The notes under the pieces: generated by a model
The model's database searches: none
What the model was told of the DNA's origin: nothing
Seen by the model: the letters and a program-made list of their open reading frames with translations, nothing else
DNA from: Macrostomum lignano
Taxonomy: Eukaryota
NCBI GenBank assembly: GCA_002269645.1
Contig: NIVC01000236.1
Location: 124,001 to 188,000, forward strand
Length of the DNA: 64,000 nt
Direction: 5' to 3'
Made by a program: the position numbers and the translations under genes
Shown here: piece after piece, positions 1 to 64,000 of the stretch
How the letters are laid out: each line of letters opens with the position of its first letter
Position numbering within the stretch: the first letter of the stretch is position 1

Positions 1-1330
1 AGGCGGCCCTGTTTCCTGCAGCGGGCAAGGCAATTAACTGCCCGTCCTCCGATCTGTCGCTTCTGTAAGCCCGCCGGCTTGGCCGTCTGAGCCAGCCTCA
101 GCTTTGATTGGCATCCGGGATGGAGAAAGGGCTCGGGCGAGAAGTGCAAAGCTCCGGCTTTGAATTGTCTTCTGCCGGAAAAAAATCTGTCTGCAGTCCG
201 CAGATGAACAAAATCTCCGTGTATTTTTAAACGCACTGCCTGTTGCAGACAAACCAGTGGAAGTTTGCTGCTGCAAGGGCTCGACTGGTCAGGCCGGGTG
301 TTATTCATCATGGTCCATGCCGGCTACATTATTCAGGTTGGCAGGGACTCCGGGTGACTGGACTGGGGAGGAGGCGGGAGCTGAGGGCAGGCGGGACTCA
401 GGCGGAGCAGTATAGTTAATTTTTCGATTATTTCAACCGGTTTCTCCCAATCTCATAAGCCGGCAGCTCCACCTCGGAGTTCGGATCCCAGCGGTATGGC
501 ATGAAACAGCTGAGCTTGCGCTGCGCAGCCTGTGGGGGAGACGGAATCTGGGGACTTGCAGGAACTGGGAGAAGGAATTAACCTCCGCAATATTAAGTAA
601 TGAAAGTTGAACTTGCGAACATACAATGAAAAATAAGCGCTTCTGAGCAGGGATGCTGGGGGAGCAGGAAGGGAGACAGAGAAGGGGAGAAAGAGAGCGG
701 TGGGGAGGCTGCAGTGGAGATACGCAAGTGCGGTGCCTTTCCTGGTCTGCTGGAATCTGACAGAGAGTTCTAATAAGACCGCGTCGGAACGGGAAAGGAG
801 GCAGGAAGCTGTGAAAGATGATAGAGCCTACAGGCTACAGTCTACAGGCTGGCAGCCGCATCAGATGGACAGTTTTGAGCAGCTGCTCATTATTTGAGCC
901 GGTGCGGATAGCGAGTGGCCCGCATCAAGCTGTCTGAATTGGAAATTGCTACTCTTATCCTGGGTCAGGCTAAATTGCTGTGGATGCAGGACAGAGCGAA
1001 ATGAAAGCAAGAGAAGATGAGATGGAGTTTTGGCAGCTTGAGCTGGTCTGGTTTTTCAATAAAAATGCACTCCGCAATATTCACTACCGCATGCAGGATG
1101 GAGGTGAAAAAAGCTGAAAACCAAGCTGAGGAGGCCAAGATGAGCACTTTCGATATTGCTTCTCCACTCAGACTTCAGTCTCATCTCATGCAACTCACCA
1201 CCTGCAGGCTGCTCAGCTGTGATAAGCTGCGAGTAACTGTGCTTAACTGTGATCTTCACAATCACAGTTGCTTGGACCTCACTGGTTCATATCGCTCGCT
1301 CCGTCCCACTCGCTTGCAGCGCAAACAACG

Positions 1331-1687
1331 ACACACTGACACCGTCACTGTCCCACTCTCTTTGACACAACCCACACTGACACCGTCACTGTCCCACTCT
1401 CTTTGACACAACCCACACTGACACCGTCACTGTCCCACTCTCTTTGACACAACCCACACTGACACCGTCACTGTCCCACTCTCTTTGACACAACCCACAC
1501 TGACACCGTCACTGTCCCACTCTCTTTGACACAACCCACACTGACACCGTCACTGTCCCACTCTCTTTGACACAACCCACACTGACACTCAGTCACTGTC
1601 CCACTCTCTTTGAAACAACCCACACTGACACACTGTCACTGTCCCACTCTCTTTGACACAACCCACACTGACACTCAGTCACTGTCC
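1331..1687. repeat. 41-bp minisatellite (cacactgacaccgtcactgtcccactctctttgacacaacc)
   Basis: About 8.5 tandem copies, with unit starts 41 bp apart (1332, 1373...). Confidence 0.95.
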
Positions 1688-2980
1688 CATTCGCTTGCAG
1701 ATCCGTGGATGCTGCACTAATTTACAACTTACGCTGGGATGCGGGGCGTTGCTGAAGTTGCCATTTGCAGCAGCAGTCGACAGCTCAATTGGAGGGGCAG
1801 TGCTGACCAGCATGGTAGCTCAAGATCTCTTCTGTTGGTCTGTTAGCTCCAGGAAGCGAGTCAGGGGGGTCCTTGCGCCAGGTTGCCTTTTTAGGCTTCG
1901 GAAAATATACTACTGGATAGAAGCTTGCAGTGGTTTGGGTTGAGTTGCCTCCACCCCCTCTACTCGTCCTCCATCCTGATTGGTCTAAAGAGAAGTAAAA
2001 GCATCTGAGGCTGCCCCAAATCCAAAAAATCTCCCTCTTAGCCAAAAATGGGATGAATAACGCGCTCGAAACCCACACTAGCTAATAGCCTCTGAAATCT
2101 CAAACTGAATCTTTCAACTATCGTGACATGAGGTTTTATAAACTGCTTTTTTGCATCAAGTGGTGCCAAATCGATGTGGAATTGGCAGCAATCTGTTCGA
2201 GTGTCAAAGTGCGATCTCGCGAGCTAATTGCATGCAGCCAGCCCCTTTTCTTGTTTGAATGTTGATTTCTGTCTTTCTTTTTTTATAATCTGATACATAA
2301 TATGGGTAGGAAACGTTAATGCATCCTGGCATGGCCGGCCATTGTGTTTTGATTGCTCCGGGCAAACAGAAATTCACCGGATCAGTGCGCTGATTCCAGC
2401 TGACACGCAACGCGATGTACTCCGAAATTTCATCTAATAAGAATCGAGAAATGAAGCCTCCAAACTGCCGTCCCTGCAGCATTCACTCCTAATTCAGCCG
2501 ATCTATCGGACGTCACAATTCGTTAGCAATATGAAGGCATCATCATTGGATAAAAATAAGGTTCAGACAAAAATATGGAGATCTGTCAGACTGTTCCGCG
2601 CTTTTCAGAATGAGTTCCAGCTGCGAAATTAAAGTAGGAGTTATTAGTTGTTAGCAGAAGGGCTTTGGGCACCGCCACAAGTGGAGGCGACAGTAGACGC
2701 GTAGCTAGAGAGGAGGCAACGCTGACTCCTGAGCACGGACACAGGTGTACAGAGCTCCTGACTTTCTCATCATGAGGCATGTACGAGCTACACTCTGCTT
2801 CTGGCCAAGCTGGCACAAGAATGGCACAAGCTTTTCGTGCACGAGCCCCAACTTACTGTTGGCTGCGCACGGAGCCGAGCCAATTGGTACTTTCAATAAT
2901 TAGACGCGTTACTATTGAGCTAATAGGCCTCTGAAGCAGGAATTAGGCTAGTGTTAAATTTGGAGGGAAAAACTCCAAAT

Positions 2981-3702
2981 GGGCTGTGTACTTAAGAGTC
3001 AAAATGGAACCTGAAGCATTGGGTCCCGATTTCTCTACGGGACTACGGGAATGCAGCAGGGTCGGTGCCGTCGATTTTTGGGTAGACGAACCTTCAAAAG
3101 GACAGTAGTGGAGCGGATGAGAGCGGCCGGATCGCGATCACTCGTAGCGGATGGCGACGCTGAAGTCGGGGCAGGATGGGTATTAGCGGTGAGCTGTTGA
3201 TTGAGCAGCTGATTCTGCTGCACATTGCAGTCATGGAGGTGAGGAGGGCGTTGACGTCGTGCAGCAGGTGACGAGGCAGTGATCGGGGATGAGACGGGAA
3301 AATCCAAAGTCGGGGTGGCTGAAGTTGCCGGCTGGCCGCCATGTTCGACGTGCGGCTGCCCCGCAGCATGGGCCGCTTCAGCAGAGGCTGTGGTGTGGTC
3401 GTTCTGGGACTGTTGGATCTGGTCGCCAGATGGGTTAGTCGTTGATCGCGTGATGACCATGCTAACGCTCTGGTCATCTGGTCATCATGGTCATCTCGTC
3501 ATTTAAGTAGTTGAAGCTCCTAGAGCCTTAGCTCGTAAGTTCACATGAAATCCTCATTTATCCCGTTTCTCCCCATAAAGATCCCCAAACGCTAAATTGG
3601 TCGGGTTTTCGGCATAACGGGAGCTATTTGGCTACAAATGAAGGAATTTGCGTAGAGAAATCGGGACCCAATGCTCCATTTTGACTCTTAAGTGCACATC
3701 CC
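2981..3702. mobile_element. Non-autonomous TIR (MITE/Pack-like) element of about 720 bp
   Basis: 2981-3039 (gggctgtgtacttaagagtcaaaatggaacctgaagcattgggtcccgatttctctacg) is the reverse complement of 3651-3702 (cgtagagaaatcgggacccaatgctccattttgactcttaagtgcacatccc), apart from a 7-bp indel and 2 substitutions. No clear TSD and no transposase. Confidence 0.75.
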
Positions 3703-4519
3703 CTTTGCTTAGTAACGTGCACTACAACCGTGAGGCGTCCAAGTACATACATGTGCGAGTATGCTGAGACCATAGTAAATTGAGTCGGCAGCAGTCTGAC
3801 CTAAGCAGCGGGCTGTGTGCAAAACTGTTTACCTATTTACTAAATTAAATTAAATTATATGATTGGATTATTCCGCAGACCCCGTTTGAGCTTCCTTGAC
3901 TGGTTGGATTTCCGCTAGGGCGAACAAATAGACAGACCTTGGTAGCTGAGACGGAAACTCCTGTCACTGATCAGAGGACTGTAAGTTTCCCTTGAAGTAA
4001 TGCTTTTATGTCAAAACAGTGTTATTGCATCCAGCCTTCTCTAGAAATTCCCGCCTACGAACGAGTAAATAAAACTTTCTATATTAGGAAATTTAATCTC
4101 CCGCGAGCACACACATCCCCAATATTCCCGAATTCTAGAACTTTCTGTTAAATTTATCTGTAAATAAAAAGCACCAGACAGTGCAGGTACTAGCTCGTAT
4201 ATACACGGACGGGACGGCCGCCTTTTACGCCTCATTTATTTGAGTTCGCCACAACTGATCCGGTGAGGCGTCAAAAGGACAACTGGTCATCGTCAGGGCA
4301 AAACATTTTTTATGATCAAACGAAAAGTTTTTTTAGCTCGTTACAATAAATAGAGGTACGTATTTATAGTCCAATAGACGGGAGACATGCAGTTGATGGA
4401 CAATTTTTGAAGCACGAGATAGAAAGTTGTGCTTTAGAAAGACAACTAAAGGATAAAGCGATTAAGAGGTCACACACTAATGTGCGCCTCCACACCTCAA
4501 AACACATTTAGTTGTCTTC

Positions 4520-5290
4520 CTCTTCCAAGACAAATATTACCGCCAAATTGCCGACTGTGCCATGGGAAGCCCACTGGCCCCCACCCTTGCAAATATCTGC
4601 ATGAACCACGGGGAGAAGGAATGGCTTAAGCTGTCCTCTACTCCAATGTTTTAATAGACGCTATGCCGATGACACTTTCACCATTTTTGACGCTTATTTA
4701 CTAAAAAGGATGAGTTTCTCAACGCCATCAACTCAACTCGTGAACATCCAATTTACACCGTTGAGGGGTGGCAGGAGTCTCCCCCTCCTCGAAATTGACG
4801 TGTATGCCGGTGAGAGTGGTGTTGTCACTGGCGTCTTCCGCAAACCTAATTTCACAGGCCTCTTTCTGGACCGCTTTTTGTTCGAAATGCATCGGCTCTA
4901 CTAAATAATGTTGGCTCTGACCTTCGTATACCTTCTACTATTGAAGCGATCCACTTTACACTCGAATTAATTGATTGACTGCGACAACCAGAGGGCACTT
5001 CGGCCACACCTGCCTCGGCACATGTCGAACAGCTAGCCTACCCCGATCTCTGACAACAGCGGCCGAAGAACAACAGATCCCAAGAAGCCACATGATGGTG
5101 CCCCGAAATTAGTCTCCTTCACTCCGAGTGAGAGCGGAATCCACCATATGCGCCGTATGAGGGCCAAATATGAGCCGAACACAACAAAACGCGGAGACAT
5201 CTCGGCCACCTACAAAGGATCGACGAGATCACCACTGCACCCAGGACATGATCCGTAACCTCCGGCTTCCGGCCGCATTAAGATTGCAGA
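4520..5290 (+). mobile_element. Degenerate Penelope-like retroelement (RT fragment, possibly GIY-YIG remnant)
   Basis: Translates to FQDKYYRQIADCAMGSPLAPTLANICM..EKEWL, then after a stop/frameshift to RRYADDTFTIF (YADD at 4662-4673), then NIQFT..LPLLEIDV..TGVFRKPNFTGLFL. These match PLE RT/thumb motifs. The 3' boundary is approximate. Confidence 0.8.
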
Positions 5291-7162
5291 CCCCACCTCT
5301 CGTGAGCTGGTCGATATAGGCTCAGCTGTCAGCTCGGCGATTTTGCGGTACATCTCTGATGGTAATGTCGCTAATGGCTAACCGTAGCAGCCATCAGTTG
5401 ATGTCTGCTTGCCCTTGTCTCACACTGTTCTTTCTTTGCTCCCTCCCCATTCATACGCTCACTGTCCTCCCCATTTTGCTGCTTTTGTAGTTGTCGCTTC
5501 GCCAAACCTTAAATGTGCTTTTTGGGCGACAGTAGGCTTCGTGCCAGTGTGTAGGCGTGGTGCGGGTGACACCTGCGTTGCTTATTTATTTATGCTGTCT
5601 TGTAAATTTTGACCTCCTAATACCAAATACCAAGTATATCAATTCATCATAGTTCCTCATAGTCCCTCATATATAATAGTTCGTCATATAGTTCCTCATA
5701 TAGCTGTCCCTCATATAGTTCTTCATATAGTTCCTCTATAGTTCCTCAAGGGGCCGTTGGTAGGATCGTGTCCCCTGCTTGAATCTTCGTGCGGTCTCTC
5801 TCCTCCACGAACCAAGAGGCTTTAATTTGATTAAAATTTAAATTATTTATTTCCTAAAATAAATAAATAAATTAGTCAAAACAAAATGACTCCTATAAGC
5901 ATTTCAACAGTGTGAAATAAATAATATTTTTCGACCTCAATTTCTCTCGATTTTTTAACCAGATTTGAGGCACAGTTGCTTCAGCCCCAGTTGCTTTGTC
6001 AATTTTCAATGTGTGCACGTTGACTTCACTTGAACAATGTACACTAAACACGGCTGCAAATTTAGCTATCGCACGTGTAAGCACGAGCGTACACCTAGAA
6101 TATCAAGTGTACACCGGCCGGGTATGAATGGACGGACAAGAAATGTCTTGGAAAAACCGAGAAAACCACAGCCATCCAAATAGTCATTCAACAATAATAT
6201 AAGAATTGGCCTCCTCTAAGAAACAATCATACGCCCAGTCAATCAATTTAGTCAAGGTTCGAAATAGCTTTTGTGTTGAGACTTGTAATTTTGTGTTTAT
6301 TTTACATTGTGATAGTCAAGGGACTATATACTATAGCTTAAATAAGCTTAATAGTTAATATAGGCCTATCTAGGCCTAGCAGATTAGGCCCTACCTAGCT
6401 GAGTTTTATGATGGTTCATTCATTATTCCAGTAACCATTTCTGCGAAAATTGAATTAAAATATGGCTTATTTTCAAGAAAAAATACTTCATTAAATATCT
6501 AGTTGTAGATCTGCATGGATTGCTAAAAGTAGACCTTTTTATGCATAGATTCTGCATATTATTAGAAGTCTAGATGCTATAAATTGCATTGCAATTTGTT
6601 TTGGATCATGTAGCTTTATAAGGTAATAGCTTACTTTACTAATTATTGTATTAGCAAAACATAGTTATCTTAATATTATTAAGCCTACCTTAGGCTTAGA
6701 AATCCTTATTTGTTGCAGGGCCTATTTTTGCATTTTTATAGAAAGGGAAGAAAGCTATTGCACTTAAAGTTCAAGGAGTCTAGCATAGGCCCTAGTAGGC
6801 CCCTATCTTAATATTAATGATCTTGATATTTAACTTGATATTTTACATTATTTTTTTTACCAAAAATTAGCTTATAGCCAATAAAGGATATTCCTAACAT
6901 TCATGAGCAATATAATTATTCATTTTTGTATAGGGCCTAATATAAATATATAATGTCTACTTTACTATTTACAACTACTAGAATTAGCCATATAATTATT
7001 TTAAACCCACTGCCCTGGCCTTATTTATTTTTAACCCTATATTAGACCTAAGCTAAAATCCAGTTTCTGTTTAAGTACTATTTTTTATGCTGGTTAATAA
7101 TAAGTCTTAATGCCTTATACTTTAATGCATGTATCAAACTATTGCATAAGATTGGCCTAGAA

Positions 7163-10100
7163 ATGCCAACAGCTACAAGTCATGTGGCTAATGAGGACAG
7201 CCGATGCCAGTTGCAATTGGAGGTGCACTGGCCGGAGCTACGCCGCTTTCTGCCAAATATTCTTAGCTACAATGAGGATTTACAAAAGTGCATTGCGCAG
7301 TGTGAGTTATTTGTTTATCAAATGGACTTGGGTAGCAGCAGCTTTCTGAATCACTGTGGCATTGGGGAGGGTAGCAGCAGCTCTCTGAATCACTGTGGCA
7401 TTGGGGAGGGTAGCAGCAGCTCTCTGAATCACTGTGGCATTGGGGAGGGGAGCAGCAGCTCTCTGAATCACTGTGGCATTGGGGAGGGGAGCAGCAGCTC
7501 TCTGAATCACTGTGGCATTGGGGAGGGGAGCAGCAGCTCTCTGAATCACTGTGGCATTGGGGAGGGGAGCAGCAGCTCTCTGAATCACTGTGGCATTGGG
7601 GAGGGTAGCAGCAGCTCTCTGAATCACTGTGGCATTGGGGAGAATAGCAGCAGCTCTCTGAATGACTGGCATTGGGGAGAATAGCAGCAGCTCTCTGAAT
7701 GACTGGCATTGGGGAGGGTAGCAGCAGCTCTCTGAATGACTGGCATTGGGGAGGGTAGCAGCAGCTCTCTGAATGACTGGCATTGGGGAGGGTGCAGCAG
7801 CTCTCTGAATCACTGTGGCATTGGGGAGGGGAGCAGCAGCTCTCTGAATCACTGTGGCATTGGGGAGGGTAGCAGCAGCTCTCTGAATCACTGTGGCATT
7901 GGGGAGGGTAGCAGCAGCTCTCTGAATGACTGGCATTGGGGAGGGTAGCAGCAGCTCTCTGAATGACTGGCATTGGGGAGGGTAGCAGCAGCTCTCTGAA
8001 TGACTGGCATTGGGGAGGGTAGCAGCAGCTCTCTGAATCACTGGCATTGGGGAGGGTAGCAGCAGCTCTCTGAATGACTGGCATTGGGGAGGGTAGCAGC
8101 AGCTCTCTGAATCACTGTGGCATTGGGGAGGGTAGCAGCAGCTCTCTGAATGGCTGGCATTGGGGAGGGTAGCAGCAGCTCTCTGAATCACTGGCATTGG
8201 GGAGGGTGCAGCAGCTCTCTGAATCACTGTGGCATTGGGGAGGGTAGCAGCAGCTCTCTGAATCACTGTGGCATTGGGGAGGGTAGCAGCAGCTCTCTGA
8301 ATGGCTGTGGCATTGGGGAGGGTAGCAGCATTTAAATTCACTCTGATTTGTGAATTCACCAATCAACTCTCACTGTTAGCGGATCTCAACGAGCTTTCGC
8401 TGATGTTTGAAGTATTAATACCTGACAACTCGGCGCAGAATCTTGAGCAGATCTACGGGCTGAATGACCTGGTATTTGAGAAGCTGCGCGAGTCGAGACT
8501 AGAGAAAAAGTACTTTCACTTCTGCGAGCTGCTGGAGAGGCGTAAGTATTTCTCAGCGCAAGCTGCTTACCAAGAGTGTACATGCTGGTTTAAATGTCCT
8601 TAAATTTTACCTTTTGTGATGTGCAGGACTGGTGAAGTAGAGTGGTAAGATGCTTAAGGGATGTAAGTAGACTGGTGAGATACGGTAGGACATACGGAGT
8701 GGACTGGTGAGATACGGTAGGACATACAGAGTGGACTGGTGAGATACGGTAGGACATACGGAGTGGACTGGTGAGATACGGTAGGACATACAAAGACGGA
8801 TTGGTGAGATACGGTAGGACATACGGAGTGGACTGGTGAGATACGGTAGGACATACAGAGTGGACTGGTGAGATACAGTAGGACATACAAAGACGGATTG
8901 GTGAGATACGGTAGGACATACGGAGTGGACTGGTGAGATACGGTAGGACATACAGAGACGGACTGGTGAGATACGGTAGGACATACAAAGACGGATTGGT
9001 GAGATACAGTAGGACATACAGAGACGGACTGGTGAGATACGGTAGGACATACAAAGACCGATTGGTGAGATACAGTAGGACATACAAAGACGGATTGGTG
9101 AGATACAGTAGGACATACAAAGACGGATTGGTGAGATACAGTAGGACATACAAAGACGGATTGGTGAGATACGGTAGGACATACAAAGACGGATTGGTGA
9201 GATACGGTAGGACATACGGAGTGGACTGGTGAGATACGGTAGGACATACAGAGACGGACTGGTGAGATACGGTAGGACATACAAAGACGGATTGGTGAGA
9301 TACAGTAGGACATACAGAGACGGACTGGTGAGATACGGTAGGACATACAAAGACGGATTGGTGAGATACAGTAGGACATACAAAGACGGATTGGTGAGAT
9401 ACAGTAGGACATACAAAGACGGATTGGTGAGATACAGTAGGACATACAAAGACGGATTGGTGAGATACGGTAGGACATACAAAGACGGACTGGTGAGATA
9501 CGGTAGGACATACAAAGACGGATTGGTGAGATACAGTAGGACATACAAAGACGGATTGGTGAGATACAGTAGGACATACAAAGACGGATTGGTGAGATAC
9601 GGTAGGACATAAGAAGTTGACGCCGCGCCTTGCAGAGCGCTTCACCGAGGCCGTGGCGCTGCTGAAACGGCGCCGCTCTGAGTCGGAGCGCCGGCTGCTG
9701 GACTGCCTGGCTGAGCACTACCGGCATTGCCTGCTGGGCAGCGATGGCAAGTCGGGCGAGAACGACAGCCTGGTGAACGACCTGCTGCTGACCACGCTGT
9801 GTGACTTTAACGCCCTGACTGAAAATGACGTTGAAGACGTGCGCAAAAGTGAACGAAGTAGGTGGTTGGAGCGCGCGTGTAGGGAAAGCATAGGAATTCC
9901 TTTACGGGTGTTTCCCACATCTCTCCTTCATCCTATCTCACCAATCCCATCTCTCCGATTCTATCTCCTCAATCCCATCTCTTCGATCCCATCTCCCCAA
10001 TCCCATCTCTTCGATCCCATATCTCCTATCCTATCTCTCCGATCCAATCTCCCCAATCCCATCTTCCCAATCCCATCTCCCCCATCCCATCTCTCCGATC

Positions 10101-13100
10101 CCATCTCTCCGATCTTATCTCCCAATCCCATCTCTCCAATCCTATCCCCAATCTCATCTCTTTGATCCCATCTCCTCAATCCCATCTTACCGATTCCACT
10201 CCCCCAATCCCATCTCTCTAATCCTATGTCCCTCATTCTCCCAGTTATCTCCCTATTCCGTCTCCCTAATTCTATCTCCCCTAACATGTCTCAGTGATCC
10301 AATCTACCAAATTACGCCCCGATCCCATCTCCCCGCATTAATCAGTCCATTTTGCAACCAAATCCGGATGTCAAAGTACAAATACCCAGCTATCGCAGTA
10401 CTGCAGTATCTATACGCTGTCTTGCTCTGTTTATCTCATATCAATCCAATCCTCTCACAAACTATCCTACCTTGCCTGTTTTACCTGAGTCAGGTGCACA
10501 AGAAAATTTTCCCAATACAATTAATTTTGCAATCGCTAATATTTTAGAGATGCCAGCGCTTCTATCAGTGCTGATGAAGCACGAGGAGTGGCCAGCCAAG
10601 TTTCTGACAGCTATTGTGTACTCTGAGGGGAACTGCCATCACCTGGAGAGGCTGCTGCCCGGCTTTGAGGAGTATCTGGTGCAGGGTGAGGACTGGTCTA
10701 GGTTTCCAGTTGGGTTGCAGCATTTAATAATGGTTTCCATGCTTTGTCTTAGGTTACATGCTTAAGTTTACAGTTCACGCTTTAAGTTATGTTTCGGCTG
10801 AGTACATGCTTTAGGTAATGTTTGGGTTAGAGTACATGCTTTAGGTAATGTTTGGGTTAGAATACATGCTTTAGGTAATGTTTTGGTTAGAATACATGCT
10901 TTAGGTAATGTTTGGGTTAGAGTACATGCTTTAGGTCAGGGGTCGGCAAACTCCGGCTTGCAGCTCACGAAGCCTCTCTAGCCGGCCCTCGTGTCTTTTG
11001 ATTCTTCATATTAGCAATCTGGCTTGCTTTTGAGTACAGGCACATACCTTAACCCACTCAAGGTCTGTCTCTTCCCAGCTCCCCTTCTCTTCTCTCCTCT
11101 CTCCCCTCTATCTTTTTCTCTGTTCTCTCCTCTCCCCTCTTAGGTCTCTCCCTCCTCTCCCCTCTTCTCTTAACTCTCATCTTCTACTCCCTCTCCTTTC
11201 CTGTCACCTGGCCCGCAGCCATGAGCTGGATTGTTTATTTGGCCCTTTTTAGGTAAAAAAAAGTTTGCCGACCTCTGCAGCTTTAGGTTATGTTTGGGTT
11301 GGGTTACTGGCTTACAGATCAGTTTGATCCTGTATTTACACATCAGCTAGCGGTAAGGTAACTCGTGCATACTGCTAACATTACCACCACCCGCGCCAGG
11401 CCAGCGCTGCAGCCTTGCGGACCTGCAGAGGCGCCTGGACGAGACTGGCGCTGAGCGCGACAGAGCCGAGCAAATTGTCCGGACCGCCTTCGACTCGTTC
11501 ATCCGCGCCAATGCCTACGCCTTCGAGGAGCTGCCGTCGGAATTCGCTGAAACGACTAGGGAAGACCCGGCTGCGAAAGCGGCTGCAGCCAGCGGCGGAG
11601 GCGACATCGGCCCGCAGCTGCCAGTCGGCGCAGCCTCACAGGAGGAGGCTGAGGTGGAGGAGGCGGAGCGCAGCAGCAGGCAGCAGATGCGGGCTTACCA
11701 GCTGGAGCTGGCGGAGGCGGGCCTGGCCGGCCGCAACTGCATGGTGGTGGCGCCCACCGGCTCCGGCAAGACTCTGGTGGGCATCGAGATCGCTGCCCGC
11801 CGCCTGGCTGAGGATCCGGACGGAGCCAAGGTGCGGCGGGGCTGCTTGCGAACCCCGGGGATGATCTCAAAAAGGAAGATCCGATGTCAACTGGCGTCAG
11901 TCTAAAAAATAAAAATCAAACAAGATACCAACTTCTCTAAGCCTGACTTTACACTGCCGAGCCTCTCAGACCCACAGAAGTCTTCAGGGCTCCATGCTTA
12001 CAGATTAATCAAATTTGACAATCATTTGAATCCCAGTAATCCCAGGAATTATGAAATTATTGATACTTCAAACTACTTGAAAATAGCCCGATACCAAAAT
12101 TGAAGTTAACCTGTCATGCCATACGCACTGACACAAAAACCCAGGTCACTCTCCCCAAGAATTTTGCTATTTTTCAATACTTGCTACTAACTACGATTAA
12201 GTAGAGCAGCTAGCGTATGCAAATTCTATTTTATAAACTGATGCTAAAACTGGCCAATCCCAGGTGGCGTTTCTGGCCGACCGCACGCAGCTGGTTGATC
12301 AGCAGTACGCGGCATTCAAAAACGGCCTGCCCGAGCCGCATCGAAGTCGCGTCATCTGCGTTCGCGGCGGCTCAGTGGAGCAGTTCCCGCTGTCCTATTC
12401 ACTGCGGGATCACTCTGTGCTGGTGCTGAGCACCCAGATACTGCTCAACAATCTGCTAGATGAGAGCGAGGACGGCCTGGCCGGGGACGTTGCCAAGTTC
12501 AGTCTGCTGATCTTCGACGAGTGCCACCACTGTGACAAGGACCACCCTAGCAAGAAGATCATGGATCTTTACTTTCAGGTCTGGTGCGGCCTCATATTTA
12601 TCGGCCGGTGGGTTGTCAAGCGACTCACCCGTGAGAGCCAACCCCCAGGCCACACAGAGTGTACCTGCCTAAGGTTTAGAAAGTCAAGCCCCTGTACACC
12701 CTGTGTGAGCGTGTGTATGAGTGCATTCCTGTGTAAAGTATTGTGTTTACTGATGGAGTTGTGCAGATGAAGATGGAGATACACATTTTACTGATGATTA
12801 AATCTGATCACTGAATGCCACTACAACTGAGTGCATAAGCGGCCGTGATGTCAGAGGTCTTTAGGCACTTAATTACTGCATTTTTGTCAATAAACATATC
12901 GGACACCAACCCGATGTTAACAATGACGGCTGCTAGGACTGAGGTGATCTGACAGTTATAGTGACGGGGGGCATCACAAGCCCGCAAAATCACAGCCTCC
13001 GAAAGGCGCTTACCATCATAATTCATAAACCCGAAATATCACAATTCTGAAAATCAAAATACCATTGGTCGTTGTTAGAACTTTCGGAATTGTGATTTTT

Positions 13101-16100
13101 GCGGGCTTGTGATGGCGACCCGCTAGTGACTAAGCTAATAGCTGTCCCCCCTGTCCATCGCATTCCCCAGTACCGGGATTCCAACCCGGGCAAGCGGCTG
13201 CCGCAGATCGTGGGCCTGACCGCCAGTCCCGGCACCGGCCAAGCCTGCAAGCTCCAGGAGGCCACCGAGCACGTGCTGAAAATCTGCGCCAACCTGGACT
13301 GTCAGGAGCTCTGCACGGTGCGGCAGCATCTCCCCAGCCTGCGCACCAGCGTCTTCGACCCCAAGGACGAAATGCACTGGGCCCCCGCCAAGCCCTTCCA
13401 CGACTCCCTGCTGGGCGAGCTGGACCGCCTGATGCAGCGAGCGGAGGACCTGCTAGCCCATGAGGCCAAGCGATTCGAGTTTCTCATTCCGAGACCGCCT
13501 TCGGCTCGGGGCAGCTTCATTTACACCAACTACACTGGCATGCTGCACAAGATGCTCAAGGAGGAGACTCGGGAGCAGCCGTCCTGCATGCTGCACGCGG
13601 CCTGGAAGCACCTGCTGCGGTACAACTTTGCCCATCTCATCTGCAGCTTGTTCAGGTGCGCCGCTTGCATGTGCTGTGGGACGGTTACAGCTGGGGAGAG
13701 TCGGCGGGGAGGCTGGTAGGGTAGTGGGGAGGCTGATATGATAGGGTGGGTAGGGAGGCTAATAGGGTAGGTGAAGAGGCTAATGGGGTGGGTGAAGAGG
13801 CTAATATGGTGTGTGGGGAGGCTGATAGGGTGTGTGGGGAGCCTGATTGGATGGGTGGGGAGGCTGATACTTTGGTGGGGAGGCTGATAGGATGGGTTGG
13901 GTAGGGAGGCTGATAGGGTGGTGGGGAGGCTGATAGGGTGGTGGGGAGGCTGATAGGGTGGTGGGGAGGCTGATAGGGTGGGTGGGGAGGCTGCTAGGAT
14001 GGGTGGGGAGGCTGATAGGATGGGTGGGGAGGCTGATAGGGTGGGTGGGGAGGCTGATAGGATGGGTGGGGAGGCTGATAGGGTGGGTGGGGAGGCTGAT
14101 AGGATGGGTGGGGAGGCTGATAGGGTAGGTGGGGAGGCTGATAGGGTAGGTGGGGAGGCTGATAGGGTGGGAGGGGAGGCTGATAGGGTAGGTGGGGAGG
14201 CTGATAGGGTGGGTGGGGAGGCTGATAGGGTGGGTTGAGAGGCTGATAAATAGCGCCAATAGGTTTAATAGTGCAACAAGCCCTCTGGTTCCTTCCTATC
14301 CCGCAGGTCTGTGGACGCCCTTCGCTACCTCCGGGACGAGCTGGACCCGGAGTGTGGCCAGCCCACCTGCCGGCTGGACCGGGATCTGCGGGACGACCTT
14401 CGCAGCGCCCTGCCGAAAATGGACGCGTTCTGCCGGGAGCAGCCCGAGGCCGCAGGTTCGAGTCCCGCTCTGAAAATCTTGGCCGAAATCCTTCGCGGTC
14501 AGTTTGGCCAGAACGGGGACTCGCGGGTGATCATCTTTGTGCAGCAGCGCTGCTTCACCCGCTCCATCAAGGACTTCTTGGACAGCAGCCAGCCCGAGCT
14601 TGCCAACGCCGGGGTCAGGGCCGCCGTCATGACCGGTGCGAACGCCTGTGGCGCCGTTGGCGGCATCACGCAGAATGCGCAGACCGACACGCTGGCCGAC
14701 TTTAGGCGGGGCGTGGCTAAGGTGGGGATTTGAGGGATTGTGGGTGGGATTCGGGTGGTTGTTGGGTTATTCTAAGTATATGCTCAGGAGAGTTAGCCCA
14801 GAGCCCACCTGAATTATTATTATTATTATTACTATTATTATTATTATTATTATGAAACCCCGCAGATTCTCATCAGCACGAGCGTCAGCGAGGAGGGCCT
14901 GGACGTGCAAAAGTGCAACATGGTTGTTCGCTTCTGCCACGTCACCAACGAAATCGCCATGGTGCAGTCGAAGGGCCGCGGCCGGGCCGAGGGCAGCACG
15001 TATCACGTGATTGTGCCCGAGCAGCTGGGCTGGCTGTCCGACAAGGAGAAGACAAACAGGATGCGGGATGAGATGATGCAGGAGGCTGTGCTGCGGCTGA
15101 GCAAGATGGAGCAGCTGGAGTTCCAGGCCAAGGTGCTGCTCTGGTCTCTGTGCTCGTTTGGCTTTGTAGATATGCTTGCGTGTTGTGAGGCTGCTAGCGT
15201 CTTTGATGATTTTTATGGGTTCGAAATTTATCCTTTCTGTCTTTGATAATGTTAATGAGTCTTTGAGGATGTTAATCTGTCTTTGAGGATGTTAATCTGT
15301 CTTTTAGGATGTTAATCTGTCTTTCAGGGTGTTAATCTGTCTTTGAGGGTGTTAAACTGTCTTTGAGGGTGTTAATGTGTGTGTCTTTGAGGATGCCAAT
15401 GTGTCTTTGAGGTTGTTAATCTGTCTTTGAGGATGTCAATGTGTCTTTGAGGATGTTAATCTGTCTTTGAGGGTGTGAATCTGTCTTTGAAGATGTTAAT
15501 CTGTCTTTGAGGATGTCAATGTGCCTTTGAGGTTGTTAAGATGTCTTTGAGGATGTTAATCTGTCTTTGAAGATGTTAATCTGTCTTTAAGGATGTTAAT
15601 CTGTCTTTCAGGGTGTTAATCCGTCTTTGAGGGTGTTAATGTGTCTTTGAGGATGTCAATGTGTCTTTGAGGTTGTTAATCTGTCTTAGAAGATGTCAAT
15701 CTGTCTTTGAGGATGTTAATGTGTCTTCGAGGGTGTTAATGTGTCTTTGAGGATGTTAATCTGTCTTTGAAGATGTTAATATGTCTTTGAGGATGTTAAT
15801 CTGTCTTTAAAGATGTTAATCTGTCTTTGAGGGTGTTAATCTGTCTTTGAGGGTGTTAATCTATCTTTGATGATGTTAGTGTGTCTTAGTATGTTAATGT
15901 GTCTTTGAGCACGTTACTCTGTCTTTGAGGATGTTCATGTCTTTAAGGATGTTACTGTGTCTATTTTGAATTTTGTATTGTGAGAGGCTGGTGTGTCTTT
16001 AGGCGCCTCAATGTGTCCCAATGTGTGCTAGCGTGTATGCGCCTTTAGAAACGCTGATTTCAGCTCTTGCGTCTTGACTCCCTCAGGTGCAGAAACTGCA

Positions 16101-16626
16101 GTCCGACCAGGCCTGCCTGCGCAAGATTCAGCAGATCCAGAAGGCTGCCGCTTCCGCGAGGGGTGCTGCTGCGCCTCGGGGTTCAACGCCGCGGCCCCAC
16201 TACAACCTGCAGTGCGTCGGCTGCAACACCCTCGCTTGCACTTCGCTGGACCTCCGCATGGCCGACAAGCATTTCGTGGTGCTGCGCGACTCCCTGCTGA
16301 CCGACGGCCGCGCTCGTCTGCAGCCAAGGCCGGGCGGCCCCGCCGAAGACCTGCTGAATTCGCAGATGGTCTGCGCCAAGTGCCAGAAGCTGTGGGGCGG
16401 CCTGCGCAAGTTCAAGGACCTGGTGTTCCCCTGGCTGAAGGTGGAGCCGTTCAAGTTCGTCAACTCCTCCACTGGGGTGTCTGCCTTCGGAGTGAAGAAG
16501 TGGGCGGACACGAGCAAGTACTTCGGCACGCCCGAGCTTAGCAACAAGGAAATGCTCGACAAGGCGGAGAGCCTGCCTGAGGAGCTGTACATGCAGCTGC
16601 TGGCCGGCTCAGCGCCCGAGGAGTAG
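7163..16626 (+). CDS. RIG-I-like receptor (DDX58/IFIH1 family DExD/H helicase), about 1055 aa, with CARD-like N-terminus and Zn-binding C-terminal domain
   Basis: Phase-consistent GT-AG exons 7163-7301, 8380-8541, 9636-9857, 10494-10685, 11400-11830, 12264-12578, 13171-13655, 14307-14721, 14866-15132, 16087-16626 (3168 nt, divisible by 3). Motifs: Q motif RAYQLE, Walker A APTGSGKT, DECHH, GLTASPG, IIFVQQR, STSVSEEGLDV, MVQSKGRGRA. CTD carries CVGC...CAKC. The exon 4 acceptor could alternatively lie at 10547. Confidence 0.92.
7331..8330. repeat. 39-bp minisatellite (37-bp variants) in RLR intron 1
   Basis: Tandem ggtagcagcagctctctgaatcactgtggcattggggag. Confidence 0.95.
8660..9610. repeat. 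33-bp minisatellite in RLR intron 2
   Basis: Tandem ggacatacaaagacggattggtgagatacggta with variants. Confidence 0.95.
9910..10340. repeat. Degenerate pyrimidine-rich repeat of about 14 bp in RLR intron 3
   Basis: Recurring cccatctctccgat/aat units. Confidence 0.8.
10745..10940. repeat. 30-bp minisatellite in RLR intron 4
   Basis: Tandem tacatgctttaggtaatgtttgggttagaa. Confidence 0.85.
13715..14247. repeat. 21-bp G-rich minisatellite in RLR intron 7
   Basis: Tandem gggaggctgatagggtgggtg. Confidence 0.95.
15245..15960. repeat. 20-bp minisatellite in RLR intron 9
   Basis: Tandem ctgtctttgaggatgttaat with variants. Confidence 0.95.
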
Positions 16627-17354
16627 GCAGAGATGGGGAATCCCCCTGCCAGTTGCCAACTGTCGGATATGTTCGTTGTTACAGATTTACAATAGGCACC
16701 TGTGCCAGTACTGTTGATTATCGATTGATATTGAAGCTGATTCATTTTAGGAACTGATCTGCAATCTGTGCGGATCCTTACTGATTATTGCCTTATGCTA
16801 AATATATATTTATTTTGAGTTTTGCCCAATGAATGCTTTGGCCCCGAAACCTGGTGAGCTGTGATCATTTTATCAGCGTGTAACAATTCCGTTATTGAGC
16901 TAAGGAGTTGTACTACTATAGTACTACTATAACAAATATACTCTGCCGTTTAATTAGAAAACTAACTCCATAGACTGTTTGACTGCATTTTTAAGTCCTT
17001 TGTGTCTGGCCTCTTGATAACATGATTTACGTCAACCTGAAATTGTGCGAGCAAAGTCTCCGGCTGCTTTGATCTTGCCGTAAATAGTTAGGCCTTAAAG
17101 TGCATCTGCGAATCATCTTAAGCGTAAAAATCGTGTTTGAATCAATCGATCGGCTTCTCATTCGCTTTTGAGCCAGAAATTTGATAAGTCTAAGCAGGCT
17201 GGGAACCGATCTCAGTTCGTGGTTGGTGAAGTTAGCTGAAAATATAAAAATCAATCAGTAAGCCGAATGAGTATACTGTGTCATAAAGCATATCACCGCC
17301 TTGCAGTTGCATGCGCTGCAATTTTTTGGGGCACCGATTTTTGGCTTTTGGTGG

Positions 17355-18063
17355 GCGCCCCTGTCTCTAGGTGAGCGCTCCTGTCTCTAGACGAGCGCTC
17401 CTGTCTATAGGTGTAGTATCCTTGTCTCTAGATGAGCGCTTCTGTCTATAGGTGTAGTATCCTTGTCTCTAGATGAGCGCTTCTGTCTATAGGTGAAGTG
17501 CCCTTGTCTCTAGATGAGCGCTTCTGTCTATAGGTGAAGTGTCCTTGTCTCTAGATGAGCGCTTCTGTCTATAGGTGAAGTGCCCTTGTCTCTAGATGAG
17601 CGCTTCTGTCTATAGGTGAAGTGCCCTTGTCTCTAGATGAGCGCTTCTGTCTATAGGTGAAGTGCCCTTGTCTCTAGATGAGCGCTTCTGTCTATAGGTG
17701 AAGTGCCCTTGTCTCTAGACGAGCGCTCCTGTCTATAGGTGTAGTATCCTTGTCTCTAGATGAGCGCTTCTGTCTATAGGTGAAGTGCCCTTGTCTCTAG
17801 ATGAGCGCTTCTGTCTATAAGTGAAGTGCCCTTGTCTCTAGACGAGCGCTCCTGTCTATAGGTGTAGTGCCCTTGTCTCTAGATGAGCTCTCCTGTCTAT
17901 AGATGAGCGCTCCTGTCTCTAGATGAGCGCTCCTGTCTCTAGATGAGCGCTCCTGTCTCTAGATGAGCTCTCCTGTCTCTAGATGAGCGCTCCTGTCTCT
18001 AGATGAGCGCTCCTGTCTCTAGATGAGCGCTCCTGTCTCTAGATGAGCGCTCCTGTTTCTAGA
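17355..18063. repeat. 41-bp (20+21) dimeric minisatellite grading into a 20-bp monomer
   Basis: ctagatgagcgcttctgtctataggtgaagtgcccttgtct repeats, then agatgagcgctcctgtctct from about 17880. Confidence 0.9.
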
Positions 18064-18229
18064 TCTCTACATGTAGGTCTCTAGGTGACTTTGTTTTTGG
18101 AGGAGCACAGCGTTTATGGGGGGGCGATTCAAGGGGTTCGGCCCCCATCTGCGTACGGTTTACACTGCTGACATGCATGTAAACTTGCTAAAAAGTGGCA
18201 AAAGTGCGCATTAGGGTGTTGAGCTGAGC

Positions 18230-18870
18230 GCAAATGAAGGGACAAGTCGCAGCTCTTCTTAGGCTTCTCTCCATGCCACTGGTACATAGCCCAGTTCCAC
18301 GCAAGCTCGGTTAAGACGACAGAGGTGGTTTTTCGTTCAAGAACGCTGGGTAGATACCGTCAGGCCCAGGCGCCTTGAACGGGTTTTAAAGGACCTTGCC
18401 GTTCTAGGAATGCGGTCTTTGGTGATGATAGACTTCGCTAGGTCATTGCCCTCCCATGGTGTGGTCAGCTGGCGAGCCCTTCTGGGTCTGGGATAGGGAA
18501 GAAACTGCTGAGCTCTAGGGTCTCTTTTATAGCTCTCCGTGACCGAGCCATCAGGTATCTTCACCACACAGAGCTTAAAGAAACGGTCGTTCGTGAGTGC
18601 CTTTTATCATGGCGCGAGAGCCCTCAAGCCCTTTGGCGTCTCTTGGCTGTCTTGGCCCTTCTAACTTAGCCCTTATTAAACTCGTGGGGCGCACAAGTTT
18701 GAGCTTCTCTGTCGGACGGGTCTGCGGTTTTGAGCGCTCGGCCCTTTGAAGGGCCCTGGCCGGCCCCGAGCTCCGAGTTCTTCCAGATAGGGACTTTCAG
18801 TGGGCTCAGGGCCCTCTCCACCTCCGTTGGTCCCTGACACCTGTTGGGTTTCGGCCCACCACCCACCAAA
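18230..18870 (-). mobile_element. Degenerate non-LTR retrotransposon (LINE) ORF2 fragment
   Basis: Minus-strand frames give VPIWKNSEL, KIPDGSVTES, IITKDRIPRTARSF/KPFKAPGPDGIYPAFL (about 18385-18345) and RACVELGYVPVAWREA*. This is the classic pre-RT KAPGPDG / GYxPxxW segment, with frameshifts. Confidence 0.8.
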
Positions 18871-19177
18871 GCTGCACATCGCTGACAACTAATTAGGAGC
18901 CCTAAGAGCTATGAGCATCCGTCTCGAACTGGCTACAGTTCAACCAAAGTAATTAACACTAACTGTGAGAATCCGGCTGGAAACCTTTTAAATATTTGTT
19001 TTATTGTATATTTTAGTTAACACAAGATTAGTGTAGCCATGAGACAGCAGGTGGCAAAGCAGTGTTGAAAAAATAAACTGTTGCTTGTTGCATCTGTCAT
19101 ACTGAATGAAGCCTGCAGTTCGTTAGTAGCTAATTGGACTGGACATCCGGTTCAGCAGTGCCCCACCCTTCTGCACC

Positions 19178-20145
19178 CTACTTCCGCCGTCTGTGCGACA
19201 GCACGCCCGCTCCGACGCGGCGGCAGTGGGCGGTGAACTCCTCCGGGGTGATGAACATCGGTGGGCAGGCGGCCCGGGTGCAGGCGGCGCTGCGGTCCGG
19301 CAGGCAGAAGCAGCGGTTGCAGCCGTCAAAGAAGGCCAGTTCGGCGGTGCGCCGGCCCCTGCACAGGCTGTCGGCGTCCAGGCAGGTCGTGTAGAAGCGC
19401 GACCGGTCCTTCTTCTCCTGGAAGCGGCGCTGCGCCTCCCGGCAGTAGAGAGCGGCGGCCTCGTTGTCGGGCTCCGGCTGCGGGCACTCGCGGCTGTCGG
19501 CCACGCGGGCCAGGCCGTCCGACACGCAGGTGACGTTCCGACAGCCGTCGTTGTACTGGAAGCCCGGCAGGAACTCCTCGCAGATGCGGCTGTGCCGCAG
19601 CGCCGGGCACTCGAACTCGTCCTCCTCGAGCGCGCCGGCTCGCGGCTCCTCCGACTGCTGCTTTCCGAGCCCTCCGACTCCAACGCCAATGCCACGAAGC
19701 GGCAGTACGGGCCGGTCGGGTCGGTCACCGGGCATTCCATGCGGGTCCTGGCGTGGCCGCCGGCCGCCAGACAGCGGACCCGGTTGCAGCCGTCGCTGAA
19801 GGCGAAGCCGGCGCCGCGGCGGGTACAGACGGAGTCGGCATCGATGTTGTAGCAAGTGAAGGGGCCGAGGCGGCTCCAGACGGCGCGGGAGAGGCTCTCG
19901 CAGAGGTTCCGCTCGCCCCGGCTGCTGGGCTCCGGGCAGGCCAGGAGGGTGGTGCTCGCCAGACCGCCCTCGTTGCAGGTGACGGTGTTGCAGCCATCGT
20001 TGTAGCTGAAGACGGACTCCGCGGCGTTGCAGACGAGTCCGGGATCGAGGTCCGGACAGCGCAGGGCTGGCTCATCCTGCTCAGCCTGACTGCTCGAAAC
20101 GGCAGTGCACAGCAGGCCCACCGTGATGAGGAAGAGAAGCTGCAT
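19178..20145 (-). CDS. Secreted Cys-rich protein with 4 pacifastin-like modules (paralog 1); one-base frameshift near 19662-19664
   Basis: Signal peptide MQLLFLITVGLLCTAVSSS. Modules CNTVTC..TTLLACP and CNRVRC..RTRMECP lie in one frame; CRNVTC..ADSRECP and the canonical DGCNRCFC..ACTRAACP lie in the -1 frame, ending at the stop at 19178. No intron is evident. Confidence 0.8.
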
Positions 20146-21282
20146 AGTTTTCGTTTATCCCAGTAGTCTCTTAGAAAAGCTGAATTGATATTTTGCAGAG
20201 GAAAAAGCATCAGCTTTTCAAGTCTTTTATGCCAACGAAGCGGACCGTTCGAAGAGTAAAATGGCAGTTTGAACTTCCGTTTTCTGACATTTAGCATTTC
20301 AAAGCTGATTGCTGATAATTGCCGACATAATTGGCAGTGCGAACCGGTTGCTGGGCGAACCTTTCTACCCTTTCAAGCCCCGCCAGCTCAGGCTGAACTG
20401 GCACTGACGGGGCTCCTGACTCATCAATTCTCCAGTTTTGGTGGTCAGCTGCCGCTGCATTGGCCAGATCCGCAGACTGACCGATGGCCGCGCAGCTCAC
20501 AAATGCCCAGCCCAGTGAGAAAGCGCCAACTCGGGCAACAGGCCCAGTTTCGTGTTGACTGTGCGAAATGTTTTATTCTATTTCATTCAGCGCAAATAAA
20601 GCGGTTGATGCCGAGGTCAAAACGATTGCGGCCAGGCCCTGGCTTAGCGACAAACGCGGTTGGTCCCTTTGTCAGCCCCGCCCCCGGTCTGCCCAGCTCT
20701 GCAATCAAGCGCTGGGCCAGAGCCCGGACCGCAAGGAAATACTGAGCTACAAGTCCTGGCCTAAAAACGCGATGGGATGACGTGTCGCATGTACACAGGG
20801 ATAGCGGCATTGGGAATAATCAACAAATTGGAAAATAAGATTACGTATTGATCAAGTCTACACCAGCATTATCGAGGTTCTATCGGTAATGAAATCGGGG
20901 TTAATGAGAGGGAAAGAGATGCATCAACAGAGATCGGAGGCCGCATGCAGAATGTATAAAGCGAGTACTAGCAAAGTAAGTAACGCGGAGTTTTTAAGAA
21001 ATGACGCCCCCCGCAGCGCTTGCACGAGAAAAGTTTACAAGTTTTACTTCTACAGCCCATCACAAGGTCAGCGAGACGCTTCCAGCCACCGGCCAACCCC
21101 CCAAAAATCATTGTCATTTGCCAAGCCGCGAGCGCAACTGAAACCTTTCCCAGTCACCCGTGAAAATTCTAAAAACAACAGCAAATCTTTGTGGAAACGC
21201 CTCGAGTCTCGTATAACATTGATGTGCGGCTTCGCTGATGGTTGGTCAAGGCACAGGTACGTGAACGAAATCGGCAGGGTCT

Positions 21283-22410
21283 CTAGTTGATGATGCCGGC
21301 CTTGCGCCGCACGCACTCTGCCCTGAACTCCTCCTCAGTGCTGAAGTAGGGCTGACAAGCCCGCCGGGTGCAGCCTGCCCGATTGACGCCCATGCAGAAG
21401 CAATAGTTGCAGCCGTCGAAGAACGATTTCCGCTCCCCGGGCTGCTTGCAGACGTCCGCAGCCGTCAGGCAGCTCGTGCGCCGCTTTGACTCGCGGCGCT
21501 TCGCCTCCATGGCCGTCTTGGCGTCGCTGCACCTGCGGGCGGCCTCCGCCTCGCTGCCCACCCGACAGAGGCGGGTGGTGCTGACACCACGGCCCGGCGA
21601 GGAGCAGTGCACTTCGTTGCATCCGTCGTTGTAGCGAAAGCCGTTCATCTCATTCGTGCAGATTCGCGACATGGCCAGCTCCGGACAGTCGAGGTCCTGG
21701 TTGCCCTCAGGAGCAGTTCGGCGGGCTTTGCTGACCACCCACTGGCAGAGGGCGCTCTCGGAACTGGCTGGCGGGCAGCCCATGAGCGTGCTGGTCCACA
21801 TGCCGCTCTCTCCGCACTCGATCGTGTTGCAGCCGTCGCTGAATCGGTACCCGATGCCCTCCATCCGGCAGACCTCCGTCTTGTTGATCCCCGAGCAGGT
21901 CCGCGGCTCCATCCGTTCGACCAGGCGCTCCATGCGCCGCTCGCACCTGGCGATCTGGGTAGGGTCTCCCGGCGACGGGCAGAACATCAACGTGGACGTG
22001 CCGCTGCCGTTGCCGTCGCAGACCACCGGGTTGCAGCCGTCGCTGTAAGTGAAGCCGGCACCGGCGGTGGCGCAGACGGCCTGCATGGACAGCGCCGGGC
22101 AGGTCACCCTGTCCGCATCGTCCAGTCGCAGCTGTATGTTCTCACGGATCGTCTGGCAGCGCTGTCGCTCCTCGGCTGTGGCGGCCGGCGGGCAGGCCAT
22201 CAGCGTGGAGACCAGCGAGCCGCTACCGTCGCAGGTCACCGTGTTGCAGCCGTCATTGAAGCTGAAATCGGCTGGCGCGAGCTTGCAGATCGACTGCTGC
22301 CAGCTGTAGCCGCAGCCGATGCCGTCGGACGAGTCTTCCTGGGATTTGGCGATCAGCGGAGCCGCTGTGGCCAAGAATAGGGCAATGAGCAGTCGGCAGG
22401 GATGCTGCAT
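21283..22410 (-). CDS. Secreted Cys-rich protein with 5 pacifastin-like modules (paralog 2), 375 aa, single exon
   Basis: Intact ORF with signal peptide MQHPCRLLIALFLATAAPLIAKS. Four DGCNx(V/I)xC..STxxxC modules precede a canonical DGCNYCFC..GCTRRAC module. Confidence 0.88.
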   Translation of the reverse strand: MQHPCRLLIALFLATAAPLIAKSQEDSSDGIGCGYSWQQSICKLAPADFSFNDGCNTVTCDGSGSLVSTLMACPPAATAEERQRCQTIRENIQLRLDDADRVTCPALSMQAVCATAGAGFTYSDGCNPVVCDGNGSGTSTLMFCPSPGDPTQIARCERRMERLVERMEPRTCSGINKTEVCRMEGIGYRFSDGCNTIECGESGMWTSTLMGCPPASSESALCQWVVSKARRTAPEGNQDLDCPELAMSRICTNEMNGFRYNDGCNEVHCSSPGRGVSTTRLCRVGSEAEAARRCSDAKTAMEAKRRESKRRTSCLTAADVCKQPGERKSFFDGCNYCFCMGVNRAGCTRRACQPYFSTEEEFRAECVRRKAGIIN

Positions 22411-23844
22411 GGCTCGCTTGGGTGCTTAGAGTTCTGCTCTTTGTGCGGATTGACAACACAGGCAGAGTTGAGTTTGCTCGGCTTGCTTGCTGCAAAACTC
22501 CTCGAGTCCTGGCCTAACTCGCCGTATCTGTACCGATTTATCTCTGGCTGCGGCTCGAGGAGGGCACGGAAAGGTGGCTCCGCGGCTCTGTGGGCTGGGG
22601 GCTCCAGTTGGAGGACGGATTGGATGGGGAGGCCCCGCTGATAAGATAAACAGCCAAGCTTAGGCCGCACGCCAAGGCTCTTAATAAGTTAATGGTGACC
22701 CGCCCTCCCCGTGCCCCGCTGCCTCCCCTGGCCTGCGTCACCCCAGCGCAAGCTGCACCGAGCAAGTCCAAGTTTTATGGCGACACCGTGCCAGCATTTT
22801 CCGCATAATCTGAGAGCCCCCCCTCCCCTGTTTATTGTGTTTACAGGCAGTGAGAGTTGCTTTATCAACTGACTGTAGCAATTTCGATTTCTCGCTACAG
22901 TTTCGGATCGACCTGGCAGCGCCCGCCCGATCTGACCACGTGCGCACTCCGGGGCACTCGGAGCCTCACATGACAGCTTGGCTCTCCCACCCACCGTTGC
23001 TAATGGCAACCATTGAAAAAAGTGGCCCACCAACCCCAACAGGCCGTGAGATTTTATTGCTAAGTCGAAATTTTACCTGAAGAGCATTATGTTGCGTAAT
23101 TAAATACGAACTGGCAAAAACTTATCAGCTGCTTGCTGCTGTTGTTGCTGCCCAACAGTTGTTGTTCGACACATGTCAGTCAACGGAGTGGAGTGCGTAG
23201 ATAGTGAGAGAAAAAAAGGGGGGAGGTCACGACGTATTGAGTTAGTAAAATTAATTGAACGAATATTTGCCTTTTATGTATGAATTTAGAATTTGGTTGA
23301 ATGAGTGATGTACATACATGAACCTGTTCTATCTTGTCCCGGAGACCAGTCAGTATAATTAGTGTATTAAAAAAAGTGCTCTCTCCGAAGTCGGGAGCAT
23401 AAAAGTCGGGTCCACGAGAATTCCCCGCAGACGAATTACCCGCCAAGCTTTCCCCGCCGAGGTTTGCCCGCAGTGCTTTCTTCCTGCAGCGCATTTCTGC
23501 CACGCAAATTTTGTCTGCATTGCCTCCGGCCCAATGCTTGGTGAGTCAATAAAGAGATTTACTCGATCAAATGTTTCGATAGTAACTGAATAGCAAATGC
23601 TTATTCTTCTTGTAGGTTTTCATTGCTATATTCATGTAGGAGTACATCGGTGAGCTACTAATTCATGCATATGCCAGGCTGCTTTGTCCTAGAAATCTCT
23701 TTAAAAGATGTACCAAGCATTGCAAAATCTGCCACATGGCTGGATTCGCTGCAGCAAAAAAGCAATCCAGGACGAACCTCGGCGGGCAAAAGCTCAGCGG
23801 GAAATTTTCAAGCTTCCATAAAAGTTGATATTTGCAAGTGCGAT

Positions 23845-24196
23845 TGAGAATCAATGGGGAGAATCAATGGGGAGAATCAATGGGGAGAATCAATGGGGAG
23901 AATCAATGGGGAGAATCAATGGGAAGAATCAATGGGAAGAATCAATGGGGAGAATCAATGGGGAGAATCAATGGGGAGAATCAATGGGGAGAATCAATGG
24001 GGAGAATCAATGGGGAGAATCAATGGGGAGAATCAATGGGGAGAATCAATGGGAAGAATCAATGGGGAGAATCAATGGGGAGAATCAATGGGGAGAATCA
24101 ATGGGGAGAATCAATGGGGATAATCAATGGGGAGAATCAATGGGGAGAATCAATGGGGAGAATCAATGGGGAGAATCAATGGGGAGAATCAATGGG
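23845..24196. repeat. 13-bp minisatellite (ggggagaatcaat)
   Basis: Direct tandem copies with a 13-bp period. Confidence 0.95.
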
Positions 24197-24599
24197 TGAA
24201 ATAACACGACGCATCAAGCTAGACCGAAGATGGATGAAAAGGAAGGACCAGCGGGATGGCTCGGAGAAAATGGTTGTCAACCGGGATTGTCAGTTCCCAG
24301 TTTTTTTATCCTTTTCTTCTTCCTTAACTTCTTTCCTTAGTTTGATTTTGTTTGATTTTGGACTTGTTCAATAGCGAAGGTGACAAAGTTTGCAATGGAG
24401 TGGTTGGGGGGGGGGTGAGAAAGTGTGCTGAAAACTCCGATCCCCTGTTAATGTTTCATTCTTTCTCTCATTGTCCTTCTTGTTTTCCCTACATAGAGGA
24501 TTTCCCCAGATTGGTACCACAGGAGTGTCGCAGATGATGCTCCTGCACCTCATTGTTAAGAAGTTTCTAAGAAATATCCTAGAGTACCCTAGTAGTTTG

Positions 24600-25260
24600 A
24601 GTTCCGATTTTAACGAATTAAAAGCATCGTTGAAAGACCCTTGAAGTTGTGTGACGGATGGAAGGACTGTCGGTGCAATAAAGACAGTTGTGGCGTGAAA
24701 CGATTGTGAGCTTTCTTGATGGTCATGTCAAGGAAGCTGACCTCAATCAATGAGGAGCTGACGGAGAGATTAATGTTATAGGGTTGATGGAAGTCAGGTG
24801 ACGAACAAATTCTGTCAGAGTATCAGCCGGGTGGTCTCAGTGAATAAAGCTATCATCTATGTACCTGAAGTAGATGTCCGGCTTATAGAGGGAAGTTCTC
24901 AGGGCAGTTTCCTCCCAGAGACCCATAAAGAGACAGGCATAGCTGGGTGCAAATATGCTCAAGTATGCAATTCTCCCCATAGAGAAGATAAAGAGAACAG
25001 CTTCCTTGATATGAATTTTCTGCTATATAAATCGAGACAGATCCCCCTGATCCCCTGATCATCTGCGCAGTCTCGGGTTGCAGTGGCTGGTCCAGCTGTT
25101 GGTGGGCATCAGTATCAAGCAGTCAGTTGGTTGTAAGCCGAAAATTTATGAGTGCATGATGATTACTACGTTTCCTTTGTCCTGAGGCGCTCTGGTCTCT
25201 GGGGCCTCCAGGTTGTATTTGACGTTGTCAGATTCTCCACCAGTTCTGGTTCTCAAGCGC
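24600..25260 (-). mobile_element. Degenerate Penelope-like retroelement RT fragment
   Basis: Minus strand gives QDKGNVVII, FAPSYACLFMGLWEE..YKPDIYFRYIDDSFIH* (YIDD at 24863-24852), TLTEFVRHLTSINP and VSFLDMTIK. Stops and deletions are present. Confidence 0.8.
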
Positions 25261-26589
25261 AAACAGATTGCACTCATCACTCCTAAGTCCGGAGGGGGGG
25301 ACTTCTTCACTGATTTCCCGGTATAAAGAGGGGCTGCTTTTGGCGAGACTCCTCTTTTAGAACAGTCTCTCCAGAAAAAGTGACTATGAACTTCCGTCAT
25401 TCTCTTCCTCAGATCACCTACATCAAAGGCTTGGGTTGGAACAAAACTGAGCCGCCCTGTCTAGCAGTCTCGTCTCAGATTCAGAGAGAGATTGAAGGTT
25501 TAAACTTTTGCCTACAGTGGTCTCAGTCAGGATGTCAGCGCAGGAATAAACTCAAGCGCTGAGAAGGATACAATTGGTTTAAGAGGGGTAAAACTAAAAG
25601 AGGAGCGTAGTGAAGCAAACCCCAATACAGTTGGTTTGCCGAGAGTTTGAGGCCACTGACAAGCTTTGGACAGAGGACCAGGTTTCAGAGCCACTGCTGA
25701 AAATGAGCGGAGCGGGTTGCTCAACCGGATGCTGGGTGAGCCATCCAGAAGCGGCCTGTTGCGTTCAGGACCATCAGGGGCGTCCTCCGAGTCCGGGGAG
25801 AGCAGGCGGCGTTTAGCGAAGTGAAGCCGCCAGTCCGAACGTGGAAGAGGCGGGGTCAGAGACAGGTTATCACCGGCTCTGCCCGCTGCATGGCTGCTGT
25901 CCGGCGGGCGATGCCCGCGGCCGTGGTCCGACGCCGAATCCGCGCCCGCTGCCGCGTCCCAAGTCAGCGCTTGGAGCAGAGGTAGAGAGAGAGCATTTCT
26001 TCAGAGAAGAGCGACTTTGCTTCTAGTAGCAGAAGTCGGAAAAAAACCCGAACAAGTACAGAGAAAAATACCTAATTAAAGAGTTTCCTTTGCTTTGCCC
26101 AAGCTGATTAAAGCTCATCAGTAGGCGCATAAATGATCTATAATCAGTATCAACTCAGATCGGATCTCGGCTCGCACAAGCGGCTTCTGGCGCAAAGCGC
26201 GAAAGGCGGACCTCAATTAGACAAACCGAAATAGACAGCGCCAGAAGAAACAGATTGACAGCTGAAATAACACTGCAGCACGGTTTTTAGCGAAAAGATT
26301 CAGTGCAAACAGTGCGAATAAAGTGTAAATATGAGCCAAGAAGCAGTTTAGTTGAGTCACCCGGGCTGGCTGCAAAGCTCCCGGCTCATGCTTGCAATGA
26401 GTCCGACTACATAAGGCTTCCCAGGAAGCTGGCGGGCTGCAAGCGTGTCTTCAAGCCTCCCCCGGAGTTGCTAGCAGGTGGGGGCTGAAGCGTCTTGGAG
26501 CAGCTTAGCCCAGGCTGGGGAGTTGAAAAACTTCCGTCTCTGCCTTTTCTTTGGCTCATTTGCGTTTCCTTCGCTCTGTATGCGGATGA

Positions 26590-27142
<553 letters not shown>

Positions 27143-27455
27143 GAGGCAAAGGCTAATAAATATTGTAATTTTTCTCAGGCTTAACCGGGTAAGACTGGCA
27201 GCAGTCGCTGAATCCTGTTGGACAGCTGCCGCTAGAATGGGATCCAGTTGCGAGGCTCATTAAAAATATTTATTAAAAACACTTCTACTTTCAAAGTAAA
27301 ATAGCAAACAGGTTACGTTCGCGGTTCTGAGTCAACAAATAAATATGAGCGTAGAACTGCCACCAGTCTGCAGTCTTGAGTACAGGAAAATATAATGAAT
27401 TGCAAAAGTTACAGAAATAGCATTAGAGAGGCGGCCTTGGCGGTGCCGACGCGCC

Positions 27456-30400
27456 TCAGAGCTCGCAGACGACGCTGCCCTCGGCATCGTCCTCCACCGA
27501 GTCCTCAATAAATGCTCGATTCGTCGCGCCCTCCTCGATGACCACGGCGATCGCCGTATCGTCGCAGAATGACAGCACCTTCTTCTTGGCGTTGGTGGAC
27601 CCGTTGGTGCCGGCGCTGCGGCTGAGGATCGACTTCCGCGCCGCGGTGCCGTTGCTGCGCTGCGCCGGTCCCAGCGCCGACATCTCCAGAGACTCGCTGG
27701 ACATAAAGATGCGAAACGGCGCCGCCTCGGAGCCGCTGCCGGTCAGCCGCGCTTTCTGCAGGCTGCGCGGCAGCAGCTTCTGCGCCTCCGTGGCGGCCGG
27801 CCGCGTTGATGGCAGCGGCGGCGTCGGCGGCCGGACCTCGTCGACGACTGTGACAGTGACGCGATCTGGCGAGGCCGCCGCCGCCGCCGCCGCCGATTCG
27901 TCGGAGTCTCTGGCAGCGGCGTGCAGGCGATAGCGGCGGCTGCCCAGGGCGGGGGCGGGTGGCGGCGAGCGGGCCGTGCCTCGGAGGCGCTGCGCCCCCC
28001 AGGACGGGTTCGCCTCCTCGTCGGAGCCCGCGTCGGCATCCGCGTCGCCATCCGCTTCGACGTCAGACGGGATCAGCGCGTCCCCAGCCTCCAAGAGCAT
28101 GGAATCCTCAGCCTCATCGCTGACGCTCGAGATGCAGTAGGTGGTAACGAATTTGCCGTCCTGTGGGTGGGGAGGGGGGCAGCTCGGTGAGCCTGCGGTG
28201 TCCCCACTGTGACGTCACGCCATTTGCCACCTGTTTTATAATTCTTGTTGTCTGTCTTCTCATCTAATCTTTTCTTAATTGATGACGATTGCGAATCCGA
28301 CTTTTTCTCGCGAATTTCACGTTTCTGGAATTCGCCTCGCTAAGCCCAGCTCCTCCACCACGCCATTGTTCGGATAAAAGTCCTCTCTCTCCCCCCCCTC
28401 TCTCCCTCTCTCCCTCTCTCCCTGCGCACTGCCATGCGCATTTTTTTCATAATGGAGTGGGCGCCCCACTAGGGACTGAATTTTATAATCCGGAGTCTGG
28501 CCAGCCATGCCAACCCCAGCCTGTGCTGCATCTGTCGGGGCCAAAATTACCCCAAATTAATTTGCAGGTCTAATTACATATCTCTGAGACTCGCTGACGT
28601 GAAATTCGATTACAGCCGGCCGCCCCTCCCGCCATTCTGCTCCGGCAATCGATCAGGAGCTGCTGCCGGGCCTGCCGGACTCAAATATTGACACCGCAGC
28701 GCCCGCCACCAACTCAAGTGAGGGCTGGGGACGGGCCGCAGTGCAGTGAAACAAAAGGCGAGCCCGCCTGGGAGCATTGAGGGATTCTAAAATCGATAGA
28801 TGCTTATTTGAAGGATAAGGCAGCCCTCTAATTATAGTCTTACTGGAAGCATTGCCCAGAAATTTTCGACAATTTAAAGATGACCATCTTTTCCCTAAAT
28901 AGGATTTTATCCAAGTAAAGTAGGGAAATTACCAGCCTACTCACAGGTGCAACTCTGAGCTGGCCTCACCTGCCCAACCGTCAATTGCGCATTCTGCAAG
29001 CCTAATTAATCACTGGGTAGAACAATTCTGCTCTTTGGAAGTTGAGCATTTTGCTCTGAAGACAGTTCCGTCATTATCCTGATTGATGGGGGGAGCTGGC
29101 TTTGAAGTGGACTCGGTAGAGCTATTAATAAAAACTCAGGCGGATGCCTGCTGCTTCAAGCCACATTAGAAACATAGCAGGTGTCAGCACCGGCCACCAA
29201 TGCCTCAGCGACCTCGAATTTGCACTCACCGAAGCCGGGCAGAGTCGCTTCTCAAAGTGGAACTTTTGCTGCTCCTTTTTCTTTTTCTTTTTCTTTTTCT
29301 TTTTCTTTTTCTTCCTGTTGCTGCGTTTTTCGCCGGCTGCCTCCAAGCCCGGCGGTGGCGAGGTGCCCGAAGCTGCCGCTGCCGCCGTTGCCGCCGCCGT
29401 GGCTGCCGCATTCGCAGCCGCCGCAGCGGTTGCCGCCGCTGCCGCCGCCACCTTCGCCGCTGCGGTGGCGGACTTTGGCTCCGGCTGTGGAATCGGGGGC
29501 TGAGCTTCTGCCTGATCCGCCGTGGCACTCTCGGCGGCTTCCCCGTCGGCTCCGTTGCCCATTTCCTGCGCCGCCCCCTCAGCTGCCTCCATCGCCGCCT
29601 CCACCTTCGCAGCCTCGTCGGTTGGCTGCTCTGGCTCTGATGGCGCTGCAGTCTCCGGCTCTTCGTTCTCCTCAGTTTCGCCCGCGAGGGCCCGCCGCAC
29701 CGTCTCGGACGCGTGCACCTGGTGCTTCTCGGCGCTCAGCGCCAGCTGCAGGGCCACATGGAGCGCGCCGCCGCCAGCGAAGAGCGCCGGGACGCCGGAA
29801 GTGATGACGCCGATGGACACTGGGCCGCAGTGCAGCCCTGCACAGGCGGCCATCGGTGGTGACGCTACACCGCCGCCATTGCCGCAGTCGGCGTCGTCAT
29901 TGACATGGACTCCGCCGCATCGCACTAGGCGGATTAGGTGCTCAGCCAGGCGCAGCAGATCGCGGACGCTGCGTCGAGAGGACTTTCGCCGCAGGCCGCA
30001 TAGGAACAGGAAGAGGTCGCCGAACGCGTGGCGCATGTGGACGTCCCTGTAGCTGGCGGCGATGCTGTTGAATACGTGGTAGTGGGCGTTGGAGACGGCG
30101 TTCACCTCAAAGGGCCGTTTGACGTCGCTAAGGCAGGCCAGGCCATCCAGGCGCACGAAGAGCACCCCGGCCAGCCGCTTGTACTCTGGCTGGAACGGCT
30201 GGTCGTTGAGCAATCGGCTGGCGTAGAACTCGGGCAGGTTGGAGCGGATCATGGCCTGGTAGGAGTCTCGCTGCTCCTCCATGGCCGAGTTTAATGCCAG
30301 CATCTCGTTCTCCAGCAGCAGGTGCTCGGACTCCAGGCTGTCAAACATGCTCTGCATCATGTTCTTGCGTCTGGGGAAGCACTTCTTGACCAGCTTGGTG

Positions 30401-33400
30401 AGGTTCTCGGCGCTGGGCCGGACCCTGGGATCGTCGCTCCAGGAGGTTTCCAGCACCTGGCGGAAGGTGATGGGGATGTCCTGAAGCTGGTCAGGCCGCA
30501 GCGAGTTCTTCACAATGGCCGTGAGCAGGTCCCGGGCGTTGCTCAGGTCCTCCCTGTAGCTGGCGAAGGGAATGCTCCGGGTGAAGATCTCGTAGAAGAT
30601 CACAGCGCAGGAGTAAATGTCGGAGCTCTGGTCCGGCGGCCACTGCAGCTCGGAGCGGAGGATCTCGGGTGCAACATAGATGTCGAAGTCCAGGACCTGC
30701 TGCTCGCTGGGATACTCGCCCAGTATGGCGTCGCGGACGTACTGGATGGCCGGCCGGGCGTCTTTGACGGCCCGGGTGGTGGTTGAATAGTACATGAGGT
30801 ACTCCCAGTCCGCTAGCTTCACCGTCCACTTGCTGTCCATGAGGCAGGCGCTGGTCCGCAGCATGCCGTGCACGATGCCCTGGCTGTGCAGGTAGCTGAC
30901 AGCCTGGCAGATGTCCATCACTATGGAGCCTTTGACCGCGGGCGCCAGATCCAGCTTGGGGTTGTGCACAACCTTGCTGAGCGGGCCGCGCTCGCAGTAC
31001 TCTGACACAACAAAGAAGTCCCGCTCGACCTGGGTCAGGCCGTGGAACGCTGCCACGTTGTTGTGGTGGACGCGGTCCATCATCCACTGCAGCAGCTTCT
31101 TAGTGGAGATGTCGAGCCTCTCTTGCGATCGCTGCGTCTGCAGCAGTCGCACGCCGACGCTGGCCTCCCGGAACTTGCCCGGCCACTGCAGCACCGTGTC
31201 CGCGTCGTAATCCTCCTCGCTCTCCGCTTCATCCTCCGTCATCTGCGTGCCGACGGAGATCGTGTCGGAATCGTCCATGCGGAAGCTGCGCATTGATCGG
31301 TTGCGGCCGCGGCTGCGCGGAGCGAAGAACATGATCTCCTCGATCGGCACCAGCCACAGGTCCTGCGGAGGGGGAGGGGGAGGAGGGGGAGAGTTGCTGT
31401 CTGGCACCTGCGCGACTTTTTGATGCAGAAGCAAGTATCAACTGCCTTTGGGGCGTGCCCCACCTAACCAGCGGCTCATATGTTATACAAACTACTTTCA
31501 CTCTGCGTAAAGAGCCCAGCCCAAACCTCCTTGGTCTCTCCTGCTCCCTTGCTGTTGAGCTGTGAGCTGCTTTGCTGCCTGAAGGCTTGTCTAAAAACTA
31601 ACGGATTAACTCTCAGTGCCAGTCAAGAAAACCTGGATGGAAAATGAATGTAAAAATACAGTGTGTTGCTGAAGCTTCAGAACTGGCTCACCTGGTTGAG
31701 CAGCTTCCACTGCACGTAGTTCTGCCTGGCAATGTACGCCCCGAGGCCGCCGGCCACCAGCAGCCCGACGCCAACGGAGGCGAGCGTCGGCGCCATCCAG
31801 GACGAGTTCCGGCTCTCCGCTTCCGTCTGCTCGCGGCGCCGCTTCTCCAGCCAGAGCTCGCGCAGGAGCCGCCCACCGCAAGCGGCCTTGTCGAGCACCT
31901 GCGTCCGGACCTTCTGGTGGACAGCGTTGCTAAGCGGCACGAAATTGTTGGCGCGGATAATGCTGGCCGGCTCCGGGTCCGTGTAGAACCAGTTCAGGAA
32001 GCCATAGAACTCGGTGGCTTCATCGCACCTGGAGTTCGGGCGGAGTCCGGCTAGTGCTGAGTGCCCTATCTATTTAGTATCTTTCGGCTGTCTGAATTTT
32101 TGTTTTATAGCCCTCTCACATTAACCAGTCCTCTCTTGTCCACTCTACAGTCCCCTCTTGTCTACTCTACAGTCCACTCTATAGTCCTCTCTTGTCCACT
32201 CTACAGTCCTCTCTTGTCCACTCTACAGTCCACTCTACAGACCTCTCTTGTCCACTCTACAGTACTCTCTTGTCCACTCTACAGTCTTCTCTTGTCCTCT
32301 GGACAGTCCTCTCTTGTCCTCTCTACAGTCCTCTCTTGTCCACTCTACAGTCCTCTCTTGTCCACTCTACAGTCCACTCTACAGTCCTCTCTTGTCCACT
32401 CTACAGTCCTCTCTTGTCCACTCTACAGTCCTCTCTTGTCCACTCTACAGTCCTCTCTTGTCCACTCTACAGTCCTCTCTTGTCCACTCTACAGTCCACT
32501 CTACAGTCCTCTCTTGTCCACTCTACAGTCCTCTCTTGTCCACTCTACAGTCCACTCTACAGTCCTCTCTTGTCCACTCTACAGTCCTCTCTTGTCCACT
32601 CTACAGTCCACTCTACAGTACTCTCTTGTCCACTCTACAGTCCTTTCTTGTCCACTCTACAGTCCTCTCTTGTCCACTCTACAGTCCTCTCTTGTCCACT
32701 CTACAGTCCTTTCTTGTCCACTCTACTGTCCTCTCTTTGCCCCATCTACACGCATGTCGCTCTTGTGTCCTTTCTATATGCGAAACATGAAAAGCCTTGG
32801 CCTGCAATCAATTTAAATAATTTGTGCATATTTTATTGCTTTTAGCCTCGAAGCACTGCAATTATGAAAATTAAGCGTCGGGCTGTCCAATAGAACCAAT
32901 CCACGACATTAGAATGAAAGAATCAGCAGAGACTGCTTTTCCATTGTTATCAGACCTCACTCGCACAAAGGGCTGCTGAGTGAGGTCTGTTTGGTTAGTC
33001 AGTTTTAAGGTTCAGTTTTAAGAGGTTATCGCCCCGTGCAAATGCTGCAGCCGTCGACAGCTACATAACCCCACAGTGGATATGCAACGATTGAGAGGGA
33101 CTGGCCTTCATAAGCACACAGCATCATGTCCAATGTAGAGGCTTTAGTTCACATACGATCCCCATTGCGTCTGCTTATCCTCTGGGGCTGAATGAGACTT
33201 CTCAATGATTCTACTCTCATTGCCGGCCCAGTAGTCCTTGTTCTACTCTCATTGCCGGTCCAGTAGTCCTTTTTCTACTCTCATTGCCGGCCCAGTAGTC
33301 CTTGTTCTACTCTCATTGCCGGTCCAGTAGTCCTTGTTCTACTCTCATTGCCGGCCCAGTAGTCCTTGTTCTACTCTCATTGCCGGTCCAGTAGTCCTTG

Positions 33401-36400
33401 TTCTACTCTCATTGCCGGCCCAGTAGTCCTTGTTCTACTCTCATTGCCGGTCCAGTAGTCCTTGTTCTACTCTCATTGCCGGTCCAGTAGTCCTTGTTCT
33501 ACTCTCATTGCCGGTCCAGTAGTCCTTGTTCTACTCATTGCCTGTACAATAGTCCTTATTCTACTCATTGCCTGTACAATCGTCCTTATTCTACTCATTG
33601 CCTGTACAATCGTCCTTGTTCTACTCTCATTGACTGTACAATAGTCCTTATTCTACTCATTGCCTGTACAATCGTCCTTGTTCTACTCTCATTGACTGTA
33701 CAATAGTCCTTATTCTACTCATTGCCTGTACAATCATCCTTGTTCTACTCTCATTGACTGTACAATAGTCCTTATTCTACTCGTTACATGTGCAATAGTC
33801 CTAATTCTACTCATTGCCTGTACAATCGTGCTTGTTCTACTCTCATTGACTGTACAATAGTCCTTGTTCTACTCATTACATGTACAATAGTCCTTATTCT
33901 ACTCATTACATGTACAATAGTCCTAATTCTACTCATTGCCTGTACAATAGTCCTAATTCTACTCATTGCCTGTACAATCGTGCTTGTTCTACTCTCATTG
34001 ACTGTACAATAGTCCTTGTTCTACTCATTACATGTACAATAGTCCTAATTCTACTCATTACATGTACAATAGTCCTAATTCTACTCATTACATGTACAAT
34101 AGTCCTAATTCTACTCATTGCCTGTACAATAGTCCTAATTCTACTCATTGCCTGTACAATAGTCCTAATTCTACTCATTGCCTGTACAATAGTCCTTGCT
34201 GTTATCTAGGAAACAGACTTCCTGCTAGTATTTTCTAGGAAAAAACCCTGTAGCTGTGTGAACCCAGATCCTCTTTAAGCTTTGCTGCCTTTAGCTCTAA
34301 TCGACAAACAACTTAGGCTGCAGGAAACAATAGTGTTTATATAAAACAAGAGAAACCGTCCCATAAGACTCACCTCGCAGTCATGTTCATCTTGATGATG
34401 AAGTAGGTGTAGGTGGCGATTGGGTAGGCGTCCGGGTTCTGGGCGTCAATGAGGTGTCCAGTTAGCCGGGAGTCCATTGTGTTAGCGTAGAAGTCCATGG
34501 CCGCCTGCACGGAGGCCGGTTGCGAGGCGTCCACGAAGCTTCCGTTGGCGTTCTCAATCAGCGCGAGGCTCACGAGGCTCTCATCGTTCAGTCTGAGATC
34601 CGAGGCCGATATGTAGGCGATGGAGTTTCGCAGGCTGCTGAGCAGGGCGGTGAGCCCATCGGTACCCTGGGCGAAGAACTCAACAACTGAATTGTTCCAG
34701 TCCGGGTGTCTCCAGGTGACTTTGTTGAGCTCGCGCTCGAACTCGCCGTACTTGGCCTTCCACTCGGCTGAGAAGGAGCTCAGAGCTTGGGTGAAGACTG
34801 CGGTGGAGCCCGACTTGTCCATGCGAGCCATGGGCCGGACGGGGTTGTGGGGCAGACTCGAGTTCGGGTTCGCGTTAACAATGCCCGGGCTGTCCCAGTG
34901 CGAGGTCTTCCCCATGTAGATGTCGACCAGAGTCTGGCGGGTCAGGCGCAGCCGTGTTGCACCGAAGGACGGCGGGTGATAGGCCACCGCCACGGCGCTG
35001 TGGGAGTTCGTTGGCTTTCATTTAGCTTCTCAGCACCTCGAGGCCTCTCAACTGGCTATGTTCGGGTAAGCCTCACAAGGCTACTCAAGCCTCCCTGACA
35101 CACTCCAGGGCTACTCAAGCCCCCTGACACACTCCAGGGCTACTCAAGCGTCCCTGACACACTCCAGGGCTACTCAAGCCCCCTGACACACTCCAGGGCT
35201 ACTCAAGCGTCCCTGACACACTCCAGGGCTACTCAAGCGTCCCTGACACACTCCAGGGCTACTCAAGCCCCCTGACACACTCCAGGGCTACTCAAGCCTG
35301 TGTCACACCATATCTGTATCACACCATGCCTGTATCACACCATGCCTGCATCACACCATATCTGTATCACACCATGTCTGTATCACACCATGCCTGCATC
35401 ACGCCATGCCTGCATCACGCCATGCCTGTATCACGCCATGCCTGTATCACGCCATGCCTGTATCACGCCATGCCTGTATCACGCCATGCCTGTATCACGC
35501 CATGCCTGCATCACGCCATGTCTGTCTCCAGAGCGGCTTGTGAATGCAAAAGCAGACCTAGCGGTCGGTCCTTGCAACCAGTCCCGTGCATTGCAGTAGT
35601 CACGGGAGTTTCTCGAGAGTCTGTAGGCACGGATAAGCTGAGATCTCAGCAAACTGTAAACTCGTGCATAATTCAGCAAAAGTACACAATGAAAGCACAC
35701 ACACACACACACTCGCAAAAGGCATATCTGAGCAATTCATGCATCTGTAAATATTAGCATGGATCTTCTACACTAAGGCAGGCTATCGCTCTGACTGGTC
35801 TCGTACTTTAAATAGCGGCGATCGCTGGTCTCTACACTTGTCCTGCCGATGCTGGATGGCAATTTTTATTGTGAGGCTACTGTGAGGCGAGGGCAGGCCG
35901 GTTACTGCTGGCGGAATTAAACCCGTCACGGCCCATTAATTAATGAGTTGTTGCAGAGACTGGCGCGGCTGAGGGTGGCCATCAGGCCAGAGCTCAGGCA
36001 TACGGCCCAGCCTAATAGCGGCTCAGGGTTTCAGCTCAATTGGCTATTTGAACAGAGCTTACGGTGCCAAAGCTGGGGGCGGAGCGGAGGGCGGGAGGCG
36101 CTGTCATGAGCCAGCAGCCCCATGGCGGCGGAGCGGAGGGCGGGAGGCGCCGTCATGAGCCAGCAGCCCCATGGCGGCGGAGCGGAGGGCGGGAGGCACC
36201 GTCATGAGCCAGCAGCCCCATGGCGGCGGAGCGGAGGGCGGGAGGCGCCGTCATGAGCCAGCAGCCCCATGGCGGCGGAGCGGAGGGCGGGAGGCGCCGT
36301 CATGAGCCAGCAGCCCCATGGCGGCGGAGCGGAGGGCGGGAGGCGCCGTCATGAGCCAGCAGCCCCATGGCGGCGAAGCGGAGGGCGGGAGGCGCCGTCA

Positions 36401-39281
36401 TGAGCCAGCAGCCCCATGGCGGCGGAGCGGAGGGCGGGAGGCGCCGTCATGAGCCAGCAGGCCGTTGCTGAGGGCAAAACAATGAAGTGGAGAAAAAAGA
36501 CTCAGCAAGGTGGGCTGGAAAAAAACAAACTTTGTAGCAGCGGATCAGCGGCTAAGTTTCAATTAACAGAGTCCTCAGAGCTGCCGCTGACGTGGGAACT
36601 GCTGCATGGGCGGATCTCGACATACACAAGTTTCCTGTTTCGCTAAGAGTTAAAAAGTCAGCTCTGCTTTCTGTCAAAGTCTGATTCGCGATTCTGCCAA
36701 GCTTATTTCGGAAATCATTGTGAGCCGGTCGGGTGACAAATCTGTCCTAGTCTTAACTCTGACTTAGAGTGAGCGATGCGAGCTGTTTGATGAGCTGAGG
36801 GCTTTCATCTTTGTTGGAGTTCTCGAGCCCAACTGGCTTGCTTTGCCTGGCTATTCAATTACTGAACTGCCTGTCTGCCTACCTGCCTACCCACCTGCCT
36901 ACCCACCTGCCTACCCATCTGCCTACCCACCTATTCACCTGCCTACCCACCTGCCTACCCACCTGCCTACCCACCTGCCTACCCACCTGCCTACCCACCT
37001 GCCTACCTAACTACCTACCCACCTACCTACCTAACTACCTACCCACCTACCTACCCACCTACCTACCCACCTACCTACCCACCTACCTACCCACCTACCT
37101 ACCCACCTACCTACCCACCTACCTACCTACCCACCTACCTACCTACCCACCTACCTACCCACCTACCTACCCACCTACCTACCCACCTACCTACCCACCT
37201 ACCTACCTAACTACCTACCCACCTACCTACCTAACTACCTACCCACCTACCTAACTACCTACCCACCTACCAACCTACCTACCCACCTACCCACCCATCT
37301 ACCTACCCACCTATTTACGTGCCTACCTACCTACCTACCTACCTACCTACCTACCTATCTACCTACCGATCAACCTACCCAGTACCTACCCACCAATCTA
37401 CCCACCTAACTGCCTACCCACCAATTCACGCACCTACCCACCTATCTACCTATCCACTTACCCACGTACCTACCTAACTACCTACCTACCTACCCACCCA
37501 CATCTGACCTAAAAGTCACCAGTTCCTGCTTTCTTTATCAATCATATTCTCCACCCTTCATCGTTTTTCTGTCGTTATATAGATATTAATTTCCAGCCTC
37601 AGGACCACCAGAGACGAGTCCTTTTTCTGGATCAAATCCAATTTTCTGAAAAACAACTACAAACGGAACTAAAAAGAGACAGGCGCCACCTCAAGCTAGC
37701 AGAGCCGAGAGCTCACCCGCGGAAAAGTATGCTCAAGAAAAAACAACATGGCTTGTGGCCTGTTTTCAGGCTGAGATGGAGCAGCCCGCCTCTCCCTTCT
37801 CATTCTTCAATGTTGCTTTTACGAGCTAAAAAGCAGCCTAAAATCCCGCGCTGCTACTTCCAGATCCCGGCATGAAAGCAGCACTTTTGCCTGCTTTGGG
37901 TCTTAGACCTGCCCCTTTTGTTTTTGCAGCCACAGCACAAAAGTCAAAGTGGATTGCTTGCTCTGACGGGCTGCACCGGCACAATGAGTCAGTTTTGTAT
38001 ACTTTTATGCTTTTTATACAATCCGACCAAACACTGACTCGCGAGCCTGCAGCAGGATAGAACTGACAGAAAAGAAATCTTCAACAATATCTGCAGATAA
38101 AAACTTGTCACAGATTCCAATGAACTCTATGCGATAGATGGATTAGATCTGTAGACTAACAACAACAAAATGCTCAGACCAGCAATCCATTCTACTCCAG
38201 TGCATGTAGGCTAGACTAGCAATCCATTCTACTCCATTGCATTTAGGCTAGACTAGCAATCCATTCTACTCCAGTGCATTTAGGCTAGACTAGCAATCCA
38301 TTCTACTCCAGTGCATGTAGGCTAGACTAGCAATCCATTCTACTCCATTGCATTTAGGCTAGACTAGCAATCCATTCTACTCCATTGCATTTAGGCTAGA
38401 CTAGCAATCCATTCTACTCCAGTGCATTTAGGCTAGACTAGCAATCCATTCTACTCCAGTGCATTTAGGTTAGACTAGCAATCCATTCTACTCCATTGCA
38501 TTTAGGCTAGACTAGCAATCCATTCTACTCCAGTGCATTTAGGCTAGACTAGCAATCCATTCTACTCCATTGCATTTAGGCTAGACTAGCAATCCATTCT
38601 ACTCCAGTGCATTTAGGCTAGACTAGCAATCCATTCTACTCCAGTGCATTTAGGCTATACTAGCAATCCATTCTACTCCAGTGCATTTAGGCTAGACTAG
38701 CAATCCATTCTACTCCAGTGCATTTAGGCTAGACTAGCAATCCATTCTACTCCATTGCATTTAAGCTAGACTAGCAATCCATTCTACTCCAGTAGTGCTT
38801 GTAGGCTAGACTAGCAATCCATTCTACTCCAGTAGTGCTTGTAGGCTAGACTAGCAATCCATTCTACTCCAGTAGTGCTTGTTGGCTAGACTAGCAATCC
38901 CTCGCAGAGTCGCAGAGACAAGGTGGAGATCCCGCCAGGAGCTCACCCCGCCAGCGTGGGGAACATCTGGCTCTCCGGGTAGCTGCTGTACTCCGAGTCC
39001 TTCATGATGGAGTCGCTGCCGGCAAACAGCTGGTAGTCGGGGTCGGCCTGGTTGTTGTAGCCCCGCTGGAAATTGAGCCGGCCGGTGCCGCTGCCCACGC
39101 CCGAGTAAACGATGCTAACGTCCGCCCAGGCGCTGCGGTGCGCACTGTAGCGGTCGCAGACGGCGATGTACACATTCTGCGGGAAGGTCGCCCCGCTGCC
39201 GCGCACAGTGATGGCTTCGGCCGAGCCGGCGGCTATCACGGTTACCATGCCAACCATGTTCAACAGCACAGCGCCTGTCAT
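27456..39281 (-). CDS. Single-pass receptor of about 1377 aa: signal peptide - PstS-type phosphate-binding ectodomain - TM - kinase-homology domain - coiled coil - degenerate guanylyl cyclase domain - low-complexity tail
   Basis: Phase-consistent exons 39281-38947, 34997-34374, 32028-31692, 31362-29230, 28160-27456 (4134 nt). PstS motifs: [50 protein letters not shown]: [23 protein letters not shown]: [42 protein letters not shown]. Cyclase-like: LFVRLDG, FGD, GLHCGPV, FEKR...TY. Confidence 0.88.
32125..32735. repeat. 22-bp minisatellite (with 11-bp half units) in receptor intron 2
   Basis: Tandem cactctacagtcctctcttgtc. Confidence 0.95.
33205..34200. repeat. 32-bp minisatellite grading into a related 30-bp unit (receptor intron 2)
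   Basis: tctactctcattgccggcccagtagtccttgt, then tctactcattgcctgtacaatagtccttat. Confidence 0.93.
35080..35520. repeat. Adjacent 29/30-bp and 16-bp minisatellites (receptor intron 1)
   Basis: ctactcaagcccctgacacactccaggg-type units to about 35298, then catgcctgtatcacgc units. Confidence 0.9.
36075..36460. repeat. 49-bp GC-rich minisatellite (receptor intron 1)
   Basis: catggcggcggagcggagggcgggaggcgccgtcatgagccagcagccc, period 49 (36121, 36170...). Confidence 0.95.
36865..37500. repeat. (CCTA/CCCA)-derived microsatellite (receptor intron 1)
   Basis: cctacccaccta-type repeats. Confidence 0.93.
38178..38900. repeat. 37-bp minisatellite (receptor intron 1)
   Basis: Tandem ctagactagcaatccattctactccagtgcatttagg. 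Confidence 0.95.
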
Positions 39282-39883
39282 GCTTGCTAAGAGTCGGCAG
39301 GGAGGTCAAAGCCCCCTCCTAGAGTCCCGAGTCCAGCGGTGGCTATGGAGGCTGCGCTAAAATTCTCTGGACTGCCTGCCGGATGCCGCATCCCGCCAGG
39401 ATTAAATTATACACAAAGTCGCCGCACCCCTGCCGTCTGCCTCCAGCCAGTGCGGCTCAGCTGAGGGTCGAGAGGGAACTGGTCACCCGCACCCAGCCAA
39501 TCAGCGCACGGCTCAGCAGGTACCGGCGATTCTTGGCCAGATGAGCTTCATCGGCTGCTAGTTCGAAGGCAAACAGGCAATTCATCACTAATTGACAACT
39601 GGCAGTCACCTCATTACTCACTGACAGACAACTGGCAGGTACTGATTATTCGCAAGGGACTTAGTCAGGCTAAAACGCCATTTTAAATCAATTTAAGACG
39701 CAGACAACAGCCGCAAATCGCGATTTTCGGGTAAGAGCAGGTCGGAGGATTTATTTGCTCTTGGTCAATTTGAGTTCCCGAGGATCACACAGCCCTCTGC
39801 TACAGATGAAAGCGGAATATCAGGATAAATATGAGCGCAGTGTTCATGGGAGAATGAGCTGGAGTCTGTCAGCCCTGAAGGGG

Positions 39884-47772
<7,889 letters not shown>

Positions 47773-49256
47773 CCTTGATGGCGCAATTCATTTACGATTT
47801 ATAAAGGAGGAACTTTAGAAAATCCAACATCAATTATAAGAAGTTACTCGAATGGTGCCTGCTGGGGTCTTCCACATTTCACAACCCGGCAATCTTCTAG
47901 TCGCAACCCCACATTCATCTACATGAACCTACACGGGCACTGACTAGAGTAAAGATTAACGATTTCTGCGTCTACTACCGCTGACTGCCAGTGATAACTG
48001 TCAGTGACAACTGACTGCCAGTGACAGCTGTCAGTGATAACTGACTGCCAGTGACAGCTGACAGTGACAACTGACTGCCAGTGACAGCTGACTGTGACAA
48101 CTGACTGCCAGTAACAGTGACTGCCAGTGACAGCTAGTGATATACTACTCAAGTAGAATAACGGGAAACTACATATCTTAGAAAATTGGCACGGGACATG
48201 TACGTAGGATGTAAAATTAACATAGAATCCTAAGTACAAACATCAATAGAGCTATAAAAAGGCCAGACATATCAAAATATAAATTTTGGGTCTGCCTTCT
48301 ATCAAAAGCAATAAATTTTTTTGCTGAAGAAATTCACCGCAATTATTTTCGGTCAAACCGGCCTCCAAAATATCTCCGAGAAATGTCCGTCCTACTTAAT
48401 CAGTCCTTGATTTAAATAAGCAATCTATCCACTATTTGATCAGCGAGCTTACAGAAATTCATTTTCGACAAACTAGCGCTTTCAAATGAAAGCCTCGTAT
48501 TTTTATTGCAAGTGACTTTGTTCAACATTTGAAGCAACCAGTTGCATTGCTGGCATGCCATGCCATGCCAATTTTCCCAAGATGTCAAATATCTTCAGCA
48601 GGGAAATCGCTGGCAGTAGCATGACAGAACTCCCAGTGCCTTACCGGATCAGCCAGAAATGTTTTCTCGCACTAGATAGATGATGACAGGTCAGGTTCTC
48701 CGTGGAGAAGCTGAGCAGATCTGTCCAAGAGATATTTTAATACACAGTGGCGCGCAGTGTAGGACTGTAGATTTACACTCCGCTGCGGGTGCAGAGATCT
48801 CCTTCCTGCCACCTTGGAGCGCCCGCCTCCTCGCCCAGTGTACGAGCCGCGCACACCGGGACCACCGGACCGCACATCCGAGCGGGCTGGGGGCGGGCGC
48901 TCCACTTGCAGATAAAATGTACACAGCAACGGGAAAGTAAGAGAGCGGAGAAAGGAAAGGCGAAAATGCAGCAGACAGCAGCAGCGGGGTAAGGCAGCCC
49001 CTGTCCCCGCTGTGTGCAAAAGTATAATATTAGTCGATAGCAAGCAGTTGCGCACAGGCACGCCTTCTGGTCTGCAATGCGTCACCGAACTTATTTATCA
49101 ATTAAGATTTCAAGAATTCAGAGACATTTATGAAGTCATGCAAATTAAAATTGGCCAGCTAGACTCACCATGCTTATCTGATAATGTTGCACTGAATAAC
49201 TTTTGAGTAAACTGCTTTTCTAGGCTCACATACTTGCAGTGATCACTTTTTGTTTG

Positions 49257-50425
49257 GTGGAATACAGTAGTATTCCAATCAGTCTTGACAAAACTACACT
49301 TGTGCAGTGGTATGAAGGGGTTGCATCAATGCATAATTAACTTGTGAAGGTTCGGACTTGTGAAATTTGGAACTTGTGAAGGATCGGACTTGTGAAATTT
49401 GGAACTTGTGAAGGTTCGGACTTGTGAAATTTGGAACTTGTAAAGGTTCGGACTTGTGAAATTTGGAACTTTTGAAATTTGGAACTTGTGAAGGTCCGGA
49501 CTTGTGAAATTTGGAGCTTGTGAAGGTTCGGACTTGTGAAGGTTCGGACTTGTGAAATTTGGAGCTTGTGAAGGTTCGGACTTGTGAAGGTTCGGACTTG
49601 TGAAATTTGGAGCTTGTGAAGGTTCGGACTTGTGAAGGTTCGGACTTGTGAAATTTGGAGCTTGTGAAGGTTCGGACTTGTGAAGGTTCGGACTTGTGAA
49701 ATTTGGAGCTTGTGAAGGTTTGGACTTGTGAAATTTGGAACTTGTGAAGGTTTGGACTTGTGAAATTTGGAGCTTGTGAAGGTTCGGACTTGTGAAGGTT
49801 CGGACTTGTGAAATTTGGAACTTGTGAAGGTTCGGACTTGTGAAATTTGGAGCTTGTGAAGGTTCGGACTTGTGAAATTTGGAGCTTGTGAAGGTTCGGA
49901 CTTGTGAAATTTGGAACCTGTGAAGGTTCGGACTTGTGAAGGTTCGGACTTGTGAAGGTTCGGACTTGTGAAATTTGGAGCTTGTGAAGGTTCGGACTTG
50001 TGAAGGTTCGGACTTGTGAAATTTAGAGCTTGTGAAGGTTCAGACTTGTGAAATTTGGAACTTGTGAAGGTTCGGACTTTTGAAATTTGGAACTTGTGAA
50101 ATTTGGAACCTGTAAAGGTTCGGACTTGTGAAATTTGGAACTTGTGGAATACAGTAGTATTCCAATCAGTCTTGACAAAACTACACTTGTGCAGTGGTAT
50201 GAAGGGGTTGCATCAATGCATAATTAACTTGTGAAGGTTCGGACTTGTGAAATTTGGAGCTTGTGAAGGTCCGGACTTGTGAAATTTGGAGCTTGTGAAG
50301 GGTCGGACTTGTGAAGGTTCGGACTTGTGAAATTTGGAACTTGTGAAGGTTCGGACTTGTGAAATTTGGAGCTTGTGAAGGTTCGGACTTGTGAAATTTG
50401 GAACTTGTGAAGGTTCGGACTTGTG
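49257..50425. repeat. 16-bp two-variant minisatellite with a duplicated unique header of about 84 bp
   Basis: ttgtgaaggttcggac / ttgtgaaatttggaac units. The header gtggaatacagtagtattcc...gcataattaa occurs at 49257 and 50144. Confidence 0.92.
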
Positions 50426-51196
50426 ATGCTTTCAAGGTTAAGAAGCACTCCTCTCCTCTATCTACGCTCGTACACACAACTGCCGCTCTGTGGTCACTGT
50501 GACGCATTCATCAAGTCTAATGTGGTTCAGTGGTTTACTCGTAAGTAAAATGAGATTTAAGAAGTCTAATAAATCAATTTTTTCGAATAAAGAGAATTGG
50601 CATAGGATTAAATTATATTGGGGCAGCGGCCGGACCGACTCGGTGCACTGTAATATTTAAATCAGTTTAATTAAGGGCAGGATGATAATAAAAGTGGCTT
50701 ACAAATTGTGCACTATAAATATATAAACATTACGAAATTCGCACCACAGATTGATTATTGTAACAAAAGAAAGCTGTTGGGACTATAAAATAAAGGACAA
50801 AAATTGGTGTAACAATAAAAACATTTCGGGAGTTCAGATTAAAAGCATTATTGAGACTTACAGACAAGCTTCAGAGTACGATTGTAATAAAATGCAGACA
50901 AACACAAAACAGTGCAGTGAGTAATCATTTTTACTTATTAGGTAGGAATTGCGCCATGCAAAACGCTGCTTGTTAGCTTGTAAAATTAGCACCGAACGTC
51001 ACTGAACTGTAGAAAAAAGACAAGCAGTACTCAAAGCAGGTATGAAATGCCTCGCATTAAATAGCTGATCAAATATGGAAACTGTTTAAAAAGTGTTATA
51101 AAAATATTGGGACTTTAGTAGAAAAAATTGAGATAAAAACAGTTTGGTAGCTACTTAAAGTAGTTTAAAGCTGAAAAACAGCACTCAATAGCTGGC

Positions 51197-54100
51197 TCAG
51201 CCCTGGCAGCTCAGACAGGCCTCCTTGTTCTCCAGCGAGCAGAGCATGTCCTTCTGGTTCTGCAGGCGGAGCTCCTGCATAGCGGCCTCCGCCTGCTTGG
51301 TGTCGCCAGCCGGTTCGGAGGCGTCGTTCTCCTTGCCCTTGACCCGAACCCTGGCCTTGTCCACGGTGAACTGGATTGGCTGGGCGGCCGGCCTGGTGCG
51401 CAGGTAGTACATGCCGGTCTTCAGGCCGCTGCGCCAGGCGAAGAAGTGCATGCTGGTGATCTTGGCAAAGTTGGGCTGGGCGATGTGCAGGTTCAGGCTC
51501 TGGCTCTGGTCAATGTAGGCGCCGCGGTCGGCGGCCATTTCCATGATGCGCTTCTGCGGGATCTCCCACACCGTCTTGTACAGGTCCTTCACCTCCTGCG
51601 GTATGCCATCGATGCTCTGGACGGAGCCCTGCGGAGTGACAATGGGTCAGCTGGGATAGAACATGTGCATAGAACATATAATACTTCGTATCTAATTGTC
51701 CTTTTCAGAGTCGAATTTCAGAATGGCCGCTCAAAGGCCAATGCGCCAACCAGGATGTCTCTAAATAGCTAATTATTGATGCATACGACTCACCTGGTTA
51801 GCCACGATTGCAGTCTTCAGATCGTCTGACCAGAGACCCAGCCTGGTGAGGTCGCGCAGCAGATGCGGATTAACCACCTGGAATTCGCCGGACAGAACCC
51901 GCCTGCTGTACACATTGCTAGTGTAGGCCTCAATGCTCTCATTGTTGCCGAGAATTTGAGCTGTGGAGGCGGTAGGCATCGGGGCCAGCAGGAGGCTATT
52001 GCGCAGGCCGTACTTGGCAATGTCCGCCCGCAGCTGAGTCCAGTTCAGGCCAATGTCCGGCCTGTCCGGCGTGGCCACGGACCACATGTCCGGCTGCAGG
52101 ATGCCCTTGCTGGCCGGGCTGCCCGGATGGGTCTCGTGCGGCCCGAACTTGCGGGCCTCCATGCAGCTGGCCTCCAGCGCTGAATAATAGATGGTGGCGA
52201 AGATGTCCTTGTTGAGCTGGGCGGCCTCCGGGGACTCCCAGGCGTAGCGCATCAGCTGGAAGGCGTCCGCCAGACCCTGCACGCCGATGCCGATGGGCCG
52301 GTGGCGCATGTTGGAGCGCTCGGCCTCCGGCACCGGGTAGAAGTTGATGTCGATGATGCGGTTCAGGTTGCGGACAACAACGTGGGTCACGTGACGCAGC
52401 ATGGCGAAGTCGAACTGTCCGGGCTCCTTCACGAACCTGGCGGATGGAGAGAGTGGATTATCAGTCAATACGGTCCCGAGATGGTACCCAGGCGGTTAGG
52501 CCAAGAAGCGTCACTTGCGTCACCCCAAAATCGTTTCAGAGTCAGGTAAAATAGGAGAGAAATGACTCTAAACGACTATAAAACGGCGAGATGTCATGGC
52601 ACAAGTCCTCAAAAAGTCGTCCAAGAATCACTTTGAAGCGTTTGGTTTATTGTCTGCGGCTCTGGGGCCGTAGAGTCGAATTTGAGGCGTGCTAGAGTCG
52701 CTGTGTAGTGTGTCATCGAGTTTCTTGAAGCCGTTTGCGTTGCTTAGGCCGGGAATTAGTCACGTCTCCAGCGCTTCAGTGGCGTTCTTCAATCGCTAAA
52801 AGTCGCAGAAGCGCTCTAGCGTCAGTGTAGAATCGTTTGTGCGTCACTTCTGAGACGCTCTGGATGGAGTGTAGCTTATTGAACTGCACTCAAGTAACCT
52901 GTTGAGTTAAACACCAACGCAACGATTCTTAGACGACTCTTTCACGATTCTACAACTCGCGTGACGCACCTGCGACGTAACAGTCGCCTCTCCGTCGTAT
53001 TAGACGAGTTTGAGTCGTTAAAAAGCCACAAGAGTTGCCGTAGAGTCACTAGAGCCACTAGAGAGTTGTTTTCAACAGCTTTTAGGCAACTCTTGTCACG
53101 GTACCGTTTTTAACGTGAGCGCGGTCACACCTCTAATAAGCAAAAAAACTCGCAGACGGAGCAAATTAAATTACAAACCATTTCTCACCTGTTCAGTGCT
53201 ACGCTGGCCAGATTGCACACTGCCACCTCATCTGGGCTGCTGTATTCGACAATCTCCGTGCACAGGTTTGAGCACTTGATGGTGCCAAGGTGCTGCTGGT
53301 TGCTCTTGGAGTTGCACGAGTCCTTGTACAGCATGTAGGGCGTGCCAGTCTCGATCTGGGCCTCGATAATTGCGTACCAGAGCTCCTGGGCGCGCACTGT
53401 CTTGCGCCCCTTGCCGGCCGATTCGTATGACTCGTACAGCTTGACGAAATCCGCGCCCCAGGCATCGGACAGGCCGGGACACTCGTGCGGGTCCATGAGG
53501 GTCCACTGGCCGTTGGACTCGACGCGCTGCATGAAGAGGTCCGGCACCCAGAGCGCGTAGAACAGGTCGCGGGCTCGATTCTCATCTTTGCCGGTGTTCT
53601 TGCGCAGGTCGAGGAATTCGAACACATCCGGGTGCCAAGGCTCCAGGTAGATGGCGAATGCACCGGGCCGCTTGTTGCCGCCCTGGTCAACATACCTGCC
53701 GATGGGGGGCGAGTGGCTTATGAGTTGGGTTAAATTCTGAGGATCCCTGCACACACTATCTCCTCTCTGAGGATCCCCTGCATACATTATCCCCTCCCTG
53801 AGGATCGCCTGCACATACTATCCCCTGCCTGAGGATCCCTTGCACACATTATCCACTCCCTGAGGATCCCCTGTACACATCATCTCCTCCCTGGGGATCC
53901 CCTGCATACATTATCCCCTGCCTGAGGGTATATAAAACCCCCTGCGAATATTATCCCGTGATCTGGGGATAGCATGATTAATCTTCAACTTTAGCAGTAA
54001 AGGGAAGTAAGAAACAAATAGATATTATAATTACCTGGCCGTATTGTTAAACACCCTCAGCAAGGGCACGATGCCATTCGAGGTGCCATTGGTGCCGGCA

Positions 54101-57100
54101 ATGTAGGAGCCGGTGCTGCGAATGCAGTGAATGTTGAGGCCGACTCCGCCAGCAGACTTGGAGATGAGGGCGCACTGCTTCAGAGTGTCGTAGATGCCCT
54201 CAATGCTGTCGTCCTTCATGGTGAGCAGGAAGCAGGAGCTCAGCTGCGGCTTCGGTGTGCCGGCATTAAACAGAGTAGGACTGGCGTGGGTGAACCACCT
54301 GTGCGACATGAGCTCGTAGGACTCGATGGCCGCCTCCACGTTGCCGCAGTGGATGCCGCAGGCCACGCGCATCAGCAGGTGCTGCGGCCGCTCGGCGACT
54401 CGCTTGTTAATCTTCAACAGGTAGGACCTCTCCAAGGTCTTGAAGCCGAAGTAGTTATAGTGCAGGTCGCGCTCAAAATCGATAGCGGAGTCAAGGCGCT
54501 CGCGATTGGCCAGCACGAAATCCAGGAAGTTGCGCGTCACCATAGGCGAGTGCAGGCCAGTCTTGGGATTCACGTACTCGTACAGGTCAGTCATCACCTC
54601 GGAGAACTTTGCCTTGGTGTCCTTGTGCAGGTTGGACACGGCAATGCGAGCGGCCAGAATGGCATAGTCCGGGTGCTTCGTTGTCATCGTGGCGGCCGTC
54701 TCAGCTGCCAGGTTGTCCAACTCGGAGGTTGTGACGCCCGGGTAAAGCCCGCTAATCACCTTGCGCGTAATCGCCGCCTGCGCATTGAAAGGCAGAGCCA
54801 AGATACTACAAGTGCTGAAGTACATATATGCTACTGACTACTAACTAGTAGGCAATGTGAAGGCACTTACCGGCTCAACATAGTCTTCATTCAAGCCGCT
54901 GCAGAGGCTCTGAATGCGTGCAGTAATTTTATCATAGTGCACTTTTTCACGCCTCTGATCTAAAAATTTTGGTGGGAATTGAAAATGCCATTTAGTTGGT
55001 GCAAACTTGAAATAACTAGGCCAGTTCATATAATTACCATTGAATTAAGAGCAGAGCCTAAATCGGGTACATAAATTATCAGAACTCTTAGTTTTATTAC
55101 ATGTATAAATCAATGTATTGACTGGTAGCAGTTTTGGGTTTCTAGCATTGTAAAAATGACTTAATTTCAAAGAAAAAATGTTGTTTCATTTATATTAGTC
55201 AAAAAGATTTTTTATTTCTATTATACTAACATTTTCACAAGATTGTATATTAAACCAAGTATTTAATGTCTATTCTAACAATATATACTCAAATATTCAA
55301 AAATCATATATCTCATTGCTAATACTAGGGAATTTAGTTAGATTTTTTAAGTTTTTTGTTTAATTTTAATTTTAATTTTGTTTAGTTTTAGTTAATTTAA
55401 TAGATCTCATTTACAAAATTAACACTAGTGTCGTGATCCTTTACTTTTGCACATTTTTATTTTTATAATTATTTTCTTGGAAATCTGCAGTTCAAATGGG
55501 TACATAATAATGTGGCTTGAAATATTTGTCTCTCATATATCAGTTAGGTGGGTAAACTTAATTAGTAGTCAATTAGTGATTGGTGGATATAATAGACTTA
55601 CAACTCAAAGCAGTCACACAACTAATATCATGGCTAGCTAGCTGTCTATCTGCACTTACAACCATTGTTTATTGTTGCTTTTCATCTATACAGCTCTTAT
55701 CAATATTAACAGTTTTATTAGTTAGCAGTTAACAATCTATTATCAATATCTCTATTGAATCTATAATAATATTCATCATTAGATTGAATAGAAGCTACAA
55801 TTTTTAAAAGAAAAAATTAAATATGAGAAAGTAAAAGATTGATAAGACACTTTACTTTAGAAAACTGGTCAATTAATAAAAGTTGGAAAACTTTGGTCTA
55901 ATTTTGGTATAGTGCAAAAAATTATAGTTTTGTCCAGATTAGAAATATAAGCCTAAAATTTTAAATAGAAACATAGTTAATTACTCAGCATATTTTTATA
56001 CAAAAATTTAAAATCTATATACAATAATTCTTATCACATGTTCAATAACTCTTACTAGATCATTGCTTATTTCTCAGAGTTCTAAGAGTGTTGTGAAGAA
56101 GGTCAGAAAGTCAGGAATTGGAATTTATGCAAAAAGGAGTACTAAGAATAAGTGCCATGACCTTCTAATCTTAGTAACACCCAGACTAGAAAAAAAGTAC
56201 ATATACCAATACCAGTAGGACCACTCAGGTCAAAATTATATACCAGATGCTACCAGAATGCTATTAAGAACACTACTAGAACCAGTGTTGGGTACTAGTC
56301 TATTAATAAGTGTTAACCCATTAATAAGCATTAAGACTTTAAGTGTTAAGATTTTTCTTTAAAATTATTGGACTGCCATTAAGATTTTTTGAACTAACAG
56401 ATTAAAAAAATTGCATTAATAATTTTGTGAGTTAATAACAAATTTATCATTAACATTAATGGCAATGTCAATGACCAAAGATGCAAAGAAAGAACAAAAA
56501 TTTAAGTCTGAAGAGAAGTTACAACCAGATATATTAAATGAATTTATTTAAATGCCCAATTAATCTCAATTAATCAAATTAGTCAATGATCATGCAAATT
56601 AACAATTTCTTATTATGAACTTTAATTATGAATTATGCTTGTAAAATATTGTGAACTTTATTGCTTGCGTGTGAGCATGGATTGCTTTGATTTACTTCTT
56701 CTTTAATCTTTCGTAACTTTCTGCTACACCTGCTAATGCTACAGAAACAACCTTTATATTTGTATTTTATTATTAACTAATTAGCTTTCAAGTTTCAAAT
56801 AAATAAGATACTTCTTTTACCATATGCTTACTTTTAGTAGTATTATAAATACAAGTTTTTAAAATTATTATTTATTACTTTTTAGCTTGTAGATCACTTA
56901 GACAACCTTTGTGTTTTGCTAAAAAGGTGGAAAAGCAAAGATAGTGCATTATGGAAGTCTGTTTAAAAAAAGTGCAAGATTTCTATATTTTTGTGTTAAC
57001 TTTAATGGATTAATGCTTATTAATGACTATTAGTTAACTTTCAGTTAACTTGACAAAATTAAGAGTTAATAAGTTAGGCCTAAGATTTTCTTGTTTTAAC

Positions 57101-58186
57101 ACTAATGCTTTATTAATAGAAGTTAAGATTTTCATTAATGGTACCCAACACTGACCAGAATGCTATCAAAATATTACTAAGATTGGGATTAATATGACAA
57201 TAGAATAGAAGTTTCTCCTGCAACAACTTGGTGTCAGCAATTGGAATTTTAATAGAAAGAAGTTAGCCTTATAACATACATACCTAAAGTAAAACCTCAA
57301 AAACAAACTTTTTGCACTTTTTTTGAAATAGTGCTAAAGCTATTTGTACCTTATAAATCTAATATAGACAGAAAAGCCATAACCTTTGTGATAAATCAAT
57401 TTTAGGCATAAAAATTAAAATTTATAGATAGGAGAACAAAAAAAGTTGGCAAAGAAACATTTTTGCTAGTTTTGCTATAATTTATATAATGCTTTAAATT
57501 AATTTTTCTTTTGTCTATTAAAAAATATAAATAATTTTGTATATTAAAAGTTATTTTTCAACTTGGGGACAATAAAGCTAACCTGTTGAAAAAAGTAAAA
57601 ACAGACTTGTCAAAAATTCAACTCAAGCATGTTTAAAACAAAAGATTAGTTAAAATTAGATCCTATGTATAACTTTTTTTATTAGAGGCAGGGGGGTTGT
57701 GTGCACCCTGGCGCACTTTAAGCGACATAGGCACACAACCGGCGAGAGGCATTACTGCCCATTCCGCCGACTCCCCTGAGCAGGCATACAAGCACGCGGA
57801 TACGCACACAGGCACACACTCACACAGGAGTGTACAGCGGCCCTAACTTTATATTATCGTTAGGCATGTACACTTCACTGCGCCTTGGGGGGTTGGCTCT
57901 CAAAGCCGTTAATTGCACGAGCAGAGCCAAGCCGAGATTCCAATTTAGCCCCAAATTAATGTGACTGCACTTGGAATCGAGCCTGGGTCGCTGGCACACC
58001 AGAGCAGCTGCGCTATCGCTGGGCTACGGCCCCCCTCCCATGTATTACAAATTTGAAGCTGATTATTGAAATGCAATCCACTCACAGCTTTATGCTTTAT
58101 AATGAATATAAAAAATATACTTCAATCATACCTCTCTTTATGACGTAGAGATTCTCGCCACTTGGATGTCTACCTTCGCTTGACAT
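51197..58186 (-). CDS. RRM1: Ribonucleoside-diphosphate reductase large subunit (class Ia), about 822 aa
   Basis: Phase-consistent exons 58186-58132, 54959-54871, 54777-54035, 53695-53189, 52436-51794, 51628-51197 (2469 nt). ATP cone [16 protein letters not shown]. Catalytic motifs [43 protein letters not shown]-terminal CLSC. Confidence 0.97.
57674..58035 (-). mobile_element. Putative tRNA-derived SINE of about 360 bp in RRM1 intron 1
   Basis: Minus-strand head GGGGGGCCGTAGCCCAGCGATAG...GGCTCGATTCC (A- and B-box-like), a GC-rich body within AT-rich DNA, and a 3' taataaaaaaa tail. Flanks tcctatgtataac (57661-73) and tcccatgtattac (58036-48) match at 11/13 positions. Confidence 0.65.
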
Positions 58187-58770
58187 ATTTAGCAATTTTA
58201 GGAAGAATAATTCTTCTTTAAAACAATCTTGACGACTTCGAATAAGTAAAGCAACTTAACTTTACAATGCGAAAAATTACCAGAGCGGTGGAGTTGGATT
58301 ATAGAGATAGACTATCAGGTCAACGAGTCCTTCAAGGAGGTCGCACGTGTTAATTTCAACGATAATTTTGGTGCTTATAGATTGTATAAAGCAAAATTAC
58401 TACCATGAATAATAACAAAAACTTTCCTAACAGTAATGATTTCGGAATATTTATACTGTTTAAAGCAATGTCTGAAAGGCTTAGGCAAAAAAAGTTAGGA
58501 ATCTTGACAAAAAAAGAGCAGCGGAGTTTTAAAAAAGCAAAATCAAATTACCATTAGACATCTATAAATTGTTTATAAACTTATAACTGCAGCCACTGTT
58601 GGTTAATCTGGTTGGAAATATTTTTGTTATTTCTCGCAACTGATTACTTCTGAAATTTAACCTTATTCAATTTAGAAGATCAAAATTATCGCACGTGATC
58701 TGATTCTAAATTTTAGCACACTATAATTTTGATTGATTGAGAGCACAGATTTCTAGAATAACTATGATAT

Positions 58771-59169
58771 GGGCCACTCAGAAAATTTGCGTGAGAGGTA
58801 CTTTCAGTTCAGTAGCATTTTAATGTATTTTTGAAGACAAGGCCTATTTATTGGCTCTTATGTCTTGCCCCCCTAGCTTAATTAAACCCTCAAACTCGAC
58901 CACACCGAACTTTTCTACCCCCTTGCCACACGCCACCATTTTTTTCTTCCTCGGTTGTTCCAGCCTAAATCTGCCGTGTACATTTCAGTGGCTAATGTAC
59001 ATTATGGCTGAACCAATTAACAAGCTGTTTACGTCTGCCAAGCTTGGCTTCTAAACTTATCGAAGTCATCCAGCCGCCTATATTTTCTTATTATACCATA
59101 TGTAATACTTCATTGCAACTGAACTGAAAGTAGAAAGTGTTTTGCTAAGTATGTATTCCTGAGTGGCCC
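58771..59169. mobile_element. Putative MITE of about 400 bp with bipartite imperfect TIRs
   Basis: Left gggccactcag.aa...tactttcagttcagtagca mirrors right tgcaactgaactgaaagta...ttcctgagtggccc. Both sides are flanked by AT. Confidence 0.55.
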
Positions 59170-60029
59170 ATCTAGTTATACTCTAGTATATTTGTGATTA
59201 ATTGAGACATGAAATGTTTCCATCTTGGTGGTGCATTTTCCGCTTAAGTCGTACGTACTTCAGATTAAATAAGCATCTTGCACGGTTCCATAAAATATCA
59301 CAAGAAGAGACCTAAAGGACTGAAAAGATACTTCAATATTTGTCCTAAATATTTTGAATTAATAAATTGATAAAAATTCAATATAGCTCGTACTTCAACT
59401 GGTCGTTGGCTTTTGATTGTTAAGTGAGTTCCTAATATTTAAATTTTGGTTGCGTTGATAGAAAAAAGCGTTGGTTTGATTATTTAATTCCTCAATAAAT
59501 CTATGCATCATTTCATGGCGATTAATCATGCAGTCTATATAATTACGGGACGTACAGCTTTGAACAATGCATTCATTCGTCAATGCTTCAAATATTCAAA
59601 TATTCAGTAAACTTATAACTGCTTACTTAATCGGTGGAAAGTAAGTTCTGCATCTAAAAGCGCAAATACACTTGACTTACATGTAGTTGTACTTGTAACG
59701 AGCTATTATTACATGTATCTATTACATAAAACTTAAATTTAAACAAAAAGGCCGTTTTTATGAGCTATTTCAAATTTCTTTCTCGTGATTATTTAGTCTT
59801 TCGAGCATCTACAAATTGTTACATTTATTTCTTTCAAAGGAAACGATTTACACTCCTGTTCGAAATTGTCAAGCTTGGAACTTTAATGTAAGATATCGCA
59901 TATGCAAGCAACACCTGACTACATGTAATTCTCTGATTAATAAAAACTTAGTATTTGCTGAATGGATTACGCTGCAAAGTTTTTAACGACATTGCGCAAT
60001 GAGACACAAGCTCTAATGATTAGATTTAT

Positions 60030-60490
60030 TTAAATCCTCTGCTCATCCCAGTCGATGATGGTTGAGACGCCGCGCGACCGCGTGTCCATTGCTGGGCCCT
60101 CCTCGTCTGACTGGAACACGTCCGACAGAGCGATGGAGCTCGGCCGACTGAAGGACACGCTGCCCGGCTGCGAAGCCGCCTGATCCTCCGTGGTTGTCTG
60201 GGTCGCCGTTGCCGCCGCCGTCACTGCTGTCAAAGGCAAAGCCGCCGTCGTGGAGACATCGCACACCGTCTGCACTACGGAGCTCGAGCCGGCTGACACA
60301 GCGGTGCTCCGCAGCCAGCGTGTCACGGCGTCGTCTGGAAGTTGCTGCGATTCTGCCGCAGCCGTCGCCGCGGCCTCGCAGCTGCCGTAACTGCATTCCG
60401 GGACAGCGGCGACCGAAGGCAAAGTACAAAGGCTGGAGTCCTCGGTCTGACAGCCCACTGACACTCGAGATGGCTGCATTGCAGTCAGCC
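60030..60490 (-). CDS. Orphan GC-rich coding exon (probable terminal exon; Ser/Thr/Ala-rich, disordered)
   Basis: 149-codon ORF (MQPSRVSVGCQTED...DWDEQRI*) preceded by a candidate acceptor (gacgacag), with AATAAA overlapping the stop. No upstream exons identified. Confidence 0.45.
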
Positions 60491-60519
60491 TGTCGTCAGG
60501 TGGAAAATTAACTTCGCCG

Positions 60520-60725
60520 ATCTCACTGCCGATCTCACTGCCGATCTCACTGCCGATCTCACTGCCGATCTCACTGCCGATCTCACTGCCGATCTCACTG
60601 CCGATCTCACTGCCGATCTCACTGCCGATCTCACCTCAGATCTCACTTCCGATCTCACCTCAGATCTCACTGCCGATCTCACTGCCGATCTCGCTGCAGA
60701 TCTCACCTCAGATCTCACTGCCGAT
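60520..60725. repeat. 12-bp minisatellite (ctcactgccgat)
   Basis: Direct reading of the sequence. Confidence 0.93.
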
Positions 60726-63031
60726 CAGTCAAGGTTCAGTTTGACCTGCCTCCAATGCAGTCCACCTAATTAATAAGTCAGTGCTGCGCCGCCCTCAGCA
60801 GTGTATAGACTTTGGATAGATAGTTATTTTCCAGTGCAGCCAGCCTTAACACCTTGCACATCCCTGACCCACCCAGAGCCACCCCACCGACCAGCCTGAC
60901 TAGTGCAATTCCCCGTTCCACCAAACGATTCTATGATCCCGCACCCACCCTGCGAGCGAATCGTCTTCCCATTTCTCTCCCAATCCCCAATTTCTCCGAC
61001 CGCAGCTAAAAAGTCATTCCCCAAAACTTGCCGCAGTTCCGGGCGTGAGTCACGGAGTTTCATAGCTATCCAGGGGGAGCCCCGCTTGGTCAAGAAAATG
61101 AATCGCTTTGTGAACGATCGCTTCGGGCCGAGGATTCCAAGAATGCGCGCCCGAACTGTAATATAGCACTGCAGAGGGGCCATCAACTCTGCCAACTAAG
61201 AGAGAAGCTGCAAGGGTGATTTACTTGAATTGAAATGGGATATCTACTGGGGGGCCGTGATCTGCACTGATAATACACACCAACCAGCGGAGAGGAAAAC
61301 TGGTCGAGTTATTAATTATACTCGAGAAGCTTAGCGATTCAAATTTAAGGCCTTTTTTGGAGACTTCAGTTATCGTTCCATACCGGATGCGCTTCACTGA
61401 TTTGCCAGAGTCAATTTTTTTAATGCAAAAATAATCCTCCACCAGGAGGGCAACGGACCAAGCCACCGGAGAATTACTGCAAGAGCTTTGACATCAGCTA
61501 CAGCTCGTTGTGGCTTGGTCCTTGTCGCAGGAATACTGTTGACAGAAGCGTTGACAGAAGACTACTGTTGACAGAAGCGTTGACAGAAGACTACTGTTGA
61601 CAGAAAGCAGTCTGTCTGAGAGGCTTCAGATCGAGGTGGGTGTCTGTCTGAGAGGCTGCAGCTGCGGAGTTGAAATGTTCTGGGAGTCCGATAAAAACCA
61701 GCCTCCATCATTGAGGCAACTCTCATAGGGAGCAGTAAAGCTGATATGTTGCCGTGGTTTTTTCTGTTGAATTTTTCACGGCTGCGCTTTCATGCCATCA
61801 TAATTTCAAGAGTTACAGCCGGTTTCTATTCCGCTCTCGGGCGATGCAGACAAACCACTCCGATTTTCACATGATGGGCGCGTGAGCTGAAGTGTTTTTT
61901 GTTTTAACAATGCAGGTATTTTATTGTCTGTACATTTCTATTCAAGTTTGAGGTGAATTTCAGGATTGATCAGCAGAGCTCAGCCTATCGAGATATGGGA
62001 GCCAATATGGGGGGCAGAGCAGCTCCGACTCTTGCGCCTGGGCCCCGGTGTTAGACTTTGCCATCTCCGTGCGCTTGCTGTCTCCGGCCGGAGATCGCAA
62101 GACAAATGTGAGTCTGCTTTGCGATCTCCAGTCCCAAGAGTCGTTGTCCCAAGGTTTTTTGACTTTTTGTTAAAAAAATCATTTTTTAATACATTATAAC
62201 TTCTTTTACCAGGACATCACAAACCGGATATCGCAAAGCAAACCTTAAGTTTTCGGCCGGATATTCAACCTAGCTTGTGACTTCCGGGGGGGGGGAGACT
62301 GCAAGTACCCCGGAGAACGTGACTGGCATTATTGGCTTTACAATTTACAGTCAATAAAGTGGCCAGCTCAAAAATTTAATACAGGTAAAAAGTTGGAATA
62401 TCTAAAATTTGCCTCAATAATAATAATTTCAGCTCCCAGAATGACCGTCTGTCTCACCTGACTTTGCCAACCCCCCCCTGAATCAATCAATAAACTGAAT
62501 TTAAGTAGCGTTGATGATGAATGCATTTTATGAGCCGCCTGAGCGCATATAATAATGAGAGACGCCTAACAAGAGCCGGCAGCGGCTGACTTCAAGGATT
62601 AAAGCAAATTTTAATTGCCTCGGGGCTGGATCAATTTTTTTGTTCCAGATACAAGTTTAATATTTATGAGATAAACAGATATGAGCATGCATATGATTCC
62701 ACTGCCAGAGCTCTACTAAAGGATAGTAGGGGGGGGGGGGATATGCGTCCTCGGCGCTGACAAATTGCGACTAAAATAGCATGGTGGTATTGCTGAGTCT
62801 GTGGTCATTGGTAACACAAAAATATAGTAGTTTTTGTACTTCCATACTTATATTTTTGCTTCTTTTCTTCAAGAGCTCACTGTAAACAGCAATAGCTTTT
62901 ACTCAAATTCAATCGTCAAAAAGATAGAACACATTAAGTAACGTATAAAATATAAAAAAAGTAATGAGTTGTCATAGCTACTGCAAAGTTTCGATGCTAA
63001 AGAAGTCCGCTATCAAACAGTTCCAAGGCAA

Positions 63032-64000
63032 TCAGTGGCAAGAGGCCTTGGACAGAAAGTGGACGACCACCCTGCCTTGATCTTCCGGATTTCCGCCGGT
63101 GACGCCATAGCAACCGTTGTTGCCATGGCAATACGAGCCGCCGCCGCCTCCCGGCTGGTGGCTGGCCAGGCCGGCGCCGCCCCCGCTGAAGCCGCCGCCA
63201 CCGCCGCTGCCTCCAAACGCGTTGCCGCCGCCGCCGCCTCCGCCGAAGCCACCGCTGCCGCCGGAGTTGAGGACGCCGGCCACTCCGCCCAGCCAGGCCT
63301 CGCCGCGGCTGCCGCCGCCGTCCCCGTCGGCAACGGAGCGCCGGTTGTCCGGGGCGCGGCCGAGCCAGCCTGCGCCGGCGCCGCCGAAATAATAGACACT
63401 GGAGGCGTTGGCGACGTTCACGATGCCCGGCTGGCCGTTGGTGCCGCCGAAACCGTAAAAGCGGGAGTTGCAGCCGCAGGGCGTCGTGTCCGAGCCGCTG
63501 GTTCCGTTCTGGCCGGGAATACCTGCTCAGCGGATGCAAAATCATTTCATCATTTGGCCATTTAGCAGTGCCCCAGCTGACTTTGCAATGCCTTAATCTT
63601 GCAGTCAATAAGCTTAGCAGTCAGTCCAGCTCACCGACATCCCAAAGGTCCCTCCGCCGCCGCCGCCAGCTATGATCAGCGGCTGGTCGCCGACCTCAGT
63701 GCTGACGTACACGAAGCTTCCGCCGCCGCCGCCAGCTCCGGCTTTCTCGTGCGCCTGCGACGGGTCGCCGCCCCGCTGGCCAACCACGATGGCCAGCTGG
63801 GTGCCGGCTGTCAGGTTGAAGCTTCCCGCCATGAAGGCCCCTAGGCCGCCGGCTGTCACAGTCGGAGGCGTTGAGCTTGTCGGAGCTGAGGTACCGCCTT
63901 TGGCGCCGAAGGCCTCGATTCGATAGCAGCCGGTTAGGGAGATCGTCAGGGCCTGAATGGTGCCGTTGGGGCCTGTGCTCGAATCTGCAATTAAAATCAA
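63032..64000 (-). CDS. 3' part of a protein with an ALK/LTK-type glycine-rich domain (5' end outside the window)
   Basis: Exon 63984-63635: GTIQALTISLTGCYRIEAFGAKGG..GLGAFMAGSFNL..GTQLAIVVGQRGG..GGGGGSFV..PLIIAGGGGG. Exon 63522-63032: [39 protein letters not shown]. The splice phases disagree by one base. Confidence 0.75.

Follow-up and report, generated by a model that had tools for sequence, protein, structure and literature searches.

A receptor with a PstS-type ectodomain and a predicted pseudo-cyclase domain in the flatworm Macrostomum lignano

Introduction

The natriuretic peptide clearance receptor NPR-C, a member of the receptor guanylyl cyclase (rGC) lineage, binds ligand and makes no cGMP, its kinase-homology domain (KHD) and cyclase having been deleted. 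Where class III cyclases work as heterodimers (AC C1/C2, sGC alpha/beta), one subunit gives both metal Asp and the Arg of PRYCLFG, and the other the Glu, Cys, Asn and Arg. The C. elegans proteins ODR-1 and DAF-11 are rGC subunits individually missing catalytic residues (PMC5225109): each retains one of two complementary half-sites, and together they are active. The Venus kinase receptors (VKRs) of invertebrates have a bacterial-type periplasmic-binding-protein (PBP) fold – a type I VFT – as the ectodomain of a single-pass receptor with an active tyrosine kinase.

Here we describe a gene in a window of 64,000 nucleotides from Macrostomum lignano (GCA_002269645.1, contig NIVC01000236.1, positions 124,001 to 188,000). 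Its product is a type I membrane receptor derived from rGCs, in which a PstS-type domain replaces the ANF-type ectodomain. With GC-A/NPR1 and GC-C (PDB 9bcv, 8fx4) it shares type I topology, a juxtamembrane LW..P/W.E.I motif, an HGN-type KHD loop, a signalling helix and a C-terminal class III fold; unlike them, it has a type II PBP (PstS, PBP_like_2) rather than ANF_receptor as ectodomain, a cyclase-like domain without six of seven catalytic residues, and a KHD without the beta3 Lys and the Gly-rich loop. It also differs from ODR-1 and DAF-11, in that both half-sites are lost; from NPR-C, in that the family to which it belongs is predicted to keep the KHD and cyclase as folded, catalytically dead domains; and from the VKRs – which it resembles in its PBP-fold ectodomain and single-pass design – in that a type II PBP is joined to no predicted active enzyme.

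Results

Gene model

The receptor is encoded on the minus strand by four exons with canonical GT/AG junctions and an intact reading frame of 1177 aa (tblastn and translation). Its parts are:

38947..39281, minus strand: exon 1, carrying the start ATG, a signal peptide (aa 1-22) and the N-terminal portion of PstS (ORF and GT donor taken straight from the sequence; Pfam PBP_like_2; aligned with PstS of E. coli and Yersinia)
39180-39200, 39081-39101 and 39009-39026, minus strand: Pi-ligand motifs GSGATFP, GVGSGTG and FAGSDS of exon 1
34374..34997, minus strand: exon 2, middle of the PstS domain (tblastn with P0001, P0002 and P0003; AG/GT junctions; Pfam PBP_like_2, E = 7.8e-11)
34802-34828, minus strand: ARMDKSGST of exon 2, equivalent to R135/D137/S139/G140/T141 of E. 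coli PstS
31692..32028, minus strand: exon 3, with the C-terminal end of PstS, a Cys-containing stalk and the transmembrane helix (splice junctions read)
31728-31799, minus strand: transmembrane helix of exon 3, 24 residues
31201..31362, minus strand: juxtamembrane segment at the beginning of exon 4, containing the rGC-type motif and a stretch rich in Ser, Thr and acidic residues (translation)
30334..31200, minus strand: KHD, pseudokinase, aa 487-775 (Pfam PK_Tyr_Ser-Thr, E = 1.2e-25; alignment to the GC-A KHD; motif census of 82 sequences)
30169..30333, minus strand: coiled-coil / signalling-helix linker between KHD and cyclase-like domain (aligned to the GC-A linker)
29689..30168, minus strand: class III cyclase-like domain, putative pseudo-cyclase, aa 831-990 (Pfam Guanylate_cyc, phmmer, hmmalign, MAFFT, AlphaFold, Foldseek)
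29125..29688, minus strand: low-complexity C-terminal tail and stop codon, acidic, then Ala/Thr-rich, then a run of 13 Lys (translation)

The single-pass type I topology is read from the translation, which has a hydrophobic N-terminus of 22 residues and a hydrophobic segment of 24 residues at aa 397-420. Exon 3 agrees at 99-100% with P0002, a UniRef fragment from M. lignano, and a 100% match to a UniRef fragment of M. lignano identifies the species. W435 of the juxtamembrane segment is invariant (alignment A1). An initial annotation had placed two enzyme-like domains at 29690-31200; these coordinates are right, and span the KHD, coiled coil and cyclase-like domain. No homologue matched the tail (29125..29688) in tblastn; a GTGAGT consensus donor near 29226 could splice away the last 33 codons.

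The ectodomain is of PstS type

Across aa 1-432 Pfam recognizes PBP_like_2 as the sole domain (74.3 bits, E = 1.8e-20), and does not find the ANF_receptor (type I PBP) ectodomain usual for rGCs. The best PDB matches are PstS proteins (E = 3.5e-26): the ectodomain aligns with bacterial PstS (PDB 1ixh, 2z22) over 313 residues, with E about 1e-24 to 1e-26. Set against the E. coli ligands T10, F11, S38, D56, R135, S139, G140 and T141, the receptor keeps T32, F33, S64, D90, R170, S174 and G175, the one exchange being S176 for Thr. The ligand residues of ARMDKSGST are invariant across 14 relatives, save for a conservative Thr/Ser exchange at the T141 position, and the full set (T10/F11/S38/D56/R135/D137/S139/G140/T141) is invariant or conservatively replaced in both classes of relatives described below. 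We infer that the ectodomain is a phosphate (oxyanion) receptor domain, the ligand being predicted from these residues. Whereas bacterial PstS serves an ABC transporter, the domain in this animal protein is joined to a membrane anchor and, in the cytoplasm, to a signalling module.

The cyclase-like domain lacks six of seven catalytic residues

The cyclase-like domain is genuinely homologous to class III cyclases, because it scores above the Pfam gathering threshold, because GC-A is the best PDB match over KHD, linker and cyclase (phmmer, E = 2e-26), and because the top Foldseek matches of its AlphaFold model are sGC and GC-A (TM 0.73-0.80). The model has a pLDDT of 90.1 (88.4 with the alignment limited to degenerate members), and in the linker a helix is predicted at model residues 2-25 (pLDDT about 95). 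The seven catalytic columns, D-E-D-R-C-N-R in active enzymes, read R-H-D-A-F-H-Q:

30151-30153, minus strand: first metal Asp, replaced by R836
30028-30030, minus strand: guanine-specifying Glu, replaced by H877
30016-30018, minus strand: second metal Asp, kept as D881
29785-29787, minus strand: Arg of PRYCLFG, replaced by A958
29779-29781, minus strand: Cys, replaced by F960
29758-29760, minus strand: Asn, replaced by H967
29746-29748, minus strand: Arg, replaced by Q971

Four alignment methods return the same residues, the register having been set by phmmer to GC-A (9bcv), GC-C (8fx4) and Chlamydomonas CYG12 (3et6), by hmmalign to an HMM of active cyclases, and by MAFFT with 21 relatives. 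The losses hit the metal half-site and the base/transition-state half-site alike. The motifs on which the initial annotation had based its claim of a dead cyclase are all found (FVRLDGL, 30139-30159; MRHAFGD, 30016-30036; a 14-residue third motif, 29746-29787), and the claim itself holds, with the retention of the second metal Asp now added. That annotation had allowed that catalytic residues might be present at shifted positions: no register shift restores any of them by the four methods, and Asp838 of FVRLDGL sits two columns past the metal-Asp column.

Fifteen family members with a canonical cyclase keep all seven residues in the same hmmalign alignment, and with Pfam Guanylate_cyc an ordinary rGC scores 176.7 bits where the M. 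lignano domain scores 26.9 bits (gathering score 21.9); the losses are thus not due to chance or misalignment. With six of the seven residues absent, a homodimer should not make cGMP: the M. lignano receptor probably signals without it.

The KHD is a pseudokinase of the family type

The motifs of the KHD are replaced as follows:

31171-31191, minus strand: Gly loop, replaced by LQWPGKF
31147-31149, minus strand: Lys of VAIK, replaced by Arg (R504)
30862-30870, minus strand: HRD, replaced by HGM (M599 at the HRD Asp)
30802-30810, minus strand: DFG, replaced by DWE

The motif census of 82 sequences adds that the catalytic-loop Asn is Ala, that GxGxxG is absent and that the DFG Asp is kept (D617). 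Both the Lys and the HRD Asp are gone, which makes the domain a pseudokinase under the sequence definition of at least one missing residue among VAIK Lys, HRD Asp and DFG Asp. The segments read earlier as a dead KHD are in place (SVGVRLL, 31141-31161; IVHGMLRTS, 30850-30876; KLADWEY, 30799-30819) and the residues are lost as claimed, although HGM, Arg and DWE prove to be normal for rGCs or for the family: rGCs normally have HG[N/M] in place of HRD (HGM aligns with SHGN of GC-A), and the Arg at the VAIK Lys and the DWE at DFG run through the whole family, members with a canonical cyclase included. It is therefore the dead cyclase, and not the state of the KHD, that sets the M. lignano gene apart from its canonical-cyclase relatives.

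An apparently old class of degenerate receptors

Relatives number 181 representatives at E <= 1e-30, with more than 100 cluster representatives carrying both PstS and KHD. They fall into a canonical class (annelid, priapulid, nematode), with seven of seven catalytic residues, and a degenerate class, in which the hmmalign census finds these residues scrambled, with a different set in each protein; degenerate members with names come from a flatworm, a nemertean, gastropods, bivalves and a chiton, taxon names being known for a minority of the family. The canonical proteins – Owenia fusiformis A0A8J1UIS0, Priapulus XP_014672517.1 and Trichinella KRZ27753.1, all with automatic names only – resemble the M. 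lignano receptor in PstS-to-cyclase architecture, in the Arg-for-Lys and DWE of the KHD and in the Pi ligands, and differ in having FSDIVGF, KVETIGD and RYCLFGDTVNTASR intact and no LQWPGKW motif. A literature search found no publication on the PstS-KHD family, canonical or degenerate, and the PstS-KHD-pseudocyclase family is apparently undescribed.

Pairs of canonical proteins are 64% identical in the cyclase, 30% in the KHD and 22% in the juxtamembrane region, against about 20%, 45% and 34% for degenerate pairs (coiled coil 32%), whose KHD conservation may partly stem from a younger, tighter clade compared with a paraphyletic canonical set. The M. lignano protein is 19% identical to the degenerate clade in the coiled coil and 18% in the cyclase-like domain. 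In degenerate cyclase domains only 16 columns reach 60% conservation, all of them structural Gly, Pro, Leu, His, Ala or Ser; they match the canonical consensus save for one Met/Leu difference, none is catalytic, and this column survey found no new clade-specific motif. On these alignments, constraint in the degenerate clade has shifted away from the cyclase domain and toward the KHD and juxtamembrane region.

The clade is marked by an LQWPGKW-type motif at the Gly loop, IG(L/V)RL at beta3 and degenerate cyclase columns, and the M. lignano receptor has all three marks (LQWPGKF, SVGVRL and degenerate catalytic columns). Simple neighbor-joining (NJ) trees, moderately supported and built with many truncated gene models, keep all canonical-cyclase proteins out of the LQWPGKW group in 81 of 100 bootstrap replicates and place the M. 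lignano receptor inside the degenerate clade in 76 of 100. Catalytic residues are missing in the orthologues too (hmmalign, MAFFT), as the initial annotation had proposed to check. What it had treated as one odd receptor appears instead, on alignment and tree, to belong to an old and species-rich spiralian clade in which the catalytic residues were lost long ago and the phosphate pocket, KHD and fold were kept.

Discussion

The reading we favor, and consider reasonably probable, is that of a non-catalytic phosphate (oxyanion) receptor signaling through a KHD/pseudo-cyclase dimer. The receptor would be a constitutive dimer whose subunits are joined through the coiled coil and the pseudo-cyclase domain; the PstS clamshell would close on phosphate or a related oxyanion; and this movement would pass through the transmembrane and juxtamembrane segments to rearrange the KHD/pseudo-cyclase dimer. 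The output would be an altered protein-protein interaction at the KHD and juxtamembrane surface, and not cGMP. We know of no downstream partner for any rGC KHD acting alone, and this last step is thus speculative.

The dimer might instead include a different partner. A dominant-negative or modulatory subunit could pair, through the coiled coil and pseudo-cyclase, with a competent rGC (canonical PstS-type or ANF-type), lowering or gating cGMP on phosphate. The models retain the rGC dimerization elements (signaling helix, cyclase fold) with high confidence, canonical PstS-rGCs of the same architecture exist in protostomes, and rGC heterodimers are documented (ODR-1/DAF-11, PMC5225109). However, no region of the degenerate proteins is less conserved within their clade than the coiled coil and the cyclase-like domain (32% and 20%), which is unexpected if these must fit a conserved partner; two distinct paralogues of degenerate type (P0176 and P0028) occur in Haliotis asinina; and no species was seen with both classes among members of which a minority carry taxon names. 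We regard this arrangement as unlikely, if well worth keeping in mind. Far less credible is an obligate heterodimer like sGC alpha/beta or ODR-1/DAF-11, in which this subunit would provide one half of a shared active site and the pair would make cGMP: such rGCs, each without part of the catalytic set and working only when paired, have precedent (PMC5225109), and D881 is retained, but the metal half reads R836/D881/A958 in place of D/D/R, the base and transition-state half H877/F960/H967/Q971 in place of E/C/N/R, and neither half is conserved, nor are complementary patterns seen, across the degenerate clade. With both half-sites broken, a dimer of this protein and an active rGC monomer should still lack a complete site, and the obligate partnership put forward in the initial annotation is not supported as written. 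Both of its other options, dominant-negative action and scaffolding, remain: the shift of constraint to the KHD and juxtamembrane region favors scaffolding without proving it.

Two further explanations are each very improbable. Pseudoenzymes sometimes stay active via migrated catalytic residues, and an unorthodox enzyme might have rebuilt a nucleotide-cyclase or related site from relocated residues (Asp838, two residues past the lost metal Asp; His877/His967), or have an atypical active kinase in its KHD, where the DFG Asp is kept; against this, the substitute residues are unconserved among relatives, with no motif common to the clade, and the KHD is without Lys, catalytic Asp, Asn and Gly loop all at once. 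Nor does the gene look like a non-functional copy drifting after recent duplication, even though M. lignano has many recent duplicates, a paralogue fragment (P0099) is 68% identical, the cyclase-like domain is strongly diverged and the tail is low-complexity and microsatellite-encoded: the four-exon frame and its junctions are intact, as are all Pi-ligand residues, the KHD invariants are kept and the fold is confidently predicted. The same degenerate state, moreover, is found in orthologues from four named phyla/classes, which argues for long-term retention.

On the favored reading of a non-catalytic phosphate receptor, a wider suggestion can be made tentatively: spiralians may possess conserved phosphate receptors that combine PstS with a double pseudoenzyme (pseudokinase and pseudo-cyclase) and signal purely by conformational scaffolding. 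If so, an output mode free of second messengers would have evolved from receptor guanylyl cyclases, and M. lignano, with RNAi and transgenesis, would offer tractable genetics for the sensing of extracellular phosphate by animals.

Structure of the receptor gene and its product

The receptor gene consists of four minus-strand exons, the GT/AG junctions of which were read directly from the sequence, and every intron is of the GT/AG type; the product is 1177 aa long. A UniRef fragment from the free-living flatworm M. lignano (P0002, "PBP_domain domain-containing protein") matches it at 100%, the match being spread over three minus-strand blocks. The segment 29690-31200, which the initial annotation had assigned to the kinase-homology domain (KHD) and the cyclase-like domain, spans exactly these two domains plus the linker.

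Exons of the receptor gene and segments of its product
39281..38947, minus: exon 1
34997..34374, minus: exon 2
32028..31692, minus: exon 3
31362..29125, minus: exon 4
aa 1-22: signal peptide
aa 23-372: PstS-type periplasmic phosphate-binding domain
aa 397-420: single transmembrane helix
between transmembrane helix and KHD: juxtamembrane segment
aa 487-775: KHD
between KHD and cyclase-like domain: coiled coil
aa 831-990: class III cyclase-like domain
29128-29688, minus: low-complexity C-terminal tail, ~185 aa

The tail is first acidic, then Ala/Thr-rich, and then carries a run of 13 Lys derived from an (AAGAAA)n microsatellite. A GTGAGT consensus donor lies at ~29226, ~100 nt upstream of the stop, and a further intron with another C-terminus could be possible. 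Most of introns 1 and 2 is made up of tandem repeats (periods 22/56/78, 30/92, 30, 16, 49, 8/12 and 37 bp); these, together with a microsatellite downstream of the gene, are the cause of long spurious ORFs in the window. The ORF that runs off the window end may belong to an ALK/LTK-like receptor gene.

Other features of the window
32126-32737, 33209-34198, 35079-35525, 36074-36460, 36867-37501, 38176-38900: intron repeat blocks
26590-27144: (AGAC)n microsatellite, 555 bp, downstream of the receptor gene
51197-54825, minus: multi-exon gene for the ribonucleotide reductase large subunit (ATP-cone, Ribonuc_red_lgN and Ribonuc_red_lgC over four ORF blocks)
63614-64000, off the window end, minus: ORF with an ALK/LTK glycine-rich domain (Pfam PF12810, E = 3.5e-11)

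Loss of catalytic residues

Pfam recognizes a protein kinase domain in the window protein (E = 1e-25). Its score for Guanylate_cyc is 26.9 bits, little more than the gathering threshold (21.9) and far below the 176.7 bits of an ordinary receptor guanylyl cyclase (rGC). The best match among solved structures is GC-A/NPR1 (E = 2e-26), extending across KHD, linker and cyclase, which makes descent from the rGC lineage, as read from sequence, secure.

Catalytic columns were assigned by phmmer against GC-A, GC-C and Chlamydomonas CYG12, by hmmalign to an HMM of active cyclase domains, and by MAFFT with 21 relatives. All four kinds of alignment place the same residues in these columns, and a register shift that would restore the catalytic residues at displaced positions, one of the cases named in the initial annotation as fatal to its reading, is thereby ruled out.

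Residues of the window protein at catalytic positions
Metal Asp 1 (FSDIVGF): D to R836
Guanine-specifying Glu (KVETIGD): E to H877
Metal Asp 2: D881, kept
Arg of PRYCLFG: R to A958
Guanine-specifying Cys: C to F960
Transition-state Asn: N to H967
Transition-state Arg: R to Q971
KHD, Gly loop position: LQWPGKF
KHD, Lys of VAIK: Arg
KHD, HRD: HGM
KHD, catalytic-loop Asn: Ala
KHD, DFG: DWE

Both cytoplasmic domains had been described as catalytically dead. For the cyclase-like domain this stands in six columns, all replaced, but the second metal Asp survives as D881. In the KHD the motifs are present as described, but comparison across the family shows that this gene shares them with others: rGCs usually have HG[N/M], and the Arg-for-Lys replacement and DWE are common to the whole PstS-KHD family, even to members with a perfect cyclase domain.

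Two classes of PstS-KHD receptors

When aa 1-996 of the window protein were searched with HMMER against the full library, 181 cluster representatives came up at E <= 1e-30. Domain mapping found PstS and KHD together in more than 100 of them, and most of these also have a cyclase or cyclase-like region at the C-terminus. Scored against the HMM of active cyclases, the relatives split cleanly in two. Members of the canonical class, among them P0025, P0036, P0038, P0046, P0048, P0049, P0056, P0057, P0072 and P0128, score 190-276 bits; FSDIVGF, KVETIGD and RYCLFGDTVNTASR are intact in them, and with these motifs the full set of seven residues. Members of the degenerate class score 12-108 bits (the window protein 46), and the residues that fill their catalytic columns differ in each protein; the loss of these residues in orthologues, proposed as a check in the initial annotation, is thus borne out.

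The taxonomic spread of both classes is that of ~20 named proteins: canonical members come from Owenia fusiformis (an annelid), Priapulus caudatus and Trichinella pseudospiralis, and degenerate ones from Tubulanus (a nemertean), three species of Haliotis, Argopecten, Ostrea, Pinctada, Mercenaria and the chiton Liolophura. A tardigrade protein is partly degenerate. Where the KHD begins, most degenerate proteins, the window protein among them, carry the signature LQWPGKW / IG(L/V)RL, which occurs in none of the canonical members. In a neighbor-joining tree of the KHD alone (Poisson distances, 100 bootstrap replicates), the common ancestor of the LQWPGKW group excludes all canonical proteins in 81 replicates, and the window protein falls inside that group in 76. 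A second degenerate group, to which P0028 of Haliotis asinina and P0032 of Mercenaria belong, may or may not go back to the same loss, a single loss being recovered in 20 of the 100 replicates. Given the degenerate relatives across taxa and the bootstrap values of the LQWPGKW group, the dead cyclase is an old, inherited state in flatworms, nemerteans and molluscs rather than a lesion private to the window gene.

The family has several paralogues per genome, as in Haliotis asinina, where P0176 and P0028 represent both degenerate clades within one abalone species; each lies on a contig of 58,286,999 bp, and the two may share a chromosome. For M. lignano itself, a word-indexed protein search for paralogues, above all for one with a canonical cyclase, recovered as family members only the fragments P0002 and P0099 (the family-profile query gave 8 matches, and the ectodomain query almost solely bacterial PstS). 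The family set includes many truncated gene models, often without exon 1, and a large share of public models begin precisely where exon 1 gives way to exon 2, near aa 112-125 in the window protein: automated annotation seems systematically to miss exon 1, and with it the signal peptide and one half of the pocket for phosphate.

Distribution of constraint

Mean pairwise identity, calculated by domain within each class, gives patterns that are inverted between the two.

Mean pairwise identity (canonical pairs; degenerate pairs)
PstS: 36%; 39%
Juxtamembrane: 22%; 34%
KHD: 30%; 45%
Coiled coil: 50%; 32%
Cyclase: 64%; 20%

In canonical members, conservation is 90% or higher in 56 columns of the cyclase domain; in degenerate members only 16 columns reach 60%. 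All 16 are structural (Gly, Pro, Leu, His, Ala or Ser), agree with the canonical consensus save for one Met/Leu difference, and include no catalytic position; column conservation in the cyclase-like domain of degenerate members revealed no new motif hinting at another activity. The fold is nevertheless predicted to persist. AlphaFold models the linker and cyclase-like domain of the window protein at pLDDT 90.1, and at 88.4 with identical secondary structure when given a degenerate-only alignment; a Gly/Asp-rich insert is the only disordered part, and both models match the cyclase domains of sGC and GC-A (TM 0.73-0.80). In both classes, the residues that bind phosphate in E. coli PstS (T10, F11, S38, D56, R135, D137, S139, G140 and T141) are either unchanged or exchanged conservatively, their counterparts in the window protein being T32, F33, S64, D90, R170, D172, S174, G175 and S176. 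The ectodomain is thus a putative PstS phosphate binder with its pocket intact. The family has thus preserved ligand pocket, pseudokinase and cyclase fold, but not the chemistry of the cyclase.

A model for receptor function

In class III cyclase dimers, as established for AC C1/C2 and sGC alpha/beta, one subunit gives the two metal Asp and the phosphate Arg, and the other gives the base-specifying pair and the Asn and Arg that stabilize the transition state. This division of half-sites underlies the obligate ODR-1/DAF-11 heterodimer (PMC5225109). In the window protein neither half is intact: R, D and A stand in the metal half, and H, F, H and Q in the base/transition-state half. A homodimer should therefore be inactive as a cyclase, and if the protein paired with an active rGC monomer, that dimer too would be expected to lack a complete site. 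The initial proposal of an obligate partner, in the sense of one that complements an active rGC, founders on these two broken halves, and we give it scarcely any credence. Among degenerate members there are no complementary half-site patterns of the ODR-1/DAF-11 kind: both metal Asp are retained only in Haliotis proteins, and no partner keeping E/C/N/R was found in the same named species. An unorthodox activity by way of relocated residues is very improbable, the candidate residues being without conservation, and a decaying duplicate is just as hard to reconcile with an intact frame, an intact ligand pocket and deep phylogenetic retention.

With complementation removed, dominant-negative action on an active rGC or non-catalytic signalling is left. 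The former is unlikely, though a good deal less so than the readings just discussed: a conserved partner would demand that the coiled-coil and cyclase interfaces be kept, and conservation in both regions is low. The shift of constraint to KHD and juxtamembrane segment, together with this low conservation, favours non-catalytic signalling. From the observed anatomy and conservation patterns we infer dimerization, ligand and output as follows. The receptor would be a constitutive dimer, with the signalling helix and the pseudo-cyclase keeping the subunits together; the PstS clamshell would close on phosphate or on a related oxyanion; closure would be relayed to the KHD; and the output would be an altered protein-protein interaction. 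That the window protein is not a cyclase we hold with high confidence, and the model as a whole is reasonably probable; output through scaffolding specifically is put forward tentatively, at a little under even chances.

Related proteins and significance

The rGCs of Owenia, Priapulus and Trichinella that combine a PstS ectodomain with a fully canonical cyclase (the ten canonical examples) would be candidate phosphate-activated cGMP receptors; no paper describing such protostome proteins was found. Another unusual use of PstS domains is seen in long proteins with two to four tandem copies and no KHD (P0029, of 2386 aa, P0058, P0086, P0098, P0102, P0106, P0108, P0126, P0134 and P0161). P0004 (518 aa, ENA), otherwise a strong rGC (Guanylate_cyc 176.7 bits), carries KVATIGD and RYLLFGETVNTGTK, with Glu replaced by Ala, Cys by Leu and Arg by Lys; it has no relation to the PstS family and is a cyclase either degenerate in part or altered in specificity. 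A protist transcript, P0178 (eukprot EG_transcript_3874, 791 aa), has a PBP_like_2 domain with ~30% identity to the window ectodomain, so that eukaryotic PstS domains may extend beyond animals; the animal ectodomain may have come by horizontal transfer or by old inheritance.

rGCs are defined by their cGMP output. The window protein resembles them in topology, KHD, linker and cyclase fold, but lacks two of their defining features, an ectodomain of the ANF type and the full set of catalytic residues, and should not be classed as a guanylyl cyclase. Its nearest evolutionary relatives are the canonical PstS-rGCs. Its nearest functional analogies are NPR-C, a natriuretic receptor without a cyclase, and pseudokinase receptors, the latter being the closest parallel for a reused rGC scaffold. 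Full-text literature searches turned up neither rGCs with a PstS ectodomain nor an rGC clade with a pseudo-cyclase, and the database names of the family ("retinal guanylyl cyclase 2-like", "ANP receptor 2-like" and similar), all automatic, are misleading on ligand and activity alike.

A large, long-retained clade that keeps pocket, pseudokinase and fold without the catalytic residues indicates that non-catalytic signalling can make new use of the rGC scaffold. Extracellular phosphate sensing by animal cells is still poorly understood; the canonical, putatively cGMP-making, and degenerate PstS receptors of protostomes offer a natural paired experiment, with one sensor and two outputs.

Follow-up and report, generated by a model that had tools for sequence, protein, structure and literature searches.

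A PstS-headed protein of the receptor guanylyl cyclase family in Macrostomum lignano: a candidate extracellular phosphate receptor with a degenerate cyclase site

Results

The window analysed in this work is a stretch of 64,000 nucleotides from Macrostomum lignano (contig NIVC01000236.1, positions 124,001 to 188,000 of the forward strand). On its minus strand, at positions 27456-39281, it carries an intact gene of five GT-AG exons in consistent phase, with a coding sequence of 4134 nt that specifies 1377 aa and has no internal stops. The features of the gene, in window positions, are the following:

38947..39281, minus strand: exon 1, aa 1-112, with a phase-2 end within the Gly112 codon; signal peptide aa 1-23 (39213-39281, minus strand), then the start of the PstS domain, with the putative ligand residues T32, F33, S64 and D90 (alignment to E. 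coli PstS T10/F11/S38/D56)
34374..34997, minus strand: exon 2, aa 112-320, PstS core with sequons and the putative phosphate loop R170-x-D172-x-S174-G175-S176 (equivalents of E. coli R135/D137/S139/G140/T141)
31692..32028, minus strand: exon 3, aa 320-432, last PstS helices, stalk, transmembrane (TM) helix and start of the juxtamembrane segment
31725-31796, minus strand: TM helix, aa 398-421, from hydropathy
29230..31362, minus strand: exon 4, kinase-homology domain, linker helix, main part of the cyclase-homology domain and low-complexity insertion
30394..31167, minus strand: kinase-homology domain in exon 4, aa 498-755 (Pfam PK_Tyr_Ser-Thr, 88.7-90.8 bits)
30172..30393, minus strand: linker or signalling helix, aa 756-829, aligning to human NPR1 residues 783-830
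29677..30171, minus strand: main part of the class III cyclase-homology domain, aa 830-994 (Guanylate_cyc, 25.7-26.9 bits; cut-off 21.9)
29263..29676, minus strand: low-complexity insertion, aa 995-1132, 414 nt in frame, interrupting the cyclase-like domain
27456..28160, minus strand: exon 5, last cyclase-like strand (aa 1144-1160) and tail, with the stop codon at 27456-27458

All four introns, of 3949, 2345, 329 and 1069 nt in gene order, have donors of the form G^GTGAG (^ marks the splice site) and pyrimidine-rich acceptors ending in CAG^. The tail encoded by exon 5 is a low-complexity stretch of about 215 aa, probably disordered, and Pfam has no match in this exon. A UniRef protein fragment of M. 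lignano (P0005, 353 aa) is 100% identical to the predicted protein and crosses the exon 2/3 and 3/4 junctions; since it joins exons 2, 3 and 4 as modelled, these joins are independently backed. The five-exon gene and the domain order described in the first-pass annotation are real. The exon 1/2 and 4/5 joins come from the gene model only, as would be expected if a secreted PstS gene and a kinase/cyclase gene, or bacterial contamination, had been wrongly joined. Such an artefact is extremely improbable: besides the span of P0005, the PstS alignment is unbroken over the exon 1/2 and 2/3 junctions (the first, FPTLA^G AVAVAY, lines up without a break with PstS FPTVIGGVVLAV in the PDB sequence alignment), single proteins with the full architecture occur in more than ten further genera of animals, where the intron position is also the same, and the genes that flank the receptor gene in the window are animal genes.

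The PstS domain is split by two introns, within the Gly112 and the Arg320 codons, and the ectodomain bears five N-glycosylation sequons (N157 NSS, N213 NNS, N263 NGS, N316 NMT and N394 NSS), so that both of the features first read as signs of domestication in an animal genome are present. The domestication itself is confirmed by the introns, two of whose positions are common to abalone and chiton, and by the animal neighbour genes. The gene is thus a long-standing resident of animals. Bacterial contamination and recent horizontal transfer were considered and rejected, as the introns, their conserved positions and the animal neighbours speak against both. No pstC, pstA or pstB gene was found in the 64-kb window.

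The protein has only two hydrophobic segments, the signal peptide (aa 1-23) and the TM helix (aa 398-421), and the PstS head lies between them. In the exon-level Pfam scan PBP_like_2 scored 17.8 bits in exon 1 and 42.7 bits in exon 2 (cut-off 27), but the full-length Pfam scan did not report this domain for the Macrostomum protein; we take this miss to be an artefact of filtering or bias, to which the low-complexity regions may have contributed, and not a sign against the domain; the identity of the domain is settled by the PDB sequence and fold searches. The best PDB sequence matches of the head are the Yersinia and E. coli PstS proteins (E 4e-26 to 1e-24). Its AlphaFold2 model (pLDDT 93.6, pTM 0.90) has the two-lobed class II binding-protein fold of the PstS type, with target-normalised TM-scores of 0.87-0.90 against E. 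coli and Yersinia PstS, and the top 44 Foldseek PDB matches are phosphate-binding proteins without exception (44/44), ModA-type oxyanion binders scoring far below them. At the positions of E. coli T10, F11, S38, D56, R135, D137, S139, G140 and T141 the Macrostomum head has T, F, S, D, R, D, S, G and S, that is, all nine phosphate-site positions are kept and the single change, T141S, is conservative. The complete PstS head that had been recognised from the letters alone is thereby borne out. In E. coli PstS, it is Asp56 that distinguishes between sulfate and protonated phosphate. Of the prokaryotic relatives examined, the nearest lies within a phoB-phoR-pstS-pstC-pstA-pstB-phoU operon. From the fold model and the pocket residues we infer that the Macrostomum head binds phosphate.

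The arrangement of a PstS head, a TM helix, a kinase-homology domain and a cyclase-homology domain is also found in molluscs, in one annelid, one nemertean and one priapulid, in the nematode Trichinella and in a tardigrade, the genera being Haliotis, Liolophura, Tubulanus, Argopecten, Ostrea, Mercenaria, Mya, Bulinus, Owenia, Priapulus, Trichinella and Paramacrobiotus. These members were named through an exhaustive representative search and three cluster look-ups; a word-indexed homologue search with the family profile matched little besides prokaryotic PstS and left the list of animal members as it was. The family counts at least 89 clusters at 50% identity, and with the proteins of Haliotis, Liolophura and Tubulanus the Macrostomum protein shares 31-34% identity across 96-100% of its length. 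The family signature joins PstS, TM helix, a NEW/DxWxIPIE juxtamembrane motif, a QWPGK motif, the pseudokinase and the cyclase-homology domain, and the Macrostomum gene has all of it, including the phase-2 intron in the FPTxA^G codon. This intron is common to abalone, chiton and Macrostomum, and so is a phase-0 intron before the TYW/C motif, the one that precedes Macrostomum exon 5. Judged by these shared features, the Macrostomum gene is a member of a large and old family of spiralians and ecdysozoans; the recruitment of PstS is not a one-off event, as the same architecture recurs across both groups. The family seems to be missing from vertebrates. The animal head may derive from a eukaryotic or from a bacterial PstS. 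In a neighbour-joining tree of 95 PstS domains drawn to place it, branches are long, and the Macrostomum domain falls outside the group of the other animal domains, which is probably due to long-branch effects.

The phosphate pocket is the best-conserved feature of the family across phyla: in the survey of the 89 clusters, the counterpart of R135 is kept in 69 of 74, that of D137 in 62 of 74, that of S139 in 59 of 74 and that of T/S141 in 63 of 74. Pocket residues do not prove phosphate specificity, and arsenate or small phosphorylated ligands are possible. We only infer the ligand, some members have a changed pocket (in the tardigrade protein S38 is replaced by G and S139 by A), and there are eukaryote-specific additions, namely the five sequons and two cysteines of the last PstS helices, Cys321 and Cys370 in exon 3, which are invariant in the family. 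All this would suit a head that binds arsenate, sulfate, polyphosphate, a phosphorylated metabolite or a protein ligand, or an ectodomain that binds no ligand and has a structural or dimerising role. We consider such a head unlikely in view of the nine retained pocket positions in Macrostomum, with the Asp56 counterpart among them, of the conservation of the pocket across phyla, and of the fold search, in which the close structural matches are phosphate binders throughout.

On the cytoplasmic side the protein has the hallmarks of the receptor guanylyl cyclase (RGC) family, which are a type-I topology, a kinase-homology domain without the catalytic Asp (HGxL), and a linker or dimerisation helix that leads into a class III cyclase domain. 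The kinase-homology domain is a pseudokinase, with HGML in place of HRDL (both the catalytic Asp and the Asn are gone) and VGVR in place of VAIK, and aligns to RIPK1 and to the kinase-homology domain of NPR1, the latter with 57.5 bits. The stretch first read as a coiled coil corresponds to the putative linker helix; the linker and the cyclase-like region align together to human NPR1 residues 783-1002. The intracellular region of the Owenia member matches human NPR1 with 383 bits from the kinase-homology domain through the cyclase, in agreement with the earlier assignment of the cytoplasmic part to the metazoan RGC type.

The cyclase-like domain of the Macrostomum protein lacks the catalytic and GTP-specifying residues of the RGC family. 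In the alignment to NPR1 the seven key positions D, E, D, R, C, N and R are R, H, D, A, F, H and Q: the first metal-binding Asp is replaced by Arg, the guanine-specifying Glu and Cys by His and Phe, the triphosphate-binding Arg by Ala, and the transition-state Asn and Arg by His and Gln, and only the second metal-binding Asp, in the GD motif, is kept. The domain is also interrupted by 138 aa of Glu/Ala-rich low-complexity sequence ending in a run of 13 Lys, an insertion missing from homologues; part of this 414-nt stretch could be spliced out. Because only one of the seven key residues is kept, the Macrostomum protein alone is, by its active-site sequence, not a cyclase. The retained GD motif, a class III cyclase fold above the Pfam cut-off and the existence of 11 related family clusters with the fully canonical GTP-specific site (7/7 residues) would fit a phosphate-regulated guanylyl cyclase, a Macrostomum homodimer making cGMP upon phosphate binding. 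The replacement of six of the seven residues, the insert that divides the domain and the fast evolution of the cyclase-like domain in the non-catalytic branch of the family make this highly improbable, and the scheme of phosphate in and cGMP out, the obvious reading of the first title, cannot hold for a Macrostomum homodimer with these losses. The scheme may apply to the catalytic relatives, whose predicted sites are complete: all seven residues are intact in the Owenia, Priapulus and Trichinella members.

The non-catalytic branch spans flatworm, nemertean and mollusc. Within it, conservation among the folded domains is lowest in the cyclase-like domain (27% identity between abalone and chiton, compared with 48% for PstS), and the best-conserved cytoplasmic parts are the juxtamembrane segment (60%) and the pseudokinase (65%). 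The Macrostomum protein could be a phosphate handler without signalling, such as a scavenger tethered to the membrane or a clearance or decoy receptor of the NPR-C kind, or its gene could be decaying into a pseudogene; the dead catalytic site, the fast-evolving cyclase-like domain and the long low-complexity tail all accord with this. Such a role or decay is nevertheless improbable, since the frame of 1377 codons is intact over five exons and the juxtamembrane segment and pseudokinase are so well conserved. The branch has persisted in flatworm, nemertean and mollusc, which argues for a retained cytoplasmic function.

Discussion

In this work, we describe a Macrostomum protein that shares with the metazoan RGCs (NPR1/GC-A, GC-C, the retinal GCs and the C. 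elegans GCYs) the type-I topology and the order of domains. Common to these RGCs and to the PstS-headed family are a pseudokinase of the HGxL type in the kinase-homology domain, the linker helix and the C-terminal class III cyclase fold. The ectodomain differs, being PstS (class II, PBP_like_2) in Macrostomum and ANF_receptor (class I) in the metazoan RGCs, and ANF_receptor gave no Pfam match in the Macrostomum protein in either the exon-level or the full-length scan. The Macrostomum protein also differs from the metazoan RGCs in its destroyed cyclase site. With bacterial PstS, the subunit of the PstSCAB ABC transporter, the Macrostomum head shares the fold and the nine phosphate-site residues, at 25-36% identity. 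Bacterial PstS is a free periplasmic protein or lipoprotein, whereas the Macrostomum PstS is not a free subunit but is fused through a TM helix to a signalling module, is without PstC, PstA or PstB partners, and has sequons, an extra pair of conserved cysteines and spliceosomal introns.

The closest precedent for an animal membrane guanylyl cyclase with a bacterial-type small-anion sensor domain is provided by the NIT-domain guanylyl cyclases. These are placozoan and bilaterian proteins, among them Platynereis NIT-GC1, which were discovered via genome mining and occur across invertebrates, with none in vertebrates (PMC7400543; bioRxiv 10.1101/2023.08.02.551600). Their sensor is a four-helix-bundle NIT domain and not a PstS flytrap, and the proposed ligands are nitrate, nitrite or NO, compared with the phosphate predicted for the PstS-headed family. 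NIT-GC1 has a conserved cyclase that is active in experiments, whereas the activity of the PstS-headed members is predicted. In the Venus kinase receptors of schistosomes and insects and in the receptor adenylyl cyclases of trypanosomes, an external periplasmic-binding-protein flytrap is reported to be connected by one TM helix to an internal kinase or cyclase (PMC2680970, PMC6027212). The Macrostomum receptor follows the same design logic. The flytraps of the Venus kinase receptors and trypanosome receptor cyclases are of class I (LivJ or GABA-B type), their ligands are amino acids or unknown, and their catalytic domains are active.

PstS ectodomains joined to a kinase or cyclase also exist in protists and giant viruses: Fabomonas has two PstS domains, TM, kinase and cyclase; Moumouvirus a PstS-kinase-cyclase protein named 'serine/threonine protein kinase receptor'; Pigoraptor PstS, TM and kinase; and Euglena two PstS domains, TM and cyclase. 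Unlike the animal family, these receptors often have tandem PstS and apparently active kinases. The PstS-kinase-cyclase proteins were considered as direct relatives of the animal family and rejected, because their cytoplasmic parts are far less similar than that of NPR1: the Owenia intracellular region matches those of Fabomonas and Moumouvirus with 128 and 121 bits, against 383 for human NPR1. The two groups were probably assembled separately. In searches of the openly accessible full-text literature, papers on guanylyl cyclases included, we found no publication on the PstS-headed family, no guanylyl cyclase with an ectodomain of the PstS or PBP_like_2 type, and no non-phosphate ligand for the PstS-TM-kinase-cyclase architecture.

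Taken together, we consider it probable that the gene encodes an intact type-I single-pass receptor of the RGC family in which a PstS flytrap replaces the ANF head, with phosphate as its input and a non-enzymatic output. From its pocket, fold model and active-site residues, the Macrostomum protein most likely functions as an extracellular phosphate receptor with a non-catalytic or heterodimeric output. Extracellular orthophosphate would enter the cleft between the two PstS lobes and close the flytrap, and the closure would be passed through the single TM helix to the conserved juxtamembrane segment and the pseudokinase. In the family members with an intact cyclase (Owenia, Priapulus and Trichinella) the output would be cGMP. 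In Macrostomum a non-enzymatic output is the most likely because six of the seven catalytic residues are lost, and the protein may regulate a catalytic RGC by pairing with it in a heterodimer, or may provide a scaffold of pseudokinase and pseudocyclase; this output step of the pseudo-cyclase is speculation. For the family as a whole we offer, tentatively, the proposal that PstS-headed RGCs could be direct extracellular orthophosphate receptors of protostomes, in which the intact members would make cGMP according to the phosphate level of the surroundings or of the body fluid, and the pseudo-cyclase branch, with the Macrostomum protein, would supply a scaffold or a regulatory subunit that binds phosphate.

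PstS is a monomeric flytrap, whereas an RGC is a dimer, and this difference counts against the phosphate-receptor mechanism.

How might animals detect extracellular inorganic phosphate? Reviews call mammalian phosphate sensing unknown or poorly understood, and this is the unsettled question on which the PstS-headed receptor touches. The value of the finding is tempered, as the Macrostomum gene is of the catalytically dead kind, the family does not appear to extend to vertebrates, and the functions are predicted. In the Macrostomum receptor, a classical signalling module of animals is fused directly to the phosphate-binding module that is understood best in biology, and the pocket of the latter is intact; the ectodomains of RGCs are more interchangeable than the textbook view of the ANF receptor suggests. 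Within one receptor family there is a natural series from active cyclase to pseudo-cyclase, and its proteins can already be found in public databases, where their automatic names mislead. With this family, the question of a direct animal phosphate receptor becomes experimentally simple. If our reading is true, these proteins would be the second bacterial-type anion sensor wired into animal cGMP signalling, after the NIT-GCs, and PstS-headed RGCs would give a molecularly defined animal phosphate sensor.

Results

The five-exon minus-strand gene at 27456-39281, described in the first-pass annotation as a PstS ectodomain joined to the cytoplasmic region of a receptor guanylyl cyclase (RGC), is almost certainly real, as is its architecture. 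Its exons are:

39281-38947, minus: exon 1, Pfam PBP_like_2
34997-34374, minus: exon 2, Pfam PBP_like_2
32028-31692, minus: exon 3, gene model
31362-29230, minus: exon 4, Pfam protein-kinase and Guanylate_cyc
28160-27456, minus: exon 5, gene model

Joined, these exons give a coding sequence of 4134 nt (1377 codons) with 0 internal stops. The four introns, two of which cut the PstS domain, are canonical: every donor reads GTGAG after an exonic G, and every acceptor has a pyrimidine-rich tract ending in CAG. Hydropathy reveals only two hydrophobic segments, a signal peptide (aa 1-23, ending in AEA before Ile) and a transmembrane helix (aa 398-421), and there are five N-x-S/T sequons in the ectodomain, among them the four listed previously. 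Thus splice sites, open coding sequence, Pfam matches, hydropathy, sequons and the introns within PstS bear out the earlier description and coordinates. Alignment with bacterial PstS is unbroken over the exon 1/2 and 2/3 junctions, and alignment with homologues over the 3/4 and 4/5 junctions. That PstS and kinase exons might belong to separate genes is answered by P0005, a Macrostomum lignano UniRef fragment (353 aa, 100% identical to our model), which starts in mid-exon 2, spans exon 3 and continues unbroken into exon 4, and so independently confirms that they form one annotated product.

Among solved structures, the PstS proteins of Yersinia and of E. coli are closest to the ectodomain by sequence (E 4e-26 to 1e-24). 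In a structural comparison with the PDB, the 44 best matches to a confident AlphaFold2 model of the ectodomain, built from an alignment of 42 sequences (mean pLDDT 93.6, pTM 0.90), were phosphate-binding proteins without exception; target-normalised TM-scores against E. coli and Yersinia PstS were 0.87-0.90, and molybdate/tungstate binders ranked far below. The residues known to coordinate phosphate in E. coli PstS (T10, F11, S38, D56, R135, D137, S139, G140 and T141; numbering verified on the aligned chain) correspond to T32, F33, S64, D90, R170, D172, S174, G175 and S176 of the receptor, the sole change being a conservative Thr to Ser (T141 to S176). The nearest prokaryotic relative examined is 35% identical and lies within a phoB-phoR-pstS-pstC-pstA-pstB-phoU operon. 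Judged from sequence and model, the ectodomain is a genuine PstS whose predicted pocket is intact, and phosphate is its probable ligand. Near the end of the domain, C321 and C370 are invariant in 10/10 animal members aligned, and may form a disulphide stapling the last helices ahead of the stalk.

Scanned at its full length of 1377 aa, the protein gave no Pfam match to PBP_like_2, which scored 42.7 bits at exon level. The HMMER bias filter, triggered by low-complexity regions, may account for this omission, which may in turn be one cause of generic 'ANP receptor-like' names.

In exon 4, Pfam detects a protein-kinase domain (90.8 bits) and a Guanylate_cyc domain that is weak yet over the cut-off (26.9 bits against 21.9). 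The former matches the kinase-homology domain of the human RGC NPR1 and bears HGML in place of the HRDL of active kinases and VGVR for VAIK; a pseudokinase of this type is the defining mark of RGCs. Beyond it, ~75 residues can be aligned to the linker helix of NPR1, and the domain after these to the NPR1 cyclase. The RGC-type assignment therefore holds for pseudokinase, linker and cyclase fold; it does not extend to catalysis, as the seven residues that catalysis and selection of GTP require (D, E, D, R, C, N and R in the NPR1 alignment) read R, H, D, A, F, H and Q here, leaving only the second metal-binding Asp. A homodimer with these predicted residues cannot be expected to synthesize cGMP. 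The cyclase-like domain is also split by an in-frame low-complexity insert (29263-29676, minus; 414 nt, 138 residues of the model), Glu/Ala-rich and then (AAGAAA)n encoding 13 lysines. Homologues lack this insert, which could be translated, could be removed in part by splicing or could reflect a recent expansion of a microsatellite. The C-terminal tail of ~215 residues has no Pfam match.

Exhaustive scanning of 1.84 billion representative proteins with HMMER returned 181 matches below 1e-30, and local domain mapping found a single PstS domain with a kinase-homology domain in 89 clusters (50% identity), most also with a transmembrane helix and many with a cyclase. Members occur in gastropods (Haliotis, two paralogues; Bulinus), a chiton (Liolophura), bivalves (Argopecten, Ostrea, Mercenaria, Mya), a nemertean (Tubulanus), an annelid (Owenia), a priapulid (Priapulus), a nematode (Trichinella) and a tardigrade (Paramacrobiotus), all annotated automatically, for example as 'atrial natriuretic peptide receptor-like' or 'retinal guanylyl cyclase 2-like'; vertebrates appear to lack the family. 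The receptor gene belongs to this large and old family, which has no name of its own. In the abalone and chiton genes the first intron falls, as in Macrostomum, within the Gly codon of FPTxAG (phase 2), and the last, in phase 0 ahead of the TYW/C motif, has an equivalent place; these common positions and phases support common descent. Many ORF-called fragments from unassembled animal contigs start at query residues 112-126, just past the first intron, which suggests that this intron is widespread.

The pocket is conserved throughout (E. coli PstS numbering): R135 is kept in 69/74 family clusters, D137 in 62/74, S139 in 59/74, G140 in 61/74 and T/S141 in 63/74. Among clusters that include exon 1 and are ungapped at the position, T10 is Ser in 13/14, and S38 and D56 are kept in 15/17 and 15/16.

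Eleven representative clusters, Owenia, Priapulus and Trichinella among them, retain the complete set of catalytic residues, seven in number, including the Glu/Cys pair that typically goes with GTP specificity; in the others the cyclase site is degenerate to varying degree. The Macrostomum receptor groups with degenerate 'QWPGK-motif' proteins of molluscs and a nemertean. Of the folded parts in this branch, the cyclase-like domain is conserved least (abalone and chiton are 27% identical there, compared with 48% in PstS, 60% in the juxtamembrane segment and 65% in the pseudokinase), which points to the latter three as the parts under selection.

The neighbours of the receptor gene are ordinary animal genes, and its introns are largely minisatellite arrays (periods 8-92 nt), including a 37-nt unit x19 directly 3' of exon 1 and a ~1 kb array of 30/92-nt period:

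12264-16626, plus: multi-exon RIG-I-like receptor gene; DECH-box helicase segment (ResIII/DEAD matches) and RIG-I C-terminal regulatory domain (55 bits)
19123-22410, minus: adjacent pacifastin-type gene pair, secreted Cys-rich proteins; a 375-aa ORF with multiple pacifastin-type serine-protease-inhibitor repeats (73.7 bits) beside a 340-aa ORF with a sub-threshold match only (20.9 bits, cut-off 27.9)
26590-27144: (AGAC)n array, 555 nt, just beyond the receptor gene 3' end
32126-34198, 35079-35525, 36074-37501 and 38176-38900: intron minisatellites
51197-54825, minus: ribonucleotide reductase large subunit in several exons; up to 251 bits for its ATP-cone, all-alpha and barrel domains

An AT-rich stretch follows the reductase gene (56-60 kb, GC 31-34% versus ~52% elsewhere).

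Discussion

PstS ectodomains, often in tandem and coupled to kinase and/or cyclase or multi-span regions, also occur in deep-branching protists and a giant virus. Fabomonas tropica (P0256) and Moumouvirus australiensis (P0233) combine the ectodomain with kinase and cyclase, Pigoraptor chileana (P0237) has PstS-TM-kinase, Euglena gracilis (P0004) 2xPstS-TM-cyclase, and Chromosphaera perkinsii (P0135) four detected tandem PstS domains with multiple membrane spans; Palpitomonas too has proteins with PstS heads. However, the cytoplasmic region of the catalytic Owenia protein matches human NPR1 at 383 bits in one stretch from kinase-homology domain through cyclase, against 128 bits for Fabomonas and 121 bits for Moumouvirus, so the animal family is a metazoan RGC branch that differs in its head, and the protist and viral proteins were probably assembled independently. 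The distribution suggests that PstS-based receptors form a broad class in eukaryotes, as yet uncharacterised, and, since such heads are common on eukaryotic membrane receptors, direct prokaryote-to-animal transfer need not be assumed.

We propose that orthophosphate binding in the PstS cleft would close the flytrap, and that the transmembrane helix would pass this change on to the module made up of juxtamembrane segment, pseudokinase and linker. Where family members are catalytic, it would modulate cGMP synthesis; in Macrostomum the output would be non-enzymatic, perhaps with the protein serving as a scaffold or pairing with a catalytic RGC in a heterodimer, a specific route that we put forward only tentatively. 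On balance we lean towards the whole reading, an RGC-family phosphate receptor with a PstS head and, here, non-enzymatic output.

The first-pass annotation allowed that this architecture might already have been characterised; a full-text literature search, together with guanylyl cyclase papers, yielded no description of a PstS/PBP_like_2 ectodomain on a guanylyl cyclase. The proteins are already public in databases, under misleading names. The NIT-domain guanylyl cyclases come closest as a precedent, for they too place an anion sensor of bacterial type on an animal RGC. A genome-mining study reported them in 2020 (PMC7400543), and one of them later proved functional in Platynereis (bioRxiv 10.1101/2023.08.02.551600). 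Although the value of the finding is tempered by the pseudo-cyclase type of the Macrostomum copy and by a family function predicted from sequence and modelling, the family offers a ready means to test whether an animal receptor senses phosphate directly.

Follow-up and report, generated by a model that had tools for sequence, protein, structure and literature searches.

The window, a stretch of 64,000 nucleotides from the flatworm Macrostomum lignano, carries on its minus strand, from 39281 to 27456, a gene of five exons whose introns all have GT-AG boundaries. The joined exons give an open coding sequence for a product of 1377 amino acids (aa), a type I membrane protein in which a signal peptide, a PstS domain, a single transmembrane (TM) helix, a kinase-homology domain (KHD) and a cyclase-homology domain (CHD) follow one another. 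The neighbouring genes are eukaryotic and encode pacifastin-domain proteins, a GRAM-domain protein and a ribonucleotide reductase.

Exon 1 (38947..39281, minus strand, as for all coordinates below) is defined by its open reading frame, its GT donor and the uninterrupted coding sequence obtained on exon joining; it encodes aa 1-112 and ends in a phase-2 donor. It holds the signal peptide (aa 1-23, predicted to be cleaved behind AEA) and the beginning of the PstS domain. The candidate 5' end is the ATG at 39281 or, alternatively, a trans-splice at the AG that comes directly after it. Intron 1 (34998..38946), which is full of minisatellites, interrupts Gly112 in phase 2. Exon 2 (34374..34997, aa 112-320) encodes the central portion of the PstS domain, including its C-lobe pocket motif, as placed by HMMER alignment to the PstS chains 2z22 and 1ixh and by multiple sequence alignment. 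Exon 3 (31692..32028, aa 320-432) encodes the C-terminal PstS helices, then a stalk, then the sole TM helix of the protein (aa 397-420, 31799-31728). Two of its residues, C321, the first full codon past the exon 2/3 junction, and C370, align with a cysteine pair of the closest bacterial PstS. The preliminary description had confined the PstS ectodomain to 34374-39281: this span does contain exons 1 and 2, and about 3.9 kb of it is intron, but the last ~65 residues of the domain lie beyond it, in exon 3 (32028-31692).

The intracellular part is encoded mostly by exon 4 (29230..31362, aa 433-1143), which comprises a juxtamembrane region, the KHD (about aa 498-755, 31167-30394; Pfam PK_Tyr_Ser-Thr, 1.2e-25), a coiled-coil linker, the CHD (about aa 830-993, 30171-29680; Pfam Guanylate_cyc, 4.1e-6, 26.9 bits for a cut-off of 21.9) and, after the latter, a low-complexity insert rich in acidic residues, Ala and Lys. 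Exon 5 (27456..28160, aa 1144-1377, stop codon at 27458-27456) supplies the last CHD strand, ten residues that align to KGKVRTYWL of GC-A, before the protein ends in a low-complexity tail.

All four exon junctions recur in public M. lignano protein models: QMFPTLAG|AVAVAY (exon 1) and CPAS|DGKFVTTY (exon 5) in the UniProt model A0A1I8HE86, and NMTAR|CDEATEF and KLLNQ|DLWLVP in the UniRef entry A0A1I8GI17 (P0001). Public gene models of this locus are untidy: P0001 is a fragment and P0125 a chimera. A0A1I8HE86, also from M. lignano and ~98% identical to our product, lacks the motif equivalent to that around S38 of Escherichia coli PstS through two compensating frame shifts, of -8 and -1 nt; if this disruption is real, one duplicate of the gene is decaying.

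The match of the ectodomain to PstS is far above chance. Pfam PF12849 (PBP_like_2) is found with 69.8 bits (E=4e-19), well past its curated cut-off of 27, and the same search finds no ANF_receptor domain, that is, no periplasmic-binding-protein (PBP) fold of type I, in the M. lignano ectodomain. The NCBIfam PstS model TIGR00975 aligns over positions 1-311 of 315 (E=3.8e-56); at 190.5 bits the M. lignano ectodomain narrowly misses the equivalog cut-off of that model (205 bits), and its Haliotis orthologue lies just over it with 208.3 bits. Pairwise HMMER comparison with PstS chains of the PDB gives E=3e-23 for 2z22 and E=2e-21 for 1ixh. The PstS fold is complete: an AlphaFold2 (AF2) model of the ectodomain (pLDDT 93.8, pTM 0.91) has the two lobes of a type II PBP and superposes on solved PstS structures (Foldseek E ~1e-29 to 1e-31, TM 0.86-0.91). 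The best 49 Foldseek matches of this model in the PDB are all phosphate-binding proteins, and for the entries of phosphate-bound E. coli PstS the target-normalised TM score is 0.88-0.91 with an rmsd of 2.5-2.9 A, in agreement with the HMMER and multiple-alignment results.

Four motifs contain the putative phosphate pocket, each where it had first been reported on the minus strand: GSGATFP (39200-39180, with T32 at 39188-39186 and F33 at 39185-39183), GVGSGT (S64, 39092-39090) and FAGSD (D90, 39014-39012) in exon 1, and ARMDKSGST (34828-34802) in exon 2, with R170 at 34825-34823, D172 at 34819-34817, S174 at 34813-34811, G175 at 34810-34808 and S176 at 34807-34805, K173 lying between D172 and S174. 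Residues T32, F33, S64, D90, R170, D172, S174, G175 and S176 correspond to T10, F11, S38, D56, R135, D137, S139, G140 and T141 of E. coli PstS (reference sequence identical to 1ixh_A), according to HMMER pairwise alignments to PDB chains and a MAFFT L-INS-i alignment of 125 sequences. Both reproduce a correspondence first drawn by hand, in which T141S was the only change; eight of the nine residues are identical and the ninth is a conservative replacement, in agreement with the claim that the pocket is intact. In the AF2 model (model numbering), positions 12-13 precede helix 15-29, position 44 opens helix 44-55, position 70 follows strand 66-69, position 150 ends strand 146-150 and positions 154-156 stand at the start of helix 155-167. 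The pocket residues are thus predicted where strands end and helices begin, as expected for PstS, and from this placement and the fold match we infer the geometry of the cleft.

Two departures from the bacterial consensus deserve mention. Position 141 is Thr in all 119 of the closest bacterial PstS, so that T141S is unusual for a transporter PstS, yet 18 of the 75 family representatives, that of M. lignano included, have Ser there. Next to the pocket, G138 is replaced by Lys in 33 of the 75 representatives against 2 of the 119 bacterial proteins, and this exchange could change access to the predicted pocket or its specificity.

The intracellular domains have fared differently. A complete guanylyl-cyclase catalytic set reads DEDRCNR (two metal-binding Asp, the Glu/Cys specificity pair, an Arg, and the transition-state Asn and Arg), whereas that of M. 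lignano reads RHDAFHQ: the second metal Asp alone is kept, the losses extending to the other metal-binding Asp, to both guanine-specifying residues (Glu and Cys) and to the Asn and Arg of the transition state. These residues are degenerate in the closest mollusc relatives as well. As read from the alignment, the KHD is a pseudokinase (beta3 Lys to Arg, HRD to HG, DFG to DWE). Judged by these residues, the M. lignano cyclase domain is catalytically dead, and the protein probably binds phosphate and makes no cGMP as a homodimer. With a dead CHD and a large low-complexity insert, the signalling output is not evident. Among the family representatives we identified no catalytically competent M. lignano partner, and no sequence that exceeds 35% identity to the M. 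lignano protein.

The PstS-KHD-cyclase architecture is of ancient origin and is spread broadly among protostomes. An exhaustive search of representative sequences returned more than 100 clusters, where an earlier profile search built on four proteins gave back only those four. Apart from the flatworm, the animals that have this architecture are molluscs, annelids, one nemertean and one nematode (genera Haliotis, Liolophura, Argopecten, Mercenaria, Mya, Dreissena, Sinanodonta, Bulinus, Tubulanus, Owenia, Helobdella and Trichinella). The first intron in the gene of the Haliotis asinina orthologue falls in the same codon as intron 1 of M. lignano, the last Gly of MFPTLAG, and in the same phase 2. 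The last Haliotis intron and M. lignano intron 4, both of phase 0 and one codon apart in the MAFFT alignment, are possibly the same intron. Database labels of the family proteins are wrong ('atrial natriuretic peptide receptor-like', 'retinal guanylyl cyclase 2-like', 'gcy-29-like'). Our literature search, with subscription journals mostly outside its reach, returned no published account of a PstS-cyclase receptor family; such an absence is not proof.

The nearest non-animal relatives of the ectodomain are PstS proteins from Anaerolineales/Chloroflexota metagenome-assembled genomes (MAGs), at 32-35% identity and barely closer than those of other clades. Neither the search for relatives nor a neighbour-joining (NJ) tree, a method inadequate at such depth, pins down a bacterial donor. 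Receptors of a related kind with PstS repeats are present in an ichthyosporean, an ancyromonad and euglenids, and PstS receptors might be an ancient eukaryotic invention instead of a late bacterial gift.

Has the pocket been retained by selection? The ectodomains of flatworm, abalone and chiton are 33-36% identical, and yet seven of nine pocket positions are invariant among them, against 26% of all columns (hypergeometric P=0.0015); the two that vary are Ser/Thr swaps. Among molluscs, T10 is replaced by Ser. N-lobe pocket residues are intact in 15 of 16 family representatives and the C-lobe motif in 56 of 75. In the other 19, one or more C-lobe pocket residues are gone (for instance YGISRA in Trichinella and RFPAGS in Helobdella, compared with RDxSGT), and it is because of these losses that retention elsewhere is informative. 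Since the paralogues with a lost pocket keep the fold signal, the pocket residues are not required for folding. Eight family members combine an intact motif with the complete catalytic set DEDRCNR. The Asp56 equivalent had been read as a sign of selection for phosphate binding, as opposed to a role in structure alone, and the age of the family, the conservation of the site, its loss elsewhere and its coupling to an intact cyclase all argue for that reading.

An intact pocket might nonetheless serve a physiological ligand other than free orthophosphate, such as arsenate, vanadate, a sulfate-like oxyanion, a phosphorylated small molecule or a phospho-peptide. The metazoan-specific changes around the site (G138 to Lys, T141 to Ser, and the mollusc T10 to Ser) would fit such a shift, as would a family-specific insert of ~20 residues (aa ~196-217) common to M. 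lignano and the molluscs. We find it unlikely, however, given that all H-bonding residues are kept, including the proton-accepting Asp56 equivalent, that the ligand of PstS is wholly buried between the lobes, where a larger substituent would need a remodelled cleft, and that the predicted fold closely matches the closed, phosphate-bound form of PstS. Alternatively, the ectodomain may bind no ligand at all, its pocket being kept for fold stability or decaying slowly, and the protein may act as an orphan, a decoy, or a structural or dimerising partner. Dead cyclase and pseudokinase domains are consistent with such a role; the degenerate catalytic residues shared with the closest mollusc relatives, the long low-complexity insert in the cyclase domain and the disrupted S38 motif of the near-identical public model point the same way. 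This is difficult to reconcile with seven invariant pocket positions and two conservative swaps in ectodomains so divergent, or with the 19 of 75 paralogues that dispense with the pocket and keep the fold signal, and we consider it quite improbable.

The bacterial affinity of the nearest non-animal relatives and the messy public models (P0001, P0125) could also suggest that the sequence is a bacterial contaminant, that it was acquired by horizontal transfer very recently, or that a pseudogene fragment has been wrongly joined to an adjacent receptor gene. These explanations are effectively refuted. Two spliceosomal GT-AG introns interrupt the PstS domain, whose reading frame continues into the exons of the TM helix, KHD and CHD; together with the eukaryotic neighbours, this rules out bacterial contamination or a prokaryotic gene; the best bacterial match is only 34-35% identical. 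A recent transfer confined to Macrostomum is ruled out by the orthologues, and by the same fusion and the same intron in Haliotis.

We therefore return to a phosphate receptor, and think it probable, on balance, that a phosphate-binding PstS ectodomain has replaced the ANF-receptor-type domain on a membrane receptor of the guanylyl-cyclase family. Orthophosphate (Pi) would be bound by the ectodomain, with a Venus-flytrap closure between the two lobes, and this closure would be passed through the TM helix to an intracellular KHD/CHD dimer, as in the natriuretic-peptide receptors and the ion-sensing GCY receptors of Caenorhabditis elegans. The output would likely be cGMP in members with a complete catalytic set, such as A0A8J1UIS0 of Owenia fusiformis. 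With its missing catalytic residues and its pseudokinase, the M. lignano protein is most likely a Pi-binding regulatory or heterodimeric subunit, or a scaffolding signaller, and not a self-sufficient cyclase. A broader proposal, which we put forward only tentatively, is that protostomes own a dedicated family of extracellular Pi receptors that translate the ambient or body-fluid concentration of Pi straight into cGMP, the dead members, that of M. lignano among them, being Pi-binding regulatory subunits in heterodimers with active paralogues.

There is still no agreement on how animal cells sense the inorganic phosphate outside them, the candidates proposed in mammals being PiT1/PiT2, CaSR and FGFR1. 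To our knowledge, none of these offers a Pi-recognition pocket as well defined as the PstS one. The present receptor, together with a large undescribed family in molluscs, annelids and nemerteans, provides candidate sensors of extracellular phosphate in animals: the best-understood phosphate-binding site in biology shares a single polypeptide with a second-messenger module of animals, and the combination is kept across several phyla. A Pi-to-cGMP receptor family, if true, would be the first metazoan Pi sensor defined at the level of residues. It also presents a clean case of a type II PBP swapped in for a type I PBP on a receptor scaffold. Natural controls exist within the family, in paralogues with decayed pockets and in members with active or dead cyclase domains, and obvious point mutants (D90N, R170A, S64A) make the hypothesis directly testable. 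M. lignano is tractable as a model, its established methods including RNAi, in situ hybridisation and transgenesis.

Compared with PstS of E. coli and Yersinia (1ixh, 2z22), the Pi-binding partner of the PstSCAB ABC importer, the M. lignano domain has the same fold, a full-length domain match and eight identical pocket residues; it is 27% identical overall, and differs by T141S, G138K, the insert at aa ~196-217 and N-glycosylation sequons. PstS is a soluble protein or lipoprotein that serves an ABC transporter, whereas the M. lignano domain forms the outer part of a eukaryotic single-pass receptor, whose gene is an animal one with introns. It is not a free partner for PstCAB, as one coding sequence joins it to a TM helix and intracellular domains of the receptor guanylyl cyclase (rGC) type. 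Asp56 of E. coli PstS, the proton acceptor, reportedly excludes sulfate, a finding attributed to Luecke and Quiocho in 1990.

The DING proteins, among them the 'human phosphate-binding protein' (HPBP; 2v3q, 4f1v), belong to the same PstS superfamily and have the same phosphate-binding residues. They are about 370 aa long, with four extra protrusions, and have been reported from eukaryotic samples; we know of no intron-bearing eukaryotic gene for any of them. The M. lignano PstS, unlike DING, is unambiguously encoded by an animal genome. By HMMER and Foldseek, its ectodomain has no close match to DING/HPBP in sequence or fold: the alignment is weak and limited to the N-lobe (E ~1e-6), and the TM score is 0.63-0.69 against 0.88-0.91 for classical PstS.

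A comparable layout is known outside animals, in the receptor-type adenylate cyclases of kinetoplastids and euglenids, where one or more PBP/Venus-flytrap (VFT) ectodomains are followed by a single TM helix and then by a cyclase of class III (PMC6027212). The Euglena gracilis protein EG_transcript_3874 has two PBP_like_2 domains, the first with a full pocket, before a TM helix and the start of a cyclase domain. These cyclases differ from the animal family in having two VFT domains and no KHD, and the NJ tree places Euglena outside the animal clade.

The closest parallels in topology are NPR1 (9bcv) and GC-C (8fx4), which share with the M. lignano protein a type I orientation and the order KHD, coiled-coil linker and class III CHD. 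Alignment of the Haliotis orthologue with NPR1 begins at the TM helix and runs through the whole cyclase domain (1e-63); for the M. lignano protein, the CHD aligns to NPR1 at 3e-7. What sets the flatworm protein apart from both is its ectodomain, a type II PBP (PstS) in place of a type I PBP, its catalytic set RHDAFHQ in place of DEDRCNR, and an Arg in place of the beta3 Lys. In the ectodomains of the C. elegans GCYs, we know of no defined anion pocket. Ectodomains of rGCs can be direct ion sensors, GCY-14 responding to Na+, Li+ and alkaline pH and GCY-1, -4, -6 and -22 acting in salt taste, and obligate rGC heterodimers exist, as for ODR-1/DAF-11 (PMC5225109). Our candidate would resemble the GCYs in both respects, the direct sensing of a small inorganic solute through an rGC ectodomain and heterodimers with a subunit that does not suffice on its own (PMC5225109). 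Unlike these receptors, however, with their ANF-receptor-type ectodomains, the M. lignano protein has a candidate ligand site that can be predicted residue by residue from PstS.

The two open reading frames noticed at first on the minus strand (39281-38943 and 34993-34370) are exons, separated by a 3.9-kb minisatellite-filled intron. By tracing the reading frame downstream from them, we built a five-exon gene model on this strand (39281-38947, 34997-34374, 32028-31692, 31362-29230 and 28160-27456), with canonical GT-AG boundaries and a coding sequence open over 4134 nucleotides, encoding 1377 amino acids. The top database match is a M. lignano UniRef fragment, A0A1I8GI17 (100% identical), and between them this entry and a longer M. 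lignano model, A0A1I8HE86, contain all four exon junctions. The protein comprises a signal peptide (residues 1-23), a PstS domain (approximately 24-385), a transmembrane helix (397-420), a kinase-homology domain (KHD; Pfam 1.2e-25), a coiled-coil linker and a class III cyclase-homology domain (CHD; Pfam 26.9 bits, above the cut-off of 21.9), the latter broken close to its end by a long low-complexity insert of acidic, Ala and Lys residues and followed by a low-complexity tail. This is the plan of a receptor guanylyl cyclase (rGC), with a PstS domain substituting for the usual ANF-receptor ectodomain.

The surrounding region is eukaryotic, and so are the neighbouring genes, all on the minus strand. 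A GRAM-domain gene (39765-43467) lies immediately upstream. Two adjoining ORFs of 340 and 375 amino acids (19123-22410) encode repeated Cys-rich Pacifastin_I protease-inhibitor domains (PF05375, 9.6e-21 and 3e-4), each after a signal-peptide-like N-terminus. Exons of a ribonucleotide reductase large subunit (51773-54825) were recognized by eye from conserved motifs, one spanning 35 residues, and are followed by an A+T-rich stretch (54-60 kb, GC 0.31-0.40). The receptor introns are dense with minisatellites (32126-32737, 33209-34198, 35079-35525, 36074-36460, 36867-37501 and 38176-38900; units of 22, 30, 16, 49, 12 and 37 bp, up to 32 copies), which give rise to long spurious ORFs on both strands.

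The ectodomain almost certainly has a genuine PstS fold, its phosphate pocket intact. The motifs quoted in the preliminary description all lie where it placed them, and its residue pairing is reproduced both by HMMER alignments to PDB sequences (Yersinia PstS 3e-23, E. coli PstS 2e-21) and by a MAFFT alignment of 125 sequences (E. coli PstS, the flatworm protein, three molluscs, Euglena and 119 bacterial matches). Our E. coli reference is residue-for-residue equal to 1ixh_A. T10, F11, S38, D56, R135, D137, S139, G140 and T141 of E. coli PstS correspond to T32, F33, S64, D90, R170, D172, S174, G175 and S176, so that T141S is, as first described, the sole change. Overall, 27% of positions are identical to E. 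coli PstS, versus 8/9 in the pocket, a naive contrast because no columns of the superfamily are more conserved than these. The NCBIfam PstS equivalog model matches at 311 of 315 positions (3.8e-56), its 190.5 bits falling just below the 205-bit cut-off. The AlphaFold comparison initially proposed agrees as to the fold: an AlphaFold2 model of residues 21-392, computed from a 124-sequence alignment (mean pLDDT 93.8, pTM 0.91), retrieves only phosphate-binding proteins among its top 49 Foldseek matches in the PDB, E. coli PstS entries reaching target-normalised TM scores of 0.88-0.91 (rmsd 2.5-2.9 A), whereas DING proteins match clearly less well (0.63-0.69). According to the DSSP string of this model, the nine residues sit at the ends of strands and the N-termini of helices, as would be expected of PstS.

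A second public copy or assembly, A0A1I8HE86 (1867 amino acids), is about 98% identical to the window protein. It differs at residues 62-80 (about 39098-39042), where 16 residues replace 19; deletions of 8 nt and 1 nt put the window sequence into another frame here, destroying the S38 motif. Another frame-shift-like change affects the CHD (window residues 885-900). Either the assembly is wrong at these sites or, in this partly duplicated genome, one copy is decaying. The same model joins the GRAM-domain gene to the receptor through an AG acceptor just past the ATG at 39281 (ATGACAG|GCGCTG). The likely causes are a merged gene model or a role of the AG in spliced-leader trans-splicing; with the latter, translation would begin at M9 or M12.

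The same PstS-KHD-cyclase architecture is found over the full length, at 31-33% identity, in Haliotis asinina, H. cracherodii and the chiton Liolophura sinensis. In an exhaustive HMMER profile search of 1.84 billion representatives, more than 100 clusters (50% identity) combined a PstS region with KHD and cyclase regions, whereas a word-indexed search with the family profile, its index step blind to most of the family, returned only four proteins. Members occur in bivalves (Argopecten, Mercenaria, Mya, Dreissena, Sinanodonta), gastropods (Bulinus and Haliotis, the latter with two paralogues), a nemertean (Tubulanus), annelids (Owenia, Helobdella) and the nematode Trichinella pseudospiralis. 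In H. asinina the first intron splits, in phase 2, the bracketed Gly codon in MFPTLA[G]G; intron 1 of M. lignano matches it exactly in position and phase (MFPTLA[G]A). The PstS domain has therefore been part of an animal gene with introns at least since the common ancestor of flatworms and molluscs. Many family gene calls start at profile position 110-116 or so, as expected if this intron is common in the family and gene prediction often misses exon 1. Unicellular eukaryotes (Euglena gracilis, the ichthyosporean Chromosphaera perkinsii, Fabomonas tropica and Entosiphon sulcatum) encode receptors with two to four tandem PstS domains, several with complete pockets, followed in Euglena and Fabomonas by a class III cyclase domain. 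Receptors of this PstS-cyclase type may therefore be older than animals.

Is retention of the pocket meaningful? The ectodomains of flatworm, abalone and chiton all agree in 26% of columns, versus seven of nine pocket positions, where the other two differ by Ser/Thr exchange (hypergeometric P=0.0015). Of 75 family representatives, 56 have an intact C-lobe motif, R-[DE]-x-S-G-[ST], and 19 a damaged one; the N-lobe equivalents of S38 and D56 are intact in 15 of 16. Since the domain survives loss of the pocket, its retention in M. lignano carries information, in line with the selection originally suggested. The parasitic nematode Trichinella (a 'Guanylate cyclase 2G', YGISRA) and the leech Helobdella robusta (RFPAGS) keep the PstS-derived ectodomain with the pocket lost, providing natural 'pocket-dead' controls; in the Trichinella member the cyclase catalytic set is entirely canonical. 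Position 141 is Ser in 18/75 family members versus none of 119 bacterial relatives, and position 138 is Lys, a metazoan hallmark, in 33/75 versus 2/119.

In the intracellular half, against the canonical catalytic set of GC-A (NPR1, 9bcv), DEDRCNR, the CHDs read RHDAFHQ in M. lignano, DNDKVDS in Haliotis and EADRCKQ in Liolophura: all three have lost both transition-state residues (Asn and Arg) as well as the Glu that specifies guanine, and M. lignano also lacks the first metal-binding Asp. Its KHD is a pseudokinase (beta3 Lys to Arg, HRD to HG, DFG to DWE), as in other rGCs. Eight family members, including a full-length Owenia protein (pocket SFSDRDSSGT), combine an intact pocket motif with complete DEDRCNR; judged by these residues, the family overall thus resembles ligand-gated guanylyl cyclases, of which the M. 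lignano protein is a catalytically dead derivative.

A complete PstS fold with its pocket sits outside on a receptor-GC-type protein, conserved across phyla, and the M. lignano ectodomain probably binds phosphate. Proton acceptance by Asp56 discriminates phosphate from sulfate in E. coli PstS. Orthophosphate would be held between the two lobes, D90 taking the proton that tells HPO4/H2PO4 from sulfate. More speculatively, lobe closure would pass via the transmembrane helix to a KHD/CHD dimer and alter cGMP synthesis in catalytically complete relatives; the M. lignano protein would probably modulate a partner or serve as a scaffold. K173, S176 and a family-specific insert could instead point to a different phosphate-like ligand, which we find unlikely. 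The dead intracellular domains and the frame-shifted S38 motif of A0A1I8HE86 would suit a non-binding relic or decoy, a reading we hold to be quite improbable. Contamination, recent transfer or a mis-join, of negligible probability, is excluded by the introns, neighbouring genes and orthologues.

The PstS domain and the rGC parts are known kinds, and their combination is already in public databases, auto-annotated as natriuretic-peptide-receptor-like, retinal-GC-like or gcy-like; nothing describing a receptor cyclase with a PstS ectodomain came up in full-text searches. Defined at the level of residues and accompanied by natural negative controls, the combination is a candidate for metazoan extracellular phosphate sensing, its interest tempered by the dead output domain of the M. 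lignano protein in particular. Among known systems, GCY-14 has an rGC ectodomain that senses inorganic ions directly, ODR-1/DAF-11 is an obligate heterodimeric rGC (PMC5225109), and trypanosomatids have receptor cyclases with Venus flytrap ectodomains (PMC6027212).
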